Below, in pieces: positions 1 to 64,000 of a stretch of DNA of 64,000 nt. The notes under the pieces are model-generated. The model ran no database searches. It saw only the letters and a program-made list of their open reading frames with translations, and was not told where the DNA came from. The position numbers and the translations under genes were made by a program. The stretch is from the NCBI GenBank assembly GCA_000004985.1, contig GG738886.1; one strand, written 5' to 3'. The first letter of the stretch is position 1. Every line of letters starts with the position of its first letter. This DNA comes from Naegleria gruberi. Its lineage: Eukaryota.

Positions 1-252
1 TTTTACATACAAATGGTTTTAGATGATAGATACCAATTTGGATTTTGGTTGGAGAGTGGTCAAATAGGAGGAAATGAAAACACAATTTTCAATTTACCAT
101 CCTTTAACCAAAAATCTTTGAAAATTGATATGGTGGTGATAATGTGAATACATTAGAGTATAAATAATTAATTGTCAAGTTAAGGTGGAATGAATACTAT
201 GAAAGATTCAAGTGCAATTATCTATTAAAGACGCTTTGTGATAAAAGAAGAA

Positions 253-2404
253 TTAATATTGTGAATGTTTTAATTGTTTAATAAAGCAACAAATATTTAG
301 AATTGGTCCTTCGTGTAAACCTGCGTTTTTCAAGGTAACTTTGAGTGTTTCCTCTTCCACAGCCAAGAGAGATTCACTATTAAAGTCCTTTTCTTCCAAA
401 TATTGTAACAATAGTTTCAAATGATCTTCCCTTAGTTTCAAATGCTTGTTTTGGTGAGCTCGCTTTAAAAAAGTGGCAAGTTCCTTTTCATCCAAATTTG
501 AAAAGTCCACCACTTTATCTTCTTGTGTCTTTTGCTTTTTTGAACTTCCATAAGGTGAAATATGCTTATCTGATAACTCTTGAGACTTATGTTTAGAATC
601 AATACTTAAAAAGGTATTAGTATTTGTTACCCATTCTTGCAACAACATAAAATCTTCGGTCATTTCTAATAAATTCAAACCAGGGATAAGCTCTGGACTC
701 TTGTCTAATTGAAAAAGCAGGAAGTTAGAATTTTGCCTTAACAGCGTATTTACAGACTTTATATTCTTTCCAGAGAGTGCTAATGGCCAAACAGTCAAAA
801 ACAATGCAATACAAGGTGTGCAATGTGCTCTCTTTTTTTTGTTTGACTGGCTGTTGGCAGAGTTTAGGATACGATCAAAGAATATTTTTGCTTGAAGGGT
901 GGGTTCTTTCAAACAAGTAATTTGGACAACCAAGTGGAACTTTACCCATTGATTGTCAAAACCCAAGGCAGAATATGGTAAAATTAAATCTACACATGAA
1001 CTGTCCTCACCTCCATCCCTTGCCATCATTGGTCCTATCACATCAATATCCTCAGGTTGCCCTATGAATGAGGAATAATGTTTCTTGTTCGAATCAATTA
1101 TAATAGATGAGAATTTGTTCTTTTTTGATAATACGTTGGACATGGGCACTGAGGGTTGAGTACTGGTTAAGGAGCATAATTGCAAGCCAAATTTGTACAC
1201 TGTACCCTATGACTGCAACAGTACAACAGTTATTGAAAGTGTCAAGCCACTCCTTAGGGAAATACAAAGTGTTTTCTCTAATGTACCTTAATGTGAAATT
1301 ATCTGGAATTGCTAGTGTAATTGTATCATCTCTTTCCTGATTGATTCTAACCAATCCAGAATGGTTAAAAGGAAGGAGATATTGAATAACTTGATTTGAA
1401 GTACTACCAGTCAAAACACCATTTCCATCCTTTTTCAATCCAAAATCGTTTGGAAATGAAAAAATCATTACTAATTTTTCTAATAGTGCTTCATTTTCAA
1501 ATGATTGTTTTCCGATATTGAGAAGTTGTTCCAACATTTTCTTTTGTTTGGTCTTGTAGATGTAATAAGCACCATCAAGGGTATCTTGTAGCAGTTGTTT
1601 TGTAATAGGTTTTGACTGATTTCTTAATTCTTGTAAGAAGTAGAGTATGTTCTTTGGCGTTCCTGCCACTTCTTCTTCAATCTTGTTTTTAATTTCTTCT
1701 GATTGTTCGATCGTTTGGTTTTGCATTTTCAATTCTTCCCATTTTAATACATTATTCAACACCTTTTTAACTCGTTCTGCAGTAAATGGTGGCAAAGGAG
1801 GACAAGCAATAGATTGAAAATAACTCGTTCCGTTAATTTCGTCATTTCCTAAAGCAGTTGTTCCTGTAAGTATCATCTTTACATTATGCGAGCAAGGCAT
1901 TAAGGAAGAAAGAGTTTTAAAGAACTCTTGATTCATCACTAACTGACATTCGTCTAAATGAAGAAACAGAAATGAATATTTCCCTAATACTTTCTCCACA
2001 GTCAAAGATATCATTAAGAAAGGAGTTTCCAGTCCGTGTGGATTTCTAACCATAATTGATTTGTTTGTTTGGCTAAACTCTGATATACAATCCACAACTG
2101 AACCAAAAAACTGTCGCCACCTAACCTCAGAACGTCCAATGTATCCGGATATACTTGGATGTATTGTTACTTGATAAACATTAGTATAAATTTTTGAAAT
2201 ATTATTGATAATTGTTGTCTTTCCTGTGCCTGTCGGTTCAAAAAGAGTCATTATTTTAGCCTTGTTGTTATTGGGTGGTGGAGACTGTATGAACGATACA
2301 ATACTCTGCTCTACACTAGGGGATGGATCATAGAATGGAATTTCCTCAGCAGCAAGCTTCTTTTGCATATCATTCACTCCATCTTCCTTAAACAAATGTG
2401 CCAT
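253..2404 (-). CDS. P-loop NTPase of unknown family (AAA+/STAND-like); 2 exons join(2404..1206,1162..253)
   Basis: ORFs 1094..2404 and 253..1200 overlap in different frames and are joined by a 43-nt intron (GTACAG...CCAG; + coords 1163..1205). Splicing gives ...CCTVAVIG|TQPSVPMSNVLSKK... Walker A is LFEPTGTGKTTII and Walker B is FLFLHLDECQ. About 700 aa; the family was not recognised. Confidence 0.5.
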
Positions 2405-2704
2405 ATTTTTTATATTGGTTTATTTGCTTCAAAATTGTGGCGGGAAAATACATGGTACTAATTGAAATACAGATCAAACAACATTCTTAATATCTTCCAA
2501 AATAAATAAGGAAAGGTTAAAGACCAGCTTCAAGAGTTTGAAGATTCAACTTTGAAAGAGAAATTGATTCCAATATTTTAGATCATGTTATTGATCAATC
2601 ACAAGTTTCTCTTTCTTATTAGATATTTCAAGATGATGCCAAATCCAATCTTTGGGTTCAACTTTAACTCATTGATTAATTTTACCTGGTATTGTAATAA
2701 AAAA

Positions 2705-3953
2705 ATGAATGATGAATTGAAAGTTAAATGTCAATTAATTGATCTTTATGATGGAGATGGCACTGATCGATCGCAACAATTATTGAAAGGAAAATACAAT
2801 GATGAACGGTTCAATCATAGGAGGGAATTTATGAAGGTTTTTGTTAGGATTAGGCCTCCAAGTGTGCGGGATTTAGAATTACATCAGGGTGTGGCGATCC
2901 AAACAAATGATGATACCAAAATCGAATTAACATATCAGCACACTAATACAACAAGAGTTGGAGGAGTAGAAGGAGAAGGATTAACAGCTTGTGATCAAAA
3001 AGAAGAATTTATTGTGGATCGAGTATTTGACTTCGGACGGAATAATGATAATATTTGGAATTATTTTGGAGAGGAAATGGTTCATCAATGTTTGAAAGGA
3101 TTTAATTATTCTTTAATTTCATAGTGAGTATTTGAAATTCGATAACAAATATGGAATTATTGATGAATATTAGTGGACAAACAGGATCTGGGAAAACTTT
3201 CACCCTTCTTAATAATGAAAATGGTCTTGTTCCACTGTTTGGAGAAAGTATCTTTAGACAATTGGAAGATAAAGGCAATTTTTCACAGCTGGAATATGTT
3301 ATTGAGATGAGTGTTCTTGAAATTTATAATGAATCTTGCTATGACATGTTAAATAACAGTACAATTAAATTGAAAATAAGGTAAATAGGATTGTTGGTCA
3401 TGATTCTAATGTTAGTAGAGAGACAAGGGATGAAGGTGTTCATGTTGAAAATATAACACAACATCAAGTTAATTCAAAAGGGCAAATTGAGGAATTATTA
3501 AAAACAGCTCGTAAAAATTTGATGTTCAAGCAAACGAATATGGGACAAGCATCGTCGAGAGGAACTTTGATTTACTCATTTAGACTCTCACAACTGAACT
3601 CAAATGGACTAGTAAGAAAATCTTTTATTCATTTTGTGGACCTTGCTGGAAGTGAAAGACTAAAGAAGACTAACACCACACTACTTGAAAGAAACAAGTC
3701 CATTAGCACCTTCTCGAAGATTCTCCACGCCTTAGACTGTAGCCAACCTAAGGCATATCACATTCCATATAGAGAATCCAAGTTGACTCGTCTTTTGCAA
3801 GAGAGTTTGGGTGGAAATTGCAGGACAATAATGTTATTCCATGTATCTCCTTCCAATAGCTGCAGCCAAGAATCTCTTTCAACACTAAGAGAAGCAAAAT
3901 CAGCCAAATATGCAATGACCAGGCCAAAAAAACCTCATCACGAAAGCAAGTAA
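2705..3953 (+). CDS. Kinesin motor domain protein; exons approx 2705..3123, 3174..3380, 3416..3953 (start may be 2630)
   Basis: Kinesin signatures: MKVFVRIRP; the P-loop ISYGQTGSGKTFTL is reconstituted across a 50-nt GTGAGT..TAG intron (3124..3173); SSRGT; switch II DLAGSER; IPYRESKLTRLLQESLGGN. A second short intron (3381..3415) joins ...KLKI to SRETRDEGVHVENI. The motor sits at the C-terminal end of a ~420-aa protein. Confidence 0.8.
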
Positions 3954-4147
3954 AAAAATTTTGTTTTGCAAATTCTATTTTTATTTCACTCAAAATTTTA
4001 AGCTGTATGCCTTAATGCAAATTACATGTTTTTCCAAAGCAAAAAAAAAGGAAACAAGTCACAACCCGCTTTTTTTCCTCCCTGTTAAATTACCAGTGCA
4101 TTTGCAGTTAATACTTAATAAGACCAAAAGAAAATTTCACAACTAGC

Positions 4148-5579
4148 ATGAAGATCAACAGCACCTCCTCTATCATCATTAATACTCACATCATGAAACA
4201 ACCAGAAGTTAATTTTGAGGAACAACCAGTTGTTCTTTCCTTGGATGTAACATTTTCAAGCCCATTACTTAAATCAACAATTGACAATCAAAGAAAGCTC
4301 CATGAGAATTGGTGTAAGGAGGCAGATCTATTCAGAAATGCCATTATCACTCCTTTGGAATATTGTGTCAGAGAAGAATCAAGATTTGGAAAACGAAAGC
4401 AAGAATATTCTCCTTATGTAATTAAAGGTCAAGAATTTATTTACATGAAAAAGTTAAAGAATCTTAGTGAGGACATGGAAGAATGCTCCACAACAAACGA
4501 ACGATACGATTCACCAGTGAGAGATGGTGTTGAACAATCCAAAAAGAAGAAACGTTTCTATTGTGAACAAGTTGATAGTTTGGAAGCCATTCCAATTGAA
4601 TTGAGAAACAGCAAAGAGTACATGATGGAACGTGTTAAGAAAAATGGTTTGTATCTTCATTATGCTCATCCTAGATTGCTGTTTGATCAAGAATTGTTAT
4701 TGGAAGCTATACGAAATAACGGAGATGCTTTCAAATATGTTCCATTTACATTTAGAAAAGATGAAGAATTCTTGAAAAGAGCTCTTGAATTGAATGGTGA
4801 TGCTTTTATGTTTCTTCATGGGGAGATGAGAAAGAGGAAAGATTTATTCGATTCTGCCATAATAACAAGTGGAAGAGCATTCGAACATGCAGACAATTCA
4901 ATAAGAACTGGTTATTTCAATGCAGTTCAAGCTGTGTCAAAGTACTGGAGCAATCTTTCACATTAGAGCATCTGTACCTTACTATTCTAATTTAATTAAT
5001 ATTATTCTCAGTTCTAATCAATTACAAGACTCTGAATTGGTTAATTCAAACTTGATCACCGATAGGTATGATGCATTGACATATCTTGACATTTCACACA
5101 AGGCATTTATTATGGCAACAAGAGAATGTAGGAATGATGAGGCAGTAATTATAAAGGCATTGAGAAAGAATTTAATCATTGCCAACTATCTCACTATTGA
5201 ACAATGGAATATTATCATTAACCATCCAATTATCGTGGAAATAGTTCGATTCCCAGCTCTAGAAATGAATCTTGATACAGCAACACTCATTCTTGAAAAT
5301 TCAACGTTGCTTGAGAATGTTAGAGCTCTTGTTAAAAGATATCCATCATTAACAAAAAGTTTAACCAATTTGGAAATGATATTTGATCCTTTCATATTGA
5401 GATATTTACCAAAAAGAGAACAATTTAGAATTCTCTTTGGTAAAGAAGAAAAATTCAAAAGTACTGCACAAGTTACAGACTTTGATATGAACTTGAATTT
5501 GCTGAAAGAGAGATTTGCAAAATCACATCCTGGATTAGTTATTCCTTTCCACAGATTTGGATTAATACAAAAAAAGTAA
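4148..5579 (+). CDS. DUF4116-like repeat protein (tandem ~35-aa repeats AL.YAS...LR.D.E.VL.AV..NG)
   Basis: Two overlapping ORFs (4148..4966 and 4920..5579) in different frames. They are joined either by a putative 25-nt intron (4942..4966, GTACTGG...ATTAG) or by a frameshift. Repeats such as NGLYLHYAHPRLLFDQELLLEAIRNNGDAFKYVP resemble the DUF4116 unit and are paralogous to the genes at 53058..54786 and 60668..62425. Confidence 0.55.
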
Positions 5580-5678
5580 CTTGTTTATCACTTACCTAAA
5601 ATAAAAGCATTGCAAATAAATTACAAAAAAGGGTAGAAAACAAGCAGATATTTAATAAATTAATCTTTAGAATGTAAA

Positions 5679-6776
5679 TTATTCATATCTATCAAACGCA
5701 AGAGTTTTAAGAATGTTAAATTCTTCTTTCATTTCTGGAGTAACCACCATCTTGTCAAAAAATCTTTCCAACACTATTTTGAATTCAGAAATAGAGAGCT
5801 TAAAGTAGGAGCAACATTCGAGTAGATTTTGAATTCTTTGGATTTGTTGGGTTGTGTTGACACTAATAGTTGTTTGGGAGGAGCATATTTCAAGAAGGAT
5901 TTTAGATGCATCTGCAGTTCTATTCAAACCTTGAAGGAGGGGTAAAAAATCCAACAAGTTATCATGAGTTGTCCACAGAGTTGAAATAATAGATGAAATA
6001 TCTTTCTTTGAAATTAGTAATGATTTCAAATAGCTCATAATATTGTGAGACAATTTGAATTTCTCGTTCCAAATATCGAAAAATTCATTATTGACCTTAT
6101 TTGTTTTCACTAATTTGATGTATGTTGTATAGAATTCATTCTTTAAATTCTCCAAATAATTAGTGACTATAAAAGTATTTAACCTGACTAATCTAGTTTT
6201 GTAAATCCTGGTAATATCCAAGCAGGTTTCCAAGGATTTTGAATTAAACGAAGTCTTTCCACGATACATATTTGCATTCCAAATTCTAGATTGGAATAAT
6301 TCTAATGAAAGCTTGATATTATAAAAATGATAATAAAACTTCTTAATCATTTTTTCATCTCTCTCCACAAAGGGTTTCCCATTATTGATCTTGCTCAATA
6401 AATATGGTCCAACATTTTCGAATAGAATCTTAAGGCTCTTCTTTGGATAGTAAATCATTAAAGTTTGTCGTGGTGTGAACTTTGTCAAATTTTCCCAATA
6501 TTCTTCTCCTCTCCTAAAATATTTGTGTCTAACACGAGGTAATGTCTGTCGTTTGCCCTTGAATGTTGGTTGATGACTATAATCATATTCCAATTCGGAA
6601 ATATACTGCTGCATCAATTTGAATCTAATATTGGGACAACAATTAGATACAAAGCCCGGATAACACTTCAGCAAGGCATACAATTCATTCCTATCGAGAA
6701 AATCAAAAATACGACTAAATATCTTTTGTGGTAATTGATTCATTTTTTTCTTGATTTTCTCACAATTTTTGATCAA
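5679..6776 (-). CDS. F-box-like protein, single exon
   Basis: The N-terminus LPQKIFSRIFDFLDRNELYALLKCYPGF matches the F-box consensus (LP.eil..If..L....l). The remaining ~300 aa have no recognised domain. Confidence 0.4.
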   Translation of the reverse strand: MIKNCEKIKKKMNQLPQKIFSRIFDFLDRNELYALLKCYPGFVSNCCPNIRFKLMQQYISELEYDYSHQPTFKGKRQTLPRVRHKYFRRGEEYWENLTKFTPRQTLMIYYPKKSLKILFENVGPYLLSKINNGKPFVERDEKMIKKFYYHFYNIKLSLELFQSRIWNANMYRGKTSFNSKSLETCLDITRIYKTRLVRLNTFIVTNYLENLKNEFYTTYIKLVKTNKVNNEFFDIWNEKFKLSHNIMSYLKSLLISKKDISSIISTLWTTHDNLLDFLPLLQGLNRTADASKILLEICSSQTTISVNTTQQIQRIQNLLECCSYFKLSISEFKIVLERFFDKMVVTPEMKEEFNILKTLAFDRYE

Positions 6777-6970
6777 GAGCTAAATCATTCTCCATTCTGA
6801 AATTGAATGTTTTACAATGAAAATTAAAGTTTGAAATTGTGGTTATTATAATCCTTCTAAGAATCGTGGGTAGAGATTTTCTTTTTCTGCAAGAGTATAA
6901 TAATTAAGCTATAAAAAATCAACTTGTATTAATGTCTATATGTACACAGAGTTGCTTGAAAACAACTCTT

Positions 6971-8515
6971 TCAATAGGCAGTATTTGTTACTACAATTTC
7001 TATATCACTCACATGTCTATTTCTATATGAATTTTCCAATTGTCTAAAGAAGTATTGAATCATTTTGCTATGTTTCTCGGCTATAATCATTACCATATCG
7101 AATATATTAGCACTAGCAATACAGTAAAACTTACTTGCTACAATCAAAGAGAATTCTGAACCACCAGCAATTTTAACATCATCCAGGAAAGAAAACTTGA
7201 AAGGCAGTTCCAACTCTAATTGTCCCTTGTTCTTCTCTGTTTCATAAACTAGAACATTTTTGTAATAAATCCTACTCAAAAAATTTGAATTACATACTAT
7301 GTGATTTGTATCTGAAAAATGTTCTAGTAAATATTGGATAAATTTCTAGATTTACAACATCAGGACTATGTTGGGTAAGTGGTTGAGGAAGGTCAACATA
7401 ACTAAACATCTCACTTTCATTTTTATGCTTTGTTCCTAGTTGACCATTATCATTCCAACCATTAGCAACAACTGCAAAAGGTCCTGGCTTTTCAATCTGT
7501 TGTCCACCAGTTATAACCATGGAATGATATCCTAATTTACAAGCGTATGCTCTCAGTACATTTTGGAAAACATCCAATTTATGATAATATTCATAACTTT
7601 TAGATGCAAAGACTATTACAACAATAAACAACTCTGAAATTGCCAATCGACTTACTTTGATTATTTTCATTTGAACCTGTTACCCAAACTTCTGAATTGT
7701 CAGATAATATCAGAGTAAAATAACGTCCACAGTATAGCTCCTTAATGGTATGTTTCATTTCCTTTTGACATTTTCCATCAACGTGAAAATATGATTGAGC
7801 AAACTGTTCAGTATCTGTAGCACTTTTTGTTCCCTTAACAACGTGTTGATTTCACACAATTTTTGTAAACTTACTGTTTGAAAGAAGGAGGAATAACCAC
7901 AACCATATGCCCATCTCCTGTTCACTGCAAGACAGGTATGATATCTTCCACAGGAAAAGTGAGTAATTTCTCTTTTTATAGGTGTTTCCTCAAAGAAATC
8001 ATCTTCATCCCAAAGAAATTCACAACTTGCCTCTGTAAACTGTCCAACATTAGAATCATTCAATAATTTTCCTTTTTGTTTGAAAATTTTATCACTTCCA
8101 TAATTAAACAACCTATTACACTTTGTAACAATCCAAACATTACCCTCTCCACCATCAATAAACTTGATTTCCAAACGTTTTGATTTAAATTCGGTATGTC
8201 TAATAATTTTCAAAGCATCACCCAAACAATTTAATTCTAATATTATCATCATTATCAGAAAATCATCAAATTACTAAAGATTCTCCTACCTGTAATTGTC
8301 ATATCAGAATGTACAACAAAAAATCCTTGATTAATAGAAGAAACATATAAAATTTGTTCCGATCCAACAAAAACTGAAGCCAAATCCAGCATGTTATGAT
8401 AATCACCTGTTTTGGTGGATTGCAAAATACGATCATCCTCCGATTGCACTCTGAAAGGTGTATTTTGTTTGGTGAGAAGAACAATACGATGATCAGAAGT
8501 TTTGTTTCTTTTCAT
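6971..8515 (-). CDS. RCC1-like repeat (beta-propeller) protein, about 4 exons (8515..8255, 8252..7755, 7670..7290, 7279..6971 approx)
   Basis: Four consecutive minus-strand ORFs separated by gaps of a few nt to about 85 nt, consistent with short introns. RCC1-type motifs: VVANGWNDNGQLG, HFSCGRYHTCLAVNRRWAYGCGYSSF, YVSSINQGFFVVHSDM. Exon junctions were not resolved. Confidence 0.45.
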
Positions 8516-8663
8516 TTTTTTTGATTAAAAACCTAAATTCAGCTTTTTTACAATGAGTATTGAAAGTATTGAAGTATTATTATTGAATATTGAATATATT
8601 TGAAATAATGTACATTTTATTTAGATAAAAAATCAAGTATTTGTGTTCTCTTCAGTTCAGAAA

Positions 8664-10584
8664 TTATTGAATGAAACATTTCTTATTGGCATCATCCAAC
8701 TGGTTTTCTTCACCTTGTTTCACCCCATCATGATCAGTTGTTGCAACTGTGTTTGAAATGGTGTGACGAGGAGAAGGATTGGTTGTGTGGCCTTCGATAC
8801 TGACATTGTTGTTGGCCATCATTTGTGAAATTTCCTTCAAATTGTCCTCAGTTAAGCCAGCAGTGAGAGCTTTGGAATTTGCATAATATTTGGATTGTCT
8901 CTTGTCCTGGGATTGATTTACATTGATACGAAAATAGGGTGTTTCTTGATCTGCTTCTGCAAAACTCTTTTCAACCAGTTGTTTCATCTTTTCATCATCT
9001 TCTGATTCATTGATACTGCTTGTGGTTGATTCATCGTCCATAGATTGATTATTTTCCTTTTGATTAATGGTATGACCGTGAATGTGAGTGCCTGATTCCT
9101 CCTCTAGTTCATAATGATTCATATCATAGTGATGCTTATCCTCTTCACCAATATCCTCTTCATATTCATCGTGTTCACTCTCATTGGAAATTTCACTTTC
9201 TGTGAATTTTTCAAAATAGTCACGATCCTGAACTGTTGGTACGAATTTTGGAACCTCAATAATCCTCTGTTTAAATGCAACATTATAATCCTCTGCCAAA
9301 CTTTCACATGTTTCATGAGCTTCATCCAAAATTCCCTTCGGTGTCACTTGCACAACCTTAGCAAAAATAGTATTAATGACATCAGTGCACAATTCATCAA
9401 TTCCTTCACCTGTTGCAGCACTTACTTCCCTATAAATAATATTCTTTTCTTTTGCCATTTCAATTGCTTCCTCTCTGGAAACATCTCTCTTTGAATCGTT
9501 TGAACCATTGTTTTCCTTTCCTGAATCAGTACTTGATGAGGAAAGTGTTGAATTGTGTCCAAATCGAGTAGATCCATGATACTTTTGAAAATTATCACAC
9601 TTATTTGCAACTAGGAAAATTGGTAAATTAGGATTTCTCTTTCTAATCATTGGCAACCACTTGTTGATTGAATTGAAATAGGAACGTTTACTTCTCACAT
9701 TGAAAACAATAATAACACAATGTGTAAATGTTCCATACATTCTGCAAACTTTCACATATGTTCCAATATCAACAATATTCGAATCATAAATTTGTAATTG
9801 AATGGAATTGTTTGGTTCGTAGGTGTGTTGAATGAGTGATGAAAATTGGGACATTCCCTCCGTACTAATTAACTTTTTAATGTATTCCTTCTTGGGTGAT
9901 TGTCTAGTGAGTAATCTAAACATGACACTTGACTTTCCGACTATTGTGAAAATGTTGATGCTAAATATTATTCGAAAGTATAATGATAAACTTACCCTTC
10001 TTATCTCCCAAAATCATGACTTTAAATTGATAATTATGAATCAAAGGAGAAAAGTAACACGGATTATTATAAAGTGGAATATTAGATTCGTCCAAAGTTT
10101 CGTCCACTTTCTCTTCATTAGTGTCTTGTTGCTCTGAGAGTAATATTTGTTTCATATCCTTTTCAACATCATAATTTCTCTCAATACCTCTCCTCCAACG
10201 CCATCTCGAATATCTCGTCAATAGAAAGTACAATTCTTTCCATTCATACTTCTTCAATGATGGTACTGCAGCAACTGTTGGTGAAGAATTTAATGATGTT
10301 GGTGATGATTTATTCAATAGTGATGGAGATGATGAGAATGTTGCAACTGATGGTGATGATGGTGTGAATTGATGAGGAAGAAATTGAAGTTTTAATTCAC
10401 GTTCCAACAAGAGTTGCCACAAGTTGGAATCCTCCAATGCTTGATTCCACTCCTTTGAGATGGTGTAGCACTGTTTGAGAATGGTTTTTGTATCGAGGAA
10501 GAGCATAATGTTACGAAAGGATAGCAGTGGACCTGTATCGGCTCCTGATGTTATTGGAAAGAATGGAGTAGCGTCTCGAGGCAT
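8664..10584 (-). CDS. F-box + Rab/Ras-like small GTPase fusion protein; join(10584..9996,9940..8664)
   Basis: N-terminal F-box: LSFRNIMLFLDTKTILKQCYTISKEWNQALEDSNLWQ. A 55-nt GTAAGT..TAG intron (9941..9995) reconstitutes the P-loop ILGDKKVGKSS. Switch I is ISTEG, G4 is LVANKCD, and switch II is degenerate (LQIYDSNIVD in place of WDTAGQE). A long acidic/Ser-rich C-terminal tail follows. Confidence 0.65.
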
Positions 10585-10687
10585 TTTGTTAAACTAATTG
10601 GATGTCAACGTTGAAGATAAAAGAAAATTATGATGATGGGTAGTTGAGCCCTTCACAAAATTACATGTCAGATTGGGTTTTTATTGT

Positions 10688-12850
10688 TTACAAAGTTCTC
10701 AATTCAGAGAGTTTTTCAAGGAAAGATTGTGGTGTGAGGATTGAGGTAGATCCAAAGAATACATCCATACTGTGTTCTGACATCAATTCGTAACAACTTC
10801 TTGTTTCGCTGTGTGTCATACCACCAATTACAAAGACGAACATCTTCATACTATTGTCAATCTTGGTACTTGTTGTTGTTGAGATGGTTGTTTCTTCTGG
10901 TTCTGAACCGCCCTTCTTCTTATTCCATGTTGGACCACCAGTCTTTTTAGATCTCAAATCACTTGTTGTAGATTCAGACCTGCTTGATGAGGTCTTTGAA
11001 GAAGAAGCAGTAGAAGCTTTACCTGTATCCTTATTGGAAAGCTTAAAGTTACTTGGTGGATCGTTAATGTATGGATAATTTTCTGTTTCCAATTTACCAG
11101 TCATACATTTTTCAGCAAGTTCCTTAATCTTTGGAGTATATCTGGAGAGTTGATAACCAACTTCCTTATCGCTACCGCCTGACTTTTTGAACGAGTCAAA
11201 GAATTTAGACAACTTGGATGAAAATCCACTCTTTGAGGATTTGATCAAGGCAGCCAAATTATTAATAGTATCAATACGTTCGTCGGTCAATCTGGCCATT
11301 CTACATAACTTGTCCTTCTTGTCATCCATCTTTCCTTGATTGAAAATAACGAACAACATAATTAATCTCATCTTGTTTTCATCATCCACACTGTTGTTTG
11401 AGAGAATAGCTCCAATAGTAGTCATGAGTTCTTTAGTGGTAGCCTTTTGACCTTCTGGAGATTCACCAGTAGCCATATTTTGTTCTTCAATAGCAATCTT
11501 GCTCAAGCTTTGTTCACGGAAAATTGTCAATAAATCCTTGTTGATTTGTTTGTGCATAGAATACATTGAGAGATTCTTTTGGTATTGAGGGAGTTTTCTG
11601 ATCATGTCAGACATTTCAGCAGCTTCCAATTTCTTACCAACTTCCTTCTTTTGAGCATTTGAAATATCTTGATGTTCGTTCAAGAATTGGTCAATTTCCT
11701 TTTGTAATTCTTTACCGAGTTCAGCAAAGTGAACGTGTCTAAATCTTTCCCATACTGGATCATACTGTTCGTCCAATAAAACTCTCTTTGTCTTTTGTTG
11801 TTTGTCTCCACTTGTGAATGAGTAACTGTAGATATTATCCTATAATAATAATAATAAATTATAAAAAATCCAAATGAAATCAATACAGAATAATTTTGAA
11901 TTGTTAGAAAACAAGTACAAAATTAAAACATACCAAAGGTGAAACCTTGACCAAATCATAAGTCATAGCTTGATAGGTAAATTCGTGGAGAAGAGGAGCA
12001 TTAATGTCTTCAGTACGGTCTACAATTAAAACAATGGATTTATCCTTGGTAAGTCCCTTTGACTTGGCAATCAAATCATAGAGTCTACTGGCAGCAGTTT
12101 TAGAAACAACTGAATCGGAAGCATAACGAACATATGGAGCAAATCCAGAGGTCAAGAAGAAGGTATATAATTGGTCGGCAATTTGATTGGCATACTTTTC
12201 CTTTTCACGGTTGTCAACATCCAACATTCTTTGAATATCGTTTTGTTGTTTAAAAGTAAAAATTGGTCTTTCAACTGCAAGGAAATCAATATTGACTTCA
12301 GACAAGGTTTTTACACGAGCGTGAAGTCTAGATCTTGAAATTTCCTCCATTAAACTTTCAGGTAATCCTATTATTATTGTTATTATTAATGTTGTTGTAT
12401 AATAATTAATTTTGTATTCGAGTCCAATCATTCGGCATCACAAATATAATTAATAACAGTATTGTTTGGGCAATAGTGTAAATAACACATTAAAATTAAT
12501 GTATACATACTACTGGTGAAAAGTAGGTGAGCATTTCCGTAAGTTGGTTTGTTTGGAGTATTATAATCTTCAATAACCTTTTCTACAGAACTTTTAGTTG
12601 GGGAAACAAAGTAAATAGCATCCATGGTAGGGAATGGTTGTCTCTTCTTGGACAAACTTTCAATAATTGTAACATTCTTAACCATCAGATCGCTTACTTT
12701 ACAAGCTGAAGAAATGACTTGCATAGCATTATCATCAACAATTAAAACTTTCCATTGGTCCTTTTCTCCAACACCTTCCAATACCTTCAACAAGGAAGCT
12801 TTGACTTTTTCTCTAATATTGAGAGATGTAATGCCCGTTGATCTCGACAT
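10688..12850 (-). CDS. Sec1/Munc18 (SM) family protein; join(12850..12511,12367..11944,11839..10688)
   Basis: N-terminus WKVLIVDDNAMQVISSACKVSDLMVKNVTIIESL...MDAIYFVSPT; LLHEFTYQAMTYDLV; C-terminus MFVFVIGGMTHSETRSCYEL...GSTSILTP. Two GTATGT..AG introns (143 and 104 nt). About 638 aa. The SM subfamily (Sly1/Vps45/Vps33/Munc18) was not resolved. Confidence 0.75.
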
Positions 12851-13181
12851 TTTTTTTATATTATTTTAATTTTAAAAAAGAGACGTTGAAATCGCGACTC
12901 ATCATTCCATCTATTTAATTTATTATTAAATCGACTCTATGAACATGGTCACGTTTCAATGTTTTACAACTGTATTACATTATGGTCATTTCAAGTTTGT
13001 TGAAAATAATCCATTCATAAAATCATTAAGATGATCATAAATAACTTGCTTCTAGACAATCCCAATTAGTGCCACATTAATAAACCCTTCAAGGAAGATT
13101 CATCAAAGGTTGCCCCACCCAATTTGAACAATGTAATTACATTCCTCCAAACAACATCATCATTAACATTATATTGAAAAA

Positions 13182-14469
13182 ATGTTTCCACAACAGTCAC
13201 ACAAACTCATACTCCTATTGTCTTGCTGTTGCAGTCTCCTATGGTTGGGATCATGTGTTGAGGGTGTCCTATTCGAGGCCACTTCACCTCTCTTTACCTA
13301 TCGACATGGCAGATACTTGAGGGAGAAGGATGCAATTCTATTTGATTGGAGTGGAATGATTATATCAACCCAATTTGTCTATAAACAGGATGTGAATGCA
13401 ACGATGAACATTTTGAATGCAATGGTTCATTTCAAGAGTCATCGACATACTTATAATGTCTACTTGTGGAGATTGAATGAAAATAATGAAAGAGTTAAAT
13501 TGCTTCAACATTCCTTGCTGGCTTGTAATTTGACAGCAGAACACTTTGAGGTGAATTTTAATTGGCCAAAGGATACGATGAGTCAATCCTATACTATTCA
13601 AATGGAATTGGAAAAGAGAACAGAGCCACATCTTGGTATTGTCTCCTTTTATGGAATAACCTTCACTCAAGCTGTTGCACCAGTCTCAATATCGAACACT
13701 GTCAAGAGAGCTAATGATTTGAAGATTGAATTTATTGGAGATTCAATTACTTGTGGGTAACTATTTCTATATATTTAAAGGATTATTAAGCAACCTATTT
13801 ATATAGATATGGTAATTTAGGTAAGCCTCCATGTGGATTTAGTCCTCTTACTGAGGATGTTCACGAGAGTTTTGTTGAAAAAACTGCAAGATATCTGAAT
13901 GCATCTGATATTCATGTTCAATGCTGGAGTGGCAAGGGAATGGTCAGAAATCATGGTGATAAGAATACCACAAGTGCTGAACCATTCTCAACCTATTACC
14001 CAAGAACATTGGCCAATGATCCAAATATTTTATGGAATTTCCAAAAGATATTTGTTCCTGATATTGTTGTCATTACATTGGGAACCAATGATTTCAGTAC
14101 AGCTCCAAGACCTTCATACGAAGAGTTCAGTGGGGCCTATCAAAAATTCCTTGACTATGTCTTTTCACAGTATGCTCCAGTTAAGGGACCTTCTTTCAAA
14201 GTTGTAATGGTTGTAAGTTTTTTTTGATTCATATTTAGAATTAATGATTGTAGAGTCTTGTAACTTTTGGAAATTATGGAGATTACATCCAACAAGTTGC
14301 TGAGAGACAACAAGGTTATGGAAAGAATCTATTCTTTGCAAACTTGAGAGATTTATTACGTAATTTCACACCTGAAGATAAGGGATGTGGAATTCACCCA
14401 AGTGTTGCTGGAGATGAAAAGATGGCCAAAATGTTGAGTGCTTTCATTTCCCAAAAAGTAATAAACTAG
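13182..14469 (+). CDS. Secreted SGNH/GDSL hydrolase (CE2-like, N-terminal beta-sandwich); join(13182..13752,13821..14212,14254..14469)
   Basis: Signal-peptide-like N-terminus LILLLSCCCSLLWLGSCVEG. SGNH blocks: block I FIGDSITC, block III ITLGTNDF, block V GIHPSVAGDEKMA. Two introns (68 and 41 nt) give in-frame junctions: ...GDSITC|KPPCGF and ...KVVMV|SLVTFGNYG. Confidence 0.65.
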
Positions 14470-14549
14470 TTCTTTAAATAGTACTTAAACTAACTAACAT
14501 TCTTTGTTTCCTTGACTTGAAAACTCTTATTTGAAATATTTTAAATGAT

Positions 14550-17411
14550 TTATTTCTTAGATTTAATCATAGACTTGAGTTTTTGTTCTTCAGGAGTTTC
14601 TTCAGATTTAGGTTCTTCCTTTGGAAGGTTCTTCTTTCTTTCCTTTTCTTCCTCAATGATATTTCTCTTTGGTTTTGTGAAACTGGCCAAATAATTCAAA
14701 GTGTTTTGATTTTGTTGAGTGAGATAGGAGAGTGTGGCCATCTTTTGTTGCAAAACTCTGACCAGAGATCTAAAGTTTGCTCCATGAGAAGTTCCAGTCA
14801 GTTTTCTTTGAGCTAACACTGACTTGAGCCAAACCATACAGAATTGAATTCTCGTAGAATCATTAGTTTCCCTCGAGAGGAATTGCAAAAATCTATCAAG
14901 GTAATTATCTGGAATAGATCTGACAATTAAAGGAACTGAATCAACTGGTATAGCATTGAAAACTTTGACCAAAATGGAAGGTTCGTTCAATCTGATGGAA
15001 TTGATAAAAGCTTCAGTGTAGCTTTCTTCTTCCAAAAGTTTCATGATCGATTCTGGAGTTATAGATGGATCAATATCCAATGGTTGGAATGAACCTTCCT
15101 TAGAAGCATTACTGAAAATCAAAATACCTTCATTTGGAGAAACAATGGAAAACTCGGAATTAGTTGGACTGACACAAATTCTATCAACTTGAATATTTGG
15201 TTTGAGTTCCAATTGGTTACCTGGAATTGTTTGTTCACCAATCTTTTTACTCTTATTACCACTCTTTCTTGTATCCTTTCTGTCATCTCTAATCTTCTTA
15301 ATGAGAGGATTCAACAAATCCATATCGAACATTCCTTCGAGAGACATGTTGAAACTGACAATAAATCTCTTAATCAAAACCTTTTGTTTAACATTATACA
15401 TGCAAACAAATGGTTGGAATTTACCTCCACAGAGAACATGTTGACCATCTCCAGTATATGAAATACAGGAGAAGTAATCACCATTAGGATTGGTAAACAG
15501 TGTTTGAATATCTCTCTTACAATCAATGTATCCAAGTGATTTAACGTTCAAAATATCAAAGAATTGAACTTCACCATTCATAACAACAGCTGCAAGTTCA
15601 GCACCATCAGTTGGTCTGACAGCAACATCCAAAATTTCAGATGAAAATTCTATTGGTTCAGCAGCTTGTTTAGAACCAAAAATATTCCACAGTTTACATG
15701 ATTTATCCCAAGAGCTTGAAATGAGTGTCGATTCGTTGGCAATTGTAAATTGGAGGCGAGTAACTGGAGCAGTGTGAGATTTGATAACTTCAAGTAATTG
15801 ATTTGTTTGAACGTTCCACATGTAAATGTTATAAGATGTAGAACCAGAAGCAATAACAATTTCACCACTAGGATCAACTGTTAAGCATGAAAAACCTTCA
15901 GCATCAACACTGGTAAACATTCTAAATTGTTTGTATCTGAGAACGTCAAAGGCACGAACAGTACCATCAAGACTGCTAGTATATAAGGCAGCATCTCTTG
16001 ATCCAGGAGGTCTACTGAATATCATTCCAGTTATTGGACCAGAGTGAGCATTTGGTAAATTGCAAAAACATTGATTATTCTCGGTTGAGTATACTTTGAT
16101 TGTTCCTTGATAGTCACCACTGGCTAAGAGTTGACCATTTTCATTGTAGCATGATGTTGTAATTTGTGAAGAGTGGTTGGATTGGTTATAAATAAATGTT
16201 TCACTTTCATAATCAAATACAGCAAGTTGATTTTCCTTAGAGAATGCAATCCATGTACTGTTTGGTAATGTAATATCTGTCTTGATATCTGTATCTTCAT
16301 CTTCTTCTCTAACAGTTATGGATGGTGTTGATTGATTATTCTTGACCATTTGTTCAATAGTGGAAGATGATGTTAAAAATTGAATGCCATCAATATTGTG
16401 TGGCTTTCCCAATCTGTAAATAATTTGATCATTTTCAATATCATAAATTTCAAAACATCCAGCATGACCAATTCCATAAACAAGTAAATTTGATGTTGGA
16501 TGATAACTACAACACTTGATTCTCATTTTACCATCACCTCTATTTTGCTTATTCTTCTTTGAAGCATCAGTCTTGGAAGTTAAATCAACCTTCTTAATAA
16601 TTTGCCATTGCTTCTTTGCAGAGTTAAAAGACCAGTGAAGGAAACAACCTTTAGCATCAAGTGAATAAATTTGACCTGGATTTTTCTTTCTATGTTGCTT
16701 GTTAAAAACGAAAAAGCATCCAACAATTTCATCCTTATTACCAGATAATATATGATGATTTGAGAAAAGATCCACCATTTCAACTCCACTTTGTTCTAAA
16801 TCTAATTTGTAAACATGTACAATACCATCATTGGTTCCGACTGCAATAAACTTTGAATCAATCCAATCTGCACAAGTATGACAAACAGCTTCCTTAACAT
16901 CACCCAATTTGATTGGTCTAGAAGAAGTCTGATGAAGCATTGAATTATCTTGATTGTTCATTACTGCTGATTGGAATTTGTAAATTGAACATTTAGATCC
17001 TAGGAAACAAACCAAATCCCCATTTGGTGATGGTACAACACTATCTACACGAGGTTCTAAAAACTTGTCGAATTTTGACAGAATAATTCCTTTAGGATAA
17101 CTCAACAATGTAAGTGTACCATCTTGAGAGACTGTACAAACTGCTCTATTGTTATGAAGTAAGCAAAATGATTGAATATTATACTTGTGTCCATAGAAAC
17201 TTGTTTTACTAGAATTTGAAGCAAAATCCACCGAAGTAATACGATTTCCTACAGGTGAAAGTAATTTTTGTCCGTCCAATGTAAAACATATTCTATTCTT
17301 ATTATTTGTGTCATCTTCATTCTCGGTCGTGTATACTTTACCGAGGAGAGAATTGAAATAAAAATCAGTTCCGCTCGAGACTGAAACTGCTGTTGATGTT
17401 GTTGTTAACAT
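14550..17411 (-). CDS. WD40-repeat protein, PWP2/UTP1-like (SSU processome), single exon 953 aa
   Basis: Multiple WD repeats (e.g. SSSWDKSCKLWNIFGS, IYMWNVQTNQLLEVIKSHTAPVTRLQF) and a C-terminal Utp12-like region (PLIVRSIPDNYLDRFLQFLSRETNDSTRIQFCMVWLKSVL). Size and architecture fit PWP2. Confidence 0.6.
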   Translation of the reverse strand: MLTTTSTAVSVSSGTDFYFNSLLGKVYTTENEDDTNNKNRICFTLDGQKLLSPVGNRITSVDFASNSSKTSFYGHKYNIQSFCLLHNNRAVCTVSQDGTLTLLSYPKGIILSKFDKFLEPRVDSVVPSPNGDLVCFLGSKCSIYKFQSAVMNNQDNSMLHQTSSRPIKLGDVKEAVCHTCADWIDSKFIAVGTNDGIVHVYKLDLEQSGVEMVDLFSNHHILSGNKDEIVGCFFVFNKQHRKKNPGQIYSLDAKGCFLHWSFNSAKKQWQIIKKVDLTSKTDASKKNKQNRGDGKMRIKCCSYHPTSNLLVYGIGHAGCFEIYDIENDQIIYRLGKPHNIDGIQFLTSSSTIEQMVKNNQSTPSITVREEDEDTDIKTDITLPNSTWIAFSKENQLAVFDYESETFIYNQSNHSSQITTSCYNENGQLLASGDYQGTIKVYSTENNQCFCNLPNAHSGPITGMIFSRPPGSRDAALYTSSLDGTVRAFDVLRYKQFRMFTSVDAEGFSCLTVDPSGEIVIASGSTSYNIYMWNVQTNQLLEVIKSHTAPVTRLQFTIANESTLISSSWDKSCKLWNIFGSKQAAEPIEFSSEILDVAVRPTDGAELAAVVMNGEVQFFDILNVKSLGYIDCKRDIQTLFTNPNGDYFSCISYTGDGQHVLCGGKFQPFVCMYNVKQKVLIKRFIVSFNMSLEGMFDMDLLNPLIKKIRDDRKDTRKSGNKSKKIGEQTIPGNQLELKPNIQVDRICVSPTNSEFSIVSPNEGILIFSNASKEGSFQPLDIDPSITPESIMKLLEEESYTEAFINSIRLNEPSILVKVFNAIPVDSVPLIVRSIPDNYLDRFLQFLSRETNDSTRIQFCMVWLKSVLAQRKLTGTSHGANFRSLVRVLQQKMATLSYLTQQNQNTLNYLASFTKPKRNIIEEEKERKKNLPKEEPKSEETPEEQKLKSMIKSKK

Positions 17412-17742
17412 TTTTTTTGAACACGCAAATTTTATGTTTTTTTCAAATTATTTGAAATTGTTGAACAACAATAGATTCGATATCAGAACAGAACCACCAC
17501 ACTTGTTTCTTGAATAATGATCGTGAGAGAGAAGCAATTATCGGAGTGTTGGTTTCATGATATTGAAGAATAGATATTAAAGTTAATAAACACTTCATGA
17601 ATTTTCATATTTATTTTTGTATCATCACGTGAATATTTCATGAGTTTCTCAAAGTAGTACTAATAGGGCAATCAGCAAGTTGTTGCTACTGAAATAAATT
17701 ATATCTTCTTCTTTTAATTTTTACAATAATAATAATAATAAA

Positions 17743-17964
17743 TTATTCGTAATATAATTCAAGTCCACTTCCATCACTAATTTCATAGTCATCAATGGTA
17801 ATGTCGTCCTTCAAGACTTGATTCCACCTCTGGAATCTAATCTTTTCAGGTTTGGTACCAATTTGTGCAGCAGTTAATTTCTTCAAGTCTCCGATGGTGT
17901 CGTCTTCATTACACTTGACTCTGATCTTTTTACCTAAACGATCGTTCAATACAACTTCAATCAT
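17743..17964 (-). CDS. UBL5: Ubiquitin-like protein 5 (Hub1/UBL5), 73 aa
   Basis: [73 protein letters not shown] is near-colinear with Hub1/UBL5 (MIEVV.NDRLGKK.RVKC...LELYY), with the same length and no C-terminal GG. Confidence 0.9.
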
Positions 17965-18081
17965 ATTTTTTTTTAAATTGTAAATTTAATTTTCAATTCT
18001 TGAACCTGTTGCAATACTATTAAATAGTAATAATAATAAATACTCTATTTAAATTGTAAAATATTATACCAATAATAATTA

Positions 18082-18717
18082 TTGATTATGATAATGGCCA
18101 ACAAAAAGTGTCATCCATCCAGACAGAAAAAAATGTTTAAAAAACAAACCTTGTGCTGCTTGCTCTTGTTAGCAACACTCTTCTTGCTCTCAACCTTCCT
18201 TTCAACTCCAATTAATTGTCAAGAACAGAGTGATGATAACTCCTCCGAATCACCATTCTCCAATCAATATGATTACTATCAAGTTTTGGGAATTTCACAA
18301 AATGCAACCACACAAGAAATCAAGGCTGCCTATAGAAAGCTCGTCATGAAGTATCATCCAGACAAACACAGAAACAAATCAATGGAAGAACAGGAAAAGA
18401 TAAATCAAACTTATCAGAAAATTGCTCAAGCCTACGAAGTACTTTCAAATCCAGAGCAAAGACAGCAATATGATGCATTCAAGGATTTTGCAGAGTCAAT
18501 TGGATTGGATGAAGCTTTCATTGAAATGTTGGTCTATCTTTTGATTGGAAGTGGATACTTATTGTTGGCTGTCATTGTTTTAATTTTGATTATTATTGTA
18601 TTGCTTGTTTCGATTAGTTGTTATTGCATTTGTAAATGTTGTTGCTGTAGAAGTAGTGGCAGTAGTGAAAAATCCAAGAGTGAAAAGAAACATTCAAAGA
18701 AGGAAAAACAACATTAA
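18082..18717 (+). CDS. J-domain (DnaJ) membrane protein with Cys-rich C-terminus
   Basis: J domain DYYQVLGISQNATTQEIKAAYRKLVMKYHPDKH. Hydrophobic N-terminal signal/anchor, a C-terminal TM segment (LLAVIVLILIIIVLLVSI) and a CYCICKCCCC cluster. Confidence 0.7.
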   Translation: MIMIMANKKCHPSRQKKMFKKQTLCCLLLLATLFLLSTFLSTPINCQEQSDDNSSESPFSNQYDYYQVLGISQNATTQEIKAAYRKLVMKYHPDKHRNKSMEEQEKINQTYQKIAQAYEVLSNPEQRQQYDAFKDFAESIGLDEAFIEMLVYLLIGSGYLLLAVIVLILIIIVLLVSISCYCICKCCCCRSSGSSEKSKSEKKHSKKEKQH

Positions 18718-19075
18718 TTGGAATTATTATAAATTAATTTATTGGACTAAATGTAACTAAATGTATGTGGTTATTTCGAGTGCACTGATGAAGTGAGATA
18801 TCAAAAGTTATTATTACACAAAACATATGGAGAATATTACCTAATATGGCCCAAGGTTGAGGGAATCTTTCAATTCTTTGAATTGATACATTTCATGTGG
18901 AATGTTGCATTCAAATAATGATACAATTCGGAAAACCAAATTTAATTTGTAATTAGATATTTAGGTGTTTTTATTGATTCAGCAAGAACCCTTAGTTAAT
19001 GTACAGGTTTTAGGGTTGTATTATTGTTGATTTTCGTATTGTTGGTAAGAAAGTGTTGTCTTTCCTATCATTAAC

Positions 19076-19727
19076 TTATTCTTGTGGTTGTTGAGGAATA
19101 GAGACTTCATAATTCTTAATATCATCCATGGCTTGGTTTCTGTGATAATCCTTATCAATGTTTTCAGCCTTCAAGAACCTACAAAGCTTCTTATCCGTAA
19201 TACAAATGTGTGTAATCAACCAGTCAGACAAAAACATAAGAGCTTCCATCGCAAATCTAGAATTGTGAGTTTCTTCAACCTTTGATTTCAGGGAGAAGAT
19301 CTTTGAAATGAATTTTCTGTGAGTTTCCTTATGGTTGTCTTTAACGCTTGCTTCATAAGCAATACATCTGTCCATCAAGGACTCTTCTTCTTTAAAGTGG
19401 AAGTCAGTGTAGATAGCAAGTCTTTCAAAAACTTCCAGAATGAGGTCCATATCACCCATATTGATAGCGTGGTTAAGTTTGTTGATAAGGATGACTAAGA
19501 CTTTGTGTTGTTCGTCAATCATGTTAACTCCTAACTTGTATTCTTGATCACTCCAAGGAATAAGAACCTTGCCGGTAAGGAATTCGTCTAATAAAATGTT
19601 TAACAAGAATAAAAAGTAACTTCTACTTACCATCAGAGTGTGGTTGAGCACCTTTTCCTCCCTTATTCTTCTCTGTATCTTGGTCTGAAGATTGTTTATT
19701 ACCCATGCATGAAGCTGATCCGCCCAT
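19076..19727 (-). CDS. Hemerythrin-like protein with N-terminal myristoylation motif; join(19727..19631,19587..19076)
   Basis: Hemerythrin HHE metal-ligand pattern: IDEQHKVLV, HFKEEE, H..H..F and the spacing downstream. Exon 1 (MGGSASCMGNKQSSDQDTEKNKGGKGAQPHSD) is joined to exon 2 through a 43-nt GTAAGT..TAG intron (19588..19630). Confidence 0.7.
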
Positions 19728-20541
19728 TTTTATTATTGTTGTTTTGTTTCAAATTGTAGTTTTTTAATTTTAATTGAGAGAGAAAAACTACTGCCAACAT
19801 TTGTAACCGATTTTAGGCGGCAAACAAAATTCAACAATAAAACATAACGGCAGCCTGCATAAGTTAAGTTCCGTTATTGTGAACATTAAAGCGCGTTCAG
19901 GGCGTTTTACCTTTTTCTCCAAATAAGGCCATTTTTAGACCTGTTTTTAAGGTGGGATATTAAATATCTCCAGTGAATATCAGTAAGCTTGCCAGTTCGA
20001 GTAGCAGTATTATAATAGAATTTACAATTCATTAAGGAACTATCCAGTAAGTGTGGTTATTAATATTCGTTAAGTGATACAACTGTTAATTCACCAATGT
20101 TCAATATAATACATTGTTTGTGTCCAAACATCAAACTCTGTGGAAAACCAAAATTTGAGATCTATGTATAAGGAGCCAATAAATATCATACTCTGTGTTA
20201 AACAAAGCTAAACAATGAGTTGCTTTTTGGGTCTCCCTTAATTGGTAGGACCGATTTGCAAAAAAGGAGCTACATCAATTATAAACGTCTGATTGTTGAT
20301 GTCGTAACCTTAATATATTACTCAGTACATAGTGTAATGTTAGTGTTATTGCATTGTTGCATGAGGGAGTCGAGTTATCAATTTTGGTAGTTACGAGTTT
20401 TCTCCAAATGAAGGTTTCCTTATTTCTAAACAAGTTTTCGTCCACAACAAGTTGGAGAATTAGCTTGAATCCCATTTTAACTCAATTGAACGATAAGGCA
20501 ATCCAAGCAAAATGGTTCTGAAATGACTCTCTAATTAAACT

Positions 20542-21663
20542 TTAAATCTTTGTTTCTACCATAACCACTCTTTCATATCCAGACAAATCTTTAGCTGTTC
20601 CTAAGAATTGAAGACTTGATCTGCTATTGATAATTCTTTCTCTCAATGAATTAGCTTGGTCATAGCCAACCTCCATTACGCAATGACCATTCAGATTATA
20701 CTTGCTAGAGAGTACATTATCCACAAGTAGGTAATTGTAAAAATCAAATCCATCCAATCCTCCATCGAGTGCCATGTGTGGTTCGTGTGTTGAGACATCC
20801 TTATCAAGTTCATTTTGCACAACATTGGTTGGAATGTATGGAGGATTACTAATGATGAGATCCATCTCCAAATCCTTATGAATCCAATCATCATCTTTGA
20901 AAATGTCGTGCTGGATAAACTCTAATTCTTTCAAATCTTTTCCTGCCAATTCCATATATTTTGGAATGAGATTTTGTGCATTTAACGTGGCAACTTTTAA
21001 AGCTCCCTCACTCTTATCAATACCAAATGCCCTCACTTTTTGAAGGCCAATTTTTTCCAATTCCAATAAGAGAGTAATCAAGAGACAACCACTCCCAACT
21101 CCAATTTCCATAATTCTCAAAGGTCTATCAAGTTGAGACAAATTTGTCACACCGTTTCTTTTCAAAATGAGTGGAACAATTTGATTGAGTGTTGTTTCAA
21201 TTAATACTTCTGAATCAACTCTTGGAATTAAAACTCTTGAATCAACATTAAAATTCCTCCCAAAAAAGTCTACATTTCCAACAATATATTCCATTGGTTC
21301 ATAATTACATCTTCTCTTGATAAATTCCTGAAATTTTAAATACTCATCATTGGATACTTTTCGTTCTCGTTTTAATTGATTATATAATTCCATAGGTGTT
21401 CTTTTCAATGATGGACAAAGGGTGTGAAATAATAATTGGCGAGCTTCTCCCTCTGCATCATGTTCAATGTGTTTAAATTGAAGTGAGTTCCGAAGTTGAT
21501 TTTCTCCAAACTCCAAAGCACTTTTAACATTTACATTTGAAAGATTAGATTGATGATGGAAGTAGCGAAATGTCAAACTATTCCGAATATTTGTTAGTGG
21601 TGATGACATGGATTTAACTTGGTTGGCAATAGTGTGGTTACACCAATAAACAACTTGTTTCAT
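20542..21663 (-). CDS. HemK/PrmC-family N5-glutamine methyltransferase (MTQ1-like)
   Basis: Catalytic NPPY motif (LIISNPPYIP) and the SAM-binding region MEIGVGSGCLLITLL. The architecture matches release-factor glutamine methyltransferases. Confidence 0.75.
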   Translation of the reverse strand: MKQVVYWCNHTIANQVKSMSSPLTNIRNSLTFRYFHHQSNLSNVNVKSALEFGENQLRNSLQFKHIEHDAEGEARQLLFHTLCPSLKRTPMELYNQLKRERKVSNDEYLKFQEFIKRRCNYEPMEYIVGNVDFFGRNFNVDSRVLIPRVDSEVLIETTLNQIVPLILKRNGVTNLSQLDRPLRIMEIGVGSGCLLITLLLELEKIGLQKVRAFGIDKSEGALKVATLNAQNLIPKYMELAGKDLKELEFIQHDIFKDDDWIHKDLEMDLIISNPPYIPTNVVQNELDKDVSTHEPHMALDGGLDGFDFYNYLLVDNVLSSKYNLNGHCVMEVGYDQANSLRERIINSRSSLQFLGTAKDLSGYERVVMVETKI

Positions 21664-21751
21664 TTTTTTTATTTTACAATTTAATTGAGATTATCTATTC
21701 ACATGAAAGATGGCAAGTTGTAAATGTGCATTGGGACGGATAACAGGCCAA

Positions 21752-22777
21752 TTACTTTCTTTCACCAAACTTGGAGTGACCTGTCTTTTTGGCGTGAAGA
21801 GTAGCCTCTTTTTCTCCCTTAATAAATTCACCACATTGAAGACATTTCAGCGTGAAAGTGGCAGTGTCAGTAAATTGATGTTGATTGTGGAGTTGTTTTA
21901 CAAGTTCAAGGGCTTTTGTAGAGGAAATGTCATCATCTGCTGGCAGGATTGTAATGTCCAATTCTTCTGGACCTTGTGGAACTGGATTAATGGCCAATGC
22001 ATCATAGTGAATACCATCATAGAGGAGAAGAATTTTCCCCTTAATTAATGGATCTCCTTCGCCATAGACATCTCTTCTATTCGATGTCACATCAAAACTG
22101 TCCACACGAATATTGTAAAATTGAGACAAGATCATAATTTCCAAACTTCCACCCCAGCTATTATCTTTCATAATCCATTCACAGTAAGCCTTTGGACTTT
22201 GTCCCAAAATTGCTTCATTGAATTGGATAGGGTCGTTCAAAATCCAATCTCTAATGACTCTTCTCAATGCAGGAGCTCTCTTCTTTTTCCTTGATTCACA
22301 TCCTTCCAAACAATATGCAAATGCATTGAAAAGACAAGAATTGTCACTGTCTATTACTCTTTTGATAACAACACTCTCAGCAATAAGTGTCGAATCATCT
22401 GTTCCAACTGAATGTGGTCTTGGAGGCACATCAGAATATGATTCAGGCTTGATAATCTTGTAGCTTGATGGAGTTATATCATCATCTTCCACTACTATTG
22501 GTTGAGAATTATTTACAATAGAGGCATATTCACTAGTCTCCTCAACAATAAGTGATTCACCAGATTTTACTCCAATATCACTCAACTTTTTTGCATTGAA
22601 TTCCGATTGATTTTGTTGGCCAGCAATTTCTTGTGGAGGAAATCCCATCTTTAATTTTTGTTTTGATGGCTCGATTTTACTCTCTTTTTGTATTTGTTGT
22701 TTGAGCCAATCAACAGTGGAGGAAAAATCAACTCCTCTTAGGGCCATCTGAGAGGCTGGTAGTCTAATTCGAATCAT
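21752..22777 (-). CDS. OTU-domain deubiquitinase OTU1/YOD1-like (UBX-like N-terminus, OTU core, C-terminal C2H2 zinc finger)
   Basis: N-terminal ubiquitin-like fold MIRIRLPASQMALRGVDFSSTVDWLKQQIQ. OTU catalytic Cys box DNSCLFNAFAYCLEG. C-terminal C2H2 zinc finger CLQCGEFIKGEKEATLHAKKTGH. Confidence 0.8.
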   Translation of the reverse strand: MIRIRLPASQMALRGVDFSSTVDWLKQQIQKESKIEPSKQKLKMGFPPQEIAGQQNQSEFNAKKLSDIGVKSGESLIVEETSEYASIVNNSQPIVVEDDDITPSSYKIIKPESYSDVPPRPHSVGTDDSTLIAESVVIKRVIDSDNSCLFNAFAYCLEGCESRKKKRAPALRRVIRDWILNDPIQFNEAILGQSPKAYCEWIMKDNSWGGSLEIMILSQFYNIRVDSFDVTSNRRDVYGEGDPLIKGKILLLYDGIHYDALAINPVPQGPEELDITILPADDDISSTKALELVKQLHNQHQFTDTATFTLKCLQCGEFIKGEKEATLHAKKTGHSKFGERK

Positions 22778-22882
22778 TTTTTTGTGTTTTAAAAATAGAT
22801 GATAAATCCATAAAAAGTTGCTTCTTTACAAAATATTATTCAAATTAAAGATGAACATGTGACAATTGTTTTTGAATCCTAT

Positions 22883-23857
22883 TTATTGTTTTTTCTTTTT
22901 TAATCCAATTCGCAATTCAAAATCATCAATCTCTCTCATTTGTTTGTCTGGATTAAAGAGATCTGTTTTCCGATGTTGCTCATGAATTCTTTCAATCTTT
23001 CGTTGCTCCTTTTCTTCAGCCAAAATTTCCTTTTCAAATTCCTTGTGGTCATGTAAATTTCTCAACAGTTTGACTGTACTCTTGTGACTTGAGCTGTTAC
23101 TGAAAGTTGTGACAAAGGTGGAGCTTGTTTTTGTAGAGGACAGAGTTGCAGATTTGTTACCTAACCTCGAACTTTGTGGTCTTGAACTACTTGGACGAGG
23201 TATTGTGGATCTAGGGGTTGGGGGAATGCTCATTGAACTCTCTGATTTTGTAAAGGTGAGTCTGGCACTAGAGGAAGGTGTTGGTGATCTGGAGGTTGAG
23301 GTTGGTCTTGCATAGCTTGGAGTGCTGCTGTTTTGTTGAACTGGTCTACTTTCATTGTACAATTCTCTGGCACTCTCCAAACAATCGCTCAGGGAAAATG
23401 GATGTTCAGAGTATTGATCTGCCAGAGAGTAGGGATAGTGTTTGAAATTCTTCTTTTTAAGGTTCTGATAATTTCCAAACGACGAGTAATTAGGGGAGTA
23501 AAAACCAGCCTTCTTTTCTGCTGGAATGTGTGTTATCTTCTCTAGTTGATGTTTTCTATTGGCTGATAAGGTACCAAGGAATGCAGTAAATGTTTCAGCT
23601 TGTTGATTTGATGTTGCATAGAGTTTGGAGGGAGATACTGATTGAGGAACGTGTCTTGCTTGGGTCTTCTTATGGAAAACAGTGGGAGAGGAAGATAACA
23701 CCTGTTGATAGTTTTTAGAGATATTATCTTTGCATCCGCTGGAAATATCTGTTTTTTGTCTTAGATTTGTTGTTAAACTATAGTGATAGCCTTCGGAAGC
23801 AAAAGCACTCGATTCTACATTTCTATTGAAATGTCTTGGTGATTCTACGAGAGCCAT
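22883..23857 (-). CDS. Hypothetical Ser/Pro/Thr-rich protein with basic coiled-coil C-terminus
   Basis: A long ORF with a low-complexity S/T/P-rich middle and a KEFEKEILAEEKEQRKIERIHEQHRK C-terminus. No recognised domain. Confidence 0.3.
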   Translation of the reverse strand: MALVESPRHFNRNVESSAFASEGYHYSLTTNLRQKTDISSGCKDNISKNYQQVLSSSPTVFHKKTQARHVPQSVSPSKLYATSNQQAETFTAFLGTLSANRKHQLEKITHIPAEKKAGFYSPNYSSFGNYQNLKKKNFKHYPYSLADQYSEHPFSLSDCLESARELYNESRPVQQNSSTPSYARPTSTSRSPTPSSSARLTFTKSESSMSIPPTPRSTIPRPSSSRPQSSRLGNKSATLSSTKTSSTFVTTFSNSSSHKSTVKLLRNLHDHKEFEKEILAEEKEQRKIERIHEQHRKTDLFNPDKQMREIDDFELRIGLKKKKQ

Positions 23858-24594
23858 TATTTACACTATTTACAGAAGAATAAATTATTGAGGTTTTTTG
23901 AGCTATTAATTACTAGAAGCACACAGGATTACTATTGTTGCTGTTGCTATTCTTGTTGTTGATTCAGCGATTGGCCTTGATTTGTGTAACGGCTAGAGAT
24001 TGAACAATCTCTATGACAGAAGCTGACTGAAACAAAAGAGTTCCAGTGGTTTGGAGTTTAAGGTTTTTTTTTTGAAAGGCCTATTCGTTCAAGCCAACGT
24101 TCCTTTTGTTGCTTCTACAAGTACATTAACCAACTCTAACTGACATCAAGATTTCATTCTTATTTATTTGAAAAAAGTAACCTTAGAGGGAAATATGCTC
24201 CAAACAAATAGTGGGTTCATTTGTTCCAACATCATGTTTCGGAAATGTCACCCCTGGCATGTGTCAATACCATTATGTAATAATATTACTACAGTAACAA
24301 CTTCATCGACAGAGCTATATCTCTGAGAATTAATATTTGGAAACCAATAGAGTTTATTGAAGTTAGCAAATAATAATAACATTGCCTCTACGGCAGTGAC
24401 GAGAAATAATCAATCAAACTTGACAATGAATGCAGCAGTGACACAAAACCCATTATCCTCTTCAAATACTCCAACCATTGTAATTCCTAATAATAATAAT
24501 AATAATATCATACAACAACAGGATCAATCATGAAAATTTAAAGTTAATAATTTGAGGTAAAAACCTTATTAAAATTTTCCAACTCGCCACGTTA

Positions 24595-24665
24595 CCGTCT
24601 CGGGAGGAATCGAACCTCCGTCAATGGATTCAAAGTCCACTATGCTACCATTACACCACGAGACG
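24595..24665 (-). tRNA. tRNA-Gln (anticodon UUG)
   Basis: Reverse complement: CGTCTCG TG GTGTAATGGTAGCAT AG TGGA CTTTGAA TCCA TTGAC GGAGG TTCGATT CCTCC CGAGACG G. The acceptor stem is 7 bp, the D-loop is Gln-type GGTGTAATGG, the anticodon loop CUUUGAA gives UUG, and the T-loop is TTCGATT. Confidence 0.85.
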
Positions 24666-24962
24666 AGCACATTTAATAACCACTTGATTATACCATAGAT
24701 AAAGAATCAAAAATGTCACTCTCAAAATATTTTTAATTTGATATAGAGGAAAGGTACGGTTTACAATTTTAAAACTTGTTTTCCATTTTGATAAATTAAA
24801 AAATATTGAAAAAAAATAGGGGAGAAACTGTGAACTCTTTCTCGATAGATATTGTATTTGGGGTTGTGATTTTTCTACTGTATGTAGATATTAATGTCTA
24901 GTATTAATGGTAAATTTTTTTAAAAGTTAGTCTGGAAGAACACGAAGAAAAAAGATGATGTT

Positions 24963-24982
24963 TGCGTCGACCGGGAATTGAA
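24963..24982 (-). tRNA. Detached 3' portion of tRNA-Gly(GCC): T-loop, 3' T-stem, 3' acceptor strand and discriminator
   Basis: Reverse complement TTCAATT CCCGG TCGACGC A. This is the exact complement of the 5' acceptor strand GCGTCGA and the T-stem CCGGG of the 5' portion at 25445..25502. Confidence 0.7.
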
Positions 24983-24983
24983 C

Positions 24984-25444
24984 GGGTTATGGAATTACCT
25001 AATGTGGAAATTGAATTCAATTTTGAAATTGAATTAATACAATGTTTTTTAAATTATTATTATTTAAATGTATTTCACATTAATTTTGATAATGTAATAT
25101 TAAAGATATTGATGATTGGGTATAGGGGAACGGAATTTCCTAATTGGGAATGTCATCACACCAACAATAAATTAAATTTATTATTTATTCATTGATGTTC
25201 ACTAACACATTACATGATGAAACAATTCAAACATTTACTCAAACTTTAAACATTAACATTAACCATCGGGTAACGGATTTTAATACATGTACAGTATGTT
25301 TATAATTGGTCGACGCACAGAAATTTAAATAAAAAGAATTAACAATAATAAAAGCAAAATGCTCACAACATTGGAGAACGGGAAATGAAATTCCCAAATT
25401 AAATTGAGAAACAACACAATCACAATAATTCATACTATCAAAAT
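24984..25444. mobile_element. 461-bp AT-rich insertion splitting the tRNA-Gly gene within its T-loop, flanked by an 8-9 bp direct repeat (G)AATTGAAC
   Basis: (G)AATTGAAC occurs at 24975..24983 and again at 25444..25452. Removing 24984..25452 restores a perfect 71-nt tRNA-Gly. The insert has no long ORF and no clear terminal inverted repeats. It contains a palindrome AATTGAATTCAATT near its left end and an inverted copy of GGTCGACGCA at 25306..25315. Confidence 0.5.
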
Positions 25445-25502
25445 GAATTGAACCCGGGTCACGGCGATGGCAACGCCGTATTCTACCACTAAACCATCGA
25501 CG
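25445..25502 (-). tRNA. 5' portion (about positions 1-60) of tRNA-Gly (anticodon GCC), interrupted in the T-loop
   Basis: Reverse complement GCGTCGA TG GTTT AGTGGTA GAAT A CGGCG TTGCCAT CGCCG TGAC CCGGG TTCAATT. The anticodon stem is a perfect 5 bp, the loop gives anticodon GCC, and it closely matches eukaryotic tRNA-Gly-GCC. The 3' T-stem and acceptor strand are missing here and lie 461 bp away. Confidence 0.8.
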
Positions 25503-25612
25503 CTTCTTGAATCATTATTCAGGCTGTTTATTTTATTTAAGGTAACCCTGTTAGTAATCTCCCGCCATTTTTAGTTGTTTTCATCTACAGTCATGAAATT
25601 TAATTTAAAAAA

Positions 25613-26630
25613 ATGATGCAACAACACCAAGAATGTAATGCTCAATACAAGTCCATCAGTAGAAGTATCGAGCAAACAACAAATCAGGTGAATGTTCATT
25701 TGAGAAATTTGGATCGGCTGAAGAAGAAGATGGTCAGTGAGGAAAAGAAGAATGCCATTAATTTATTAAAAAGTATGAGAATTGAAACTGGTGGAGCAGA
25801 GATACCATTCAGTAAACCTCGGAAGAGAGGAATTACATCGAAATTTTCCAATGGGGTTGGATTAAAATCAGAAGACTTGGCTGATGAATATTTGGTTCCT
25901 TTAAAACAGAGATATCCTGAAACTGGGTGTAGGTTTTGAATATTGTTTTCTCTTGATGGAGATGAGTTTACACTTATATTGGAATTTAATCATATTGAAT
26001 TGTTTCAAACAATTGTTTGATAATGGTTTCAACGAGAATAGATGATTTTGAAGTGAAGGATATTGAAGATATCAAAGATTTCGATAAGGATTCTAAATAT
26101 TATGAACAAATGCATGAATTGATCCACTCTCCACGAAATACTATTCCTGATATAATAGATGAAAAGAAAAAGAGAAGAGAGGAGGAAGAACGTAAAAAGA
26201 AGGAGGAACAAGAAGAGGCTATGAGACTTGAACGCAAAAACAAACTCAAAACCAAGTTAATAGCCTCAAAGAAATTAATCATGCTCAGTTCATTATCTTT
26301 CAAACGAACTTCAAGGTAAGATTCTTTCTCAATCAATTCTTACAAACTCAATTCAGTCAACTTGAACACAAAGCACAAGAAAAACCAGTGGAAGAGGAAG
26401 ACGAATTTGAAAAAACAAGAGCCGAACTCTTTGGCTCAAAACCGAAAAAAGTTGAAACTCAAAAAACACCGCCTACAGAAAAGAAAGCCTCCTCACTCCT
26501 CAAAATGTTGGGTATTCCAGAAGGTGAGGATTCAAGAGATAGTAGTCCAACCAATGAAAAGAGTCAAAGAAAACCTCAAGTCTCATTCTCAGCCATGATG
26601 GAGAGAAGATATTCAAACAAGAAGATGTAG
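25613..26630 (+). CDS. Hypothetical Lys/Glu-rich protein, 3 exons approx join(25613..25926,26037..26315,26357..26630)
   Basis: Three same-strand ORFs linked by GT..AG introns (about 110 and 41 nt). The second, GTAAGA...TTCAG, gives ...FKRTS|QLEHKAQEKPVEEEDEFEK. Charged low-complexity protein with an RKRGITSKFSN motif. No family assigned. Confidence 0.4.
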
Positions 26631-26776
26631 GAATGGAAAGGAATTGATGTTTTCTCTCAATTTTAAACCAGTGCTTTGTCTTGATTGAAAATAATTTCGC
26701 AGACAAGTCGGCGTAATTATTCAATGCAGTGTGGATAACAATTTTGGTGATATTGAAAAAAACAATATCGTAAAGA

Positions 26777-27418
26777 ATGTCTAGACGTTTAAAGGACTAT
26801 TATGGCTTGCTTAGTGTTGCAAGAAATGCAACACAATCAGATATTAAAAAAGCCTATGTAAAATTAGCAAAATTATACCATCCCGATTTACATGATAATA
26901 ATGATCCAAAGTTTACATCCAAACAGGAAATGTTTAAAGAAATTACAGAAGCCTATAGTATTTTAAATAATCCAAGGAAGAGAAGTGTATATAATACAGA
27001 ATTATATGAAGTTGAAAAGGCAACAAATCTACGAGATGGATCTTCAGTACCACTCGAACCAAAATTATATGAAATGAGTGCAGAAGAAAAAGAAGCTCTC
27101 GGAAAGCAAATTAAAAAGATTAGATTTAGGAAAGTGAGGAGATTATTTATTATTGTTTTGGCTTTATTCGTCATTGGTTGGTATGCCAAATTCAAGTATA
27201 TTTTCTTGAGAATGTACAACAGAGATATTGGAAACAAAGTAATATTTAAGGATAAAGAAGGAGTGGACGCAGAAGTTATTTCCGAAGTGAATAGAAGATT
27301 TTCTGCTGAATTGGCAAGAGTCAGAGAAGAAAGAGAAAAACAAGGAATTCTTCGTCAACCAACCAAAAAGATGGGAACCGCTGCTACTGCAAACACAAAC
27401 ACTGTTGAAAAGGAATAA
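26777..27418 (+). CDS. J-domain (DnaJ) protein with a single TM segment
   Basis: J domain DYYGLLSVARNATQSDIKKAYVKLAKLYHPDLH with a degenerate HPD context. TM helix LFIIVLALFVIGWYAKF. Single exon. Confidence 0.7.
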   Translation: MSRRLKDYYGLLSVARNATQSDIKKAYVKLAKLYHPDLHDNNDPKFTSKQEMFKEITEAYSILNNPRKRSVYNTELYEVEKATNLRDGSSVPLEPKLYEMSAEEKEALGKQIKKIRFRKVRRLFIIVLALFVIGWYAKFKYIFLRMYNRDIGNKVIFKDKEGVDAEVISEVNRRFSAELARVREEREKQGILRQPTKKMGTAATANTNTVEKE

Positions 27419-27433
27419 ATATTATATGTTTAT

Positions 27434-30400
27434 TTATGGAATAGAGCCTTCTGAAAGGGAGAGGGTAGTGGATTCGACAGAAGCAGAGCTTGCAAAATTG
27501 TTACTATCGTAACTATTGGCATTAGCTTCCTTAGTTGTTTCAATACTAGTTGTTAATAATGGTTCTTTCTCATTAGGTTTGTCTTGATCTTGATCATCTT
27601 GTTTAACTAGTTCTTGAATATCTTCTTCAGATAATTCTTGAGCATACATTACAGCACCTTCCAAACAAGTTAAATAATAAACAACCTCACTGTTTCTTGA
27701 CTGTGAAGAATACTTTGATATATAAGAAAGAGCAGAATGAATATTTGGAAGATGAGCATGAACAACTACATAAACCAAGATTGGGAAGAATTCATCAGCT
27801 CCAAAAGAGAAATCTTTTCCTCTTTGAGAACAATTATCCTTAGCAATGATATGTATTTGTCTCGCACAAGAATACACACAATGAAGCATGTCAATTGGAG
27901 ACACACAATAATTCAAATACCCAAGAGTAGCAATAGGATCATAGAATGGAGTTTGATTTTGTTTGTGAATCATTTCCTTGATGCTATTCTGTTTTCCAGT
28001 AAACTTAGCTCTTATAGGTAAAAACTTGTTGGCAACACCAAGTTGATTAGCAGTAAGTTTTCTTAAGAGTCTGACTTGTTGTTGGAATTTGTAGTTTTCT
28101 TGAGATTGTGACTCAATTTCAATCTTTTGAAGTCTAAGTCCAAGGCCAAACTCATTGTAAATCAATCGAGAAACGAGTCTCAATATTGCTTGCTTTTCCA
28201 AGTCAGTTTTGATGGCATGTCTATCACTCAAGTAATCAACATAAATGACAACATATTCAGCAATTTCAGCTGGAGGGACCTTTTCAAGTCCTGCATTATT
28301 GATTTCCTTCAAGAATGTTCTGAGAGATTGACCTTCTTCTGTACGTTGATCAGCAATCAAATCAAAAAATTCTTGTTCAATTTCCAATCTTTGATCATTT
28401 TCAACACAATTGATGAAAGATTGCCAAGTTTGATCATCAAGATGAACGTCTTTTTGCATTGAATTTCCCTCATTGAGAGAATGGAAGTTGCACAATGGTA
28501 CAACAGGTTCTTCAATAAATCTTTGAATGATGGATTTCAACCTAATTGTCACCTCCTTCTTGGTGATAACCTTCTTATTAATGTTGCTATCCTTTTTCAT
28601 TTGAGTGTACCTTTCAGACAAATCCTTGGAAATTTGTTCTAAAAGAATAATTTCATTCCATTGGGAGGATAGTGATTCATGATCGCTCAAAATATCCTCC
28701 ACGTCCTTATAGAATGATTCATTCTTTACATAGTGAGGAAGTAAATTGTAACACTTCATATTGATATCACCTGCTTGCTCTACTTGTTTCAATTGTTGAG
28801 CTTGTTGTACAAGAATTTCGCGAATGATTTTAATTCTGTCCTTGATAAGAGTCTTGCAACCCTTTTCGAGTTCTCTTCTTTGCTTGAGTCTGATTAATTT
28901 ACAGCTGGATAATTCCTTAAATATTTCAATTAATTTAGAATCATGACATCTTTGCAAGAATGCATACTCTTGTTGCATCTTTTCATATTCAATCTCTTGT
29001 CTCTTTCTCAAATCTTTTACAACTTGTCTACTTTCCTTGAGGTAGTTGGAAAGTCTTTGGTCGTATTTAATCAATTCATCTCGCCAATCCTCTTCACTTC
29101 TCTTCTTTGGAGCAGATGTGAAAAGCTTTTTGAATAAATTTTCCTTCTTTGGTTGGAAATGTTTAAGTTCAGAATTGTTGGTAATGAAAGTATGTCTCTT
29201 TTGTCTGGTTGGAGAGCTTGGTTCCTTTTCCTGAAGAAGAGGTTGAGCAATAATTGGGGGAATTACAATCTTTTGAGCATTCTCTCTGAAAATGAAAGAA
29301 GTTGTCGATGTGTTTGGATCTACATAGGCTTTCTTGTCAAATGATTCAAACTCTGTATTGATTGTTGAATCCAAAAATCGTGATTGGTTAAAACTCTCTG
29401 ATATTACTCCTTCAGAAGGTTTGCTGAGAGCCTTATTGTTCTTCTTGATAGAGACAGGTGGAGATGATTTTTCTCTGTTTGTTGTAGATTTTTGTGGTGT
29501 GTTAGGTTCAGAAGAGGCACCAAGGAAGTACTTTTTCGATGAGTTATCCTCCTCCTTCTCTTGAATAAATTGTCTCATATGCTTTCTGATTTTCACATTC
29601 TTCTTGGCAGATAATCCATTCTCATCACTCTCTTCTTCATCAGATTCTTCAGTATCATCCTCTGAGAATTTTAAAAAGTATTGTCGTTTGGATTCATCCA
29701 TATTGGTGGTAATTTCTTCATCCCAATCTCTTCTCAATTCAGAGACCCATGAAGGAATATTATCGGCCACTTGTGGTAAAACTTGTTTAATAGTGTCAAT
29801 GTTCTTATTGGCACTGTCCTTCTTTTTCTTTGCATTGGGAATGAAATAGTTTACCTATGTTGTAAGAAAGTATGTTTGTTTAAAATTACTCACATTAATT
29901 ACAGTTTCAGGAGGTACGTCCTTTGTTTCTACAATTACTTCTTCATCTTCCTTCACTTTTTGATAATACTTTTTAATATTCTCTTCAAGAGAAGAGAAAT
30001 TATCTTGGTTGGAAAGGGCTGGAATTGATGAATTGTTATGAACTATTATTGGTTGTTGGAAAATGGATGATTCTTCCTCTTCTTCGTGAACTTGAGATGC
30101 GAGTAGAGACTCTCTATTATTGGAGGAAATATTGGAAATATTGGACGTTGTTCGTTGTTGTTGTTGTTGCTCTGAAGGGAGTTGGGATTTGTTGTTGGTA
30201 GTTATGGTAGGAGGTATGTTGGTAGATTCTTGTTGTTGTTGGGAAAGAGGAGTAGAATTTGTCTGTGATGATGGGGAAAGGATGAAAGAAGGAGATTGGA
30301 GTGGAAGTGAAGAGGTTAATTCATCCCTTGTTACGGATGATCCATCAGATGGAACAGAGCTATTTGGCATACTACTGGGAGTAATAGAAAGGGAGGCAGG

Positions 30401-30790
30401 TAAACTTCTATTGTGATTAAAACTTGAAGAAGGAGAAGAAAAGGAAGGAGAAAGAGAAAGACTTGTCGTATCAGAATCTAACGGGCAAGATGAGGAGGAT
30501 GAAGAAGGAATATTAATAGGATTATTGGCAGGCTTACCCGATAATATTTGGACTGATTGTTGTTGATCGATAATTGTTGAACTTGTCTTTACCATTAAAT
30601 CATCAATATTCGCCATAGGAGAGGAACCACTACCTTGAGAAAGAGCCTTCGACAACATGCTCTGATGGGAATTGTCAGAGCAGGCATGATAATTGGTTGC
30701 CGGCGTCGTAGTAGTCATCGAACAAGACGATGAGACAGAAGCTTCCTGTTGATCATGATTAGAATGCTTCTCTTGTCGTGGTTGTTCCAT
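27434..30790 (-). CDS. VPS9-domain protein (Rab5-family GEF) with S/T/Q-rich N-terminal region; join(30790..29894,29854..27434)
   Basis: VPS9 catalytic core: GADEFFPILVYVVVHAHLPNIHSALSYISKY...EVVYYLTCLEGAVMY. The N-terminal low-complexity exon is joined by a 39-nt GTGAGT..TAG intron (29855..29893) that skips an in-frame TAG, and both ORFs share one frame. Confidence 0.65.
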
Positions 30791-31282
30791 TTTTTGCGCT
30801 GTGTTTAATAATCAGCTGAATATCTTGCAAATAAGTTTTTTTGGCTCTACCTTGATATCAAGCCTCACATGGAAGGCATCACGACGATATTCGAACGGTT
30901 ATTTGAGACTCTTTTCAATGTTGCAGTGTTATTAAACAACAAGTGTATGTTTCCCAATACTCCAGTGAATGATATTATTTCTCCAACAAGAGGATGAATA
31001 AATTCATTGTTGTTAAGGAAATTAAACCTCACCTAAATATGTGTTGATTATAATGTTGCGTATTAATATCGGGTCATATTTTACAATGAATTTTTAATCC
31101 TATTTAATGAACATAACAAAATTTAGATGTTTATACCCTAATCCCGATATCAACATTGAATATTACAGTGAGCCAACAATATTTAATAATAATGATATTA
31201 AACAATAGTTTAGAGCATTAAGAGTTAAATAAACTAGAATATCATTTATTTTTAATATTTTTTTTGAAAACAATATTAAAAA

Positions 31283-32303
31283 ATGAGCACTGAGAATAAA
31301 TCTTCACCAACAGAGTTGCTTGCCTCTCTTCCTGCAGGCGTTGTTGTTCCACCACCTCCAGTCAAGCCATCATGGGGAAAGACTGAAATGGGTTTCGGAT
31401 TCAAGAGTCCAGAAAAGCCATCTGAACAATTTATTCAAGACTCTTTCTGGTCAGGTATGTATTGTAGTGGAATTTTAGATGATTTATTTTCTTTGGTGTG
31501 TATTGTTGAACAACAATATAAAATTGAACAACCAATTATAATGATGGATTTTATTAATAACATTGCTATCATGATGATGGTTTCAATTACTTTTCTTGTT
31601 GGATGAAAATTATTTTATTGTCGTGATGATGACGCGGAACATTTGATGAATTAATATTTTGCTGATGGTGGAAATAATGTGGATACTTTGATTGGATATT
31701 CTTTAAAAACTTTATTACAACAACAACAATAACAAAAACTATTGTTAAATATCACCAATAACAGCTGTCTATGGTCTCGGTGCTGGTACTGTTGCTGCTT
31801 GGTTCTACGATTATAAGAAGACTCGTATGCCTTACTTCAAGGCCCTTTCTCTGCACGGTAAAATTGTTAAAGGACCATTCTCTGTTGTGACAGCTTTCGG
31901 TGTTTCTCATGCTGCCATGAATGCTTTCTGGGATATGAAGAATGCTGATGGAGAAGATAGATTTGCCAAGGAACAATCTGTTTCACAAAAGACTATTTCA
32001 GGATTTGTTGCTGGTTCAACAGTTGGTCTCCTTAGAGGTAGCCCATCACTTATGGTTCTTTGGGGTTCAATCTTTGGAGTCTTATCTTGGGGATACAACA
32101 AATACAGACTTGAATTTTATCCAACTGATAAGGCCAGAAGACAACAATTGTATAATGAAAAGTTTGTTCCATCAAGTGAACCAGCTCCAGAATATCTTAA
32201 GGAAGACAATATCAATAGTGACAGAATGATCTCAACATTCTTTTTCGAAGAACAAGTCCCAAAGAAAAAGAATACCTGTCCAGTTAAATTCGAAGAACAA
32301 TAG
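31283..32303 (+). CDS. Small membrane protein, possibly Tim17/Tim22/OEP16-family-like; join(31283..31454,31765..32303)
   Basis: Pro-rich N-terminal exon and a 310-nt GTATGT..ACAG intron. The second exon has glycine-zipper TM segments (AVYGLGAGTVAAWFY, GFVAGSTVGLL, LWGSIFGVLSWG). The family assignment is tentative. Confidence 0.35.
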
Positions 32304-32348
32304 ATGGGTAACTGAAATACTTAGGGACAATAAATTATTATTAAATAT

Positions 32349-34503
32349 TTAATTTTCATTCGTTTGATTTTTGATATGTTTCAATATTGATACCATCTGC
32401 TTGTAATCTTCTAGTAAGGAATTCACATCCTTCAATCGTAGATCTTCAGCAGTGGCATTCTCAAATTTAAACTCGTTGAATATGGTTTCGTTATTCTTTA
32501 CAAATGAAACAAGGTTTTCCCACTTTTTGTCATGGTTTACATGGGAAGAAACCATGTCAACTCTTGCCTCGTCTGTTGTGGTCTTGTTATTACAATTTTT
32601 TACAGATTCTTCTATTGAAGATTTTGAAAGGGAATCGGATTCTTCAAGCTGTTTTGGAGGAGATTGGATTTCACATTCCATTATTGGTGACATGATGGTT
32701 TCGTCTGGTGTTTTCACAGAATCAACAGTATCCAATAATAGTTTTTCAGGACTTTTCTCTTCTTTTTTCACATATTCCGTTATTTCATTCATGGCTTCTT
32801 TTGGTACTTCCTTAATAATAGCTATATGAGAATTGCTTGATTGTTGTTTTGATTCTCCTGTTGCATGTTGTACGCTTTCCTTTCCAAAGACATCCTCAAA
32901 GTTTATCATTTGTTGGAAGGTAGTTTCATCCATGTTAAGCATTGTATGATCACATCCTTGCCAAAATGCCATAGCAGATTCAAGTGATGTAAGGAAATAT
33001 CCAGAATGGCCTTCCAAGCTTTGTGGATTTCTGTACTCACTAATATATCTGGGTATTTCAGTTAGGAATAATTGAACAATTTGAAAAATACTTACTTGAT
33101 ATTCGAGTGCAAATGAGGAACATTTGATCTCAATACAATAAATATTAAAAGTGGTAAAAAATCGTCTGCACTTGGGGCATTTCCACCACTTCCTCCTGAT
33201 TGTTCATGCATGGATCGTTTTAAAAGATTCATTGTAAGATGACAACAGTTTGAAACACAAATAAGCTTGTCTCTTGGTGTCTTGTAAAAACTCATCTTTT
33301 TCAATTCTTCAATTGCTTTCTGGAATAGAGGATCTGTGACTAACCTAGCTGAAACATCAAGATTTGCAGGTGTCACTACTCGTTTAAATAATGCAATTCT
33401 TGATCCAATTTGATTGTCAATTTCAATATCTTCCAAAGTTGGTGAAAACACTCTATAATAACAATGATAATGCAACAGTAAAAAAGTTATGAAACAACTG
33501 AGAAAACTTACTTGGAATAAATCTTGGTCATTACATATTTCTCAATTCCTTCTCTAGCATTCATCAAATCTTGTTCGGTGGCATTCTTCCACTGCTCGTG
33601 AGATGATATTTCTCTCATGATGTGAGCTAAAAATGATTGAACTTTGTGTGGATGTTCTGGTGTATAGTCAGTATTGGAAATTTCAAAAGTAAATTTCTTA
33701 ATATCTCTGGTCAATTGTACAACTGATTTGTCTTTGAGTTTTTGTAAAAATGACTTGAAATCAAATTTGTAATCCTTCTTTTCCGAATTAAAAGCAGATG
33801 TAGTTTCCTTTGGTTCTGCCTTTTTTTCAAATAATTGATTATCATTTCCAGTATTGTGATTGTCTATAATTTGATTGATTCTTGATTCTGTTTCTTTTGG
33901 GGTTGGTGCTTTTGATTTGGTTTTCTCAAATCCATTGGTTCTAATAAATAATTTTGTTTCATCTTCATTGATTGAATATTCTACATGATCTGATATGAAG
34001 CTTTCCTCAAGGGAGGATGATCCTGATAAAGAGTTTGGTACAGAGCTTGAAAAGCTTCCAGAATGGTTTCTCGTACTAATACTAATAGGTTTGGAACCTA
34101 AAGGTGAATTTACATTATCAATTGTGACAAAATCCTTGTCTCCATCATTATCAAAAACCATAGAGTAGGATCTGGAAAATTTCCTTTGTTGGTCATTAGA
34201 TGAACGATAGGATTTTTCATCTTGAGTCCAAGCACATCCACTGTAGGTAATTGGTTGTGATATCAAATAGAGTCTGACTTGAGAGGGTATGTTTTCTGAA
34301 TCTTCGTTATTTCCAAAATCATTTTTTGGTGATGTTCCAAATATTGAGAGTGGTTGTTGTTGTTTGATAGATGTTTCTCTTTGTGACAGTGAAACAGAAG
34401 ACTTTCCAGATATATCAACTTCTCCCTTTCTCAAAATTTGAATTTTGCTTTTTACATCCAAAGGTTCATCAAATGCACAATGTCCATCACTATTCATCAT
34501 CAT
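32349..34503 (-). CDS. Second VPS9-domain protein; join(34503..33512,33452..33096,33038..32349)
   Basis: VPS9 core SADDFLPLLIFIVLRSNVPHLHSNIKYISEYRNPQSLEGHSGYFLTSLESAMAFW is reconstituted across 59- and 57-nt GTAAGT..AG introns. Ser-rich N-terminus and acidic C-terminus. Confidence 0.6.
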
Positions 34504-34531
34504 ATGAATCTTGAAATTTCAATTTAAAAAC

Positions 34532-34945
34532 CTACATTTTTCTAAAAGTAAACAATTTAGATGGTTCTTCAAAGAAAGCAATACATTCCTCTCCAGTTGG
34601 AGGTCCATCAATAATTAAAATTGAAACTCCATCAGGAGCAAAAACTCCTCGAATTCCATTCATTGTAATAAATTGATTCGGATTTTGTTTGTTTACTATT
34701 GCAATGTGACTCTGCAGAAAATCAATACTTGGTGCTACAATACTATTCGGAGAAGATTTTTTAAATAGAGAGGAATTATTAATATTGGACAAGCACAAGG
34801 CAACACTTTGATCATGTGGAAACAATAAGATGGCATCCTTTTCTATTATATTTCCAACAACTGATGAAAATTGTTTATTTTCCCTCAAAGATCGAATCAG
34901 TCGATTATTTTGCTTTTCATATTCAAAAAAGTTGGATGGCGGCAT
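34532..34945 (-). CDS. Hypothetical small protein (137 aa)
   Basis: Single ORF with a plausible ATG and compact spacing to its neighbours. No confident family; it weakly resembles a small longin/roadblock-like fold. Confidence 0.3.
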   Translation of the reverse strand: MPPSNFFEYEKQNNRLIRSLRENKQFSSVVGNIIEKDAILLFPHDQSVALCLSNINNSSLFKKSSPNSIVAPSIDFLQSHIAIVNKQNPNQFITMNGIRGVFAPDGVSILIIDGPPTGEECIAFFEEPSKLFTFRKM

Positions 34946-35508
34946 TTTTTTAATAATTCCATCAAATTATTTTTAGAAAATAGAACGTGTTTAGAATCAT
35001 GGGTGATTTTTAAACAAATAAAACTAGTTATTAAGGATTTAAATTAATATAATTCCCGAGCCAGTGAGAATGAATTATAAAGAATAATAGAATATATTAT
35101 CGAGATTATTCTTATTCCAGATAATATAAACGAAAATTCATTTCTTTTAATGTGGGACCTTAATTTTTTATACAACAAGGAATGGTGAAAGTGCATTATT
35201 GAAGTAAGCAAACCATAGGAGTTATATTTCCCCTAGATTCTTTATTTCTCATTAAAAAACCATTTGGTTGTTATGGGAGCTATCATAAAAAGGGCAGAGC
35301 TGTTGAGTCCTTTCATTATTTGGGCATTGATCGGCTTATTGGGAACTTTAAATGGAACTTTGATTTTTAACTACGATATCGTATAGTCGTAATGGTAAGC
35401 AGTAAGTAGTTTAATTGGGATATTGCATTAAACACTTTGATTTCTTGCCTTCACTCTTAATATTCGGAAGAATAAGGAACCTTATATTTTAAAATTTTAT
35501 TTTTTTTG

Positions 35509-36543
35509 TTAGTGTAGTATATCTGATATTGATACTGCCTTTCTAAATGTTTTCGATTGAGATGTTCCAAAAAGATCTGCAATTGAAGGAAGAGTTTGAG
35601 ATCCAACATTTAAATGATTGGTTGGTGTTGAACCTGGATATACTATTTCACTGCTGGAAATCTTACTTGGATAGGGCGAGTAATGCTCGACTGTAGGAGG
35701 GGAAGGAGGTTCATTTATATAATGTTCCTTACTAACAGCATTCTGAGTTGATATTGTTGCTTTCAGTGGACTTGAAGTTTGCTTCAAATCTGTTGAAGAT
35801 GCATTTCCCCAAATAAGGTTAGCATGTCGCGCCTTATCTTGAGGGAGATCGTAGAATTTTTCACTCAATGGTTGTGATGGCCAAATTTGTCTTACAGGGT
35901 GTGTCATTTTGTGAGTTTTCGAGATTCCGTGTGAAATACGAATTGGATATGAATTTTGAACGTTACTGCTGCGAGAATGAAGGTAGGATTGATGAGGGTG
36001 GTAATGAACGACATAATGTTGAGCAGGTTGGGGTGGAAGAGATGTAAGGGCAGGAGCTGCAATAGGATGTATAACAGTTTTAAGGTAGGCATGAGGGATT
36101 GAAGGAAGTGTTTGGGCATAGTATTGGGTTGGTTGTACGGTTGTTGTGGTTGAAATACATGCATGTGGAGAGAGTGGTTTTGTTACTTGATAAACAGGAG
36201 TGTATGGTTGCGTTGAATGGGGTTTTGTTGCTTGTTGTGGTTTAACTAGTGGTTGCACTACTGGTGGTTGTTGTATTGATGGTGGAATAGATTTCTGGTT
36301 ATGAGCATTCACTGTTTTCGTTGAAGACTTATTTGAAGTGCTAGAGCTGGATGATGCATTAGAGTGGCTTGTATTCAGTGGAGAACCTCTGTGTTGATCT
36401 CTGTTTTGAATTGTAGCTTGATTCACATCCCTTATTAAATGAATTGGAAAGGTTGAGTGACATCCTGTTTGTGTCTTTTGCAGTTTTTTGTCCTTTCCAC
36501 TTGGTTTGTATTCAAAGAATTTAATGTGAGTTGCGGCTGGCAT
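35509..36543 (-). CDS. Hypothetical Pro/Gln/Thr-rich protein
   Basis: A 344-aa ORF with low-complexity P/Q/T/H composition and the N-terminus MPAATHIKFFEYKPSGKDKK. No recognised domain. Confidence 0.3.
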   Translation of the reverse strand: MPAATHIKFFEYKPSGKDKKLQKTQTGCHSTFPIHLIRDVNQATIQNRDQHRGSPLNTSHSNASSSSSTSNKSSTKTVNAHNQKSIPPSIQQPPVVQPLVKPQQATKPHSTQPYTPVYQVTKPLSPHACISTTTTVQPTQYYAQTLPSIPHAYLKTVIHPIAAPALTSLPPQPAQHYVVHYHPHQSYLHSRSSNVQNSYPIRISHGISKTHKMTHPVRQIWPSQPLSEKFYDLPQDKARHANLIWGNASSTDLKQTSSPLKATISTQNAVSKEHYINEPPSPPTVEHYSPYPSKISSSEIVYPGSTPTNHLNVGSQTLPSIADLFGTSQSKTFRKAVSISDILH

Positions 36544-37486
36544 ACTGATTGAGAGAGTAGTTTAGTTTGTTTTGTTAATGTAAATTTGTGAGGTTAGACT
36601 TTTGGAGGAAATGCTAGGTTGGTAAATATACAAATATGAATGATATCTTGATACAACTAACAATAACAATTGAAGAAATGGTATCAATTAAAGCGGTGGA
36701 TAATAGCAAAAAGTGCTGCTTGTGTTCTGGCAGAAGGCTTGTATCCGGGTTGTTATTGTTGGGTAGAAGAACTGTTGAGGAATGTATTCACTCTTAATAA
36801 TTGCTCGTCGTTTGTTTTTTTTGTTTGACTTGTTGTTGTACTGCAGTAGTAGTGAGCGGTGTTGTCTTTAAAAAACACACGCTGTTATTGTGCATCTCAG
36901 TCTGCAACCCACAACAAGCAATGCCCTCTTTGTGCAGCAATCCTCACCTAAAATCTCTAATGAGGCATTCATTTTGTCTTTTGTTTTACTGAATGGTTGG
37001 ATACTGCCGGATTCCCTAAATTTACTTATTTGAGGTTGCTTAATCCTCAAATTGATTTTTAGCTTGTTATTGTATGAGATGCAAATACACGAATTTAGTA
37101 AGATCTACCCTCATAGTGAAGTTTAACATGAGAGATTTGTGCTAATTGGTTCTGAGAATGGGTGTATTTATTAAAATGATGGGTGTGATGGTTGTAGTAT
37201 TGATGTGTGTTGATGACCAACATTACTGGACTAGATAAACTATGACCCCATTTGGAAGGAGGCGAACTTGAACTTGAGAAAGAAATCTGTCATGACATTT
37301 CATTGAGTATAATCTTTTTCTTTGGATAATGCAATAGGTGATTTACAATCTGATACAAGGCATCTACACCAAGATTCATTGTAATAGTAAATATTAGATT
37401 GGGCACATTTATTTAATAATGGAAAGTTACTTCTCGAGATAGTTCTCCTATATTCAAATCTCTCTTTCAAGGGGAAATAAGTCCAT

Positions 37487-39529
37487 TTACTTTGCAGAGC
37501 ATTTTGTACAATTACAATCGAATCTATATTGTTCCTTTAGTTTTTTCTTTCTTTCATCGGTGGAGAGATTTTCGTCAATATAACTAATGAGGATTTCATC
37601 TCCCTTAGATAATGCAGCACTAGTTGAAGAGTTACTTGTAATAGTTGTTGTAGTAGTAGTATCAGTATTACTACTGGATAGATTGCTGTCGGTTGTAGGA
37701 GTTATTGAAGAGGCATACACACTCACTTGATGTGTAATATAATCAGAGACACTGACAGCATTTGGATTACATGAGTGATTCATGCAATTGTGAATGGCAA
37801 ATGCACCCATTCCCTTCATGCTTAATGATTTGAGAGTTTCAGTTCTTGTAGCTTCCTCTTCAAAGTTTTTGCAATGCAAGAGTTCGCACACCTTGTTTCG
37901 TATTTGAACCTTCTCATGTGCAGCAAGATGCAACTCTGTAATTGGATGGATGGTCGAGCAATTTTGCAATATTAATCCATGAAGAGAACGATACTGCTTA
38001 ACACTACACAAAATATTCAATATTTGAGAAATTTGTTGGGCATGAGATTTTAAATATTCTGCGTTCTCAGCTGAATTACTGCACTCTGTGAAATAACCAT
38101 CTTGAATCGCATACTCAATGCTCTCCTTAATTAATTGAGCAGAAAGTGAGTCGAATGGATGAGGTTCTTCATGTTGAACAAACCTCTCAAATCTATGCAA
38201 TGCCTTAGAAAAAGATACGAGAAAAACATCCTCACTTGGACTCTCTAGTAATCGATTAAGGAAACAAATCCATTCGACAACGTTTTTAGATGATTGTAAT
38301 ATGAATATGTATGAATAAAATTATCCGCAACACTTACCGTTCTGTAAAGAGGAGTCAATATCTTGGTACTCACGTAATAAACTCCTTAAGAAATCCGTAA
38401 ATACTGTAGCCATGATTTTTGCAATCAGGAGTGGAGCTGTTCTGTGTTGTTTGACAGTTAATCTTTCCAGTAATGTGATTGGATGGTCTGTTGTTTTACT
38501 GGCGTTGCTGCTTGTGGCAGAGTCTGATAATTGTGGGGTTACACGATCTCTACTGCAGAGTACAGAGTGATATTGATTCCATGATTTCTCTCTGCACAAC
38601 TCACAGCAGTAGGTCACTGCTGAACAATGTTCACATGAAACAAATGTCTTGGCTGTGGTCAATTTTTCTGAGAGAATTTCCTTGCATTCCTCGTCTTTCA
38701 TTATTTGACCAATGAATGGAAATTGTTGAATTGTCTTTTCACTGAAAATTGTTTTCATACAATGATGGCAATGGTCAATCTTGGCATAGAATGGGTTTTC
38801 TGAACTGTCAGTAATGACCTGACTGCAGAGAGGTTCCTCTCTAAACAATAATTGTCCACTGTGTGCTTTATCTGCATTCAAACAGACAACCTTTCCCTCC
38901 TCCTTATTCTTAAACTTGACAGAAATGACATCTTGTCCCTCCTTGAGTAGAGAATTCATTTCCATCTTATATTCTTGTTCCATCATTAAATTGGAGAGTT
39001 TTTCCAAGAGTGGTCCAACCAATTGTTCCCAATCACTCATTGATTTTTTCAGATAATTCTCCTGAACTTGAAATCTTTGTTGTGGAGCAATTTTTTCATT
39101 ACTCATGATGGATAGACACTTTCTCTTCATCCATTCATGGAGTGGAGCCAACTCTTGCAAGATAAAATCCTGAATTTCACTCAATGAATTATTTTCCTGA
39201 TTTTGATGAGTCATTTGAGCATGCTGTTTGATAAGAGTTTCACATTTGTGAATTAATACTTTTTGAGTCAATTCGAACCATTTCAAATGTTTATCAGAGA
39301 GTGGTGCACTCAATATAAAATCGGAGGGAATTTTACTTTCGTTTGTTGTTGTGGTAGTTTCTAAAGAGGATGATGAATGAACACTTCTCAGTCTTTCCAA
39401 TAATTGATCAATCTTTTCTGATACGTTATCAGCATTGGATGATGATGATGGTGTATTATTGCTGGTGGATAATTCATTGAATTGTTTAGTGCAATTATCA
39501 ATAAATTCATCAAATGTTGGTGATGACAT
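37487..39529 (-). CDS. SET + MYND zinc-finger protein (SMYD-like lysine methyltransferase); join(39529..38338,38244..37487)
   Basis: MYND finger CHHCMK...SCEHCSAVTYCCELCREKSWNQYHSVLC. SET signature GFAIHNCMNHSCNPNAV and the post-SET Cys cluster (FDCNCTKCS). A 93-nt GTAAGT..TAG intron (38245..38337). Confidence 0.75.
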
Positions 39530-39803
39530 TTTTTTGTGATGTTTGAAAGGAAATTAAATGCAAGCTTGAAAAGTATTAGATTGGAAAATTAACATTTTGA
39601 TGCTGCTTTTCCGATCATTAATATTTAAAATATTGTAATGTTTTAATATTATTAATATTTAATTTAATACTTTTAAAAAGCAAGAACAATGAACCATGTT
39701 CTCCAAAATTACATGATCCTACGTTCTATGATTACAAAGTTATTGATGAACAAATCAAAAAAAGAACAACAATAGTAGTAATACAATCATCATCATCACC
39801 AAC

Positions 39804-41558
39804 ATGGGAAATACACAACAGTCAAAGCCTGGTGGCCATTCTTCAATGAAGGGAATTTCTTCATCAACTTCCGTATCTAATAAGAGCAATAGTGAGGTTC
39901 CTCCCTCACAGAAATCAAAGCTTCCCTTGGAGAATATAATTACCTGTTTTAATGTTGAAGAAGGACCACTCTTCATATCTAAAGAAGCAAGAAATTATAA
40001 AGCCAGCTCGTTGAATCAGCACTCCATCTTGGATTTGAGAACAAATCAAAGGCTATTAGAGATTTTACAGAAGAGAATTAAATTACCAACAACAACACTG
40101 GAAAATAGCAATCCTAATGATAATATACAAGTATCAATGGTGATAATAGTGGTGCAAATGTTGTAAATGCTGATCAGAATGAGGAAAATAATAATGAAGA
40201 TCATCTGTTATCGGAAGAGTTATTATTGCTTTCTGAATATAAAAAGACGATAACAGAGAGGGTGAAACGATTCTATTTGGATGAAAGTGTTATGGGGGTG
40301 GAGGAAGAAAGAGCATTTGCTTGCTTGTTGGGATTAATGATTGGCGATGCTTGTGGAGCTCCACAAGAATTTTCATGGTATAAAGTACCTCCAAAGGTTT
40401 CATCTGAATCTGAATGGTTAGTTGACAAGATTTGGAAGCAGGATAAGGAATTTTTCGAGTTGACCTCAATGAATGATGAGCATGTTTGGAAAAAGCCACA
40501 CCATAACAAGTTCTTTTTGAAAGTTGGTCAATTTACTGATGATTCCAGTATGGTAGGTAGTAATATTCATTTGTTTGCAATTCTAATTTCATAATCATCA
40601 AAAATTATAGGCCTTGTGTGTTATGGATACACTAGTACAAAAGGTAATTGATGAAATTCATCAAAGGGAATGTCTTAATGCGGAGCAAAATAATGAAAAC
40701 TCGTTCAATTTTGATGGAAGAGAAATGAGACTTAGATTCCTCAATTGGGTTTATTTTGGATATAATAACACATTTGGAAAGGATGATTCAACACCTGGAT
40801 ATGGATCATCATGTGGATTGGGTTCAAATGTCAGAAGTTCCATTGTTGAGTTTATGAAAGATCCTAAAAGTGAGTTAACAAATGCAGGCGATTTAAATAC
40901 TTCTGGAAATGGAAGTATAATGAGATTAGCTCCTGTGCCAATATTTTGTTTGAAACTTGTGGAGAGTTTGGATAATACCGAACAAGTGGAATCTGCTTTA
41001 AGGATGGCTCACAAGCACAGCAAGACAACTCATCAAGGTGATGAAGCAGCAGAGCTTTGCAGGTTAATGACTTTCATAATTATTAATGCTGCCAAAGCTG
41101 CACACTCTATGAAACCACTCGAAATCAAAAAGCACATCTTTGACTTGTTGGAGAGTGGGAAATTCCAAAGCACTGTGGAGAGTGTCAATTGTCTTGTAAA
41201 GAGTCAAGTTGAAAATGGAAATGTAGAGGCAAGAAATTGGAATTGGAAAGATTTAAACTATCAGTATTGTCCTGAAAGAGCAGAAAAGGATAAGGGATAC
41301 ATTGGTTCGTATGCAATGGATGCTATGGCTATGGCCTTACATAATTTGGCTTTTACAGACTCATTTGAGGATGCCATCTTGCTGACTGCTAACATAGCCG
41401 GTGATTCAGACACAGTATCTGCCATTGTTGGACAGATGGCAGGAGCAATTTATGGGCTAAAGGCTGTTCCATTAGACTGGATTGAAAAGGTTTTATTCTG
41501 GGATTACAATGAGGATATTTTATTGAGATTATCAATTATTTATAATCATAATTTTTAA
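39804..41558 (+). CDS. ADP-ribosylglycohydrolase (ARH/DraG family) with N-terminal MGNTQQS myristoylation motif; join(39804..40130,40178..40552,40611..41558)
   Basis: ARH motifs FACLLGLMIGDACGAPQEF, SGNGSIMRLAPV and ANIAGDSDTVSAIVGQMAGAIYG. Introns of 47 nt (40131..40177) and 58 nt (40553..40610), both GTA..AG. Confidence 0.75.
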
Positions 41559-41625
41559 TTATTTACAAATTAGTTTACAATTATTCGTCATTATCTGACC
41601 AATAAGCTGTGGAATAAGATAAGTT
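41452..41625. repeat. Copy 1 of a ~160-bp direct repeat (3' end of the ARH CDS plus the convergent 3' end region)
   Basis: About 92% identical to 43166..43335. It covers the last 35 codons of the ARH gene (IYGLKAVPLDWIEKVLFWDYNEDILLRLSIIYNHNF*) and, on the other strand, a relic C-terminus ...SDNDE*. Confidence 0.8.
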
Positions 41626-41718
41626 TTGTAATCGTGAAATTAATTCGACGATTAAAACTATTTTAGTTATGAAAATTATGAATAGGAAAAGAATTTATTC
41701 GAATTCTCTGACATTACA

Positions 41719-43020
41719 TTAAATACCATATTTAAACCAATTATATAAAAGAGAAGATAATTTTACAGTTTGAAAGAACCATTCTTCACTTTGTAATACC
41801 GAAGAAACGATAGAAAATTCACGAAGTAATAATCGAACAGATTGATCTGAAATCATTCGATTTCTAATATGATTTTGCACAATATTTGGAAATGACAAGT
41901 TTTCAATGTTAAAAACAATTGCTTCCTCAATTGAATCATCCCACAATTTTCTTAACTTTCCTATGAATCCAAGGGTCTCTCCACTGTTCAAACAATCCTG
42001 TTTCATCAAATATTCACAATGATTCCCAATTTTAGAAAGAGCAGGATTTGAATCATTCCTCATATCGACGAATGCAAACAGAAAAAATAATGGATGTAAT
42101 AGAATGGGATCTTCAACTGTTTCCAAGAATGAATATTGACCACCTGAAAATAATTCTTCACCTCTTTTCTCTAATCTATTATATTTACATGCCATATCTA
42201 GTGTCATTTCAGGAAATTCCTCAAATCTCAATTGAATATATCTGATTAAAATATTATTAACTGCCAGTTTGGGATCAAACTTATCTAGAATTTCAAGAAA
42301 TAGTGTTGGGTAATTGCAGTTCAGAAAATAACAGCTGGATAAATTGAAGGTCTTGAAGTGTTTTTTTGGTTTGCCAAAGTTCGCAAACAAAATGATTCTT
42401 TCATCCTTTTGAGGAGATTGATTATGAAATTGTGTTCCAATAACATAATATGACCCATCGTCTGGAATATTAGAGACCAATAATTGAGAATAGTTCCATT
42501 TTGAGTCATAACTTGAAATTACATGATCTGAAATTTGTTCTGTGCAATCAGATTGTTCATGGAGAGTAAAGCTCTTCTTGGCTCTATTAGAAAATATCCA
42601 ATCTAAACTAATGAAAGAACGAGTTTCTTCCTTTTCTTTTTGTAATATCATCTTTGCACCCAATGTATTTTCGAATATGTAAGTGCCATTGATATGTTCT
42701 TCCAGAGCCCAAACAGTTTTATCAGAATTTCTAAAGTAAATTACTGGTTCTTGTTTTTCCTTAGCCATTGAGGTAATCTTCATCCTATCAACAACCGAAA
42801 CCATTCCAAATTTCATTGGTGAGGAGGTTGTTCCGTAAGGAATTCCATAATTTACAATGTTGCATAGTTGTGAAACAGGAACATGCTCTCCACAATCTAA
42901 TATTGCCAAAACCGTATAACAACTCTCATCAACACACTTCTCTAAAATCATTGGTTTCGCGTTGGTTACAGATGATGTTTGTGTGGCTTGCTTCCTTTTC
43001 CTTAATTCTTGTTGCTGCAT
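41719..43020 (-). CDS. Hypothetical protein (433 aa), single exon, located between the two repeat copies
   Basis: Intact ORF with its ATG at 43020. No recognised domain. Confidence 0.4.
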   Translation of the reverse strand: MQQQELRKRKQATQTSSVTNAKPMILEKCVDESCYTVLAILDCGEHVPVSQLCNIVNYGIPYGTTSSPMKFGMVSVVDRMKITSMAKEKQEPVIYFRNSDKTVWALEEHINGTYIFENTLGAKMILQKEKEETRSFISLDWIFSNRAKKSFTLHEQSDCTEQISDHVISSYDSKWNYSQLLVSNIPDDGSYYVIGTQFHNQSPQKDERIILFANFGKPKKHFKTFNLSSCYFLNCNYPTLFLEILDKFDPKLAVNNILIRYIQLRFEEFPEMTLDMACKYNRLEKRGEELFSGGQYSFLETVEDPILLHPLFFLFAFVDMRNDSNPALSKIGNHCEYLMKQDCLNSGETLGFIGKLRKLWDDSIEEAIVFNIENLSFPNIVQNHIRNRMISDQSVRLLLREFSIVSSVLQSEEWFFQTVKLSSLLYNWFKYGI

Positions 43021-43165
43021 TTTTTATTTGCTACATTATGTTTTTGATTCTTAGTGTAGTAAGTTACTATTCTATTCTGACTGAGGGAAAAACTCAACAC
43101 AATTCTTTCATTTCAGATAAGAAATGCTGGAAACAGTCATCTTCATTGATTCCAATCTAAAGTGA

Positions 43166-43335
43166 AAAAATTTATTGGCTTGAGGCTGTGCCATTTGACT
43201 GGATTGAAAAGGTTTTATTATGGGATTACAATGAGGACATTTTATTGAGATTATCAATTATTTACAATCATAATTTTTAATTATTTACAATTTAGTTTAC
43301 AATTATTCGTCAGCATCTGAGCAATAATCTGTGGA
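43166..43335. repeat. Copy 2 of the ~160-bp direct repeat
   Basis: Aligns to 41452..41625 with one 1-nt indel. The ARH-tail reading frame is preserved (WLEAVPFDWIEKVLLWDYNEDILLRLSIIYNHNF*) although no ARH gene lies upstream. Its far end forms the genuine 3' end (CSDADE*) of the histone-fold gene at 43303..43857. Confidence 0.8.
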
Positions 43336-43857
43336 ATAGTCACTATCATCATTCTTTGCCATATCTTTCACTGCATCAACGGTAGTGCCATTGTAAACAG
43401 TAATATTCCACAATCGTTTGGAACATTGGTTGATGGTTTGGAAGGTGATTTGCTTCTTCTTATTGTATTGTGTGATTATAGAAGCATCTCTCATCAGCTC
43501 ACCCAACAGTTGATCAAACATTTCTCTTGCCTTTTCATAAACGTCTGCTGAAATTCTCTTGCATCCATGAATTTTGGCAATTTTCTGGATTGACGCCTTC
43601 TTTAAAATTCCTTTTGGTTTCTCCTTCTCAGGTTCAGTCTTCTCACTACTAGATTTTCTAATGGATTTTGATGGGGTAGATGTTGCAGATGTTTTCTTCT
43701 CCGGTTTTGGTGCCTTTGCACTTGAAGATGATGCTGTAGGTGTTGTCTTTGGTGTGGTTATTGTGTCCTTGCTTGATTTTTTGGCCTTCGGAGTGGTTGT
43801 TTCTGGTTTCACAGTTTGAGGGTGTCTTGGACTCTTTTGTGCTTGCTTTGGAGGCAT
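43303..43857 (-). CDS. Histone-fold protein with H4-like fold, Lys/Pro/Thr/Ser-rich N-terminal tail and acidic C-terminus
   Basis: CKRISADVYEKAREMFDQLLGELMRDASIITQYNKKKQITFQTINQCSKRLWNITVYNG aligns position by position with histone H4 ([59 protein letters not shown]). The ATG is at 43857 (MPPKQAQK...). Confidence 0.5.
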   Translation of the reverse strand: MPPKQAQKSPRHPQTVKPETTTPKAKKSSKDTITTPKTTPTASSSSAKAPKPEKKTSATSTPSKSIRKSSSEKTEPEKEKPKGILKKASIQKIAKIHGCKRISADVYEKAREMFDQLLGELMRDASIITQYNKKKQITFQTINQCSKRLWNITVYNGTTVDAVKDMAKNDDSDYSTDYCSDADE

Positions 43858-44079
43858 TTTTTTAATTTGTTTTTGATGGCAAAAGTTATTTTTGTTCTTG
43901 TAGAAATTCGAACCAAAAACATGGATTTTTGTTTTGGAAACAAACTTGTGCGATAAACAAGCCATTGTGATTAATAGTACTTTCCTTATGTGTGGAAGCA
44001 CAACAGTTAGCACCAGTGAAAACAATGAGGATTTTTACCTGAAGTTTTACAATGAAAATAAAGTGCTGTGATAAAAAGT

Positions 44080-47000
44080 TTATTCGTAAACCTCAGCAAA
44101 GATAGTGTTGGAACGACCAAATATTTCTGGTGAGTACATTTCTTCACATTTGGTTGGTGGAATAATGAAGGATCCGATTTGAGTGGCACGACACAAATGT
44201 TTGAAAGTGTGAGTTCCTTCCCAGAGCAAACTGGAGAATGCTTCAACACGTTCATCTCTACTATTGACATGTTCATACCATGGATAGTTCCACCAACATC
44301 TAGATTTCTTAACTTCACCTGAAGGAGCGTTACCTTTCAATTCAGGATTAATTGGTTCCAAACCAGCAGGTAAAAAGTCAACCAAAGCAACATGATAACG
44401 TCTACTGGTATTAGTGAATGTAATGATAACTCTAACCAATTCACCAGCTTTAAATTTCCAACAGTTTCTTGCCTTATCAAATTGAGCATGAGATGGATCA
44501 GTAACACCCTCATAGCTTCTCTCAATTTGGAATCCATAATCAAGAGCTGGTAATAATAAATTCTTAGGAGCATAGTCCATTCCAATTCTATAGTACAATC
44601 TACCAGGACCTTCCTTCAAGATGGCCAATGTTTGTGCACCTTCAGTGGTAGTAAGTTGTCTCATTGGAATAGTAAGAACATTTTCATCCTTATTTCTTCC
44701 CTTGAAAACTTGTTCTCCACAATAATCTTCTCCAAGCCACATCTTGGCAGTGAAATCAGGAGTGACACCTTCAAAGACATGGAAATAACTGTTGAGAGCA
44801 AGAAGGATGAAAACATTTTCTTGAGTATTGCCCCATCTTCCCTTCTTCTTATGAGCTAAAAGTCCCTTGACAACCTTTGGAATGAGATTATTTTGTGGTA
44901 CCATATGAATGAGCATTTCCAAACAAATTCCATCAGTTCTTCTATCACTGTGCAACATGATAAGCTTGCTGCTTTGCTCATCTCCATAGCTTGTAACAAA
45001 GTTGGCTGTTTGAGCAGTTTCATTGACTCTCATTAAAATATAATTCACAATTTCAGTCGATTTTGTTGTGGCTTCCTTTCCATTGGCAAAGAACATTGCT
45101 GAAGCAGTCCAAGACAAAGTTTCAAGACAAGTATCCTTCAATCCACATTCTGAATATAATTGGTCAGCTTTTTGTTTGGCTCTTGAATCTCCCAATAGGG
45201 CGGCAACATAATAAGCATATGATCTAATGGCATATTTTGATGAAGGAGAGTAATATGTATCACGAATATAATTCTCAATATCACAGAGGAAATTAGTGAG
45301 TTTGGAAACAACATTATTATTGAGAGAATAACCTGCAATCTTGGCTCTAGCAAAGGCATGACCTACGTGGCAAGAAAGGTAAGGACTGACTGAATAATCA
45401 CTTCTGTAAGTCCACCATCCGAATCCACCATTTGGAAATTGTCTTCCATTCAAAATACCCAACGATAATTGTACAGTAGAGTTAAGCATAATTGAGCTTG
45501 GAATATCCTTGACCTTGAATGCTTGAAGTACATCCTTGAGAGCAACAATTGATAAAATCTTACTTGACAATTGTTCACAACATTCAAAGGAATAGTTGTA
45601 AACATAAAGGAAGGCATCAGTCAAGGCAGACAATGCTGTACTACTGGTAGTGATTTGTAAGCCACCAAATTGAGGATAGATATTTTCTGGAGCCTTAACT
45701 GGTTGGAATGTAGTGCAATCACCATCCAATTCACCATAATGAGCAAATGCTTCTGTGGTTGCTGGTGTGAATACTCTGAGTTCCTTTTCAACAGCATCAG
45801 AAAAGTTGATCAATTCGGAAACAGAAACAGCAACTTGGAATTTAGAAATACCAACCTTGGTTGCTTGCATTGGGAATCTCAATTCAGCTCTCTTAAGAGC
45901 AGGGATTTTAACATTCAAACCTCTCTTGGATGGATCCAACAATTCGAGTCCATCATAGGCAACAGCAATATGAACATTCAAATCAATAAGGGTTTGATTT
46001 TGTAAAACACAAGCAAATTCTGCCTTATCACCAAAGTTCAAAAATCTTGGAAGGGAAGGTCTAATTGCTAGTGGCAATTGTGCAACAATTGAAGATTCTC
46101 CCAAGCCGTACAAACTATCTAGTTTGGTAGAAACAGCTGTAATTCTGTATCTCGTCAAATTGTCAGGTAATTTGAATGGCACTCTGGCCTTGCCTTGAGC
46201 ATCTGTTACACATACTGGACTAAAGACAGCAACTGGATTGAAATTCTTTCTGACAACAATGGCAGATCCAACTTCCTCACCTCCTTCACATCCACCAGCA
46301 TCGTCATTACATTCTTCGCACTCTTTTTCCTCACATCTCTTTTTGGATTTCTTACAACTTTTCCTTTCTTGCACTTCTTCTTGGCAATCACAATCATCAT
46401 AACAACAACAGGAACGACATAAACATCCTTCACACTTGCAACATTCACATTCATCATCATCACATTCTTCCTCATCAGAACTATCTTCAGGAGGAGATTG
46501 AATGTTGATATTATCAAAACTCTTGACAAATACGTGGTCTCTCAATGAGAACTCTGAGAAGCTTTGGCCAGTACCAACTATGAATGTGCTCAAAGGATTA
46601 GATATTCTATAGCCAGTCAATGAAAGAACAGCTTCATCAACAGCAACGAGACAAACCTCACTTCCAGCTTGTGGTTTAGAGTTTTCCTTGTCAGTTACCA
46701 AAACATCAACAAAGGTCTCAACACCTGGAGTAACAAATTGCTTCTCTGGAGTGACCAATACATCGAGTTGATGCACTTTGGATGAGACACCAATATAACA
46801 AGTTCCATTTGCGTACGCAGGTTGTTTTGGGAGGTCGAGAGGTAATCCAAGAGAATCACTTCTTGATTCACTACCTTGGAGCATTACACTAACTGTTACA
46901 TTTGGAATGTGTTCTTTGGTAATTTTGAGAGTGAATTCAGTTGATCCAACTTCTGGATCAATGGTGATTGGAATATTATCGATTACAGAATTGAGGCAAA

Positions 47001-50000
47001 CAGTAACAACACCATTAGCCTTACCGTCGAATGGAGATTGAATCAAAATTTTGGCTTCTTCTCCAATTTCATACATTCCTTTGTCTGCAACCAAGAGGGC
47101 TTGTTGCTTTGAAAGTCTTGAACCAACAACATCCTTCTTTGATTTACCACCAGTTACGTATAGGGAGTTATTTGAAGAGTTAGTTAAACCGGTTTCTGTA
47201 TCCTTAATTCTCAATGTGAACTTGTAGTTACCACCCTTATCGAAACTAATAGGATATTTGACTGGTTCAGATTCAGACTTGAATACCTTCTTGAAAACTT
47301 CAACAGATTCATGAACAACACTGAACCCCTTCTTCTTTTCAACGGTTGTTGTAGCAACCAGTTCCATATCAATACCAGGAATAGTATTACCTTCAAGATC
47401 AGTGGTAACCATGAATAAATTGGTTTGAACATTTGGTTTAACAAACATCTTTTCAATCTTCATTCCACAATAATATTTGCAAGGGTGAACAGTAAATGTA
47501 GTGGAATCATTAATAGTTTGACGATTAATATCTTGAACCGATGTTTCAACAGTAATGTTCATTGGAGATTTCTCTTGTCTTTCGGTTTCATCGAAGAGGA
47601 TTGCAATTTCATGTTCACCATCAGAATTACAAACACCTTCAAATGTAACTGGTTTGTAATTTTCACTTCCATAAGTATCATAACACCAATAACGATAAAA
47701 TGGATTTGAGATGTAAGTGGAGAAGTTGAAACCAGAAAAGTTTGGTGGGGTATAACTTGTCTTTGATTGTTTGATAACATAGGAACACTTTGAACCAGAG
47801 AGACCTCCACCTGAGTAGTATGCTGCTTGGGTCTTGAGAATTGTTAAGTTATTAACAATATATCTGCATGGTGGGACAGATGTTGAGACTGTAAATTCTG
47901 GAGTACGGAACTCTTGTACATTAAAGTTTGTATGCATTGTCCTACCGTTGAACTCAATGGAATGAGAGCCCAAGTTAACATTGTCTGGAATTGAAAACTT
48001 AATATCAAAGGAACCATGTTCTGAGATGGTGTATTTTCCAGTGTGATATTTTGCACCTCTAGAATCTTTAACAATGTATTCATAAGTTCCCTTTTTTGGT
48101 AGAGTTGGAATAGTTCTTGATCCGTACTTTTCAACCTTGAGTTCTCTACAAATACCCTTGATGAAAATCTCTTCTCCAGGTTTATAGAGTCCTCTATCGT
48201 TGAAAATATTATATGCTAATCTATCATCAATTCTGTAGTGATAAAGGTATAAATCTGGAATAAAGCAGGTATCATTCAAATAAGATCCAATCAGTGTATA
48301 TTCACTTCCGTTTGAGGTGTGACTAAGAACAGCAATTCCTGTTTCAGAGTCTGGTTTTGTGCTAAATGATGGAAGGAATTTCTTTTGTTTGAAACTAACA
48401 TCAGATTTGATGACAGTTCCATCAATTAAAGAATTGGCCCAACAGTAAACATTACCTGTTCGTGTATCGAAAAAGCCATCCATTGCCATCTTTGTCACCT
48501 GAATCCAGGAAATGTAAACTGGTCTGTATTTCCAATTATCTTTCCAATGTGTTTTGGATGGTTCAACTGCAACCAAAAGTTGACCTAACATGTCATTTGG
48601 ATGTTGTAAGTATTGGGTCAAGTCAATTTCTGTATCAACTGGTTCATCTGGTTGACCATTGGTATTTACCATAGTGTCAAGAACTTTTTTTCCAGAAAGA
48701 GATAATGTTGCATTGGAATAAGCATCATAGTAGAAAACATTGTTTGAATAATCACCTGGTTTAACTTGATAAACTTGGACATGGATAGCTTCAAGATTTA
48801 CACTGAATACGGAGAAGGATGGTTTAGTATTGACAGTAGGATCAATAACCATCATTCCGGTCTTGTAGGCTTGTAAAGATTGAGCTGCTGGTCCAACTTG
48901 GAAAGTAAAGTTATTTTCTCCTGCAAGTTTTTGTCCCCAAACATCTGTTATTTGACCAGAGAGTTGAACTTGGTATGTGGTACGTCCCTTAATATTACCA
49001 GATATTGTCAAGTAATTTCCAGATGGATTAATACGTAATCTTTCAATAGGTGGTTGAATACTTATATGTTCCTCATTTAATAATTCAATATCAATATTAT
49101 TACTAAATGTGAAAGAGAATGGTTCCAATGGAAGCTTTCCACCAGTATGGGAAGTAACTTTGAATTCTGGATAGTTTGTAGCTGTGAAGGAAATATCTTT
49201 TTCTGTTCTCAAAGGACCTTCAATAGATCTGGCTCCTTGCAATAATGTTATAGCGAGGGTTTCTGACAGGGCTACTCTCCTACTTGCTACATCAATTTCA
49301 ATCCAAACATGTCTATTTGGAGCAGAATTTTCCAATTTGTAATTTACAGAATTGTACAATGAGGATGATCTCTTTTCCAATGAAGATTCTTTAAGCTTTC
49401 CTTCAATATAACTCTTTACAACTGAAGTACGGCCATCATTTTGAACCAGCTTGCAAGAGTATCCAGGTATATTTACACTAGAAAAGATTTGGTTTGGATC
49501 AATATCTTGATCAAACTCCATATAAACAAATGGAAATTCGTTAATTGGAACTGCATGGTAACTATTTGGAAGATAGTTGAGCATTGTCAATCTAGGTGTT
49601 TCAAATTTAAAGGAAACATTCTTATCCAATACTCCTCCAACACTAGACTTGGTTTTTTCACAATCAATAGTGACTGTGTATTCCGTAGACATGTCAAATC
49701 TATAATTTGGTTCAAAGAATAAAGTCTTTGCACCCATCCATCTAAATCTACCACCATTCTTTGGGAATGGTTCAATTTTTACAAAAGAAAAATCTTGATC
49801 ATGAACATCTTCAACACCAGACACAGCAACCATTGGCTGAGAGAATGTGATGGAAATATGTGGCACTGATCGATCAACTGGACCTTCTGGCAAATATCTC
49901 ACCACTGCCAAACTTGATCCCAACAATGCTTCTTCTTCCTTTCTCACTTGTTCTGGTTTTTCCAATTTCTCTTCTGGTGGGAATGGAATTTCATTAACAT

Positions 50001-50334
50001 CAGCACTTCTTGGAGGTTTGAGGGTTTTTTCTCTCATGAAAAAGTCACCTTCTTCTGATGTTGATTTTTGAATTTGTGGCAATCTGGCCAATAATTTCTC
50101 TGTCAATTCATCACCAAGAGATTCAACACTTGCACCACTCTTTTGATCCTCATCCTTCTTGACAGAAGTTGCCTTTGATCCAAGTAAAATCATGGCAGTA
50201 GAATCTTCAGGTGTTGGCTCCCTAACATGAATATTCAACCCAACAGTGTAATCTTCATTATTTGCACCAAGAATGCTTGTCTCACTGCAAGGTTCCTCCT
50301 CTTCATAATCCATATCATCATCATAAAACACCAT
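44080..50334 (-). CDS. Alpha-2-macroglobulin/thioester-containing protein family member, single exon about 2085 aa
   Basis: Thioester-like region NYSFECCEQLSSKILSIVAL (CxEQ in place of GCGEQ). The thioester-domain region FPNGGFGWWTYRSDYSVSPYLSCHVGHAFARAKIAG and the domain order fit the A2M family. The acidic N-terminus (MVFYDDDMDYEEEEP) has no signal peptide. Confidence 0.8.
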   Translation of the reverse strand: MVFYDDDMDYEEEEPCSETSILGANNEDYTVGLNIHVREPTPEDSTAMILLGSKATSVKKDEDQKSGASVESLGDELTEKLLARLPQIQKSTSEEGDFFMREKTLKPPRSADVNEIPFPPEEKLEKPEQVRKEEEALLGSSLAVVRYLPEGPVDRSVPHISITFSQPMVAVSGVEDVHDQDFSFVKIEPFPKNGGRFRWMGAKTLFFEPNYRFDMSTEYTVTIDCEKTKSSVGGVLDKNVSFKFETPRLTMLNYLPNSYHAVPINEFPFVYMEFDQDIDPNQIFSSVNIPGYSCKLVQNDGRTSVVKSYIEGKLKESSLEKRSSSLYNSVNYKLENSAPNRHVWIEIDVASRRVALSETLAITLLQGARSIEGPLRTEKDISFTATNYPEFKVTSHTGGKLPLEPFSFTFSNNIDIELLNEEHISIQPPIERLRINPSGNYLTISGNIKGRTTYQVQLSGQITDVWGQKLAGENNFTFQVGPAAQSLQAYKTGMMVIDPTVNTKPSFSVFSVNLEAIHVQVYQVKPGDYSNNVFYYDAYSNATLSLSGKKVLDTMVNTNGQPDEPVDTEIDLTQYLQHPNDMLGQLLVAVEPSKTHWKDNWKYRPVYISWIQVTKMAMDGFFDTRTGNVYCWANSLIDGTVIKSDVSFKQKKFLPSFSTKPDSETGIAVLSHTSNGSEYTLIGSYLNDTCFIPDLYLYHYRIDDRLAYNIFNDRGLYKPGEEIFIKGICRELKVEKYGSRTIPTLPKKGTYEYIVKDSRGAKYHTGKYTISEHGSFDIKFSIPDNVNLGSHSIEFNGRTMHTNFNVQEFRTPEFTVSTSVPPCRYIVNNLTILKTQAAYYSGGGLSGSKCSYVIKQSKTSYTPPNFSGFNFSTYISNPFYRYWCYDTYGSENYKPVTFEGVCNSDGEHEIAILFDETERQEKSPMNITVETSVQDINRQTINDSTTFTVHPCKYYCGMKIEKMFVKPNVQTNLFMVTTDLEGNTIPGIDMELVATTTVEKKKGFSVVHESVEVFKKVFKSESEPVKYPISFDKGGNYKFTLRIKDTETGLTNSSNNSLYVTGGKSKKDVVGSRLSKQQALLVADKGMYEIGEEAKILIQSPFDGKANGVVTVCLNSVIDNIPITIDPEVGSTEFTLKITKEHIPNVTVSVMLQGSESRSDSLGLPLDLPKQPAYANGTCYIGVSSKVHQLDVLVTPEKQFVTPGVETFVDVLVTDKENSKPQAGSEVCLVAVDEAVLSLTGYRISNPLSTFIVGTGQSFSEFSLRDHVFVKSFDNINIQSPPEDSSDEEECDDDECECCKCEGCLCRSCCCYDDCDCQEEVQERKSCKKSKKRCEEKECEECNDDAGGCEGGEEVGSAIVVRKNFNPVAVFSPVCVTDAQGKARVPFKLPDNLTRYRITAVSTKLDSLYGLGESSIVAQLPLAIRPSLPRFLNFGDKAEFACVLQNQTLIDLNVHIAVAYDGLELLDPSKRGLNVKIPALKRAELRFPMQATKVGISKFQVAVSVSELINFSDAVEKELRVFTPATTEAFAHYGELDGDCTTFQPVKAPENIYPQFGGLQITTSSTALSALTDAFLYVYNYSFECCEQLSSKILSIVALKDVLQAFKVKDIPSSIMLNSTVQLSLGILNGRQFPNGGFGWWTYRSDYSVSPYLSCHVGHAFARAKIAGYSLNNNVVSKLTNFLCDIENYIRDTYYSPSSKYAIRSYAYYVAALLGDSRAKQKADQLYSECGLKDTCLETLSWTASAMFFANGKEATTKSTEIVNYILMRVNETAQTANFVTSYGDEQSSKLIMLHSDRRTDGICLEMLIHMVPQNNLIPKVVKGLLAHKKKGRWGNTQENVFILLALNSYFHVFEGVTPDFTAKMWLGEDYCGEQVFKGRNKDENVLTIPMRQLTTTEGAQTLAILKEGPGRLYYRIGMDYAPKNLLLPALDYGFQIERSYEGVTDPSHAQFDKARNCWKFKAGELVRVIITFTNTSRRYHVALVDFLPAGLEPINPELKGNAPSGEVKKSRCWWNYPWYEHVNSRDERVEAFSSLLWEGTHTFKHLCRATQIGSFIIPPTKCEEMYSPEIFGRSNTIFAEVYE

Positions 50335-50573
50335 TTTCTCTCCTATTAAAATTAAATAAAAATTATAATTATCAATCAAAAGAATGTTGCTGTATTTTTT
50401 TTGATCTGTTGGGAGTTGGAGATCGGCACCTATTTTATGCCTGTTCGGATGAACTTGTGTGGATAAGGAGGCGAACAGGGAATCATTAAAAGGAAGAACA
50501 TAATGAGCATTTCAAGATGTAATAACTCTCATTGTGTGAATGGCACACTGAGAGTAATTGATGAACGAAAAAT

Positions 50574-51700
50574 CTATTCTAAAGGTAGTCTATAAACAAA
50601 GTTATCTATTGCTGCCTGGTATCGTAGACGGTCTTGCTGAGATTGTTCTTCATAGTATTGTAATTGTTGTGTGGAGAGTTTTTCCCATGCAGCAGAGATT
50701 TCTGAATAATCAATATCCCATGTTGGATTGATTTTTCTCTTCTCTTCTGTGTACTCTTCGGTAAAGACAAGAAATGGAGCTCTAATGAAATGGGTTCTCA
50801 TTAAATAGGAAGCTTTGTCTTTTCTTGATTCTGGAATGAGTGCCATGTGCAAGTCATTGAATAATTTCACTGGTTGAGTGATTAATCCATTACAATTAGG
50901 TGATCCTGTAATTTGTAAAAAATCTGATAGTAATTTCTCATTTTGAATTTCCATATTACTAAAGGTTGCATGAGTAAGGAAGACGTTAGTTATTACGCCA
51001 TAAAATTCACCATTATCCCTCATGCAGACCAAAAATCGATGAGTACAGAGGAAACAAAATCCAACCCTGAATACATTTTGTAATCTCCACTCTTTTAACA
51101 CAAGTTTCAATTTTTCTTTTTCATCATCTAACAAGGCACCAATTGTTAATTTCATAGTTTCATCAAGATCTTTCAGTCCTATCTTTTTCAAACTCGCAAT
51201 TAAACTCAATACTTTCCAATAAAAATGTTCTTTCCAAGAATATCCCAATAAACTCAATTTTTTCACAGCAGATGAATCTTCCAATATGTTGAAAATTTCT
51301 CCTAATGGCATTGGAGATCCTGCAGACAAATCAACTCGTTGATAATTATCCAAATCACATCCAATCCTATCAAGAGAAAGTAATGGGAACTCTTCACTCA
51401 AATTCTCAACATGACACACAATATTAGAAAAGTAATATTTGCAAAACTGCTCACTCGTAATAAAGTCATTCCACTTCCGACAGACCATTCTACACGGATC
51501 AGTATTTAATGATGATGATTTAGAAACTTCTTCATGATCGGAATTCTGAATTAGTAAATGAATAAATCGATAGCTATATAAAATATTATTGATATGAAAT
51601 AAATACTAACACACAATAACAATTCACACGGATGAAAATATGTAAAGACATGAACAATAATTTCATCTTGTTCAAACCAGGCCTTTGCTTGCTGTTCCAT
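50574..51700 (-). CDS. F-box protein; join(51700..51611,51534..50574)
   Basis: Exon 1 is MEQQAKAWFEQDEIIVHVFTYFHPCELLLC (the N-terminal half of an F-box). After a 76-nt GTTAGT..TCAG intron, exon 2 continues ...MVCRKWNDFITSEQF (the C-terminal half). The acceptor choice is uncertain. Confidence 0.45.
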
Positions 51701-51857
51701 TTTATTATTGTTGCTTTTCCAAGAGCGCCCAAAGTTTTCTCGTTGTTACCGTTACTATTTTTTAATTTTTAAATTTTTAAAAAAAACCTACATCATCAAA
51801 TGAAGCTTGAGGAGTACATGTTCATCATCATTCCAAGATGTGTGGAGTAAAAAGAAG

Positions 51858-52772
51858 TTATTGTAGGGAGCATCGCTTTTTCTTTCTTTTTGGTACAGAT
51901 ATTGCATGAGTCATTAATGCTGATTTTATACACAACTCTACAAACTGTGTCATAATTTCATCACCATCCTCCAATGATGAAATTTCATAATAGGTCAGGC
52001 ATTTGTGTTCCTTACAAAACTTGATAGCATTCTGTACAGTAACATCATCCTCTTTGGTTTTTAAATCCTTTTGAGTTCCTAATATTAACATTGGAGTGTG
52101 TGGCATGTAGTGATTGGCGTAGGGAAGCCACTTTGATTTGATTCTTTCTAAACCGTATACACGTCTGAATGGGAATGTTGCCACAAAGAGATCACTTCCA
52201 AACATTAAGAGAGGAATCATTCGTTCATAATCCATATCAGAAACATCTACAAAATCAATACAGAACTTTCTTCCCTCAATGGAAATGTGATATTGGAATT
52301 GATTATCTAAATTGTATTTACCCAACCTCTTCAATAGATCGGTTACACCAGAATGGTGATCACCTAAAACAGCCACTTTGAAATGAGGTAGTGGACATTT
52401 CAATTCTTCCACTGATTTTTGTAAAATTTTGTCATAGCTTTCGTATTCATAATTTTCAGTAAATTTCAATAATTCCATTCCACACACTTGCAAATAGTGA
52501 AGATAATAATTTTCTTTCGGATCTTCTTTCATTAAAATAGAATAGTGGCATGCATATCCATATTCCAATACTGGTTTTACTTTCGAATAATTTTCCAATT
52601 TCCTATCGTAATGTTTCTTCCACAATAAATCACTCGATCCAATCACATAAAACTCCTTACAAACCATCATGTAATTCACCAAACTCTTCACATTAATAAA
52701 CGAACAAATCAGCATCCACTCATCATTCGAAACACGTTGATGATGATTCATTTTTTTGTTATCAAATTTCAA
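51858..52772 (-). CDS. F-box + Rho-family pseudo-GTPase fusion with C-terminal CAAX box
   Basis: N-terminal F-box DEWMLICSFINVKSLVNYMMVCKEFYVIGSSDLLW. The Rho/Rac-like domain aligns with Rac1 throughout (FKVAVLGDHHSGVT...IDFVDVSDMDYERMIPLLMFGSDLFVATFPFRRVYGLERIKSKWLPYANHYMPHTPMLILGTQKDL). The P-loop Lys/Ser and switch II DTAGQ are lost. It ends with the CAAX box CSLQ. Confidence 0.6.
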   Translation of the reverse strand: MKFDNKKMNHHQRVSNDEWMLICSFINVKSLVNYMMVCKEFYVIGSSDLLWKKHYDRKLENYSKVKPVLEYGYACHYSILMKEDPKENYYLHYLQVCGMELLKFTENYEYESYDKILQKSVEELKCPLPHFKVAVLGDHHSGVTDLLKRLGKYNLDNQFQYHISIEGRKFCIDFVDVSDMDYERMIPLLMFGSDLFVATFPFRRVYGLERIKSKWLPYANHYMPHTPMLILGTQKDLKTKEDDVTVQNAIKFCKEHKCLTYYEISSLEDGDEIMTQFVELCIKSALMTHAISVPKRKKKRCSLQ

Positions 52773-53057
52773 CTGTCCTTTTTCTTTCTTCCAAAACTAA
52801 TTGATCTTGTAATTATTATTGATTTGAATTGTAAAATTAAGATTTATTAGCAAAAAAATGAAAAGAAAGGTGGAATGCATCGAATCAGGCAGAGAGAATG
52901 ATACTTCGGAAGTTTATCAACCTAAGCAACAGTATAGAAAATTAACTTCCACTTCATCTCCTTCTGCCTCGACATTATCTACTTCTTCATCGGGGATTGT
53001 TGGGAATTCTTGTCATAATAATTATTTATTTGATGATGAATTTAATATAATGGATCG

Positions 53058-54786
53058 GTGACTGTAATTTTGAGTGATTTCTTGTTGAGAGGAATGTCCT
53101 ATGATGATACTGATCATTTTCCTCAACAACATCGATGGCTAACAGGTAAATTCCAATCTCAAACCAAAGGGAAGCTTAAGTGGATGAAAAGAAGGGATGA
53201 ATTGTTTGAGAAACGTTCGTCATTCATTCCGATAGAATTTTGCCATGATAAGGAATTGGTTTTGCACATGTTTAAAACAATAGAAATAGATGCACATGTA
53301 TTTGATTGCATTCAAGCTGATGTGATAGACAATGATTTGCTTGTTAGAATTATGAATAGATTGAATGATAGTTCAGTTAGATCTGAAGCAATAGATAATT
53401 TTATAGAACTTTTCAAAAGGTATAATATTACCTTAGACGGAAATTCAAAGGAAGGAAAGGAATTTGTTTCAGCCTATGAGATGGAAAATGGCAAGTATGA
53501 AACAGCCTTAAAACTATTCATAGCAAGTGGGAACGTCTCTAATATATTAAGACAAGATGTTGATTTCATTTACGACGTATTTAAACATTTTAATGGAGAT
53601 GAAAGAATGTTACATATTGTACTTTATTTTTGTATGGCAGATAAGGATGCTTTGCTTAGGTTCGCAGAGATTAATCCACATGTGGTGGCTTGTGCATCAC
53701 AAGAATTTCAACAAGATGAGAACTTTCTTAGAGAACTCATTGATACGAACACTGACTATCTGAAACATTTAATATTTGCTACCGAACACGACAAGAATAG
53801 TGCAAAAGCAAAGAAATGCAGGGAAATATTATCAAATGATTCGTTGAGAAGAAAGATGGAGAATGACGAGAAGTTTATACTACATTATTGTGCTGTCGAT
53901 CCTGAACTTTTCAGGTTGATCTCTCCAAAATTACTAGTTGACAAGAAATTCTTATTCAACATATTGGAAAAGATAGAGAAATGCCCTTTTGCATTGTCTA
54001 CAGTTTTGAATCATATTCCAGAAGTCATGAAAAGCGATTTTGATATTATGTTAAAGGCAGTTAAGATAGATCCTATCTCTTTTATGCATGCTTCTGATCA
54101 GCTAATGCATGACCAAGAATTTGTATTGAAATGTCTTGGACGGTATTCTGATCTAATATTTCCAATGATTCCTAATGAATTCCTTCAAGATAGAGAATTC
54201 CTTATGGAGATGTTGGAAATAAATGGAAGCTTACTTGAGTATGCTCCTTCTGAATTCCAAGGTAAGTTAATAATATTACACATTCTAACAATGTTAAAAA
54301 GATGATGAAGAGATGGTTCTTCAAGCCTTAAAATCTGACGGTGGTTCAATTGATTTTGTCTCTACACGGCTTAAAAACGATAGAGATTTTCTATTAAAAG
54401 CCAAGAAGCAAACAAATCTATATGTGAACCTGCTATCGAGGGCTATTGTAAATGATGAATTCTTACTGGAATCATTAGAATCACCATTTGTGGATGATGT
54501 TTATGAAGAAATAGAAGCACGAGGCTTAAGGGACAATTATGACTTTATGAAAGAAGCCATAAAAAGAGTGTATAGTTACACTGAATTACCAGATAATTTT
54601 AAAGCGTTGAAGGAAATGTCATTATTGGCAATATCAGTTGATGGTAGAGAATTAAAGTATGTTCACCATAAGGATGACCTTGAGGTTCAAAAGGCTGCCG
54701 TGAACCAAAATGGATATTTCATTAAGCAATCACAAGAATTGTTGGACTATAGGTTAGAATGTGCATATTTTGGATGCAAGATTTGA
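53058..54786 (+). CDS. DUF4116-like repeat protein; join(53058..54261,54302..54786), with a possible 5' exon at 52858..53061
   Basis: Repeats such as FILHYCAVDPELFRLISPKLLVDKKFLFNILEK and LLEYAPSEFQ|DDEEMVLQALKSDGGSIDFVS. A 40-nt GTAAGT..AAAAAG intron (54262..54301) keeps the repeat periodicity. Confidence 0.55.
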
Positions 54787-55128
54787 TAAAAAATCATTTA
54801 TTCAGTTCACTTAACAAATGTAACAAATCTCTCCTCAAAACATTACTCCTGGTCCATTTGGATTACAATCTAATATTCTAAAATAAAACCCCGCTCTTAT
54901 TAAGGAAGGGGTTGTATATTGATATTTGCCAATAAACTGTATATACAGGGGAGTTACAATCGACTGTTAGGTCCCAACATGCAGAGATTTTCAACACATA
55001 GAATATAGAGAGTGCATGTTAATAAATCTTCAAAACAGTAATGAACTCGTTACTGGGAGGATTTTATCCAAACCACTTCCACATTTCCAACCTCCATTAG
55101 TTAGCGATCACACAATTATCTTAAAAAA

Positions 55129-56220
55129 ATGAAACCATTCACCACTTCTACTTCATCACTGGTATATTTAATGGTGATAAGTTGTGTGGCATGTTCATGC
55201 GTATGTATGATGGTTCATGCAGCCTCATCCACCTCTCAGTGCAGTAACATTACCATCCAGACTCATGTTGATGAGTTGGAGAGGGAAATTGCAGAGCTCA
55301 CATGTATTCAAAACAGACTCTCCAATGTCATCTCAGCCCTCAACATGAGTGCTTCAGTGAATGGCCAAATAATTAGAACAAGACAACGACAATTAGAAAA
55401 GATTTCCACTGCCTTATCCTTACTTGTTCAGGAGAGCACGTTCCTTAAGAATGTAACAAATCCAGTTTCTACTATTGTTTCAACAACTTCAAACATTGTC
55501 TCTACAAGTCAAGGGTTTATGTTTGGTGATGGAAGAAAAGCTCCTTCTTGTAGACAATACAGATATCCTGACTATCCATATCAATACGAAAATCAAGGAA
55601 GTGGACTCTATGTTATTGAGCCATCTCCAAATTTGATCATGGTTGTGTATTGCGATATGACTACTGATGGAGGAGGGTGGACACTTATTGCAGGTATTCG
55701 TTCTGATTATGAAGGCATTCACTATCACACATTTGAGGATTCAACAGCTATTTCAAGCTCGAATGTGACTTCGTTCCATATCAAGACACAAGCTCTGCTA
55801 GCCAACTCCACTCAAGTTAGAGCTGCCTCAGATGCAACTACAAATCCACAAACTGCTTTTTATACTTCCAATTGGCCATACAGTGCCTCTTGTACCATAA
55901 CCACTAGCTTGAGAAATGCCATCCAAAATACTCCAACAAGTGTTAATGGAGATTTACCAGCAAGTTGTAAGATCCTAACTGGATTGACTCAAGTTCCCAA
56001 TATTTTCACATATGGAAAAACATGTAATGGCCATTCGACAGGTTTTCGTTTGGGTTTCGCACATGGGAATTGTGTTGGACATTTGAGTGAATCAAGTTTT
56101 ACAACATTTTCTTTCAGTGGAGCTGCAGAAGGTGGTTTAAGCAGTGCAAGTACTGAAAAAGGTGTTTTTTATAGTTTTAATGGTGAAAAAAGCAGAAATG
56201 GAGCCATTTTTTTAAGATAA
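55129..56220 (+). CDS. Secreted fibrinogen-related-domain (FReD) protein with N-terminal coiled coil
   Basis: Signal peptide LVYLMVISCVACSCVCMMVHA and a heptad-rich segment. FReD core: SCRQY...GSGLYVIEPSPNLIMVVYCDMTTDGGGWTLIAGIRSDYEGIHYHTFEDS. Confidence 0.65.
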   Translation: MKPFTTSTSSLVYLMVISCVACSCVCMMVHAASSTSQCSNITIQTHVDELEREIAELTCIQNRLSNVISALNMSASVNGQIIRTRQRQLEKISTALSLLVQESTFLKNVTNPVSTIVSTTSNIVSTSQGFMFGDGRKAPSCRQYRYPDYPYQYENQGSGLYVIEPSPNLIMVVYCDMTTDGGGWTLIAGIRSDYEGIHYHTFEDSTAISSSNVTSFHIKTQALLANSTQVRAASDATTNPQTAFYTSNWPYSASCTITTSLRNAIQNTPTSVNGDLPASCKILTGLTQVPNIFTYGKTCNGHSTGFRLGFAHGNCVGHLSESSFTTFSFSGAAEGGLSSASTEKGVFYSFNGEKSRNGAIFLR

Positions 56221-56376
56221 TACCCTCCTTTTGTGAATGAAACAATTCCTTTATTTGGAACTTATTTTTACAAATAAAGTAATTTTTCTCCACCACAATT
56301 CTGACTCCTTGTTCCTTTGAATAAAAGAAAATGAATTTCTTTTTGAAATCACAATAATTATAATTATTTAAAAAAA

Positions 56377-58071
56377 ATGATTACTGACGGCAGTGATGAA
56401 GTAGTCGATCAATTTTGGTTCGGTATTGATTTTGGAAATTCCTTCATCAAAGTTTCAGCCAATGCTCCCGAATGTCCATTCGATTCCATTTCCGAAGAGA
56501 AAATTATTAAATTGTCAAATCATTTCAATTCCAGTATCGTTTGTATGATGGAATCGAACCTGACACGATTTGAATTAATTGGCTATGATGATAAAGCAGA
56601 TAATGAATTTATTGATTTTACAATTATTAATATTAAAAGATTAATTGATAATCTATCGGATGAAAATCAAATGAATGAAATTGAGATATTGGGAGTGGTA
56701 CAGACTGATAATGATGATGATAAGAGGTTTATTACTCAAATAGTAATGGAGAATGTGAAATTGAGATCGAGGGATGATTTGGAGAACTTGAACAAATTAG
56801 CTCTGATTAGGATTATGGATAGAAAAACAAATTCCTCAATTGAAATTCCACTTTTTACTGTTTTGTTAAAATTGTTTGAAAAATTGAGAAGGAAAATAGT
56901 TCAAAACAATGATTCAAAACTACTTTTATGTAATATTGCTACAATTCCAGTATTTTACAATGATTTACAAAATAATTTTGTTAAGGTTGCATTTGAAATG
57001 GCTGGATTTAAGGTGGAAAGAACCATTCGTGAAACGGTTGCTGCAGCAAGAGCATACGATTTTGAAAGCAAAACAGAAAGAGACATGTTGGTTCTCGATT
57101 GTGGAGCTACCAAGACTATGCTCTCACTATATCATGTAGATGAAGGAGTTTATGAACTATTGGAATTTATTTCAGATAGCAGTGTTTCAGGAAATTCGAT
57201 AGATGAAGCACTGGTTGACTATTGTGAATTGGAGTTTAAAAAGAAAACAAAAAAGATACTTGACAATCAGAACGCACGAAAAAGACTTCGTGAGGCATGT
57301 AAGATGGCTAAAGAGAAATTAAATAGTGATAGCACACCTCTCAATGTTTCAATACATGTTGATTCATTGATGGATGGAGTTGATTTCTCTATAATACTAA
57401 GCAAACCAAAGTTTGAGCAAATCATTACACCAACATTGTCAAAGATAGCATCCTTATTGAATTCCTTTTTAGAATCTAGAACCATCCATTCTATTAATGA
57501 TTTGATATTATGTGGGGCAAGCAGCCAAATCTCAAAATTTACATCAGTAATTAGAGAATTTTTCAAATCCAATCAGCAGTTCGTGGTTCACGATAGCATT
57601 CCTCCAAAAACTATCAATGCAAGAGGTGCTGCTTCATTCTGTGAACTATTCAGAGTTGAACAAAGTTATTGGGTTAATGCAGTATTATCACTTAGTATTG
57701 GGATTGAACATGAGAGGAAAATGTTTATTTTAGCAGATAGAAATACCTATCTCCCATTCCAAAAATCATTCATTATCGAAAAGAAGGTCAACCCTGCCAC
57801 CAATCAATACCACTTTAAACTTTATATGGGTGAAAGAGCTATACCGAGTAATAATTTATTTATGGGAGAGGTTTGCATTCCTAATAGTCAATGTGATAAT
57901 ACCAATATCAAACAATTCAAATTAGATGTAATCATATCAGAAAATGAAATTCTCTTCCTCTCCATTCATGATAACTTACAAGAGTATCATTTCCAAGCAG
58001 ATTGGACCCATCTCACTCGAGAATTAGTTGAGCAGAGTATTCAATTAGGTCACCTGGATAAATCATCATAA
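56377..58071 (+). CDS. Divergent Hsp70-like (actin-fold ATPase superfamily) protein with degenerate nucleotide-binding motifs
   Basis: Colinear with the Hsp70 nucleotide-binding domain. FGIDFGNSFIKVSA corresponds to IGIDLGTTYSCV. IPVFYNDLQNNFVKVAFEMAGFKVERTIRETVAAARAYDF corresponds to VPAYFND.QRQATKDAG.IAGL.V.RIINEPTAAA. LDCGATKT corresponds to DLGGGTFD. LCGASSQISKFTSVIREFF corresponds to GGSTRIP.VQ..L..FF. Confidence 0.7.
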   Translation: MITDGSDEVVDQFWFGIDFGNSFIKVSANAPECPFDSISEEKIIKLSNHFNSSIVCMMESNLTRFELIGYDDKADNEFIDFTIINIKRLIDNLSDENQMNEIEILGVVQTDNDDDKRFITQIVMENVKLRSRDDLENLNKLALIRIMDRKTNSSIEIPLFTVLLKLFEKLRRKIVQNNDSKLLLCNIATIPVFYNDLQNNFVKVAFEMAGFKVERTIRETVAAARAYDFESKTERDMLVLDCGATKTMLSLYHVDEGVYELLEFISDSSVSGNSIDEALVDYCELEFKKKTKKILDNQNARKRLREACKMAKEKLNSDSTPLNVSIHVDSLMDGVDFSIILSKPKFEQIITPTLSKIASLLNSFLESRTIHSINDLILCGASSQISKFTSVIREFFKSNQQFVVHDSIPPKTINARGAASFCELFRVEQSYWVNAVLSLSIGIEHERKMFILADRNTYLPFQKSFIIEKKVNPATNQYHFKLYMGERAIPSNNLFMGEVCIPNSQCDNTNIKQFKLDVIISENEILFLSIHDNLQEYHFQADWTHLTRELVEQSIQLGHLDKSS

Positions 58072-58329
58072 TGATGAGATTTAGTCTAATCAATTTTGTT
58101 ATTGTTTTTGGTTTGGATTAATAAATTCCTGATTTGGAAGTGAGGAATTCCTAATCAGTTCCACAATAATCAGATTCTGGCCTGTCTTTCAGGTAAATCC
58201 CATATATTCTCAATTATTTAATCAAAGAGTTTAATCAGAGAAATCAAATATCATATTTATTGGTCCACAATTCTTCAAATGCATATGATGAACTTGGATT
58301 GTAAAGTTATATTAAAAAATTAAAAAAAA

Positions 58330-59582
58330 ATGTCCCTCTTACCCTTTTCCCTCTTTCACGATCACACGGAAAGCATTGATTATTTTCACCAGCCATTCTT
58401 TACAGATGTTCCAAAACACTTGGTCCATAAATTTGGAAAAATCAAATTTATTCTCTGTAGAGAATCGAGCTGCTATGTAGTATCGGAACATGATGAATTA
58501 TTTGTTCGTTCATCAGCTCATCATCTTTGGGAGAGACATGTGTTGGATTTTAAATGGCCTAACGAAAGAATTGTTAAAATCAGTGCAAGTTATCATGCCT
58601 GTGTATTATTGTTACAATCTGGAAATAGAAATGTGAGAGTATTTGCATGTCAAACAAATGATTATGGAAGTGATTATGTATTTGGAGAACAGAGAGGAAA
58701 TGTTACTGTAAATGTAGAGCTAGTAAATGATGAATCTAGTTGGAATACTAAAGTTTGGTATAGAGTTGAAGATTTCGATTCATTATTGAAGGATGGAGAA
58801 TATATTACCAATATATCATGTGCTGCTTTCACATGTTGTTTCATAACTTCTCATGGAAGATTATTGGCGTGTGGATGTAATCAATTTGCTGAAATAGCTC
58901 AACCAAAACAAAATACTTCTAATTATAATATTGCTAAAATTCAAGAATGTTGCTTTGATCCTAATAATGAGTGCAAAAAACCATTCTTTGTTAAAACAGT
59001 GAACGGAGATCACAATATCATTGCCCTGACAAAGGATCACGATATATTCTATTGTGGATATACTATGGATTACAATGGTCAAGATTTACCAGTTATGAGA
59101 CAATTGGGTAGAATTCCTCAAATGGAAGATAATGAACACTTTATTGATATATCTGCAACATATTATGAAAAGTTATATTTAACAAGTAGGTTTTTATTGA
59201 TCTATTTCAATCTAATGTATTGCAATAATTGTAATTGAAATAACAAGACAAATTCAATTTATATAAGGACAATGCATTCTATTGCCACCTTCCAGAAGTG
59301 ATTGGTGAGAATGTTTTTTCATGCCAAATGAGCGCTTCAAGTTCAGGATATATCTTGGTGATTAACAATTCCATGGTTTATTCTTTGGACAGTAGTGCAT
59401 TAAATCTCATACATACAGTTGAAAAACCAAGACCATTTCAAACTCTTTGCTCAACCACATCCCAATGTTCGATTATTTATTGGGAATATTCTACAGAGTC
59501 CAAGAATTTAAAGGAGCTACGAGAAAATTTCAAACATAGGGCAAGGGATGGTTTACTTTCAGATCTTTTAATTACCATTTAA
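58330..59582 (+). CDS. RCC1-like repeat protein, 2 exons (approx 58330..59185 and 59296..59582)
   Basis: RCC1-type repeats (ITNISCAAFTCCFITSHGRLLACGCNQFAEIAQP; DHNIIALTKDHDIFYCGYTMDYNGQ). An intron of about 110 nt is inferred and the acceptor is ambiguous. Confidence 0.4.
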
Positions 59583-59766
59583 TGTTGCAAATAAACATAT
59601 TTATCATACAAAGGCAAAAGGAAGTTAAACATATTTCTCTTTTGATATTTGGTAAAGCAAGAAAGTTGGCTGCAAAACAAAAAAGCTTGACCTGAAAAAT
59701 AAAAACCTAAAAATACTATAAAAACAGAAACACAATTCCCAACCAACAATAAAAAAACACAACAAC

Positions 59767-60639
59767 ATGATCTCACAGGAAGACTACAGCAGGGAAATGA
59801 ACAGAAGAACTGCAATGGCAGAGTTTTCAAGACGTGTGAACGGTTTGTCATCGACAGCAACTCAATGTACCATACAAACATCAACTAAAACATCAGAGGT
59901 TAGTGGTTCCTCCATAGGACCATCTCCTGACCATGGTCTTTCAAACATTAGAGCTCCACGTATCAACAAATCACCCACTAGAATTGTTAAACAAGCAAGA
60001 AAGTCAAAAATTGCTGAACAAGCTCTGAGGAAGATTGTTCTTGCTTACTTGGAGAGCAATTTCATGACCAAATCAAAAACAGAATTCCAGAAGGAAACAA
60101 GATCCAATTTCCAAAAACACATTCTCATTGGGTTCATTCTCCAAGGAAAGAATTATTTGGGTGCCTATGAATATTTTAGATCGTTCTTTACAGTCGATCA
60201 ACGATCTATCTTTACAAGGGAGGACATTCATGATATTAGAACTGTCTCTACTTTCTTGTTGGGAGCTCATTTCTGTTCATGTGTTGCCAAGTAAGTATAA
60301 TTGAATTTTAGAAAGATTACAAAGATGCTGACTAGTAAAAACAAAGGAGAATTGAAAACGTGTAATGAACTGATATCCGAATTATTAAACGAATTTTCCA
60401 ATGGAAAAGGAGATATATTCAAGTGGAGACAGAAATTAAACGCTATTGAAGAACGAGGGGATTACCAGCCAGATGTTGGAGAACTCATATTAGTCCTTAC
60501 TGTACCTATTGGTAGATTGGAGGAACGAATTCCACATTTCAATGTTATGGAACCTCTTTCTGATGAGGAAAAGCAAGCATTGGATGCTGTACTTGTGAGC
60601 AATGCAGAAGATTCTGAAGATTCTCAATCCTCTGAATAG
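59767..60639 (+). CDS. LisH/CTLH-like protein; possibly join(59767..60290,60312..60639)
   Basis: LisH-like KIVLAYLESNFMTKSKTEFQKE followed by CTLH-like ILIGFILQGKNYLGAYEYFRSFF. The two ORFs could be joined by a 21-nt GTAAGT..TTTTAG element (60291..60311), or the gene may simply end at the TAA at 60292. Confidence 0.35.
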
Positions 60640-60667
60640 TTTTTGTAGGAACACTGAAATATAAAAA

Positions 60668-62425
60668 TTAATTTGAATTTCCTTTTAGAACTTGAGAGAG
60701 TTCAATAATTTCTGGTGATACTTGTAGCCGATGGGAAACATACTCCAAGGCATTATAATCCCTCTTCATTGCTTCAATGACAATTTCAGCACAATCCCTC
60801 ATTTCATTGGAGGCATACTTTAGGGCTAGACCATCATTTTGCACTGCCTTCATGACAACCTCGAATGTATTTCTCCACTCAAAGCTTGCAAATCTGAGAG
60901 CATATCCTTCAGAATTAACGGCTTCCATGATAATGTCTCTATTAGAAATTGTCTCTTCTGTGTCGTGTGTTGTTGGCTTACTTCTGTACTCTGTATTCAC
61001 ATATTCCAACATGGAGCCTTGTCGTTTCACTAATGCCAAAACAACCTCTCTGTCTTTCATCAATTCGGGGGATATATAATTGAACGAATTAGGATTAATT
61101 TCAATAAATCTCAATACAAAGGATTTGCAAGATCTTAGTCTTTCAGAGGCAAAAGTAATATTTTGGGACAGTAATACAAGTTCTTCATCTTCTCCCCAAT
61201 GTATGATAATGTCTGGATCTCTTGCTTTGTATAGGCATCCAAATGCAGTTGGATCTTGGCTAACAGCCGTCATAACAATTTCTCTATCTCGTTTGAGGTC
61301 ATCACTCGCTAAAATAAGATTATGCCCATAATTTCTAACAGCTTGCAATACAATCTCTCTATCATCCCAAAAATCTGGGGCATAGTTGAGTGATTCTCCA
61401 CGATTGGAAACAGCTTACAGTACCAAATCTCTGTTTTGCTTCAAGTCATCATGCAAGTATTGTAGTGACGAGCCAAATGACGAAACTGCTAATAATCCAA
61501 ATTCTAAAGTACCTCTAATTCTCTCTGAAAATTCCTTAATGCACATTCCATCTAATGGAAGAACTATCCTTGCCAGAGAATCATTATCTCGTAATTTTTC
61601 AGAGACCACCTTTATCACTGCAGGATGTTTCTGGGCAACTATCTGTACAATTTCTAAATCATTATTATACATATCCACAAGATATTTGAAAATAGCTGGA
61701 TTTCTTCTAACACATTTCAAAATGAAACCCCTATTCGATTTAATTTCCTTTGAAATAAAAGCAAACGGCTCTGAATCTTTCTTTATCACAAATGTAATAC
61801 TCTTATAGAGCGAACTTTTCAAGCTCATTAAATTCAAAAAATCCAAATTATTTACAGCACTATCCTTAAACATATCCTTCCTAAATCTCAAAATCCAATA
61901 CTTGAAATGTTCAAATTGCTTTCTCCAAGAAACCATTGAATCACACATTGCTATTCCATCTCCAATCGTCCACACCAACTTTCCTTCCGAATTGACTTGA
62001 CTCGTCCACTCTTCAACTGGCCATAAACTTTTACTGGGATGAAACTCTTTAATTGCCTCTTGTTTCCTCTCATGCTTTGATGGCACAATAAACAATTTGA
62101 AAAACTCTTGAGCATATAATGAATCAATTCCCATCACCTCCATTGTTTCGTTCAATTTTTCATCCTCATCTTCCAAAGTCAAATTATTGTATTTCCTTCT
62201 CTCCATTCGTTGTATGAGGAATGAATTAATAATCAGGAGCCAATTCCTAAATTCTCTCTTCTCCACCTGAATGGCCAAGTATTGAAAAAGCCTACAAGAA
62301 AGTGCAAAGCTTCTCCTCGACCTATCATCTAGAAATTCAATTATACTCTGAATCAATTCGGAAGGTAAATTGTTTACCATCTCAATCATCATTGTATTAT
62401 TATTAGCACTAACGAGTAGAGACAT
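60668..62425 (-). CDS. F-box + DUF4116-like repeat protein interrupted by a single in-frame TAA (61415..61417); possible pseudogene or readthrough
   Basis: N-terminal F-box LPSELIQSIIEFLDDRSRRSFALSCRLFQYLA. Downstream repeats continue in the same frame across the stop: ...LKQNRDLVL*AVSNRGESLNYAPDFWDDREIVLQAVRNYGHNLILASDDLKRDREIVMTAV... The candidate 49-nt intron there would break the repeat frame. Confidence 0.5.
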
Positions 62426-62582
62426 TTTTTCTTGATGGTTTTATATATGGTTGTTGTATATATTAATTCCTCATTATGTCTATCATTTGGAACCTATTGA
62501 TAACATATCAATTGATAAAATGTAATAATATTAAATAGTCGCAGTTACAAAACTATTAAATAATAATATTTAAAAAAAAAAT

Positions 62583-64000
62583 ATGCAAAAGGATGATGAA
62601 CAGAAGATATTAATTTCCGAAGAGGATTTATTTGATAAAGCCTTTGGTCTGTACGAGGAACGATCATTCGATGAAGCCATCAAAATATTGGAAAAATTGG
62701 TCAAGTCGTTTGATGAAGGAGGATTGTTGGATCGACCATTGGAAAATAACGATTCATTCGATAAAGCAACAGTTTATTATTATTTGGCCAATTGTTATAG
62801 AGAAATTAGTAGATTTAAATTAGCAAGGGAATATTATGAAAAGGCTAGAACTTGCTTGGCAGAACAAAAGGAATCGGATTTTATTGATATTCAGGATGTG
62901 TTGAATGATTATGCCCTAGGTTTGGTTAGAGATGGAAATACAGAAGAATCTAAAAAGTTATATGAAAGGTTTGTTTACTATAGTAGTATTAGTAGTATAA
63001 TTAAGTGTAATTACATTTAATAATATAATTTATAATTTAGTGTTTTGGAATTGAATTCAAAGAACGTATCTGCTTTGAGTGGATTGGCAGCTTGTTATTT
63101 ATTGCTTGGAGATATACCGGCATCGAAAAGATTAATTGAAAAAGCTTTAAAGGTCAATTCTGAATATTATCATGTTTATCATGTTCGAGGAATGATTTAT
63201 GATGAAGAAGGAGATTACGAAAATGCAATCAAAATGTATAATCAATCTTCATTTTTAAATCCAATGTATGCAAGGAGTCATTATAATAAGGCATTATCCT
63301 ATGAGAAATTATTTTTGATTGAACAAGCCATTGATGAATATAGAGAATGCATTCGTCTTGATTCAACTCATATTTCATCTCATCAAAATTTAAGTTATTG
63401 TTATTTGCAAATGGGTGAAAAAGATAGAGCTATCAAGATATTACATGAAATTTTATCAAAAAATATTGATGCAAATTCAATGGCTGATATTTCGGATAGC
63501 TTTAGAGAAATTGGAGATGATGAAAAAGCTTGTCAAGTGTTAACTTCAGCAATTTCTTTAGATCCAACAAATGCTGAAATATATATTAGGAGAGCAGATC
63601 TTTATAAACATATGGAGAAGAAAAGTTTAGCATTGATGGATTATTTAAAGGCATGTGAATTGGATCCGCTCAATGATGAATACAAGCTACTGTATAGAAA
63701 TACGAAATTAGGGCCTGACAGACATACAGTAGCATTGTTTGGTAACGATTCATTTTGTCAATTAGGAAATACATCTACGAATGAGAGAAATATTGTTTGG
63801 AAACCTGTTTTTGTCTCTGCTTGTAATGATAGAGTGAAAAATATTTATTTTGGAACTGTATTTTCTTTATTTTGGGCTGAAGATGTAGCAGGTGAATCCA
63901 ATGTTTTTGAATGTGGATTTTTGAATGGTGTGGAGTATTTGCTATTTGAAAAGTTAGTCTTTCCACCAAAAACAGGTCGTGTGAAACAAATTTCTCCAGG
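62583..64000 (+). CDS. TPR-repeat + RCC1-like protein, 5' part (runs off the window end); join(62583..62968,63041..>64000)
   Basis: Exon 1 is TPR-like (YYYLANCYREISRFKLAREYYEKA). A 72-nt GTTTGT..TTTAG intron follows. Exon 2 has further TPRs (VSALSGLAACYLLLGDIPASKRLIEKALKVNSEYYHVYHVRGMIYDEEGDYENAIKMY...) and then RCC1-like VALFGNDSFCQLGNT. The reading frame is open to position 64000. Confidence 0.5.

What the first reader, a model, noticed from the sequence alone, without database searches (positions are those of the whole stretch)
44080..50334. Giant alpha-2-macroglobulin/thioester-family protein with a Cys/Asp/Glu-rich insert and no signal peptide
This is a single 6.25-kb exon encoding about 2085 aa with A2M-family architecture and a thioester-like CCEQ motif. 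Around residues 1290-1360, where the protease bait region normally sits, there is an extraordinary low-complexity block (SSDEEECDDDECECCKCEGCLCRSCCCYDDCDCQEEVQERKSCKKSKKRCEEKECEECNDDAGGCEGGEE) with a metallothionein-like Cys density. The N-terminus from the first ATG is strongly acidic (MVFYDDDMDYEEEEP) with no secretion signal. A2M/TEP/CD109 proteins are normally secreted or periplasmic, so this suggests either a missed 5' exon or an unusual cytosolic thioester protein. A perfect 8-bp inverted repeat (CCTGTTCG...CGAACAGG, 50441..50480) lies about 110-145 bp upstream of the ATG.
Basis: partly seen in the sequence, partly recalled or inferred. Interest (0 to 1): 0.65.

Follow-up and report, generated by a model that had tools for sequence, protein, structure and literature searches.

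The report
Signal-less bacterial-type A2M in Naegleria
This amoeba gene encodes a bacterial-type, thioester-bearing protease trap (alpha-2-macroglobulin) that has lost its secretion signal, as have all its relatives in other amoebae, and that carries a fast-evolving cysteine-rich "bait", which points to an undescribed family of protease traps probably working inside the cell.

Summary
One intact ORF (44080..50334, minus strand, 2084 aa) encodes an alpha-2-macroglobulin. It is the bacterial type, like ECAM/YfhM, not the animal A2M/TEP/CD109 type. The thioester pocket is conserved: Y-S-F-E-CCEQ at residues 1581-1588, plus the C-terminal RDER and EEMY motifs. A 70-residue insert (1285-1354) holds 17 Cys, 17 Glu and 9 Asp. 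It sits at the bait position and is the only long disordered stretch in an AlphaFold model.

The missing signal peptide is not an annotation slip:
- There is no in-frame ATG upstream.
- Only 239 bp separate the gene from the next one.
- 22 eukaryotic homologues lack a signal peptide. They come from Naegleria, Willaertia, Percolomonas, four Amoebozoa transcriptomes, a fern and metagenomes.
- These 22 form one clade (97% NJ bootstrap) nested among bacterial homologues, about 90% of which start with a signal peptide or lipobox.

Cys-rich baits recur in this clade and are absent in bacteria. They evolve fast: 38% identity inside the insert against 85% outside. One relative carries a complete ubiquitin at the bait position.

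Best reading: a cytosolic snap-trap protease inhibitor of ancient bacterial origin. I found no published description of this family. The 8-bp inverted repeat exists but gives no evidence of function.

The parts
44080..50334 (-). Complete intronless CDS (2084 aa plus stop) of a bacterial-type alpha-2-macroglobulin. It is the Naegleria 'group A' orthologue of N. lovaniensis C9374_003975 and N. fowleri FDP41_011249.
   Evidence: Identity is 60% and 59% over 100% of the length. The three-sequence clade has NJ bootstrap 1.0.
50242..50334 (-). Acidic N-terminal tail (residues 1-31). It occupies the place where bacterial homologues carry a signal peptide or lipobox, just before the shared 'GLxFRLSEG / REPTPED' module.
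48898..49122 (-). Bacterial Ig-like domain (Big_5), residues 405-479.
   Evidence: E 1.9e-11.
47917..48207 (-). MG2 macroglobulin domain, residues 710-806.
   Evidence: E 4.4e-10.
46618..47094 (-). A2M bait-region domain (A2M_BRD), residues 1081-1239.
   Evidence: E 3.1e-17. It aligns to ECAM chain positions 717-880.
46273..46482 (-). Cys/Glu/Asp-rich bait insert, residues 1285-1354 (17 Cys, 17 Glu, 9 Asp).
   Evidence: Composition. It lies in the stretch that does not align to ECAM and that corresponds to ECAM's disordered bait. AlphaFold pLDDT is below 50 for residues 1275-1356. There is no Pfam match and only a 15-nt x 2.2 tandem repeat, so it is not a microsatellite.
45967..46230 (-). A2M family domain (PF00207), residues 1369-1456. 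It is preceded by the conserved RKNFNPVAVF segment that follows the bait.
44773..45633 (-). Helical thioester domain (TED), about residues 1568-1854.
   Evidence: Helices 494-780 of the AlphaFold model. The fold matches native Salmonella A2M and ECAM.
45571..45594 (-). Thioester pocket Y-S-F-E-C-C-E-Q (residues 1581-1588). It is equivalent to Y1183-P-Y1185-G-C1187-L-E-Q1190 of ECAM.
   Evidence: In alignment A2 the E and Y1581 are invariant, and the C and Q are nearly invariant.
44125..44535 (-). Bacterial MG10 / C-terminal MG domain (bMG10), residues 1934-2070.
   Evidence: E 9.5e-30.
44248..44259 (-). RDER motif (residues 2026-2029), equivalent to the RDDR motif of the ECAM C-terminal MG domain.
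44134..44145 (-). EEMY motif (residues 2064-2067), equivalent to ExMY. In ECAM and Salmonella A2M the Met and Tyr cap the thioester.
50440..50479 (.). Perfect 8-bp inverted repeat CCTGTTCG ... CGAACAGG with a 24-nt spacer, in the 239-bp upstream intergenic region. Its function is unknown and it is probably incidental.
   Evidence: Not conserved in the orthologues.
50430..50510 (-). Hydrophobic 26-codon upstream ORF (MLIMFFLLMIPCSPPYPHKFIRTGIK). It is out of frame with the main ORF and contains the inverted repeat. It is the only conceivable candidate for a leader exon.
   Evidence: The possible splice donors are weak, and nothing similar lies upstream of the orthologues.

Best explanation
The gene encodes a monomeric 'snap-trap' protease inhibitor of the bacterial type-I (thioester) alpha-2-macroglobulin kind. 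An ancestor of amoeboid eukaryotes inherited it from bacteria by an ancient transfer. Since then it has lost its export signal, so it most likely works in the cytosol, or at least outside the classical secretory route.

Proposed mechanism:
1. The 70-residue Cys/acidic insert is the exposed, disordered bait.
2. An endopeptidase cuts the bait. This releases the contacts between the bait-region domain and the C-terminal MG domain (RDER and EEMY motifs).
3. The thioester domain swings out. The Cys1585-Gln1588 thioester is uncovered and bonds covalently to a lysine of the attacking protease.
4. The protease is caught on the collapsed molecule.

In ECAM the trap guards the periplasm when the outer membrane is breached. 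By analogy, the likely job here is to guard the amoeba's cytosol against proteases that should not be there. Those could be its own leaked phagolysosomal proteases, or proteases of intracellular bacteria and viruses.

The bait evolves fast but stays Cys-rich. That fits a reducing compartment, and it suggests an extra property (metal binding, acylation or redox sensitivity) that cannot be settled here.

Shown: family, domain order, motif conservation, bait position and disorder, absence of a signal peptide across the clade, and nesting within bacteria.

Inferred: cytosolic location, an actual thioester, protease trapping, and the physiological targets.
For: **Family and fold**
- Pfam domains are in the order of bacterial A2M.
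- PDB sequence hits are only YfhM/ECAM and Salmonella A2M, at E about 1e-18, and CCEQ aligns to CLEQ.
- An AlphaFold model of residues 1075-2084 has mean pLDDT 78.
- The model's best structural matches are native Salmonella A2M 4u48 (E 2e-48), native ECAM 5a42, and 4ziu (TM-score 0.77 normalised to the target). It matches native forms better than activated forms.

**Machinery defined for ECAM in PMC4498604, all present here**
- Y-x-[Y/F]-x-C-x-E-Q.
- RDER and EEMY.
- A disordered bait between A2M_BRD and the RxNFNP segment.

**No signal peptide**
- The window protein has none.
- By the hydrophobicity measure, 21 of 22 eukaryotic clade members lack an N-terminal h-region. The 22nd, Percolomonas P0124, is borderline (1.99 against a 1.9 cut-off) and does not read as a signal peptide.
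- 189 of 211 full-length non-eukaryotic homologues have a signal peptide or lipobox.
- Some SP-less homologues are ORFs from transcriptomes: Percolomonas, Cavostelium, Protostelium, Sappinia and Dracoamoeba.

**Phylogeny and residency**
- The eukaryotic sequences are monophyletic: NJ bootstrap 0.96 for 11 sequences and 0.97 for 22.
- The clade lies 16 nodes deep within the bacterial sequences.
- GC3 is 0.27, like neighbouring genes at 0.26-0.35. Neighbours include an ORF with F-box-like and Ras-family hits, and a weak, sub-threshold HMG-box hit.
- Orthologues sit on contigs of about 1 Mb in N. fowleri and N. lovaniensis.

**Bait behaviour**
- N. lovaniensis and N. fowleri are 85% identical outside the insert but 38% inside it.
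- Cys makes up 5.8% of baits in the eukaryotic clade and 0.1% in signal-bearing bacteria. A 'CCC' triplet occurs in 5 of 20 eukaryotic baits and 0 of 211 others.
- Cys counts are 17, 12, 13, 17 and 19, with no conserved parity or positions. That argues against a disulfide-knotted secreted module.

**Cytosolic hints from relatives**
- P0008, on a 146-kb eukaryotic contig, has a complete ubiquitin (PF00240, profile positions 1-72 of 72, E 7.6e-25) ending in LRLRGG at the bait position.
- Dictyostelium DdiCPRas2 has a Ras-like GTPase inserted about 775 residues from the C-terminus of a bacterial-A2M-like region (PMC2430557).
Against: - There is no transcript, proteomic or localisation data for this gene. 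Cytosolic location is inferred only from the absence of a signal.
- A hydrophobic upstream ORF (50510..50430) could be joined in frame to the main ORF by hypothetical GT..AG splices.
- Leaderless secretion exists in amoebae.
- Formation of the thioester, and its survival in a glutathione-rich cytosol, are untested.
- A bait with 17 cysteines and many acidic residues is not an obviously good broad-spectrum protease substrate.
- Two clade members (Sappinia P0168 and environmental P0211) have lost CxEQ, so not all members need the thioester.
- The trees are neighbour-joining only.
- The bacterial homologues closest to this protein (about 2000 aa) are themselves uncharacterised.
- No signal-peptide predictor was available. 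The signal-peptide calls rest on a hydrophobicity heuristic plus reading the sequences.
Confidence: 0.6

Rival explanations
1. The protein is an ordinary secreted or vesicular A2M whose signal peptide is encoded by a missed 5' exon. The candidate is the hydrophobic upstream ORF MLIMFFLLMIPC..., spliced onto the main ORF.
For: - A 26-codon hydrophobic upstream ORF starts 176 nt upstream.
- Several GT..AG combinations would fuse it in frame without a stop codon.
- A2M proteins are normally exported, and the bacterial relatives are.
Against: - The candidate donors (GTTCAT, GTTCGC, GTTCTT) are weak. This judgement rests on the general eukaryotic donor consensus, not on Naegleria data.
- The whole promoter plus leader exon would have to fit into 239 bp.
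- No comparable upstream ORF exists for the N. fowleri or N. lovaniensis orthologues.
- All other eukaryotic homologues lack a signal peptide, including ORFs from transcriptomes.
- The acidic N-terminus is conserved among the three orthologues as the start of the protein.
Confidence: 0.07
2. The protein has no leader but is still exported, by unconventional secretion, extracellular vesicles or delivery into phagosomes. There it traps proteases of prey or competitors outside the cytosol.
For: - The ancestral function was extracytoplasmic.
- Amoebae meet many foreign proteases in food vacuoles.
- This rests on general knowledge only. No tool result supports it directly.
Against: - Loss of the signal peptide is uniform across a clade spanning Heterolobosea, Amoebozoa and a fern.
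- Free-cysteine-rich baits would be a liability in oxidising compartments.
- One relative has ubiquitin inserted at the bait position, and another has a Ras-like GTPase inserted about 775 residues from the C-terminus. Both are cytosolic modules.
Confidence: 0.12
3. The protein is cytosolic but is not primarily a protease inhibitor. It acts as a thioester 'tagging' protein, like C3 or TEP, that marks invaders or damaged compartments. Alternatively, oxidation or metal loading of the Cys-rich (or, in relatives, Met-rich) segment triggers the conformational switch, rather than proteolysis.
For: - Baits across the family are enriched in the two oxidisable, Cu(I)-binding residues. Met is 4.5-6.2% in baits against 1.4% elsewhere. 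Cys is 5.8% in eukaryotic baits.
- CxC, CC, CCC and CxxC patterns are typical of metal clusters (sequence).
- From my own knowledge: oxidation changes the state of human A2M.
Against: - No metal-binding family matches the insert.
- Cys positions are not conserved even between orthologues.
- The complete bait-release machinery of the protease-triggered mechanism is conserved.
Confidence: 0.12
4. The Cys-rich block is mainly a membrane-anchoring 'cysteine string' carrying multiple S-palmitoylations. It tethers the trap to the cytosolic face of a membrane, replacing the bacterial lipoprotein anchor. The flanking residues serve as the bait.
For: - CCC or CCCC runs next to basic residues recur: RSCCCY, QKCCCRSK, KRCCCS, ECCCCDD.
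- ECAM is membrane-anchored in the periplasm (legend of Fig. 5).
- From my own knowledge: cysteine strings are classical palmitoylation sites.
Against: - Several clade members have no Cys in the bait (P0003, P0008, P0125).
- The strongly acidic context is atypical for acylation sites.
- Nothing was tested.
Confidence: 0.08
5. The insert is neutral low-complexity drift in a tolerant loop, and the gene is a decaying relic of horizontal transfer.
For: - Low positional conservation in the insert.
- From my own knowledge: Naegleria proteins often carry low-complexity runs.
Against: - A 6.25-kb ORF is intact in a genome of about 34% GC.
- The gene is conserved at 59-60% across three Naegleria species, with all catalytic-pocket motifs retained.
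- Cys-richness is kept in all three orthologues and arises again in paralogues and in Amoebozoa.
- Homologues in other species are found in transcriptomes, so they are expressed.
Confidence: 0.02

Closest known systems
E. coli ECAM (YfhM) and Salmonella SaA2M: type-I bacterial alpha-2-macroglobulins (PDB 5a42, 4ziq, 4rtd, 4u48)
   Same: - Same MG, bait-region, TED and C-terminal MG (bMG10) domains in the same order.
- CxEQ thioester with the aromatic residues before it.
- RDDR-like and ExMY motifs.
- A disordered bait at the same position.
- The model is closest to the native monomeric conformation.
   Different: - About 430 residues longer, with an extra N-terminal module that includes Big_5.
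- Only about 18% identity in the structural alignment.
- No signal peptide or lipobox.
- Encoded in a eukaryotic nucleus.
- The bait is Cys/acidic-rich.
- No PBP1c operon partner is possible.
Uncharacterised ~2000-aa 'Ig-like domain-containing alpha-2-macroglobulin family proteins' of Acidobacteriota (Pyrinomonadaceae, Blastocatellia), Chloroflexota, Myxococcota and Cyanobacteriota/Obscuribacterales
   Same: - Full-length collinear homologues, 35-37% identical overall and 45-49% over the C-terminal third.
- Same N-terminal module, Pfam set and thioester motif.
   Different: - They begin with a signal peptide or lipobox.
- Their baits contain essentially no Cys (0.1%) and often carry a Met-rich 'GG..MM[KR]SMA.P' core.
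Dictyostelium discoideum DdiCPRas2 (Elias & Novotny 2008, PMC2430557)
   Same: - A eukaryotic (amoebozoan) protein with a bacterial COG2373/A2M-like region and a foreign module inserted about 775 residues from the C-terminus.
- By length that matches the bait position: 730 residues follow the insert here.
   Different: - 3933 residues, with a long unrelated N-terminal half.
- The insert is a circularly permuted Ras GTPase, not a Cys-rich segment.
- I could not obtain its sequence, so the bait-position match is an inference from the published coordinates.
Human A2ML1, CD109 and insect TEP1 (monomeric eukaryotic thioester proteins)
   Same: - Same superfamily fold (Foldseek E 1e-37 to 1e-44).
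- Monomeric, thioester-dependent capture.
- From my own knowledge: hypervariable bait regions.
   Different: - 12-14% identity.
- They are secreted or GPI-anchored and carry a signal peptide.
- Their thioester-capping residues are arranged differently.
- The window protein groups with the bacterial proteins, not with these.
Metallothioneins and cysteine-string proteins (comparison for the insert only)
   Same: Cys density of about 24%, with CxC, CC, CCC and CxxC spacing.
   Different: - No sequence-family match at E<=10.
- No conserved Cys positions between orthologues.
- Embedded in a strongly acidic loop of a 230-kDa protein.

Membership tests
Alpha-2-macroglobulin / thioester-protein superfamily | A string of macroglobulin (MG) beta-sandwich domains plus an alpha/alpha-toroid thioester domain. 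| tested here: met
   - Pfam finds MG2, A2M_BRD, A2M and bMG10.
- The AlphaFold model shows beta-sandwich domains and a helical TED.
- Foldseek matches A2M, TEP, C5 and CD109 at E<1e-35.
Alpha-2-macroglobulin / thioester-protein superfamily | CxEQ thioester motif at the canonical TED position. | tested here: met
   CCEQ at 1585-1588 aligns to the CLEQ of ECAM. In the 30-sequence alignment E is invariant and C and Q are nearly invariant.
Alpha-2-macroglobulin / thioester-protein superfamily | A thioester bond actually forms and is reactive. | not testable with these tools
   This needs biochemistry: methylamine or heat treatment and thiol titration.
Bacterial type-I A2M (ECAM/SaA2M type) | Bacterial C-terminal MG10 domain carrying the RDDR and ExMY motifs that cap the thioester. 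| tested here: met
   bMG10 E 9.5e-30. RDER at 2026-2029 and EEMY at 2064-2067. The motifs are as defined in PMC4498604.
Bacterial type-I A2M (ECAM/SaA2M type) | Two aromatic residues in the TED just before the thioester (Y-x-Y-x-C). | tested here: met
   Y1581-S-F1583-E-C1585: Tyr is kept and the second Tyr is replaced by Phe. Bacterial relatives also show Y-P-[YF].
Bacterial type-I A2M (ECAM/SaA2M type) | A disordered bait between the bait-region domain and the following MG domain. | tested here: met
   - The stretch 1253-1372 does not align to ECAM and corresponds to ECAM's bait.
- Allowing for the N-terminal truncation of the crystallised construct, that ECAM stretch includes the disordered Arg923-Leu942.
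- pLDDT is below 50 for residues 1275-1356.
Bacterial type-I A2M (ECAM/SaA2M type) | N-terminal signal peptide or lipoprotein box giving periplasmic, membrane-anchored location. | tested here: not met
   There is no h-region, and net charge is -11 over the first 30 residues. There is no in-frame upstream ATG. Bacterial homologues do have the signal.
Bacterial type-I A2M (ECAM/SaA2M type) | Bacterial genomic context, often next to pbpC (PBP1c). | tested here: not met
   The gene lies in a eukaryotic, roughly 34% GC genome. Its neighbours are an ORF with F-box-like and Ras-family hits and an ORF with a weak, sub-threshold HMG-box hit. Orthologues are in Naegleria nuclear scaffolds.
Metazoan A2M/TEP/CD109/complement clade | A2M_recep (receptor-binding) C-terminal domain, a signal peptide, and closer relatedness to animal proteins than to bacterial ones. 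| tested here: not met
   - There is no A2M_recep hit, and the C-terminal domain is bMG10.
- PDB sequence hits are bacterial only.
- All listed homologues outside the eukaryotic clade that carry a source name are bacterial. One exception, from the green alga Ostreobium, was not followed up.
Signal-less eukaryotic clade of bacterial-type A2M (proposed here; no published name found) | Groups with the SP-less eukaryotic sequences in phylogeny, and shares loss of the signal peptide while keeping the N-terminal module. | tested here: met
   NJ bootstrap is 0.97 for the 22-sequence clade and 1.0 for the window protein with its N. lovaniensis and N. fowleri orthologues.
Metallothionein (for the insert) | A match to a metallothionein family profile, or conserved Cys positions. 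| tested here: not met
   No Pfam hit at E<=10. Identity with the orthologues inside the insert is 24-29%, with shifting Cys positions.

The most novel reading that the evidence does not exclude
Amoeboid eukaryotes possess a cell-autonomous immune family of bacterial origin: cytosolic thioester 'decoy traps'. The bait loop has been repeatedly replaced by mimics of host targets of pathogen proteases. The examples seen are a whole ubiquitin ending in LRLRGG (metagenomic relative P0008), a Ras-like GTPase (Dictyostelium DdiCPRas2) and, in Naegleria, a Cys-string or metallothionein-like segment. An effector protease (a deubiquitinase or ULP-type, a Ras/Rho-cleaving or another effector protease) that cuts the decoy is then covalently captured. 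This would be a protease-trap analogue of the integrated decoys of plant NLRs.
Probability: 0.2. Interest if true: 0.9.

Novelty: new variant of a known kind. Interest (0 to 1): 0.68.

Why it matters
Thioester proteins (A2M, TEPs, complement) are textbook extracellular or periplasmic defence molecules. A conserved family that lacks a signal peptide would move this chemistry into the cytosol of professional phagocytes. The family here spans Heterolobosea, Amoebozoa and a fern.

It would also document an ancient bacteria-to-eukaryote transfer that was repurposed. It gives testable candidates for how amoebae, including the pathogen N. fowleri, cope with their own leaked proteases or with those of Legionella-like bacteria and giant viruses.

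The variable baits (Cys-rich, Met-rich, ubiquitin) offer a direct experimental handle on which proteases are targeted.

In the searchable literature I found no description of this family. That literature includes a 2026 review of A2M evolution, which contains none of my six search terms (protist, amoeb-, protozoa, horizontal, cytoplasm, signal peptide).

Tried and rejected
- **NCBIfam and PADLOC scans of the protein:** no hits. There is no link to curated bacterial equivalogs or to known anti-phage systems.
- **Pfam scans of the isolated insert and of the N-terminal 167 residues at E<=10:** nothing. 'Metallothionein-like' is therefore compositional only.
- **Tandem-repeat origin of the insert:** rejected. 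There is only a 15-nt x 2.2 repeat.
- **The second CGEQ motif (residue 1872) as the thioester:** rejected. It lies outside the TED, and its Cys is Ala in the bacterial homologues read (P0009, P0011) and Ala or Val in P0008 and P0007.
- **The inverted repeat as a conserved regulatory element:** not supported. It is not conserved in the orthologues, and such repeats are common in the window.
- **Search for further ubiquitin-bait relatives using P0008 as query:** none found among the 120 listed hits.
- **Exact look-up of the window protein in public assemblies:** not on record. The source species is therefore inferred. It is a Naegleria species, most likely N. gruberi. N. gruberi P0283 is a group-B paralogue at 51% identity.
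- **Bacterial contamination:** rejected, from GC3, the neighbouring genes and the orthologues in two other Naegleria genomes.
- **First attempt at a 67-sequence protein alignment:** failed internally. It was repeated with 30 sequences.
- **Literature searches for protist, cytosolic or sulfur-rich-bait A2Ms:** found nothing relevant beyond PMC2430557.

Full report

Yes. The ORF listing gives one ORF at 44080..50379 on the minus strand. The first ATG is at 50334, which yields 2084 residues.

Pfam finds these domains in this order:
- Big_5, residues 405-479
- MG2, 710-806
- A2M_BRD, 1081-1239
- A2M, 1369-1456
- bMG10, 1934-2070

The only solved structures matched by sequence are E. coli YfhM/ECAM and Salmonella A2M, at E about 1e-18. 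A second 'YCGEQ' at residue 1872 is a coincidence: its Cys is Ala in the bacterial homologues read (P0009, P0011) and Ala or Val in P0008 and P0007.

The low-complexity block is residues 1285-1354 (nt 46273..46482). It holds 17 Cys, 17 Glu and 9 Asp in 70 residues. No other 70-residue window has more than 3 Cys. It is not a microsatellite.

The N-terminus is as described. Net charge is -11 over 30 residues, there is no hydrophobic core, and there is no transmembrane segment anywhere in the protein.

**2. What kind of A2M is it, and whose genome is this?**

The closest proteins are Naegleria lovaniensis C9374_003975 (60% identity) and N. fowleri FDP41_011249 (59%). Both are collinear over 100% of the length. 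Next come paralogues in Naegleria and Willaertia, then about 2000-aa proteins of Acidobacteriota and other bacteria at 35-37%.

The window is about 34% GC. Its neighbours look eukaryotic: one ORF has F-box-like and Ras-family Pfam hits, and another has a weak, sub-threshold HMG-box hit. The gene's GC3 (0.27) matches its neighbours. The two orthologues are single uninterrupted ORFs on scaffolds of about 1 Mb.

So this is a resident nuclear gene of a Naegleria species. It is probably N. gruberi. The exact protein is not on record, and the N. gruberi protein P0283 is a paralogue at 51% identity.

The protein is of the bacterial A2M type, not the metazoan A2M/TEP/CD109 type. It has a bMG10 C-terminal domain and no A2M_recep domain, and its only PDB sequence hits are bacterial.

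**3. Is the trap machinery intact?**

Fyfe et al. 2015 (PMC4498604) define the features that keep ECAM and SaA2M armed:
- two aromatic residues before C-L-E-Q in the TED;
- a Met-Tyr (ExMY) and an RDDR motif in the C-terminal MG domain, which cap the thioester;
- a disordered bait whose cleavage lets the bait-region domain displace the TED from that cap.

The window protein has all of these:
- Y1581-S-F1583-E-C-C-E-Q
- RDER at 2026-2029
- EEMY at 2064-2067

In a 30-sequence alignment these columns are invariant or nearly so.

An AlphaFold2 model of residues 1075-2084 has mean pLDDT 78. Its closest structures are native Salmonella A2M (4u48, E 2e-48), native ECAM (5a42) and the native ECAM fragment from MG7 to the C-terminus (4ziu, TM-score 0.77 normalised to the target). 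Activated forms fit worse.

The only long low-confidence segment of the model is residues 1275-1356, which is the Cys/acidic insert. That segment falls in the stretch that does not align to ECAM, between chain positions 880 and 935. Allowing for the N-terminal truncation of the crystallised construct, this stretch contains ECAM's disordered bait, Arg923-Leu942.

**4. Is the missing signal peptide real?**

*Local evidence.*
- The in-frame sequence upstream of ATG 50334 has no ATG before a stop codon.
- The upstream same-strand gene ends at 50574, which leaves 239 bp.

*Comparative evidence.*
- By a simple hydrophobicity measure, all 11 eukaryotic homologues from the first search lack an N-terminal h-region. 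Nearly all bacterial homologues begin with a classical signal peptide or lipobox, followed by the same conserved N-terminal module.
- An exhaustive representative search plus name look-ups added further signal-less members:
  - Percolomonas (Heterolobosea)
  - Cavostelium, Protostelium, Sappinia and Dracoamoeba (Amoebozoa)
  - several environmental sequences
- The named additions are ORFs from transcriptomes.
- In neighbour-joining trees the eukaryotic sequences are monophyletic. Bootstrap is 0.96 for 11 sequences and 0.97 for 22.
- The clade lies 16 nodes deep inside the bacterial radiation. Its nearest NJ neighbours include Obscuribacterales and cyanobacteria.
- In counts, 21 of 22 clade members are clearly signal-less. 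Percolomonas is borderline numerically, but its N-terminus does not read as a signal peptide.
- 189 of 211 full-length non-eukaryotic homologues carry a signal.

Loss of the export signal is therefore an old, shared character of this eukaryotic clade. It is not an annotation error in one gene.

*A caveat.* A 26-codon hydrophobic upstream ORF, MLIMFFLLMIPCSPPYPHKFIRTGIK, lies at 50510..50430. Hypothetical GT..AG joins could fuse it in frame. However, the donors are weak, and nothing comparable lies upstream of the two orthologues. I give this rival about 7%.

**5. The bait.**

The insert evolves much faster than the scaffold:

| Comparison | Identity outside the insert | Identity inside the insert |
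|---|---|---|
| N. lovaniensis vs N. fowleri | 85% | 38%, with indels |
| Window vs N. lovaniensis | 62% | 29% |
| Window vs N. fowleri | 61% | 24% |

(All.)

Yet all three orthologues keep a Cys/acidic composition (17, 12 and 13 Cys). Cys-rich baits appear again in:
- the N. gruberi paralogue P0283;
- an N. lovaniensis paralogue (P0121, a partial model, 12 Cys);
- the divergent N. fowleri paralogue P0093 (17 Cys);
- the environmental sequence P0201 (19 Cys);
- more weakly, Protostelium, Sappinia and Percolomonas.

Group comparisons:

| Group | Cys in bait | Met in bait | 'CCC' triplet in bait |
|---|---|---|---|
| Eukaryotic clade (n=20) | 5.8% | 6.2% | 5 of 20 |
| Signal-bearing bacteria (n=189) | 0.1% | 4.5% | 0 (0 of 211 when the 22 other SP-less sequences are included) |

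Met in the rest of the protein is about 1.4%. Met enrichment is therefore family-wide. A recurrent 'GG..MM[KR]SMA.P' core is seen in many bacterial baits, and also in Willaertia and Cavostelium. That core is probably ancestral.

The Cys counts have no conserved parity or spacing, and the insert matches no Pfam family at E<=10. It is therefore not a disulfide-knotted domain or a recognisable metallothionein. A loop dense in free thiols fits a reducing compartment better than a secretory one.

**6. Relatives with telling inserts.**

The metagenomic relative P0008 lies on a 146-kb eukaryotic contig. Its neighbours include an RdRP, an RGS/GPS protein, Tudor-SN and MAPEG. It carries a complete ubiquitin domain (PF00240, profile positions 1-72 of 72, E 7.6e-25) at residues 1234-1305, exactly between A2M_BRD and A2M. 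The ubiquitin ends in LRLRGG, followed by APIEED.

Elias & Novotny 2008 (PMC2430557) described Dictyostelium DdiCPRas2. In that protein a circularly permuted Ras GTPase is inserted into a COG2373 (bacterial A2M) region, and homology resumes 775 residues before the C-terminus. Here, 730 residues follow the insert, so the insertion point very probably corresponds to the bait. This is an inference, because I could not obtain that sequence.

Both inserted modules are cytosolic. That supports an intracellular role. It also suggests, more speculatively, that baits in this family can be decoys of host proteins targeted by pathogen proteases. No second ubiquitin-bait protein was found.

**7. Most likely mechanism.**

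*Shown:* family, domain order, motif conservation, bait position and disorder, clade-wide absence of a signal, and bacterial ancestry.

*Inferred:* the protein folds in the cytosol with an internal Cys1585-Gln1588 thioester shielded by F1583/Y1581 and M2066/Y2067. An endopeptidase cuts the exposed bait. The freed bait-region segment displaces the TED from the C-terminal MG domain, and the thioester acylates a lysine on the protease, as in ECAM's monomeric snap-trap.

By analogy with ECAM guarding the periplasm after an outer-membrane breach, the amoebal protein would guard the cytosol. The threats would be leaked phagolysosomal proteases or proteases of intracellular bacteria and viruses. All eukaryotes identified with this family, except the fern, are amoeboid phagotrophs, including the amoeboflagellates Naegleria and Percolomonas.

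The role of the cysteines (metal binding, S-acylation, redox gating or merely a tolerated composition) is open.

Confidence in the overall reading is about 0.6.

**8. Comparison with known systems, and novelty.**

The protein passes every sequence or structure test for a type-I bacterial A2M except the two that concern location: a signal peptide or lipobox, and a bacterial genomic context. It fails the tests for the metazoan clade.

Databases label the N. lovaniensis and N. fowleri orthologues only as 'alpha-2-macroglobulin domain-containing' or 'hypothetical' proteins. Full-text searches found no paper describing a signal-less or cytosolic A2M family in protists. A 2026 review of A2M evolution contains none of my six search terms: protist, amoeb-, protozoa, horizontal, cytoplasm, signal peptide.

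I therefore rate it a new variant of a known kind. The chemistry and fold are familiar. The compartment, the phylogenetic home and the bait types are not.

**9. The inverted repeat.**

It exists. Perfect 8-bp inverted repeats with 3-40 nt spacers occur 99 times in the window, though this is the only one with GC-rich arms. It is not conserved upstream of the orthologues, and it lies inside the hydrophobic upstream ORF. Within its spacer, the octamer AAGTTCAT recurs upstream of all three Naegleria orthologues. That could be a promoter element but was not tested. I draw no functional conclusion from the repeat.

**10. Limits.**
- No expression or localisation data exist for this gene.
- Signal-peptide calls rest on a hydrophobicity heuristic plus inspection.
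- The trees are neighbour-joining on trimmed MAFFT alignments.
- The thioester, the trapping and all ideas about the cysteines are untested.

Noticed in passing
window 50430..50510 (-): A 26-codon hydrophobic upstream ORF (MLIMFFLLMIPCSPPYPHKFIRTGIK) starts 176 nt before the A2M start codon. Hypothetical weak-donor splices could fuse it to the main ORF. No equivalent lies upstream of the N. fowleri or N. lovaniensis orthologues.
   Followed up: partly
L001:10001-16096 (protein P0008, residues 1234-1305): A metagenomic eukaryotic homologue has a complete ubiquitin domain ending in LRLRGG inserted exactly at the bait position of the A2M scaffold.
   Followed up: partly
bait regions of bacterial and eukaryotic homologues (e.g. 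P0004, P0125, P0132, P0175, P0245): Baits across the family are enriched in Met (about 4.5-6% against 1.4% elsewhere). They share a recurrent 'GG..MM[KR]SMA.P' core in bacteria and in some amoebae, so the bait is not wholly hypervariable. I found no published mention of this.
   Followed up: partly
proteins P0168 (Sappinia pedata) and P0211 (environmental): Two members of the signal-less eukaryotic clade have lost the CxEQ thioester motif (FESTEG and HHSSEY). This parallels the thioester-less 'type II' bacterial A2Ms.
   Followed up: no
protein P0095 (Adiantum capillus-veneris): A fern protein belongs to the same signal-less clade (bootstrap 0.96-0.97 with it included). It lies on a 181-Mb scaffold, so it is unlikely to be contamination. 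It may reflect a separate transfer or ancient retention.
   Followed up: no
protein P0096 (high-GC, signal-less bacterial homologue): This protein contains an insert that looks like a NusG KOW domain (…[48 protein letters not shown]…) within an MG-domain region. This was judged by eye only.
   Followed up: no
window 50521..50559: A 16-nt inverted repeat, 88% complementary, with a 7-nt loop lies immediately downstream of the stop codon (50574) of the upstream gene. It may be a 3'-end element of that gene.
   Followed up: no
window 50450..50457; L002 and L004 upstream regions: The octamer AAGTTCAT lies in the spacer of the inverted repeat. It recurs upstream of the N. fowleri and N. lovaniensis orthologues and could be a promoter motif.
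   Followed up: no
window 51858..52772 (-): An ORF combines an F-box-like motif (E 1.6e-5) with a Ras-family GTPase domain (E 6e-9), which is an unusual architecture. The neighbouring ORF 50574..51488 has a weak HMG-box hit.
   Followed up: no
window 24594..24666 and 25433..25504 (-): Two tRNA genes, tRNA-Gln(TTG) and tRNA-Gly(GCC), lie about 770 bp apart.
   Followed up: no
window residues 1872-1876 of the A2M (nt about 44707-44721): A second 'CGEQ' motif, identical to the canonical metazoan thioester motif, occurs outside the TED. It is shared by the Naegleria and Willaertia homologues, but its Cys is Ala or Val in the other homologues read (bacterial P0009 and P0011; P0007, P0008). It could mislead motif-based annotation.
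   Followed up: yes

Follow-up and report, generated by a model that had tools for sequence, protein, structure and literature searches.

The minus strand of the analysed window, a stretch of 64,000 nucleotides from Naegleria gruberi contig GG738886.1, carries a real gene whose product is built of three parts: an N-terminal F-box, a Rho-derived G domain and a polybasic tail with a CAAX box. We propose, with a probability of roughly 0.55, that this protein is a rapidly evolving representative of the F-box-Rac family of Heterolobosea (Naegleria/Willaertia) and serves as a membrane-held SCF receptor with a non-switching Rho-like binding module. The fusion of an F-box with a Rac domain is not new. 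It has already been catalogued and published, and the accession of the protein is given as 'Rac, F-box' in Table S8 of Herman et al. 2021 (BMC Biol, PMC8296547). In that paper GTPase-linked or GTPase-dependent ubiquitination, with a tie to ubiquitin ligases, is proposed, RhoBTB proteins are also reported to be present in Naegleria, and the motif losses of the protein and of its paralog receive no comment. A literature search for the pseudo-GTPase state of the protein found no published mention, and a search of main texts for the accession numbers gave no match. Since annotation and publication already cover both the gene and its architecture, the current practical value of the analysis is annotation refinement.

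The coding sequence is complete and consists of a single exon.
51858..52751, minus strand: single-exon complete coding sequence, 297 amino acids plus stop (ORF list, 100% full-length match, independent call in strain contig L003)
51858..51860, minus strand: stop codon of the F-box–Rho coding sequence

The mechanical ORF at 51858..52772 on the minus strand comprises 304 codons, and position 52772 is only a TTG start. The earlier note had taken this ORF as the span of the gene. The ORF is there, but the gene start is not, as the biological coding sequence begins at the first ATG and occupies 51858..52751. Its product is 100% identical over the full length to the N. gruberi protein XP_002674152.1 (EFC41408.1, D2VPB9), which carries the database name 'rho family member', and the strings previously quoted for it (GDHHSGVT, DVSDMD, the terminal CSLQ and the F-box string DEWMLICSF...DLLW) all occur in the translation. 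In the contig index, an exact look-up of the protein gave no entry. A missing upstream exon or a wrong gene model was considered and ruled out: a stop codon lies immediately upstream of the ORF, the neighbouring divergent ORF begins at 52858, at a distance of about 100 nt, and NCBI and an independent gene call arrive at the same 297-residue model. The upstream stop and the concordant calls also speak for the F-box being present, as no corrected model with upstream exons lacking it emerged.

The F-box is followed by a linker that leads into the G domain.
52608..52727, minus strand: F-box, residues 9-48 (Pfam F-box-like; family profile against the PDB; AF2 helices)
52389..52607, minus strand: linker, residues 49-121 (alignment A4; AF2 pLDDT profile)

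The F-box has a predicted layout of three short helices followed by a conserved D..LWK motif, and it starts with Val-Ser in place of the canonical Leu-Pro. As a single sequence it matches the Pfam profile F-box-like (PF12937) with 25.0 bits (E 1.6e-5), which is only just above the curated cut-off of 24.3; the match to PF00646 (F-box) reaches 15.8 bits and stays under the cut-off of 20.5. PF12937 matches at the same position in seven relatives, with 15-22 bits. Comparison of a family profile of the N-terminal module with the PDB returned F-box proteins as the top 12 matches, among them FBXO3 (8e-8), beta-TrCP/FBXW1A (8e-6), FBXW11, FBXL5 and FBXW7, while the 13th match is not an F-box protein and is non-significant (E 1.1). 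The full-length AF2 model places helices at residues 9-17, 21-30 and 32-38, with pLDDT 63-80. When the N-terminal 123 residues were modelled alone, the pLDDT of 51 was too low for a fold search. Judged by these profiles, the F-box is divergent but recognisable, and we infer that it binds Skp1. The linker is homologous to that of other heterolobosean F-box-Rho proteins (alignment A4). It is mostly of low confidence in the AF2 model, with pLDDT 88-95 in its last ~20 residues.

The remaining larger part of the protein is the G domain.
51909..52388, minus strand: Rho-derived G domain, residues 122-281 (Pfam Ras; PDB sequence and Foldseek matches; phmmer; AF2)

The domain matches Pfam Ras with 36 bits (cut-off 21.6, E 6.3e-9). 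A phmmer comparison with small-GTPase reference sequences gave 52.0 bits for Cdc42, 47.9 for Rac1 and 40.1 for RhoA, against 6.6 for HRas, 6.2 for Ran, 5.7 for Rab5 and -0.8 for Arf1. The top 60 PDB sequence matches (Cdc42, Rac, Rho) and the top 50 Foldseek matches all belong to the Rho family, the best Foldseek match being EhRho1 (3REF). The TM-scores to Rho structures, normalised on the target, are 0.75-0.83. The AF2 model has a mean pLDDT of 80.3, with values mostly above 85 in residues 100-280 and the G domain, and it contains six strands and five helices in this domain. By sequence and by predicted structure, the G domain is closest to Rho/Rac/Cdc42 and not to Ras, Rab, Ran or Arf, and its fold is confidently predicted to be kept. 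The Rho insert is absent. Its place is taken by a gap of ~13-17 residues in alignment A1, as in HRas, and the AF2 model lacks an insert helix between beta5 and alpha4. The Rac/Rho alignment over the whole length that had been claimed is therefore right in the relationship but not free of gaps, as switch I is also ~10 residues shorter, and the supposed Rho-specific 'KWxPE' region actually reads KWLPY. A Rho GTPase without the Rho insert helix is known in EhRho1 (Entamoeba histolytica Rho1, PDB 3REF/3REG), which aligns over just 163 columns, without the insert. Unlike the N. gruberi protein, EhRho1 is a functional GTPase, whose crystals contained either GDP or a GTP analogue, and it has no F-box.

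The nucleotide-binding motifs of the G domain are partly lost and partly kept.
52341..52364, minus strand: P-loop (G1), GDHHSGVT, residues 130-137 (direct read; alignment A1; identical in the strain allele P0151)
52230..52247, minus strand: switch II (G3), DVSDMD, residues 169-174 (alignment A1)
52065..52076, minus strand: G4, TQKD (Cdc42: TQID), kept; Asp229 invariant in alignment A1
51972..51980, minus strand: G5, SSL (Rac1 and Cdc42: SAL), kept; Ser258 invariant in alignment A1

Compared with the Rac1 P-loop GDGAVGKT, Lys16 is replaced by Val and the small residues Gly12 and Ala13 by His-His, while Thr17 is retained as Thr137 and the loop is of canonical length. Of the Walker A Lys/Ser said to be lacking, the Lys is thus lost and the Ser/Thr position is not. 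The shortened switch I has no counterpart of Thr35 (alignment A1). In switch II, read correctly before as DVSDMD in place of DTAGQE, the alignment with Rac1 DTAGQED shows that Asp57 is kept (Asp169), Gly60 is changed to Asp and Gln61 to Met, with one residue fewer in the motif. Scoring of the five motifs accordingly gave a mixed outcome: the canonical forms of G1-G3 (GxxxxGK[ST], switch I Thr, DxxGQ) are not present and these motifs are degenerate, but not all five are dead, as G4 ([NT][KQ]xD) and G5 (SA[KL]) are represented by TQKD and SSL.

By this alignment, the residues required for a canonical GTP switch and for hydrolysis are gone (Lys of the P-loop, Thr of switch I, Gly and Gln of switch II), and the same key residues are lost in a paralog of 44% identity. 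The designation as a pseudo-GTPase, in the sense of a non-switching and non-hydrolysing protein, is therefore reasonable and the reading is plausible. The 'nucleotide-free' state that had been added to it is unproven. Since G4, G5, Thr137 and Asp169 are kept, the pocket may not be empty, and these residues would also fit weak or constitutive nucleotide binding. On this basis the protein could be an atypical Rho of the Rnd or RhoH kind, GTPase-deficient, constitutively loaded and locked in one state, whose F-box ties a permanently 'on' Rho to SCF. We regard this as somewhat improbable. It would be in keeping with guanine-specificity motifs that persist in this protein (TQKD, SSL) as well as in its paralog (TKLD, SAL), with Thr137 and Asp169 as Mg-coordinating residues and with the canonical P-loop length, but the Walker A Lys is changed to Val in both paralogs, Gly12 and Ala13 have become His-His, the paralog's P-loop is shorter by one residue, and switch I is truncated and devoid of its Thr. 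A Lys16 mutant of Rac1, K16R, was also reported to be deficient in GTP loading (PMC13236570).

The degenerate motifs recur in an independent metagenome assembly, ERR1078381, in which the allele of the gene (locus L003, protein P0151) differs at 9 of 894 nt and encodes an identical P-loop and switch II. A sequencing error in the P-loop is thereby ruled out, and the unusual motif described earlier is real. The paralog (P0002), which is nearly the same as the ACER01000199 sequence given in Table S8, has the P-loop GEG-NGVT, the switch II DLSDIG, the G4 TKLD and the G5 SAL. The pattern of GVT and D-x-S-D is common to both proteins, which implies that the degeneracy predates their duplication, and it has been maintained in intact ORFs. 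Apart from this paralog, a HMMER search of 1.84 billion representatives returned only one 81-residue fragment (60% identity; locus L004), which is a pseudogene with an in-frame stop and a frameshift. The same search found no ortholog in N. fowleri or N. lovaniensis. The gene was detected in N. gruberi and N. gruberi-like strains alone, and the best match outside the N. gruberi pair is 31% identical.

Such a distribution could be expected from a decaying or neutrally drifting copy without a function of its own, in which motif loss reflects relaxed constraint. The family is described as undergoing dynamic birth-and-death evolution in the supplement of PMC8296547, and the L004 pseudogene and the lack of a detected ortholog in other Naegleria species are in line with this. 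The strain-to-strain dN/dS of 0.47 is compatible with it as well, although the 9 substitutions (6 nonsynonymous and 3 synonymous) are too few to show purifying selection. We nevertheless consider decay very improbable indeed. Two strains have an uninterrupted ORF of 297 codons, and the paralog, at 44% identity, is likewise intact and shares the particular substitutions (GVT, D-x-S-D). Conservation extends to the hydrophobic core, G4, G5, the F-box and the CAAX box, and AF2 predicts the G-domain fold confidently.

The protein ends with a short basic tail.
51861..51890, minus strand: polybasic stretch and CAAX box, KRKKKR-CSLQ, residues 288-297 (translation)

The prenylation box CSLQ is found at the terminus as previously described, and it is preceded by KRKKKR. 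Together, KRKKKRCSLQ is predicted to be a prenylation and membrane-targeting signal. According to the CaaX rules, a terminal Gln favours farnesylation. The tails of the full-length relatives are likewise of the CxxQ type (CFLQ, CSIQ, CLIQ, CLMQ, CLVQ).

For the membrane-held receptor with a non-switching Rho-like module, we propose the following course of events. The C-terminal Cys would be prenylated, the final Gln making a farnesyl group probable, and this, together with the KRKKKR patch, would anchor the protein on a membrane. The F-box would dock the protein to Skp1 and hence to an SCF ubiquitin ligase built on Cul1. The Rho-like domain, which would no longer sense the gamma-phosphate or hydrolyse GTP, may act as a constitutive, switch-independent binding module that picks partners for the ligase. 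The protein would thus represent a permanently active version of the GTPase-dependent ubiquitination that has been proposed for the canonical relatives. A precedent exists in FBXL2 and FBXO10, prenylated F-box proteins that are SCF receptors at membrane compartments (PMC9988375, PMC11042265).

The F-box might instead turn the Rho-like protein itself into a client of SCF with a short life or a target of autoubiquitination, or bind Skp1 outside SCF, as yeast Rcy1 does, so that the output would lie in how much of the GTPase-like domain is present at the membrane. This is unlikely in our view, but the sequence does not discriminate here, and the readings are not exclusive, since F-box proteins generally are both receptors and autoubiquitination targets. 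The same idea was put forward for TbFRP, a FYVE-F-box-GTPase that is rapidly proteolysed (PMC3593210), and RhoBTB2 is a Cul3 substrate according to the reference list of PMC13236570. A further and decidedly speculative idea, which we hold to be quite unlikely, is that XP_002674152 and the ACER01000199 paralog are farnesyl-anchored, nucleotide-free Rho mimics. With an empty pocket, like a permanent dominant-negative Rho, they would trap Rho regulators (GEFs) at the membrane for Cul1 ubiquitination. If this were true, Rho signalling would be tuned by destroying its regulators, which is not described for any F-box protein.

The arrangement can be compared with several known systems. The RhoBTB G domain is also atypical. 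RhoBTB (Rho with BTB, a Cul3 adaptor) and Rab40 (Rab with a SOCS box, a Cul5 adaptor) likewise join a G domain to a cullin-RING adaptor (PMC13236570), whereas the adaptor of the N. gruberi protein is an F-box (Skp1/Cul1) that precedes the G domain, the protein ends in a CAAX tail, and the homology is confined to the G domain. TbFRP from Euglenozoa, the sister lineage of Heterolobosea, also has an F-box N-terminal to a Ras-like G domain and a membrane-targeting device. In contrast to the present protein, it uses a FYVE domain (PI3P binding) instead of prenylation, and its G domain is Rab18-like, not Rho-like; its authors found no Naegleria ortholog (PMC3593210). FBXL2 and FBXO10 share the combination of an F-box with a C-terminal CaaX, and their lipidation puts SCF on specific membranes (PMC9988375, PMC11042265, PMC5627969). 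Their substrate modules are LRR or other repeats and not a G domain, and they are geranylgeranylated (CVIL-type), whereas CSLQ predicts farnesylation. Retention of the G fold with loss of motifs and use in protein interaction is further shared with pseudoGTPases of class i (p190RhoGAP pG1/pG2, AAGAB, CENP-M) and with the nucleotide-binding but inactive Rnd and RhoH (PMC5593906, PMC12490416). Class i members have lost essentially all G motifs, whereas the present protein retains the Thr of its P-loop and the Asp of its switch II along with G4 and G5, so it is a candidate for either kind. If the pseudo-GTPase reading is true, the pair would be a natural case of a Rho domain that has ceased to be a switch and serves a membrane-bound SCF ligase as its fixed recognition module. 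The GTPase–cullin-adaptor fusions, represented by RhoBTB for Cul3 and Rab40 for Cul5, would thereby gain a parallel for Cul1.

Membership in the heterolobosean F-box-Rac family is evident from alignments A1, A2 and A4. The Naegleria and Willaertia proteins and the present one share the F-box, the linker, the Rho-type G domain and the CxxQ tail and are homologous throughout. Unlike these relatives, the protein and its ACER01000199 paralog have lost the insert as well as the Lys of the P-loop, the Thr of switch I and the Gly/Gln of switch II. The F-box-Rho relatives with a detectable P-loop motif (N. lovaniensis, Willaertia magna) all carry the canonical GxxxxGK[ST] and have the same N-terminal module and CxxQ tail, and the two that were aligned over the G domain (P0007 and P0018) have a long Rho insert. 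As far as Table S8 is accessible, its other F-box 'Rac' entries are canonical in GxxxxGK[ST] except for the ACER01000199 paralog (PMC8296547). Because the relatives keep a canonical G1, comparison within the family would lend itself well to the question of what such ligases gain from nucleotide control. The suggestion of a whole family built on dead small-GTPase scaffolds does not hold, as neither these relatives nor the second gene on which it relied, which keeps GKS, NKCD and SAA, agrees with it.

This second gene consists of two exons.
8664..10584, minus strand: Rab-like GTPase whose N-terminus weakly resembles an F-box and whose tail is CFIQ (splice reconstruction)
9996..10584 and 8664..9940, minus strand: exons of this gene
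9941..9995, minus strand: its intron

The spliced model has no exact match in the protein collection, and the NCBI model may differ. After splicing, the P-loop GDKKVGKS, the switch I Thr, NKCD and SAA are intact (alignment A5), and the sole degenerate motif is switch II, which reads DSNIVD. The gene had been regarded as another fusion with a dead GTPase; the intact motifs contradict this, and the F-box-like match is only 13.5 bits. The protein matches Pfam Ras with 83 bits, and its best phmmer match is Rab5.

The reading frame under study lies in a window that is AT-rich (GC about 34%), with mostly short ORFs densely packed on both strands. The ORF list and a protein match delimit it as follows.

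51858..52772 (-), mechanical ORF of 304 codons, opening with TTG
51858..52751 (-), coding sequence of the F-box-Rho gene from the first ATG, 297 aa

From end to end, the 297-aa protein matches XP_002674152.1 (EFC41408.1, UniProt D2VPB9) with 100% identity, an N. gruberi record named "rho family member" with precomputed F-box-like and Ras Pfam domains. This match marks the window as nuclear DNA of N. gruberi. A stop codon lies directly upstream of the ORF and a divergent ORF starts at 52858, so that there is no space for an unspliced N-terminal extension. The F-box-containing gene model of the earlier note stands, with its start at the first ATG. The gene is real, correctly modelled, already annotated as a single exon and already catalogued.

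Herman et al. 2021 (BMC Biol 19:142, PMC8296547) revised the annotation of Ras-superfamily proteins in N. gruberi and N. fowleri, and their Supplementary Material 4 names the F-box as the most frequent extra domain. In their Table S8, XP_002674152.1 is entered as "Rac ... F-box", directly above a paralog from scaffold ACER01000199; it is not among the one-to-one orthologs in the N. fowleri sheet. For this protein, the literature therefore already contains the F-box and Rho fusion, the CAAX tail and a proposed link to ubiquitin ligases. The supplement was searched for P-loops, hydrolysis and inactivity and mentions none of them, and the degenerate switch of XP_002674152.1 was not found in print. 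New here is the loss of both switch machinery and Rho insert in this gene and in one paralog, whereas all other recovered family members with a P-loop motif found keep the canonical one. This is a modest, testable refinement.

The G domain of the F-box-Rho protein is Rho-derived. Its C-terminal half matches Pfam Ras PF00071 (E 6.3e-9, 36 bits; curated cut-off 21.6 bits), and the best 60 PDB sequence matches of the protein are all Cdc42, Rac or Rho-like. In a local phmmer run against human reference sequences, the G domain scored 52 bits with Cdc42, 48 with Rac1 and 40 with RhoA, and at most 7 bits with HRas, Ran, Rab5, Rap1 and Arf1. The motif states were read from an alignment with Rac1, Cdc42, RhoA and HRas.

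G1 / P-loop: GDHHSGVT vs GDGAVGKT; Lys16 to Val, Gly12-Ala13 to His-His, Thr17 kept
Switch I: about 10 residues shorter, conserved Thr absent
G3 / switch II: DVSDM-DY vs DTAGQEDY; Asp57 kept, Gly60 to Asp, Gln61 to Met, one residue shorter
Rho insert: absent, with a gap as in HRas; present in Rac1, Cdc42 and RhoA
G4: TQKD vs Cdc42 TQID, kept
G5: SSL vs SAL, kept
KWxPE region: KWLPY, Glu to Tyr
Tail: KRKKKR-CSLQ, polybasic patch and CAAX box

All sequence strings quoted in the earlier note are correct, and its terminal prenylation box CSLQ is found in the translated tail. The claimed loss of the Walker A Lys/Ser holds for the lysine (Lys16 to Val); the Ser/Thr position is kept as Thr17. The alignment to Rac/Rho, described as running along the whole length, is interrupted by the shortened switch I and the missing Rho insert, the region cited as KWxPE actually reads KWLPY, and not all G motifs are dead, since G4 and G5 are kept.

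The fold is confidently predicted by AlphaFold2 on a 95-sequence alignment (mean pLDDT 80.3, pTM 0.71). The modelled G domain (about aa 100-280, pLDDT mostly above 85) comprises the usual six strands and five helices, and between its beta5 and alpha4 no insert helix is seen; the linker is predicted to be partly disordered. The best 50 Foldseek matches of the model are all Rho-family structures, the top one being Entamoeba EhRho1 (3REF), which we take to be a Rho without insert.

Sequencing error had been considered as a source of the unusual P-loop. In an unrelated metagenome assembly, ERR1078381, one contig (locus L003) carries this 297-aa gene too, with 9 nucleotide differences in 894 (6 nonsynonymous, 3 synonymous) and identical P-loop and switch II, which rules out an artefact. 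The dN/dS between the two alleles is 0.47, the nine changes being too few for interpretation.

Searched exhaustively with HMMER, 1.84 billion representative proteins yielded a sole close relative, P0002 (312 aa, 44% identity from the F-box through the tail). It is almost identical to the sequence predicted de novo by Herman et al. on N. gruberi scaffold ACER01000199 and is therefore a paralog. P0002 has the same specific degeneracy: its P-loop reads GEG-NGVT, its switch II DLSDIG, its switch I PAM where the references read PTV, and the Rho insert is absent; TKLD, SAL and CFLQ are kept. Domain composition and motif states are conserved in the paralog and in the allele. The shared degeneracy implies that the loss of the switch residues is older than the duplication, and it has persisted in two intact ORFs since. 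P0002 itself comes from a metagenome-derived N. gruberi-like strain (L001, ENA ERZ929261 contig of 6071 bp, 3255..4193), where its gene adjoins a glycine-cleavage T-protein gene (GCV_T); counted by eye, about 7 substitutions and one indel separate it from the NEG-M sequence printed in Table S8.

The third relative is a fragment of 81 aa with 60% identity.

996..1396, relative of the F-box-Rho gene on a Logan SRR25266747 contig (L004)

The homologous region has about 50-55% identity over the C-terminal 140 aa and ends in CLIQ. With an in-frame stop at the expected switch II, a frameshift and the F-box half missing, it looks like a pseudogene of another Naegleria-like organism. Next in rank among full-length relatives come F-box-Rho proteins from N. 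lovaniensis (P0007) and Willaertia magna (P0018, P0152-P0156, P0038). Their N-terminal modules are homologous, the full-length ones have CxxQ tails, the canonical GxxxxGK[ST] is present wherever the P-loop motif was found, and a long Rho insert is present in P0007 and P0018, for which the G domain was aligned. By ancestry, the F-box-Rho protein belongs to this heterolobosean F-box-Rac family. A rival reading sees the gene as a copy that drifts within a family evolving by birth and death. For many W. magna relatives (P0018, P0153, P0155, P0157-P0159, P0161, P0165) the locus tags are neighbours (ABK040_007636 to 007661) and lie on a single 790-kb contig, which suggests a gene cluster enlarged by tandem expansion; Kelch repeats also occur in some of its members.

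The N-terminal F-box of the earlier note is upheld. PF12937 (F-box-like) matches with E 1.6e-5 and 25.0 bits, above the curated cut-off of 24.3 bits, and at the same position in 7 relatives with 15-22 bits. Asp10, Ile15, Ser17, Leu24, Asp41, Trp44 and Lys45 are invariant across the relatives. When the family profile of this module was compared with all PDB sequences, the best 12 matches were all F-box proteins, at their F-boxes (FBXO3 8e-8, beta-TrCP 8e-6, FBXW11, FBXL5, FBXW7 and others), and the sole further match, the 13th, was non-significant (E 1.1). These matches make the F-box assignment sound by sequence. The AlphaFold2 model places three short helices here (9-17, 21-30 and 32-38; pLDDT 63-80). 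The F-box starts with Val-Ser in place of the usual Leu-Pro, and docking to Skp1 is a prediction. By analogy with the role proposed for the TbFRP F-box (PMC3593210), the module might instead govern the protein's own turnover.

The lost residues, namely the Lys of the P-loop, the Thr of switch I and the Gly and Gln of switch II, are those responsible for holding the phosphates, sensing the gamma-phosphate and catalysing hydrolysis; without them, a canonical GDP/GTP switch is impossible. PMC13236570 cites a Rac1 Lys16 mutant as deficient in GTP loading. F-boxes bind Skp1 and hence link to Cul1-Rbx1, and a CaaX box with terminal Gln is a farnesyltransferase-type signal that, with a polybasic patch, directs proteins to acidic membranes, as in K-Ras4B. 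The tail, the F-box and the lost switch residues lead us to read the protein most likely as a putative SCF receptor anchored to a membrane, or at the minimum as a protein that binds Skp1. CSLQ and KRKKKR would provide farnesyl-type anchoring to an acidic membrane, the F-box would dock Skp1 and thereby Cul1-Rbx1, and the Rho-like domain would act as a constitutive interaction surface and not as a switch. Alternatively, the G domain could be locked in a nucleotide-bound, Rnd-like state, for which the retained G4, G5, Thr137 and Asp169 speak. For the class i pseudoGTPases p190RhoGAP and AAGAB, the absence of nucleotide binding that this class requires has been shown experimentally; the F-box-Rho protein, judged by sequence, is given no class. 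As an SCF receptor it would resemble RhoBTB (Rho and BTB, Cul3) and Rab40 (Rab and SOCS box, Cul5) in working principle, a GTPase domain fused to a cullin adaptor, and also FBXL2 and FBXO10, F-box proteins put on membranes by a CaaX lipid, lipidation being predicted here.

The earlier note had proposed a family built on dead GTPases together with a second gene.

8664..10584 (-), second gene with one intron, 9941..9995 (GTAAGT...AATAG boundaries), from splice reconstruction

The proposed family is not supported. Splicing of the second gene restores an intact P-loop, GDKKVGKS; the Thr of switch I is kept, as are NKCD and SAA, and only switch II is degenerate (DSNIVD for DTAGQE). Judged from these motifs, the second gene does not encode a dead scaffold. 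In phmmer, its G domain matches Rab5 best; it carries an insertion of about 30 aa at the Rho-insert-equivalent position. Its F-box-like match is weak (13.5 bits), and an acidic, low-complexity, Ser/Asn-rich extension of about 230 aa past the G domain (8664..9400, -) ends in CFIQ. The supplement of Herman et al. (PMC8296547) describes a "divergent Rab-like clade with N-terminal extension and CaaX", into which this gene fits.

The gene adjoining the F-box-Rho gene (50574..51700, -) is also F-box-like in appearance, a short first exon (MEQQAKAWFEQDEIIVHVFTYFHPCELL...) being joined over an intron to MVCRKWNDFI...; its approximate splice gives sub-threshold F-box-like (20.4 bits) and F-box (18.7 bits) matches and a weak C-terminal HMG-box match (18.4 bits). 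Directly downstream of these F-box genes, a 2099-aa ORF (44080..50379, -) encodes bacterial-type alpha-2-macroglobulin domains (bMG10 9.6e-30, A2M_BRD, A2M, MG2, Big_5), which may reflect lateral transfer. Two neighbouring ORFs of 415 and 157 aa at 53058..54786 (+) contain DUF4116 repeats (9e-28 and 1.5e-18), the same 'DUF41' repeats that are fused to a Rab5 paralog in Table S8 (PMC8296547). The 363-aa ORF at 55129..56220 (+) matches part of the fibrinogen C-terminal domain (E 6.3e-6, 26.6 bits), covering profile positions 12-47 only.

Follow-up and report, generated by a model that had tools for sequence, protein, structure and literature searches.

Does an Hsp70-like protein in which every recognisable phosphate-binding motif is altered still run on ATP, or has the fold been kept for another use? 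This question is raised by an open reading frame in the window, a 64,000-nucleotide stretch of contig GG738886.1 from Naegleria gruberi, that the original prediction, made from the letters alone, had read as a non-ATPase Hsp70 paralogue. The frame runs for 564 codons from ATG to stop without interruption, exactly at 56377..58071 on the plus strand (stop codon 58069-58071), and a stop-free run of this length is expected by chance at ~2e-19 at the local base composition. It is complete and single-exon (ORF listing, protein identity, Pfam, hhalign), with a downstream neighbour beginning 259 bp after it, and its product is the N. gruberi "predicted protein" NAEGRDRAFT_70803 (XP_002674074.1; D2VPC2; 100% identity over 100% of the length). 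The 564-aa protein scores 160.8 bits against Pfam PF00012 HSP70 (cut-off 20.6; E=5e-47), matches bovine Hsc70 with E=6e-38 (phmmer), and aligns colinearly with a canonical Hsp70 profile over residues 15-560 at 100% probability (hhalign), which bears out the predicted colinearity with the Hsp70 nucleotide-binding domain (NBD). The gene is real and intact, and the Hsp70-family member that it encodes is very divergent. This protein has one N. gruberi paralogue, 61% identical, encoded by an intact ORF of 569 codons, and the pair is already in public databases, without a name; no mention of NAEGRDRAFT_70803 or its paralogue was found in the literature and supplements searched by gene and protein identifiers, and general literature searches found no survey of Naegleria Hsp70s.

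Individual sites were numbered as in Hsc70 and compared in a site table with 45 canonical Hsp70 sequences. The three strings on which the prediction was built can all be found in the protein (DFGNS, residues 18-22; LDCGATKT, 240-247; CGASSQISKF, 379-388), and phmmer, mafft and hhalign agree in aligning them with Hsc70's phosphate-1, phosphate-2 and adenosine motifs, respectively, so misalignment is rejected as the source of the odd motifs. The second string had been paired with DLGGGTFD, which is the right element in a register one residue off (L240 = F198, D241 = D199). The canonical DLGTT, DLGGGTFD and GGSTRIP are thus replaced by DFGNS, DCGATKTM and GASSQIS. In the phosphate-1 motif GIDFGNSFI (residues 16-24; 56422..56448, +), identical in the paralogue, D10 and G12 are kept as D18 and G20 beside T13N, T14S and Y15F (mafft, hhalign), and Asn at the T13 position is also seen in Sse1 and Ssz1 (site table). 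The degenerate phosphate-2 motif LVLDCGATKTM (residues 238-248; 57088..57120, +) keeps D199 (D241) and G201 and carries G202A, G203T, T204K and D206M; all five of its changed columns, G202, G203, T204 and D206 among them, show no variation across the 45 canonical Hsp70s. The paralogue reads LILNCGSTCTI here, with Asn at D199.

The adenosine side of the site is altered in three further segments. The adenosine motif LILCGASSQISKF (residues 376-388; 57502..57540, +) retains G338 and shows G339A, T341S, R342Q and P344S. The subdomain IIB helix CKMAKEKLN (residues 308-316; 57298..57324, +), whose Hsc70 equivalent contacts ribose and adenine in NBD-nucleotide crystal structures, retains K271 and shows E268K, R272E and S275N, the last being Tyr in the paralogue (site table). 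The segment IPPKTINARGAA (residues 408-419; 57598..57633, +) aligns to Hsc70 INPDEAVAYGAA and has D366K. Charge is reversed or lost in the adenosine pocket at E268K, S275N, R342Q and D366K.

The catalytic residues are in place. In NIKRLI (residues 85-90; 56629..56646, +), K87 corresponds to the catalytic Lys71 of Hsc70 (AKRLIG) according to both mafft and hhalign, and is conserved in the paralogue; in RTIRETVAAARAY (residues 215-227; 57019..57057, +), P176T stands beside an unchanged R171 and an unchanged catalytic E175 (E219), the latter being Asp in the paralogue. D10, K71, E175 and D199 are retained as D18, K87, E219 and D241 (site table, hhalign), and G12, G201, K271, G338, P147, N151, D152 and R171 are retained as well (site table). 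The view that every phosphate-binding element is altered and systematically degenerate consequently describes the motifs correctly and is overstated for the site, in which D10, G12, K71, E175, D199, G201, K271 and G338 all survive. In TIPVFYNDLQNN (residues 189-200; 56941..56976, +) the Pro147 switch is preserved together with N151 and D152, and the allosteric Arg155 (DnaK R151), which is Arg in 44 of the 45 canonical sequences, is Asn in the 564-aa protein and Leu in its paralogue. N-terminal to this segment, lobe I is divergent and expanded in the subdomain IB region (residues 92-136; 56650..56784, +), with a ~25-aa insertion relative to canonical Hsp70 that falls in a gap of the canonical profile (hhalign, mafft); ~40 lobe I residues are extra or unalignable against Hsc70, and the local Pfam and phmmer alignments stop at about residue 166-180, with nothing further N-terminal.

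Beyond the NBD, the interdomain linker SYWVNAVLS (residues 430-438; 57664..57690, +) replaces the canonical DLLLLDVTP (phmmer, mafft, hhalign). A canonical substrate-binding domain had been thought to be missing, but its beta-sandwich (SBD-beta) is present at residues 439-545 (57691..58011, +), where it aligns to Hsc70 399-507 (phmmer, hhalign) and keeps the Hsp70 signatures LS(I/L)GIE, RNTxLP and YxGER, with loop L1,2 changed to HERK. It is followed by a single C-terminal helix, LTRELVEQSIQLGHLDKSS (residues 546-564; 58012..58068, +), equivalent to lid helix A and aligned to Hsc70 LSKEDIERMVQEAEKY (mafft, hhalign). Missing are lid helices B-E, the disordered tail and, as had been predicted, EEVD: the protein ends after this one helix in ...LDKSS, an end common to both paralogues, whose terminal helices are 79% identical. 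The AlphaFold model (mean pLDDT 74) places SBD strands at 441-542, mostly at pLDDT 80-92, and a helix at 548-563, and falls below pLDDT 50 at residues 30-82 and 96-129 of lobe I. Its top Foldseek matches are all Hsp70s (E ~1e-35), the best in the PDB being lid-truncated BiP, Hsc70(1-554) and DnaK. The architecture is an actin-like NBD with an expanded, divergent lobe I, a non-canonical linker, a conserved SBD-beta and one terminal helix. Since signal peptide, presequence and HDEL are all absent, the sequence suggests a cytosolic location.

How far the ATP site is degraded was judged at 15 near-invariant nucleotide/Mg contact positions, of which 9 are kept, compared with 9 in HSPA14, 9 in Sse1 and 10 in Ssz1. 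Degradation at the contact columns does not exceed that at the remaining conserved columns of the NBD (Fisher p=0.77), so the "systematic" loss of motifs is indistinguishable from general divergence; the two paralogues differ from each other at 6/15 of these columns, close to the background rate. ATP binding persists in Sse1 and Ssz1. Because the Naegleria protein keeps as many contacts as Sse1, with Ssz1 close, it may still bind nucleotide and even hydrolyse it slowly. The non-ATPase assignment is plausible and no more than that: the loss of contact positions matches HSPA14, Sse1 and Ssz1 in extent, the catalytic residues are intact and 9/15 contacts persist. The phosphate-2 loop, adenosine pocket, Arg155, linker and lid speak for loss of the canonical ATP-driven cycle. 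The broader expectation holds: this is an Hsp70 paralogue with genuinely altered nucleotide-binding motifs, and it is unlikely to be a standard chaperone.

A working ATP-hydrolysing chaperone, with unusual motifs and a lidless SBD giving fast substrate exchange on an intact nucleotide cycle, would account for the retention of D10, K71, E175, D199, P147, N151, D152 and R171 and for the purifying selection on the gene described below. Sse1 and Ssz1, which bind ATP, share the DxGN variant of the phosphate-1 motif, and DCGATKT remains compatible with the loose DxGxxxT signature that typifies the actin/Hsp70/sugar-kinase fold. We nevertheless consider this reading unlikely: among the altered positions are five that never vary across the 45 canonical Hsp70s and that either belong to the phosphate-2 loop or contact adenine, the adenosine pocket has its charge reversed by E268K and D366K, and neither Arg155 nor the DLLLLD linker, on both of which interdomain allostery in DnaK/Hsc70 depends, remains. 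The paralogue moreover carries E175D and D199N, in addition to T204C, and substitutions at E175 and D199 strongly lower the kcat of Hsc70. At the opposite extreme, the pair might form a class of Hsp70-fold pseudoenzymes in which a pocket remodelled by T204K, E268K, D366K, S275N/Y and R342Q takes no adenine nucleotide and is either permanently empty or occupied by another anionic ligand, while SBD-beta and the C-terminal helix provide Naegleria-specific, nucleotide-independent scaffolding or client holding; we regard this as a doubtful, speculative extension.

The protein stands no nearer to Hsp110, Ssz1 or HSPA14 than to canonical Hsp70. Its best sequence matches are Hsc70, HSP70A and HSPA1A (phmmer); by blastp it scores 151 bits with HSPA8 (29% identity), 131 with BiP, 123 with DnaK, 108 with an Ssz1-like fungal protein, 106 with HSPA14, 74 with Ssz1 and 65 with Sse1; and the motif DSLMDGVDF lacks the DnaK-type insertion (mafft). 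Together, the best matches, the blastp ranking and the missing insertion indicate that it probably originated from a eukaryotic cytosolic/ER-type Hsp70. Other atypical Hsp70s stand nearer to HSPA8 (HSPA14 317 bits, Sse1 246, Ssz1 213) than the 564-aa protein does at 151. Foldseek identity is 22-23% to canonical Hsp70, 16% to Ssz1 and 15-16% to Sse1, and in a neighbour-joining tree the protein groups with outlier Hsp70s at 31% bootstrap, on long branches. Membership of the Hsp110, Ssz1 or HSPA14 families is thus unsupported by blastp bits, Foldseek identity and the tree, and HSPA14 and Hsp110, which had been suggested as relatives, are not the closest ones.

Orthologues were sought beyond the species. 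A word-indexed search of 5.8 billion proteins returned the N. gruberi pair only, with no orthologue from N. fowleri or Willaertia, whose proteomes both belong to that collection and whose proteins were found there with the neighbouring PWP2 gene as a positive control. When 1.84 billion representatives were searched exhaustively by profile, the protein itself scored 1182 bits and the next hit, a fused canonical Hsp70, 221 bits, and after self there were only canonical or fused Hsp70s, with none HSPA12-like among the top matches inspected. JGI metagenomes contained only canonical-type matches at 25-26% identity, and a search of IMG/VR found no viral relative. The pair is seemingly confined to one Naegleria lineage.

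These comparisons bear on the idea that the protein corresponds in Naegleria to the RAC (ribosome-associated complex) subunit Ssz1/HSPA14, a lid-truncated, hydrolysis-inactive Hsp70 paired with zuotin at the ribosome. The architecture is shared (~510-560 aa, NBD and SBD-beta, no lid, no EEVD), there is a resemblance to HSPA14 near the adenosine motif in LCG(A/G)SS(Q/R)I(S/P)K and SIPP, and the number of conserved nucleotide contacts lost is the same as in HSPA14. Yet HSPA14, the Ssz1-like fungal protein and Ssz1 all score below HSPA8, structural identity to Ssz1 is lower than to canonical Hsp70, and the grouping with outliers has the low bootstrap and long branches given above; in addition, a conserved ribosomal partner should have orthologues in N. 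fowleri and Willaertia, where the word-indexed search found none, and HSPA14/Ssz1 lack D10 and K71 or D199, which the Naegleria protein keeps. A RAC role is accordingly quite improbable.

Comparison of the two paralogues points to constraint. Start and end points are conserved between the 564- and 569-codon ORFs, dN/dS is 0.21 overall with dS >1, and SBD-beta, at 0.12, has the lowest dN/dS of any segment of the protein. The two copies agree at 54% of residues even in their unusual N-terminal region, where long blocks are identical, and an environmental allele of the paralogue on a metagenome contig differs at 2/569 residues. On the evidence of two intact copies, dN/dS and the near-identical environmental allele, this is a functional gene under purifying selection and no pseudogene. 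It is very unlikely that the gene is a duplicate decaying towards a pseudogene, or that it came from a giant virus or another foreign donor and does nothing for the cell, because the extreme divergence from canonical Hsp70, the sister taxa without orthologues in the searches and the poorly modelled lobe I are countered by the intact ORFs with shared ends, the dN/dS of ~0.2 at dS >1, the identical blocks of the N-terminal region, a GC content (32%) equal to that of the surrounding genome, and, leaving viral origin unsupported, the lack of any IMG/VR relative and the at most 21% identity of giant-virus Hsp70s.

We therefore favour, at a probability of about 0.6, a lineage-restricted, fast-evolving atypical Hsp70 of N. 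gruberi, probably of eukaryotic cytosolic/ER-type origin, that is probably off the canonical ATP cycle and acts via its SBD-beta. It would no longer run the canonical cycle of ATP hydrolysis, stimulated by a J-protein, that shuts the lid over the substrate: the phosphate-2 loop, adenosine pocket, Arg155, DLLLLD linker and lid, which couple nucleotide to substrate, are altered or absent, and residues of the nucleotide site vary freely between the two paralogues. Most likely, the constrained SBD-beta would take up a peptide stretch from a client or partner with fast on/off kinetics, and any bound nucleotide would be static, or there would be none. The role may be that of a holdase, or of a partner or regulator of canonical Hsp70 by analogy to Ssz1/HSPA14 or Hsp110. 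What sets the pair apart is that it lies further from Hsc70 than Hsp110, Ssz1 and HSPA14 do, and has kept the catalytic residues and peptide-binding sandwich while losing adenosine contacts, linker and lid; its characterisation would tell which features of Hsp70 are dispensable once the fold serves a purpose apart from the ATP cycle. It is no new kind of system and opens no long-standing question, and many uncharacterised Hsp70 derivatives are described in eukaryotes (PMC13580251; trypanosomatid HRP1-5, PMC4943205).

Among known systems, closterovirus HSP70h shares the Hsp70 fold, a length of ~550-600 aa and a reduced C-terminal domain, and giant-virus Hsp70s share the fold, but structural-alignment identity is 12-14% for the former and no more than 21% for the latter. 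Trypanosomatid HRP1-5, also from Discoba, are lineage-specific paralogues with degenerate Hsp70 domains and proposed ATPase-independent functions (PMC4943205); the likeness is by description only, as lineage-specific non-canonical Hsp70s, and none was among the best matches of the exhaustive search of 1.84 billion representatives, so orthology is unsupported. HSPA13 (STCH) consists of an NBD only, with the SBD entirely missing (PMC13580251), whereas the Naegleria protein has SBD-beta. Hsp110 (Sse1/HSPH) shares T13N and the replacement of G202, G203, T204 and D206, Sse1 has E175D as in the paralogue, and the Hsp110 linker is also non-canonical (PMC13580251); members of the Hsp110/Grp170 group run to about 700-900 aa, with a long lid and an SBD enlarged by insertions, and Sse1 differs in its 693 aa, long lid, SBD insertions and intact adenosine pocket (E268, S275, G339, R342, P344, D366), and is the least similar of the references tested (65 bits) to the lidless, 564-aa Naegleria protein.

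Ssz1 (fungi) and HSPA14 (animals) are similar in length, lidless C-terminus, absence of EEVD and retention of 9-10/15 contacts, with Ssz1 sharing Asn at T13, and the working model for them is a non-cycling Hsp70 acting as partner of a canonical Hsp70 (review PMC13580251). They lose D10, K71 or D199 and keep S275, G339, P344 and D366, the reverse of the Naegleria protein, and are broadly conserved RAC subunits, whereas no orthologue of the latter was found outside N. gruberi. Canonical Hsc70/HSPA8 is the best match in both sequence and structure, with a colinear NBD, linker, SBD-beta and helix A and with D10, K71, E175, D199, P147, R171 and the SBD signatures LSxGIE, RNTxxP and YxGER in common; from it the Naegleria protein departs in lacking lid helices B-E, EEVD, Arg155 and DLLLLD and in its degenerate phosphate-2 loop and adenosine pocket. 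Because the Hsp70 fold and SBD are kept while the lid and several ATP-site residues are lost, the protein is best seen as another lineage-specific atypical Hsp70.

The Hsp70-like gene is an uninterrupted ATG-to-stop ORF of 564 codons (56377..58071, + strand), a stop-free run with a chance of ~2e-19 at the base composition of the window (G+C ~33% throughout). Its translation equals the annotated N. gruberi 'predicted protein' NAEGRDRAFT_70803 (XP_002674074.1, UniProt D2VPC2; 100% identity from end to end), so the annotated gene coincides with this intron-free ORF and the window is N. gruberi nuclear DNA. The bases around the start codon are A-rich, and 259 bp separate the stop from the start of the next gene downstream. 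Two overlapping small ORFs in other frames (56909..57139, +, and 57267..57572, -) are chance products of AT-rich coding DNA.

The protein matches Pfam HSP70 (PF00012) at E=5e-47 over residues 166-534 only, and its top phmmer match among PDB sequences is bovine Hsc70(1-554), with residues 180-533 aligned to Hsc70 136-493. Profile-profile alignment (the protein and its paralogue versus 18 canonical Hsp70s) joins residues 15-560 to HSPA8 3-519 at 100% probability, so the divergent N-terminus is still homologous to NBD lobe I, and reveals a ~25-residue insertion in the IB region of that lobe. An AlphaFold2 model (mean pLDDT 74, pTM 0.68) is confident in subdomains IIA/IIB, a beta-sandwich (441-542) and a single terminal helix (548-563), falls below pLDDT 50 at residues 30-82 and 96-129, and best matches lid-truncated BiP, Hsc70(1-554) and DnaK in the PDB (22-23% identity). 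The domain order is NBD, linker, SBD-beta, lid helix A, stop. The substrate-binding domain, originally predicted to be lacking, is thus present in the alignments and the model as SBD-beta and lid helix A; the EEVD tail is indeed missing, along with the rest of the lid and the disordered tail. Neither terminus shows an evident targeting signal, which suggests a cytosolic location.

Nucleotide-site residues were compared with 45 canonical Hsp70/DnaK sequences (Hsc70/HSPA8 numbering, the protein's own residues in brackets). The protein keeps D10 (D18), G12, K71 (K87, within NIKRLI versus canonical AKRLIG), P147, N151, D152, R171, E175 (E219), D199 (D241), G201, K271 and G338, and carries the changes T13N, T14S, Y15F, R155N, P176T, G202A, G203T, T204K, D206M, E268K, S275N, G339A, R342Q, P344S and D366K; its linker reads SYWVNA where canonical Hsp70 has DLLLLD. 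The three odd motifs first noticed (DFGNS, LDCGATKT and CGASSQISKF) lie exactly where predicted, and alignment to canonical Hsp70s identifies them as true substitutions rather than misalignments. The motifs are altered, but the claim that every phosphate-binding element is degenerate was too strong, because the catalytic residues are intact. Losses at 15 nucleotide/Mg contact columns (>=90% conserved in canonical sequences) are not in excess of those at the other 40 conserved NBD columns (60% vs 55% kept, Fisher p=0.77). The single paralogue, NAEGRDRAFT_71748 (569 aa, 61-63% identity), shares the start region, the unusual lobe I blocks and a C-terminal LDKSS, has the further active-site changes E175D, D199N, T204C and S275Y, and disagrees with the Hsp70-like protein at 6/15 contact columns, about the background rate.

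In DnaK and Hsc70, nucleotide state is coupled to substrate trapping by the phosphate-2 loop, adenosine contacts, Arg155, linker and lid. Because these elements are altered or absent and the nucleotide site has drifted between the paralogues, a canonical ATP cycle is unlikely. We give a probability of about 0.6 to a reading, drawn from sequence and predicted structure, in which the protein would run no such cycle and its conserved SBD-beta would bind a segment of a client or partner, nucleotide being static or absent. Its role would then be that of a holdase, or of a partner to canonical Hsp70 in the manner of Ssz1/HSPA14 or Hsp110. The original interpretation of an atypical, non-ATPase Hsp70 survives as to the atypical protein and the improbable cycle, and fails as to the binding domain and the catalytic residues. 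Those intact residues speak for an ATPase that is still active, which the altered coupling elements make unlikely.

Blastp scores are highest against HSPA8 (151 bits), a canonical-type Hsp70 from an assembly (P0003, 140), BiP (131) and DnaK (123), and lower against the outliers (Ssz1-like fungal protein 108, HSPA14 106, Ssz1 74, Sse1 65), which themselves score 317 (HSPA14), 246 (Sse1) and 213 (Ssz1) against HSPA8. By these scores, the Naegleria protein diverges furthest among those compared, with no special alliance to any outlier. It has the eukaryotic DSLxDGxDF motif and, unlike DnaK, no IIB insertion. A neighbour-joining tree places the pair on a long branch joining other long-branch sequences at 31% bootstrap, from which we read no grouping. 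A true RAC subunit is at odds with the lower scores for HSPA14, the Ssz1-like fungal protein and Ssz1 than for HSPA8, and seems more doubtful still than an active ATPase.

The distribution is restricted. Exhaustive profile searching across 1.84 billion cluster representatives gave 1182 bits for the query cluster and <=221 bits for all others, the best non-self matches inspected being tandem-fused or ordinary canonical cytosolic Hsp70s. The highest non-self scores belong to database proteins P0122-P0125 and P0128 (750-1200 aa, two tandem canonical Hsp70 copies each), probably fused models of tandem hsp70 genes from other eukaryotes, which score too high because they match twice. Among the listed non-self matches, none covers query positions 1-75 and few begin before position 150. 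IMG/VR held no relative, JGI metagenomes nothing closer than 25-26% identity, and viral Hsp70 structures reach <=21%. The neighbouring PWP2/Utp12 gene, used as a positive control, retrieved orthologues of N. fowleri (83%) and Willaertia magna (70%) from the same database, so the missing Hsp70-like orthologues are meaningful, although unannotated copies may exist there. A metagenome contig (ENA assembly ERZ929261, run ERR1078381, contig k127_346519, 57..1766) encodes a NAEGRDRAFT_71748 allele differing at 2/569 residues (E183K, I409F), which places an N. gruberi-like amoeba in that sample.

Using the paralogue DNA from this contig, Nei-Gojobori dN/dS between the paralogues is 0.21 overall (dS ~1.2, near saturation), with 0.32 at residues 1-180, 0.21 at 181-430 and 0.12 in the SBD, so both genes are maintained by purifying selection, strongest in the binding domain. 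The C-terminal helix (residues 546-564, 58012..58068) is the best-conserved stretch between the paralogues (79% identity, both ending LDKSS), and could be a partner-binding element in place of the lid and EEVD. A decaying or foreign gene, as the divergence and restricted distribution might suggest, is very improbable: this selection speaks against decay, and IMG/VR held no viral relative.

The neighbouring genes are unrelated, as expected for a eukaryote. DUF4116-repeat ORFs flank the gene at 53058..54305 and 54313..54786 (both +; adjacent, in the same direction, and perhaps one gene) and at 60668..61348 and 61415..62425 (both -; the latter also with an F-box). The product of 55129..56220 (+), directly upstream, is 363 aa long; its N-terminus is hydrophobic, and it has a short fibrinogen C-terminal globular domain match (E=6e-6, residues 154-188 only). 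An RCC1-repeat-like ORF (58330..59238, +) and the ORF 60 bp after it (59298..59582, +) perhaps belong to one gene as two exons. A 2099-aa bacterial-type alpha-2-macroglobulin ORF (44080..50379, -), with Big_5, MG2, A2M bait region, A2M and bacterial MG10 (E=1e-29) matches, is a candidate for bacterial origin in Naegleria nuclear DNA.

Contact columns kept, of 15, number 9 in the Hsp70-like protein, 7 in its paralogue, 9 in HSPA14, 9 in Sse1 and 10 in Ssz1 (HSPA8, HSPA14 and SSE1 were exact database entries, and SSZ1 was identical to PDB 7x3k_B). Sse1 likewise has T13N and replaces G202, G203, T204 and D206, and shares E175D with the paralogue, whereas the Naegleria protein, unlike HSPA14, Sse1 and Ssz1, has also lost the adenosine-pocket residues S275, G339, P344 and D366. 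Sse1 requires bound ATP, and Ssz1 binds ATP with no need for hydrolysis; a degenerate phosphate-2 loop does not by itself prove that nucleotide binding is lost. The original observation is real and mostly accurate, and the interest of the gene is modest. Our literature search found no mention of either paralogue in articles or supplements. Eukaryotic Hsp70 derivatives of unknown function form an 'extremely diverse repertoire' (PMC13580251), and trypanosomatid-specific non-canonical HSP70s are thought to act independently of ATPase activity (PMC4943205); the Hsp70-like gene, an uncharacterised new atypical Hsp70, is a further instance of that known phenomenon.
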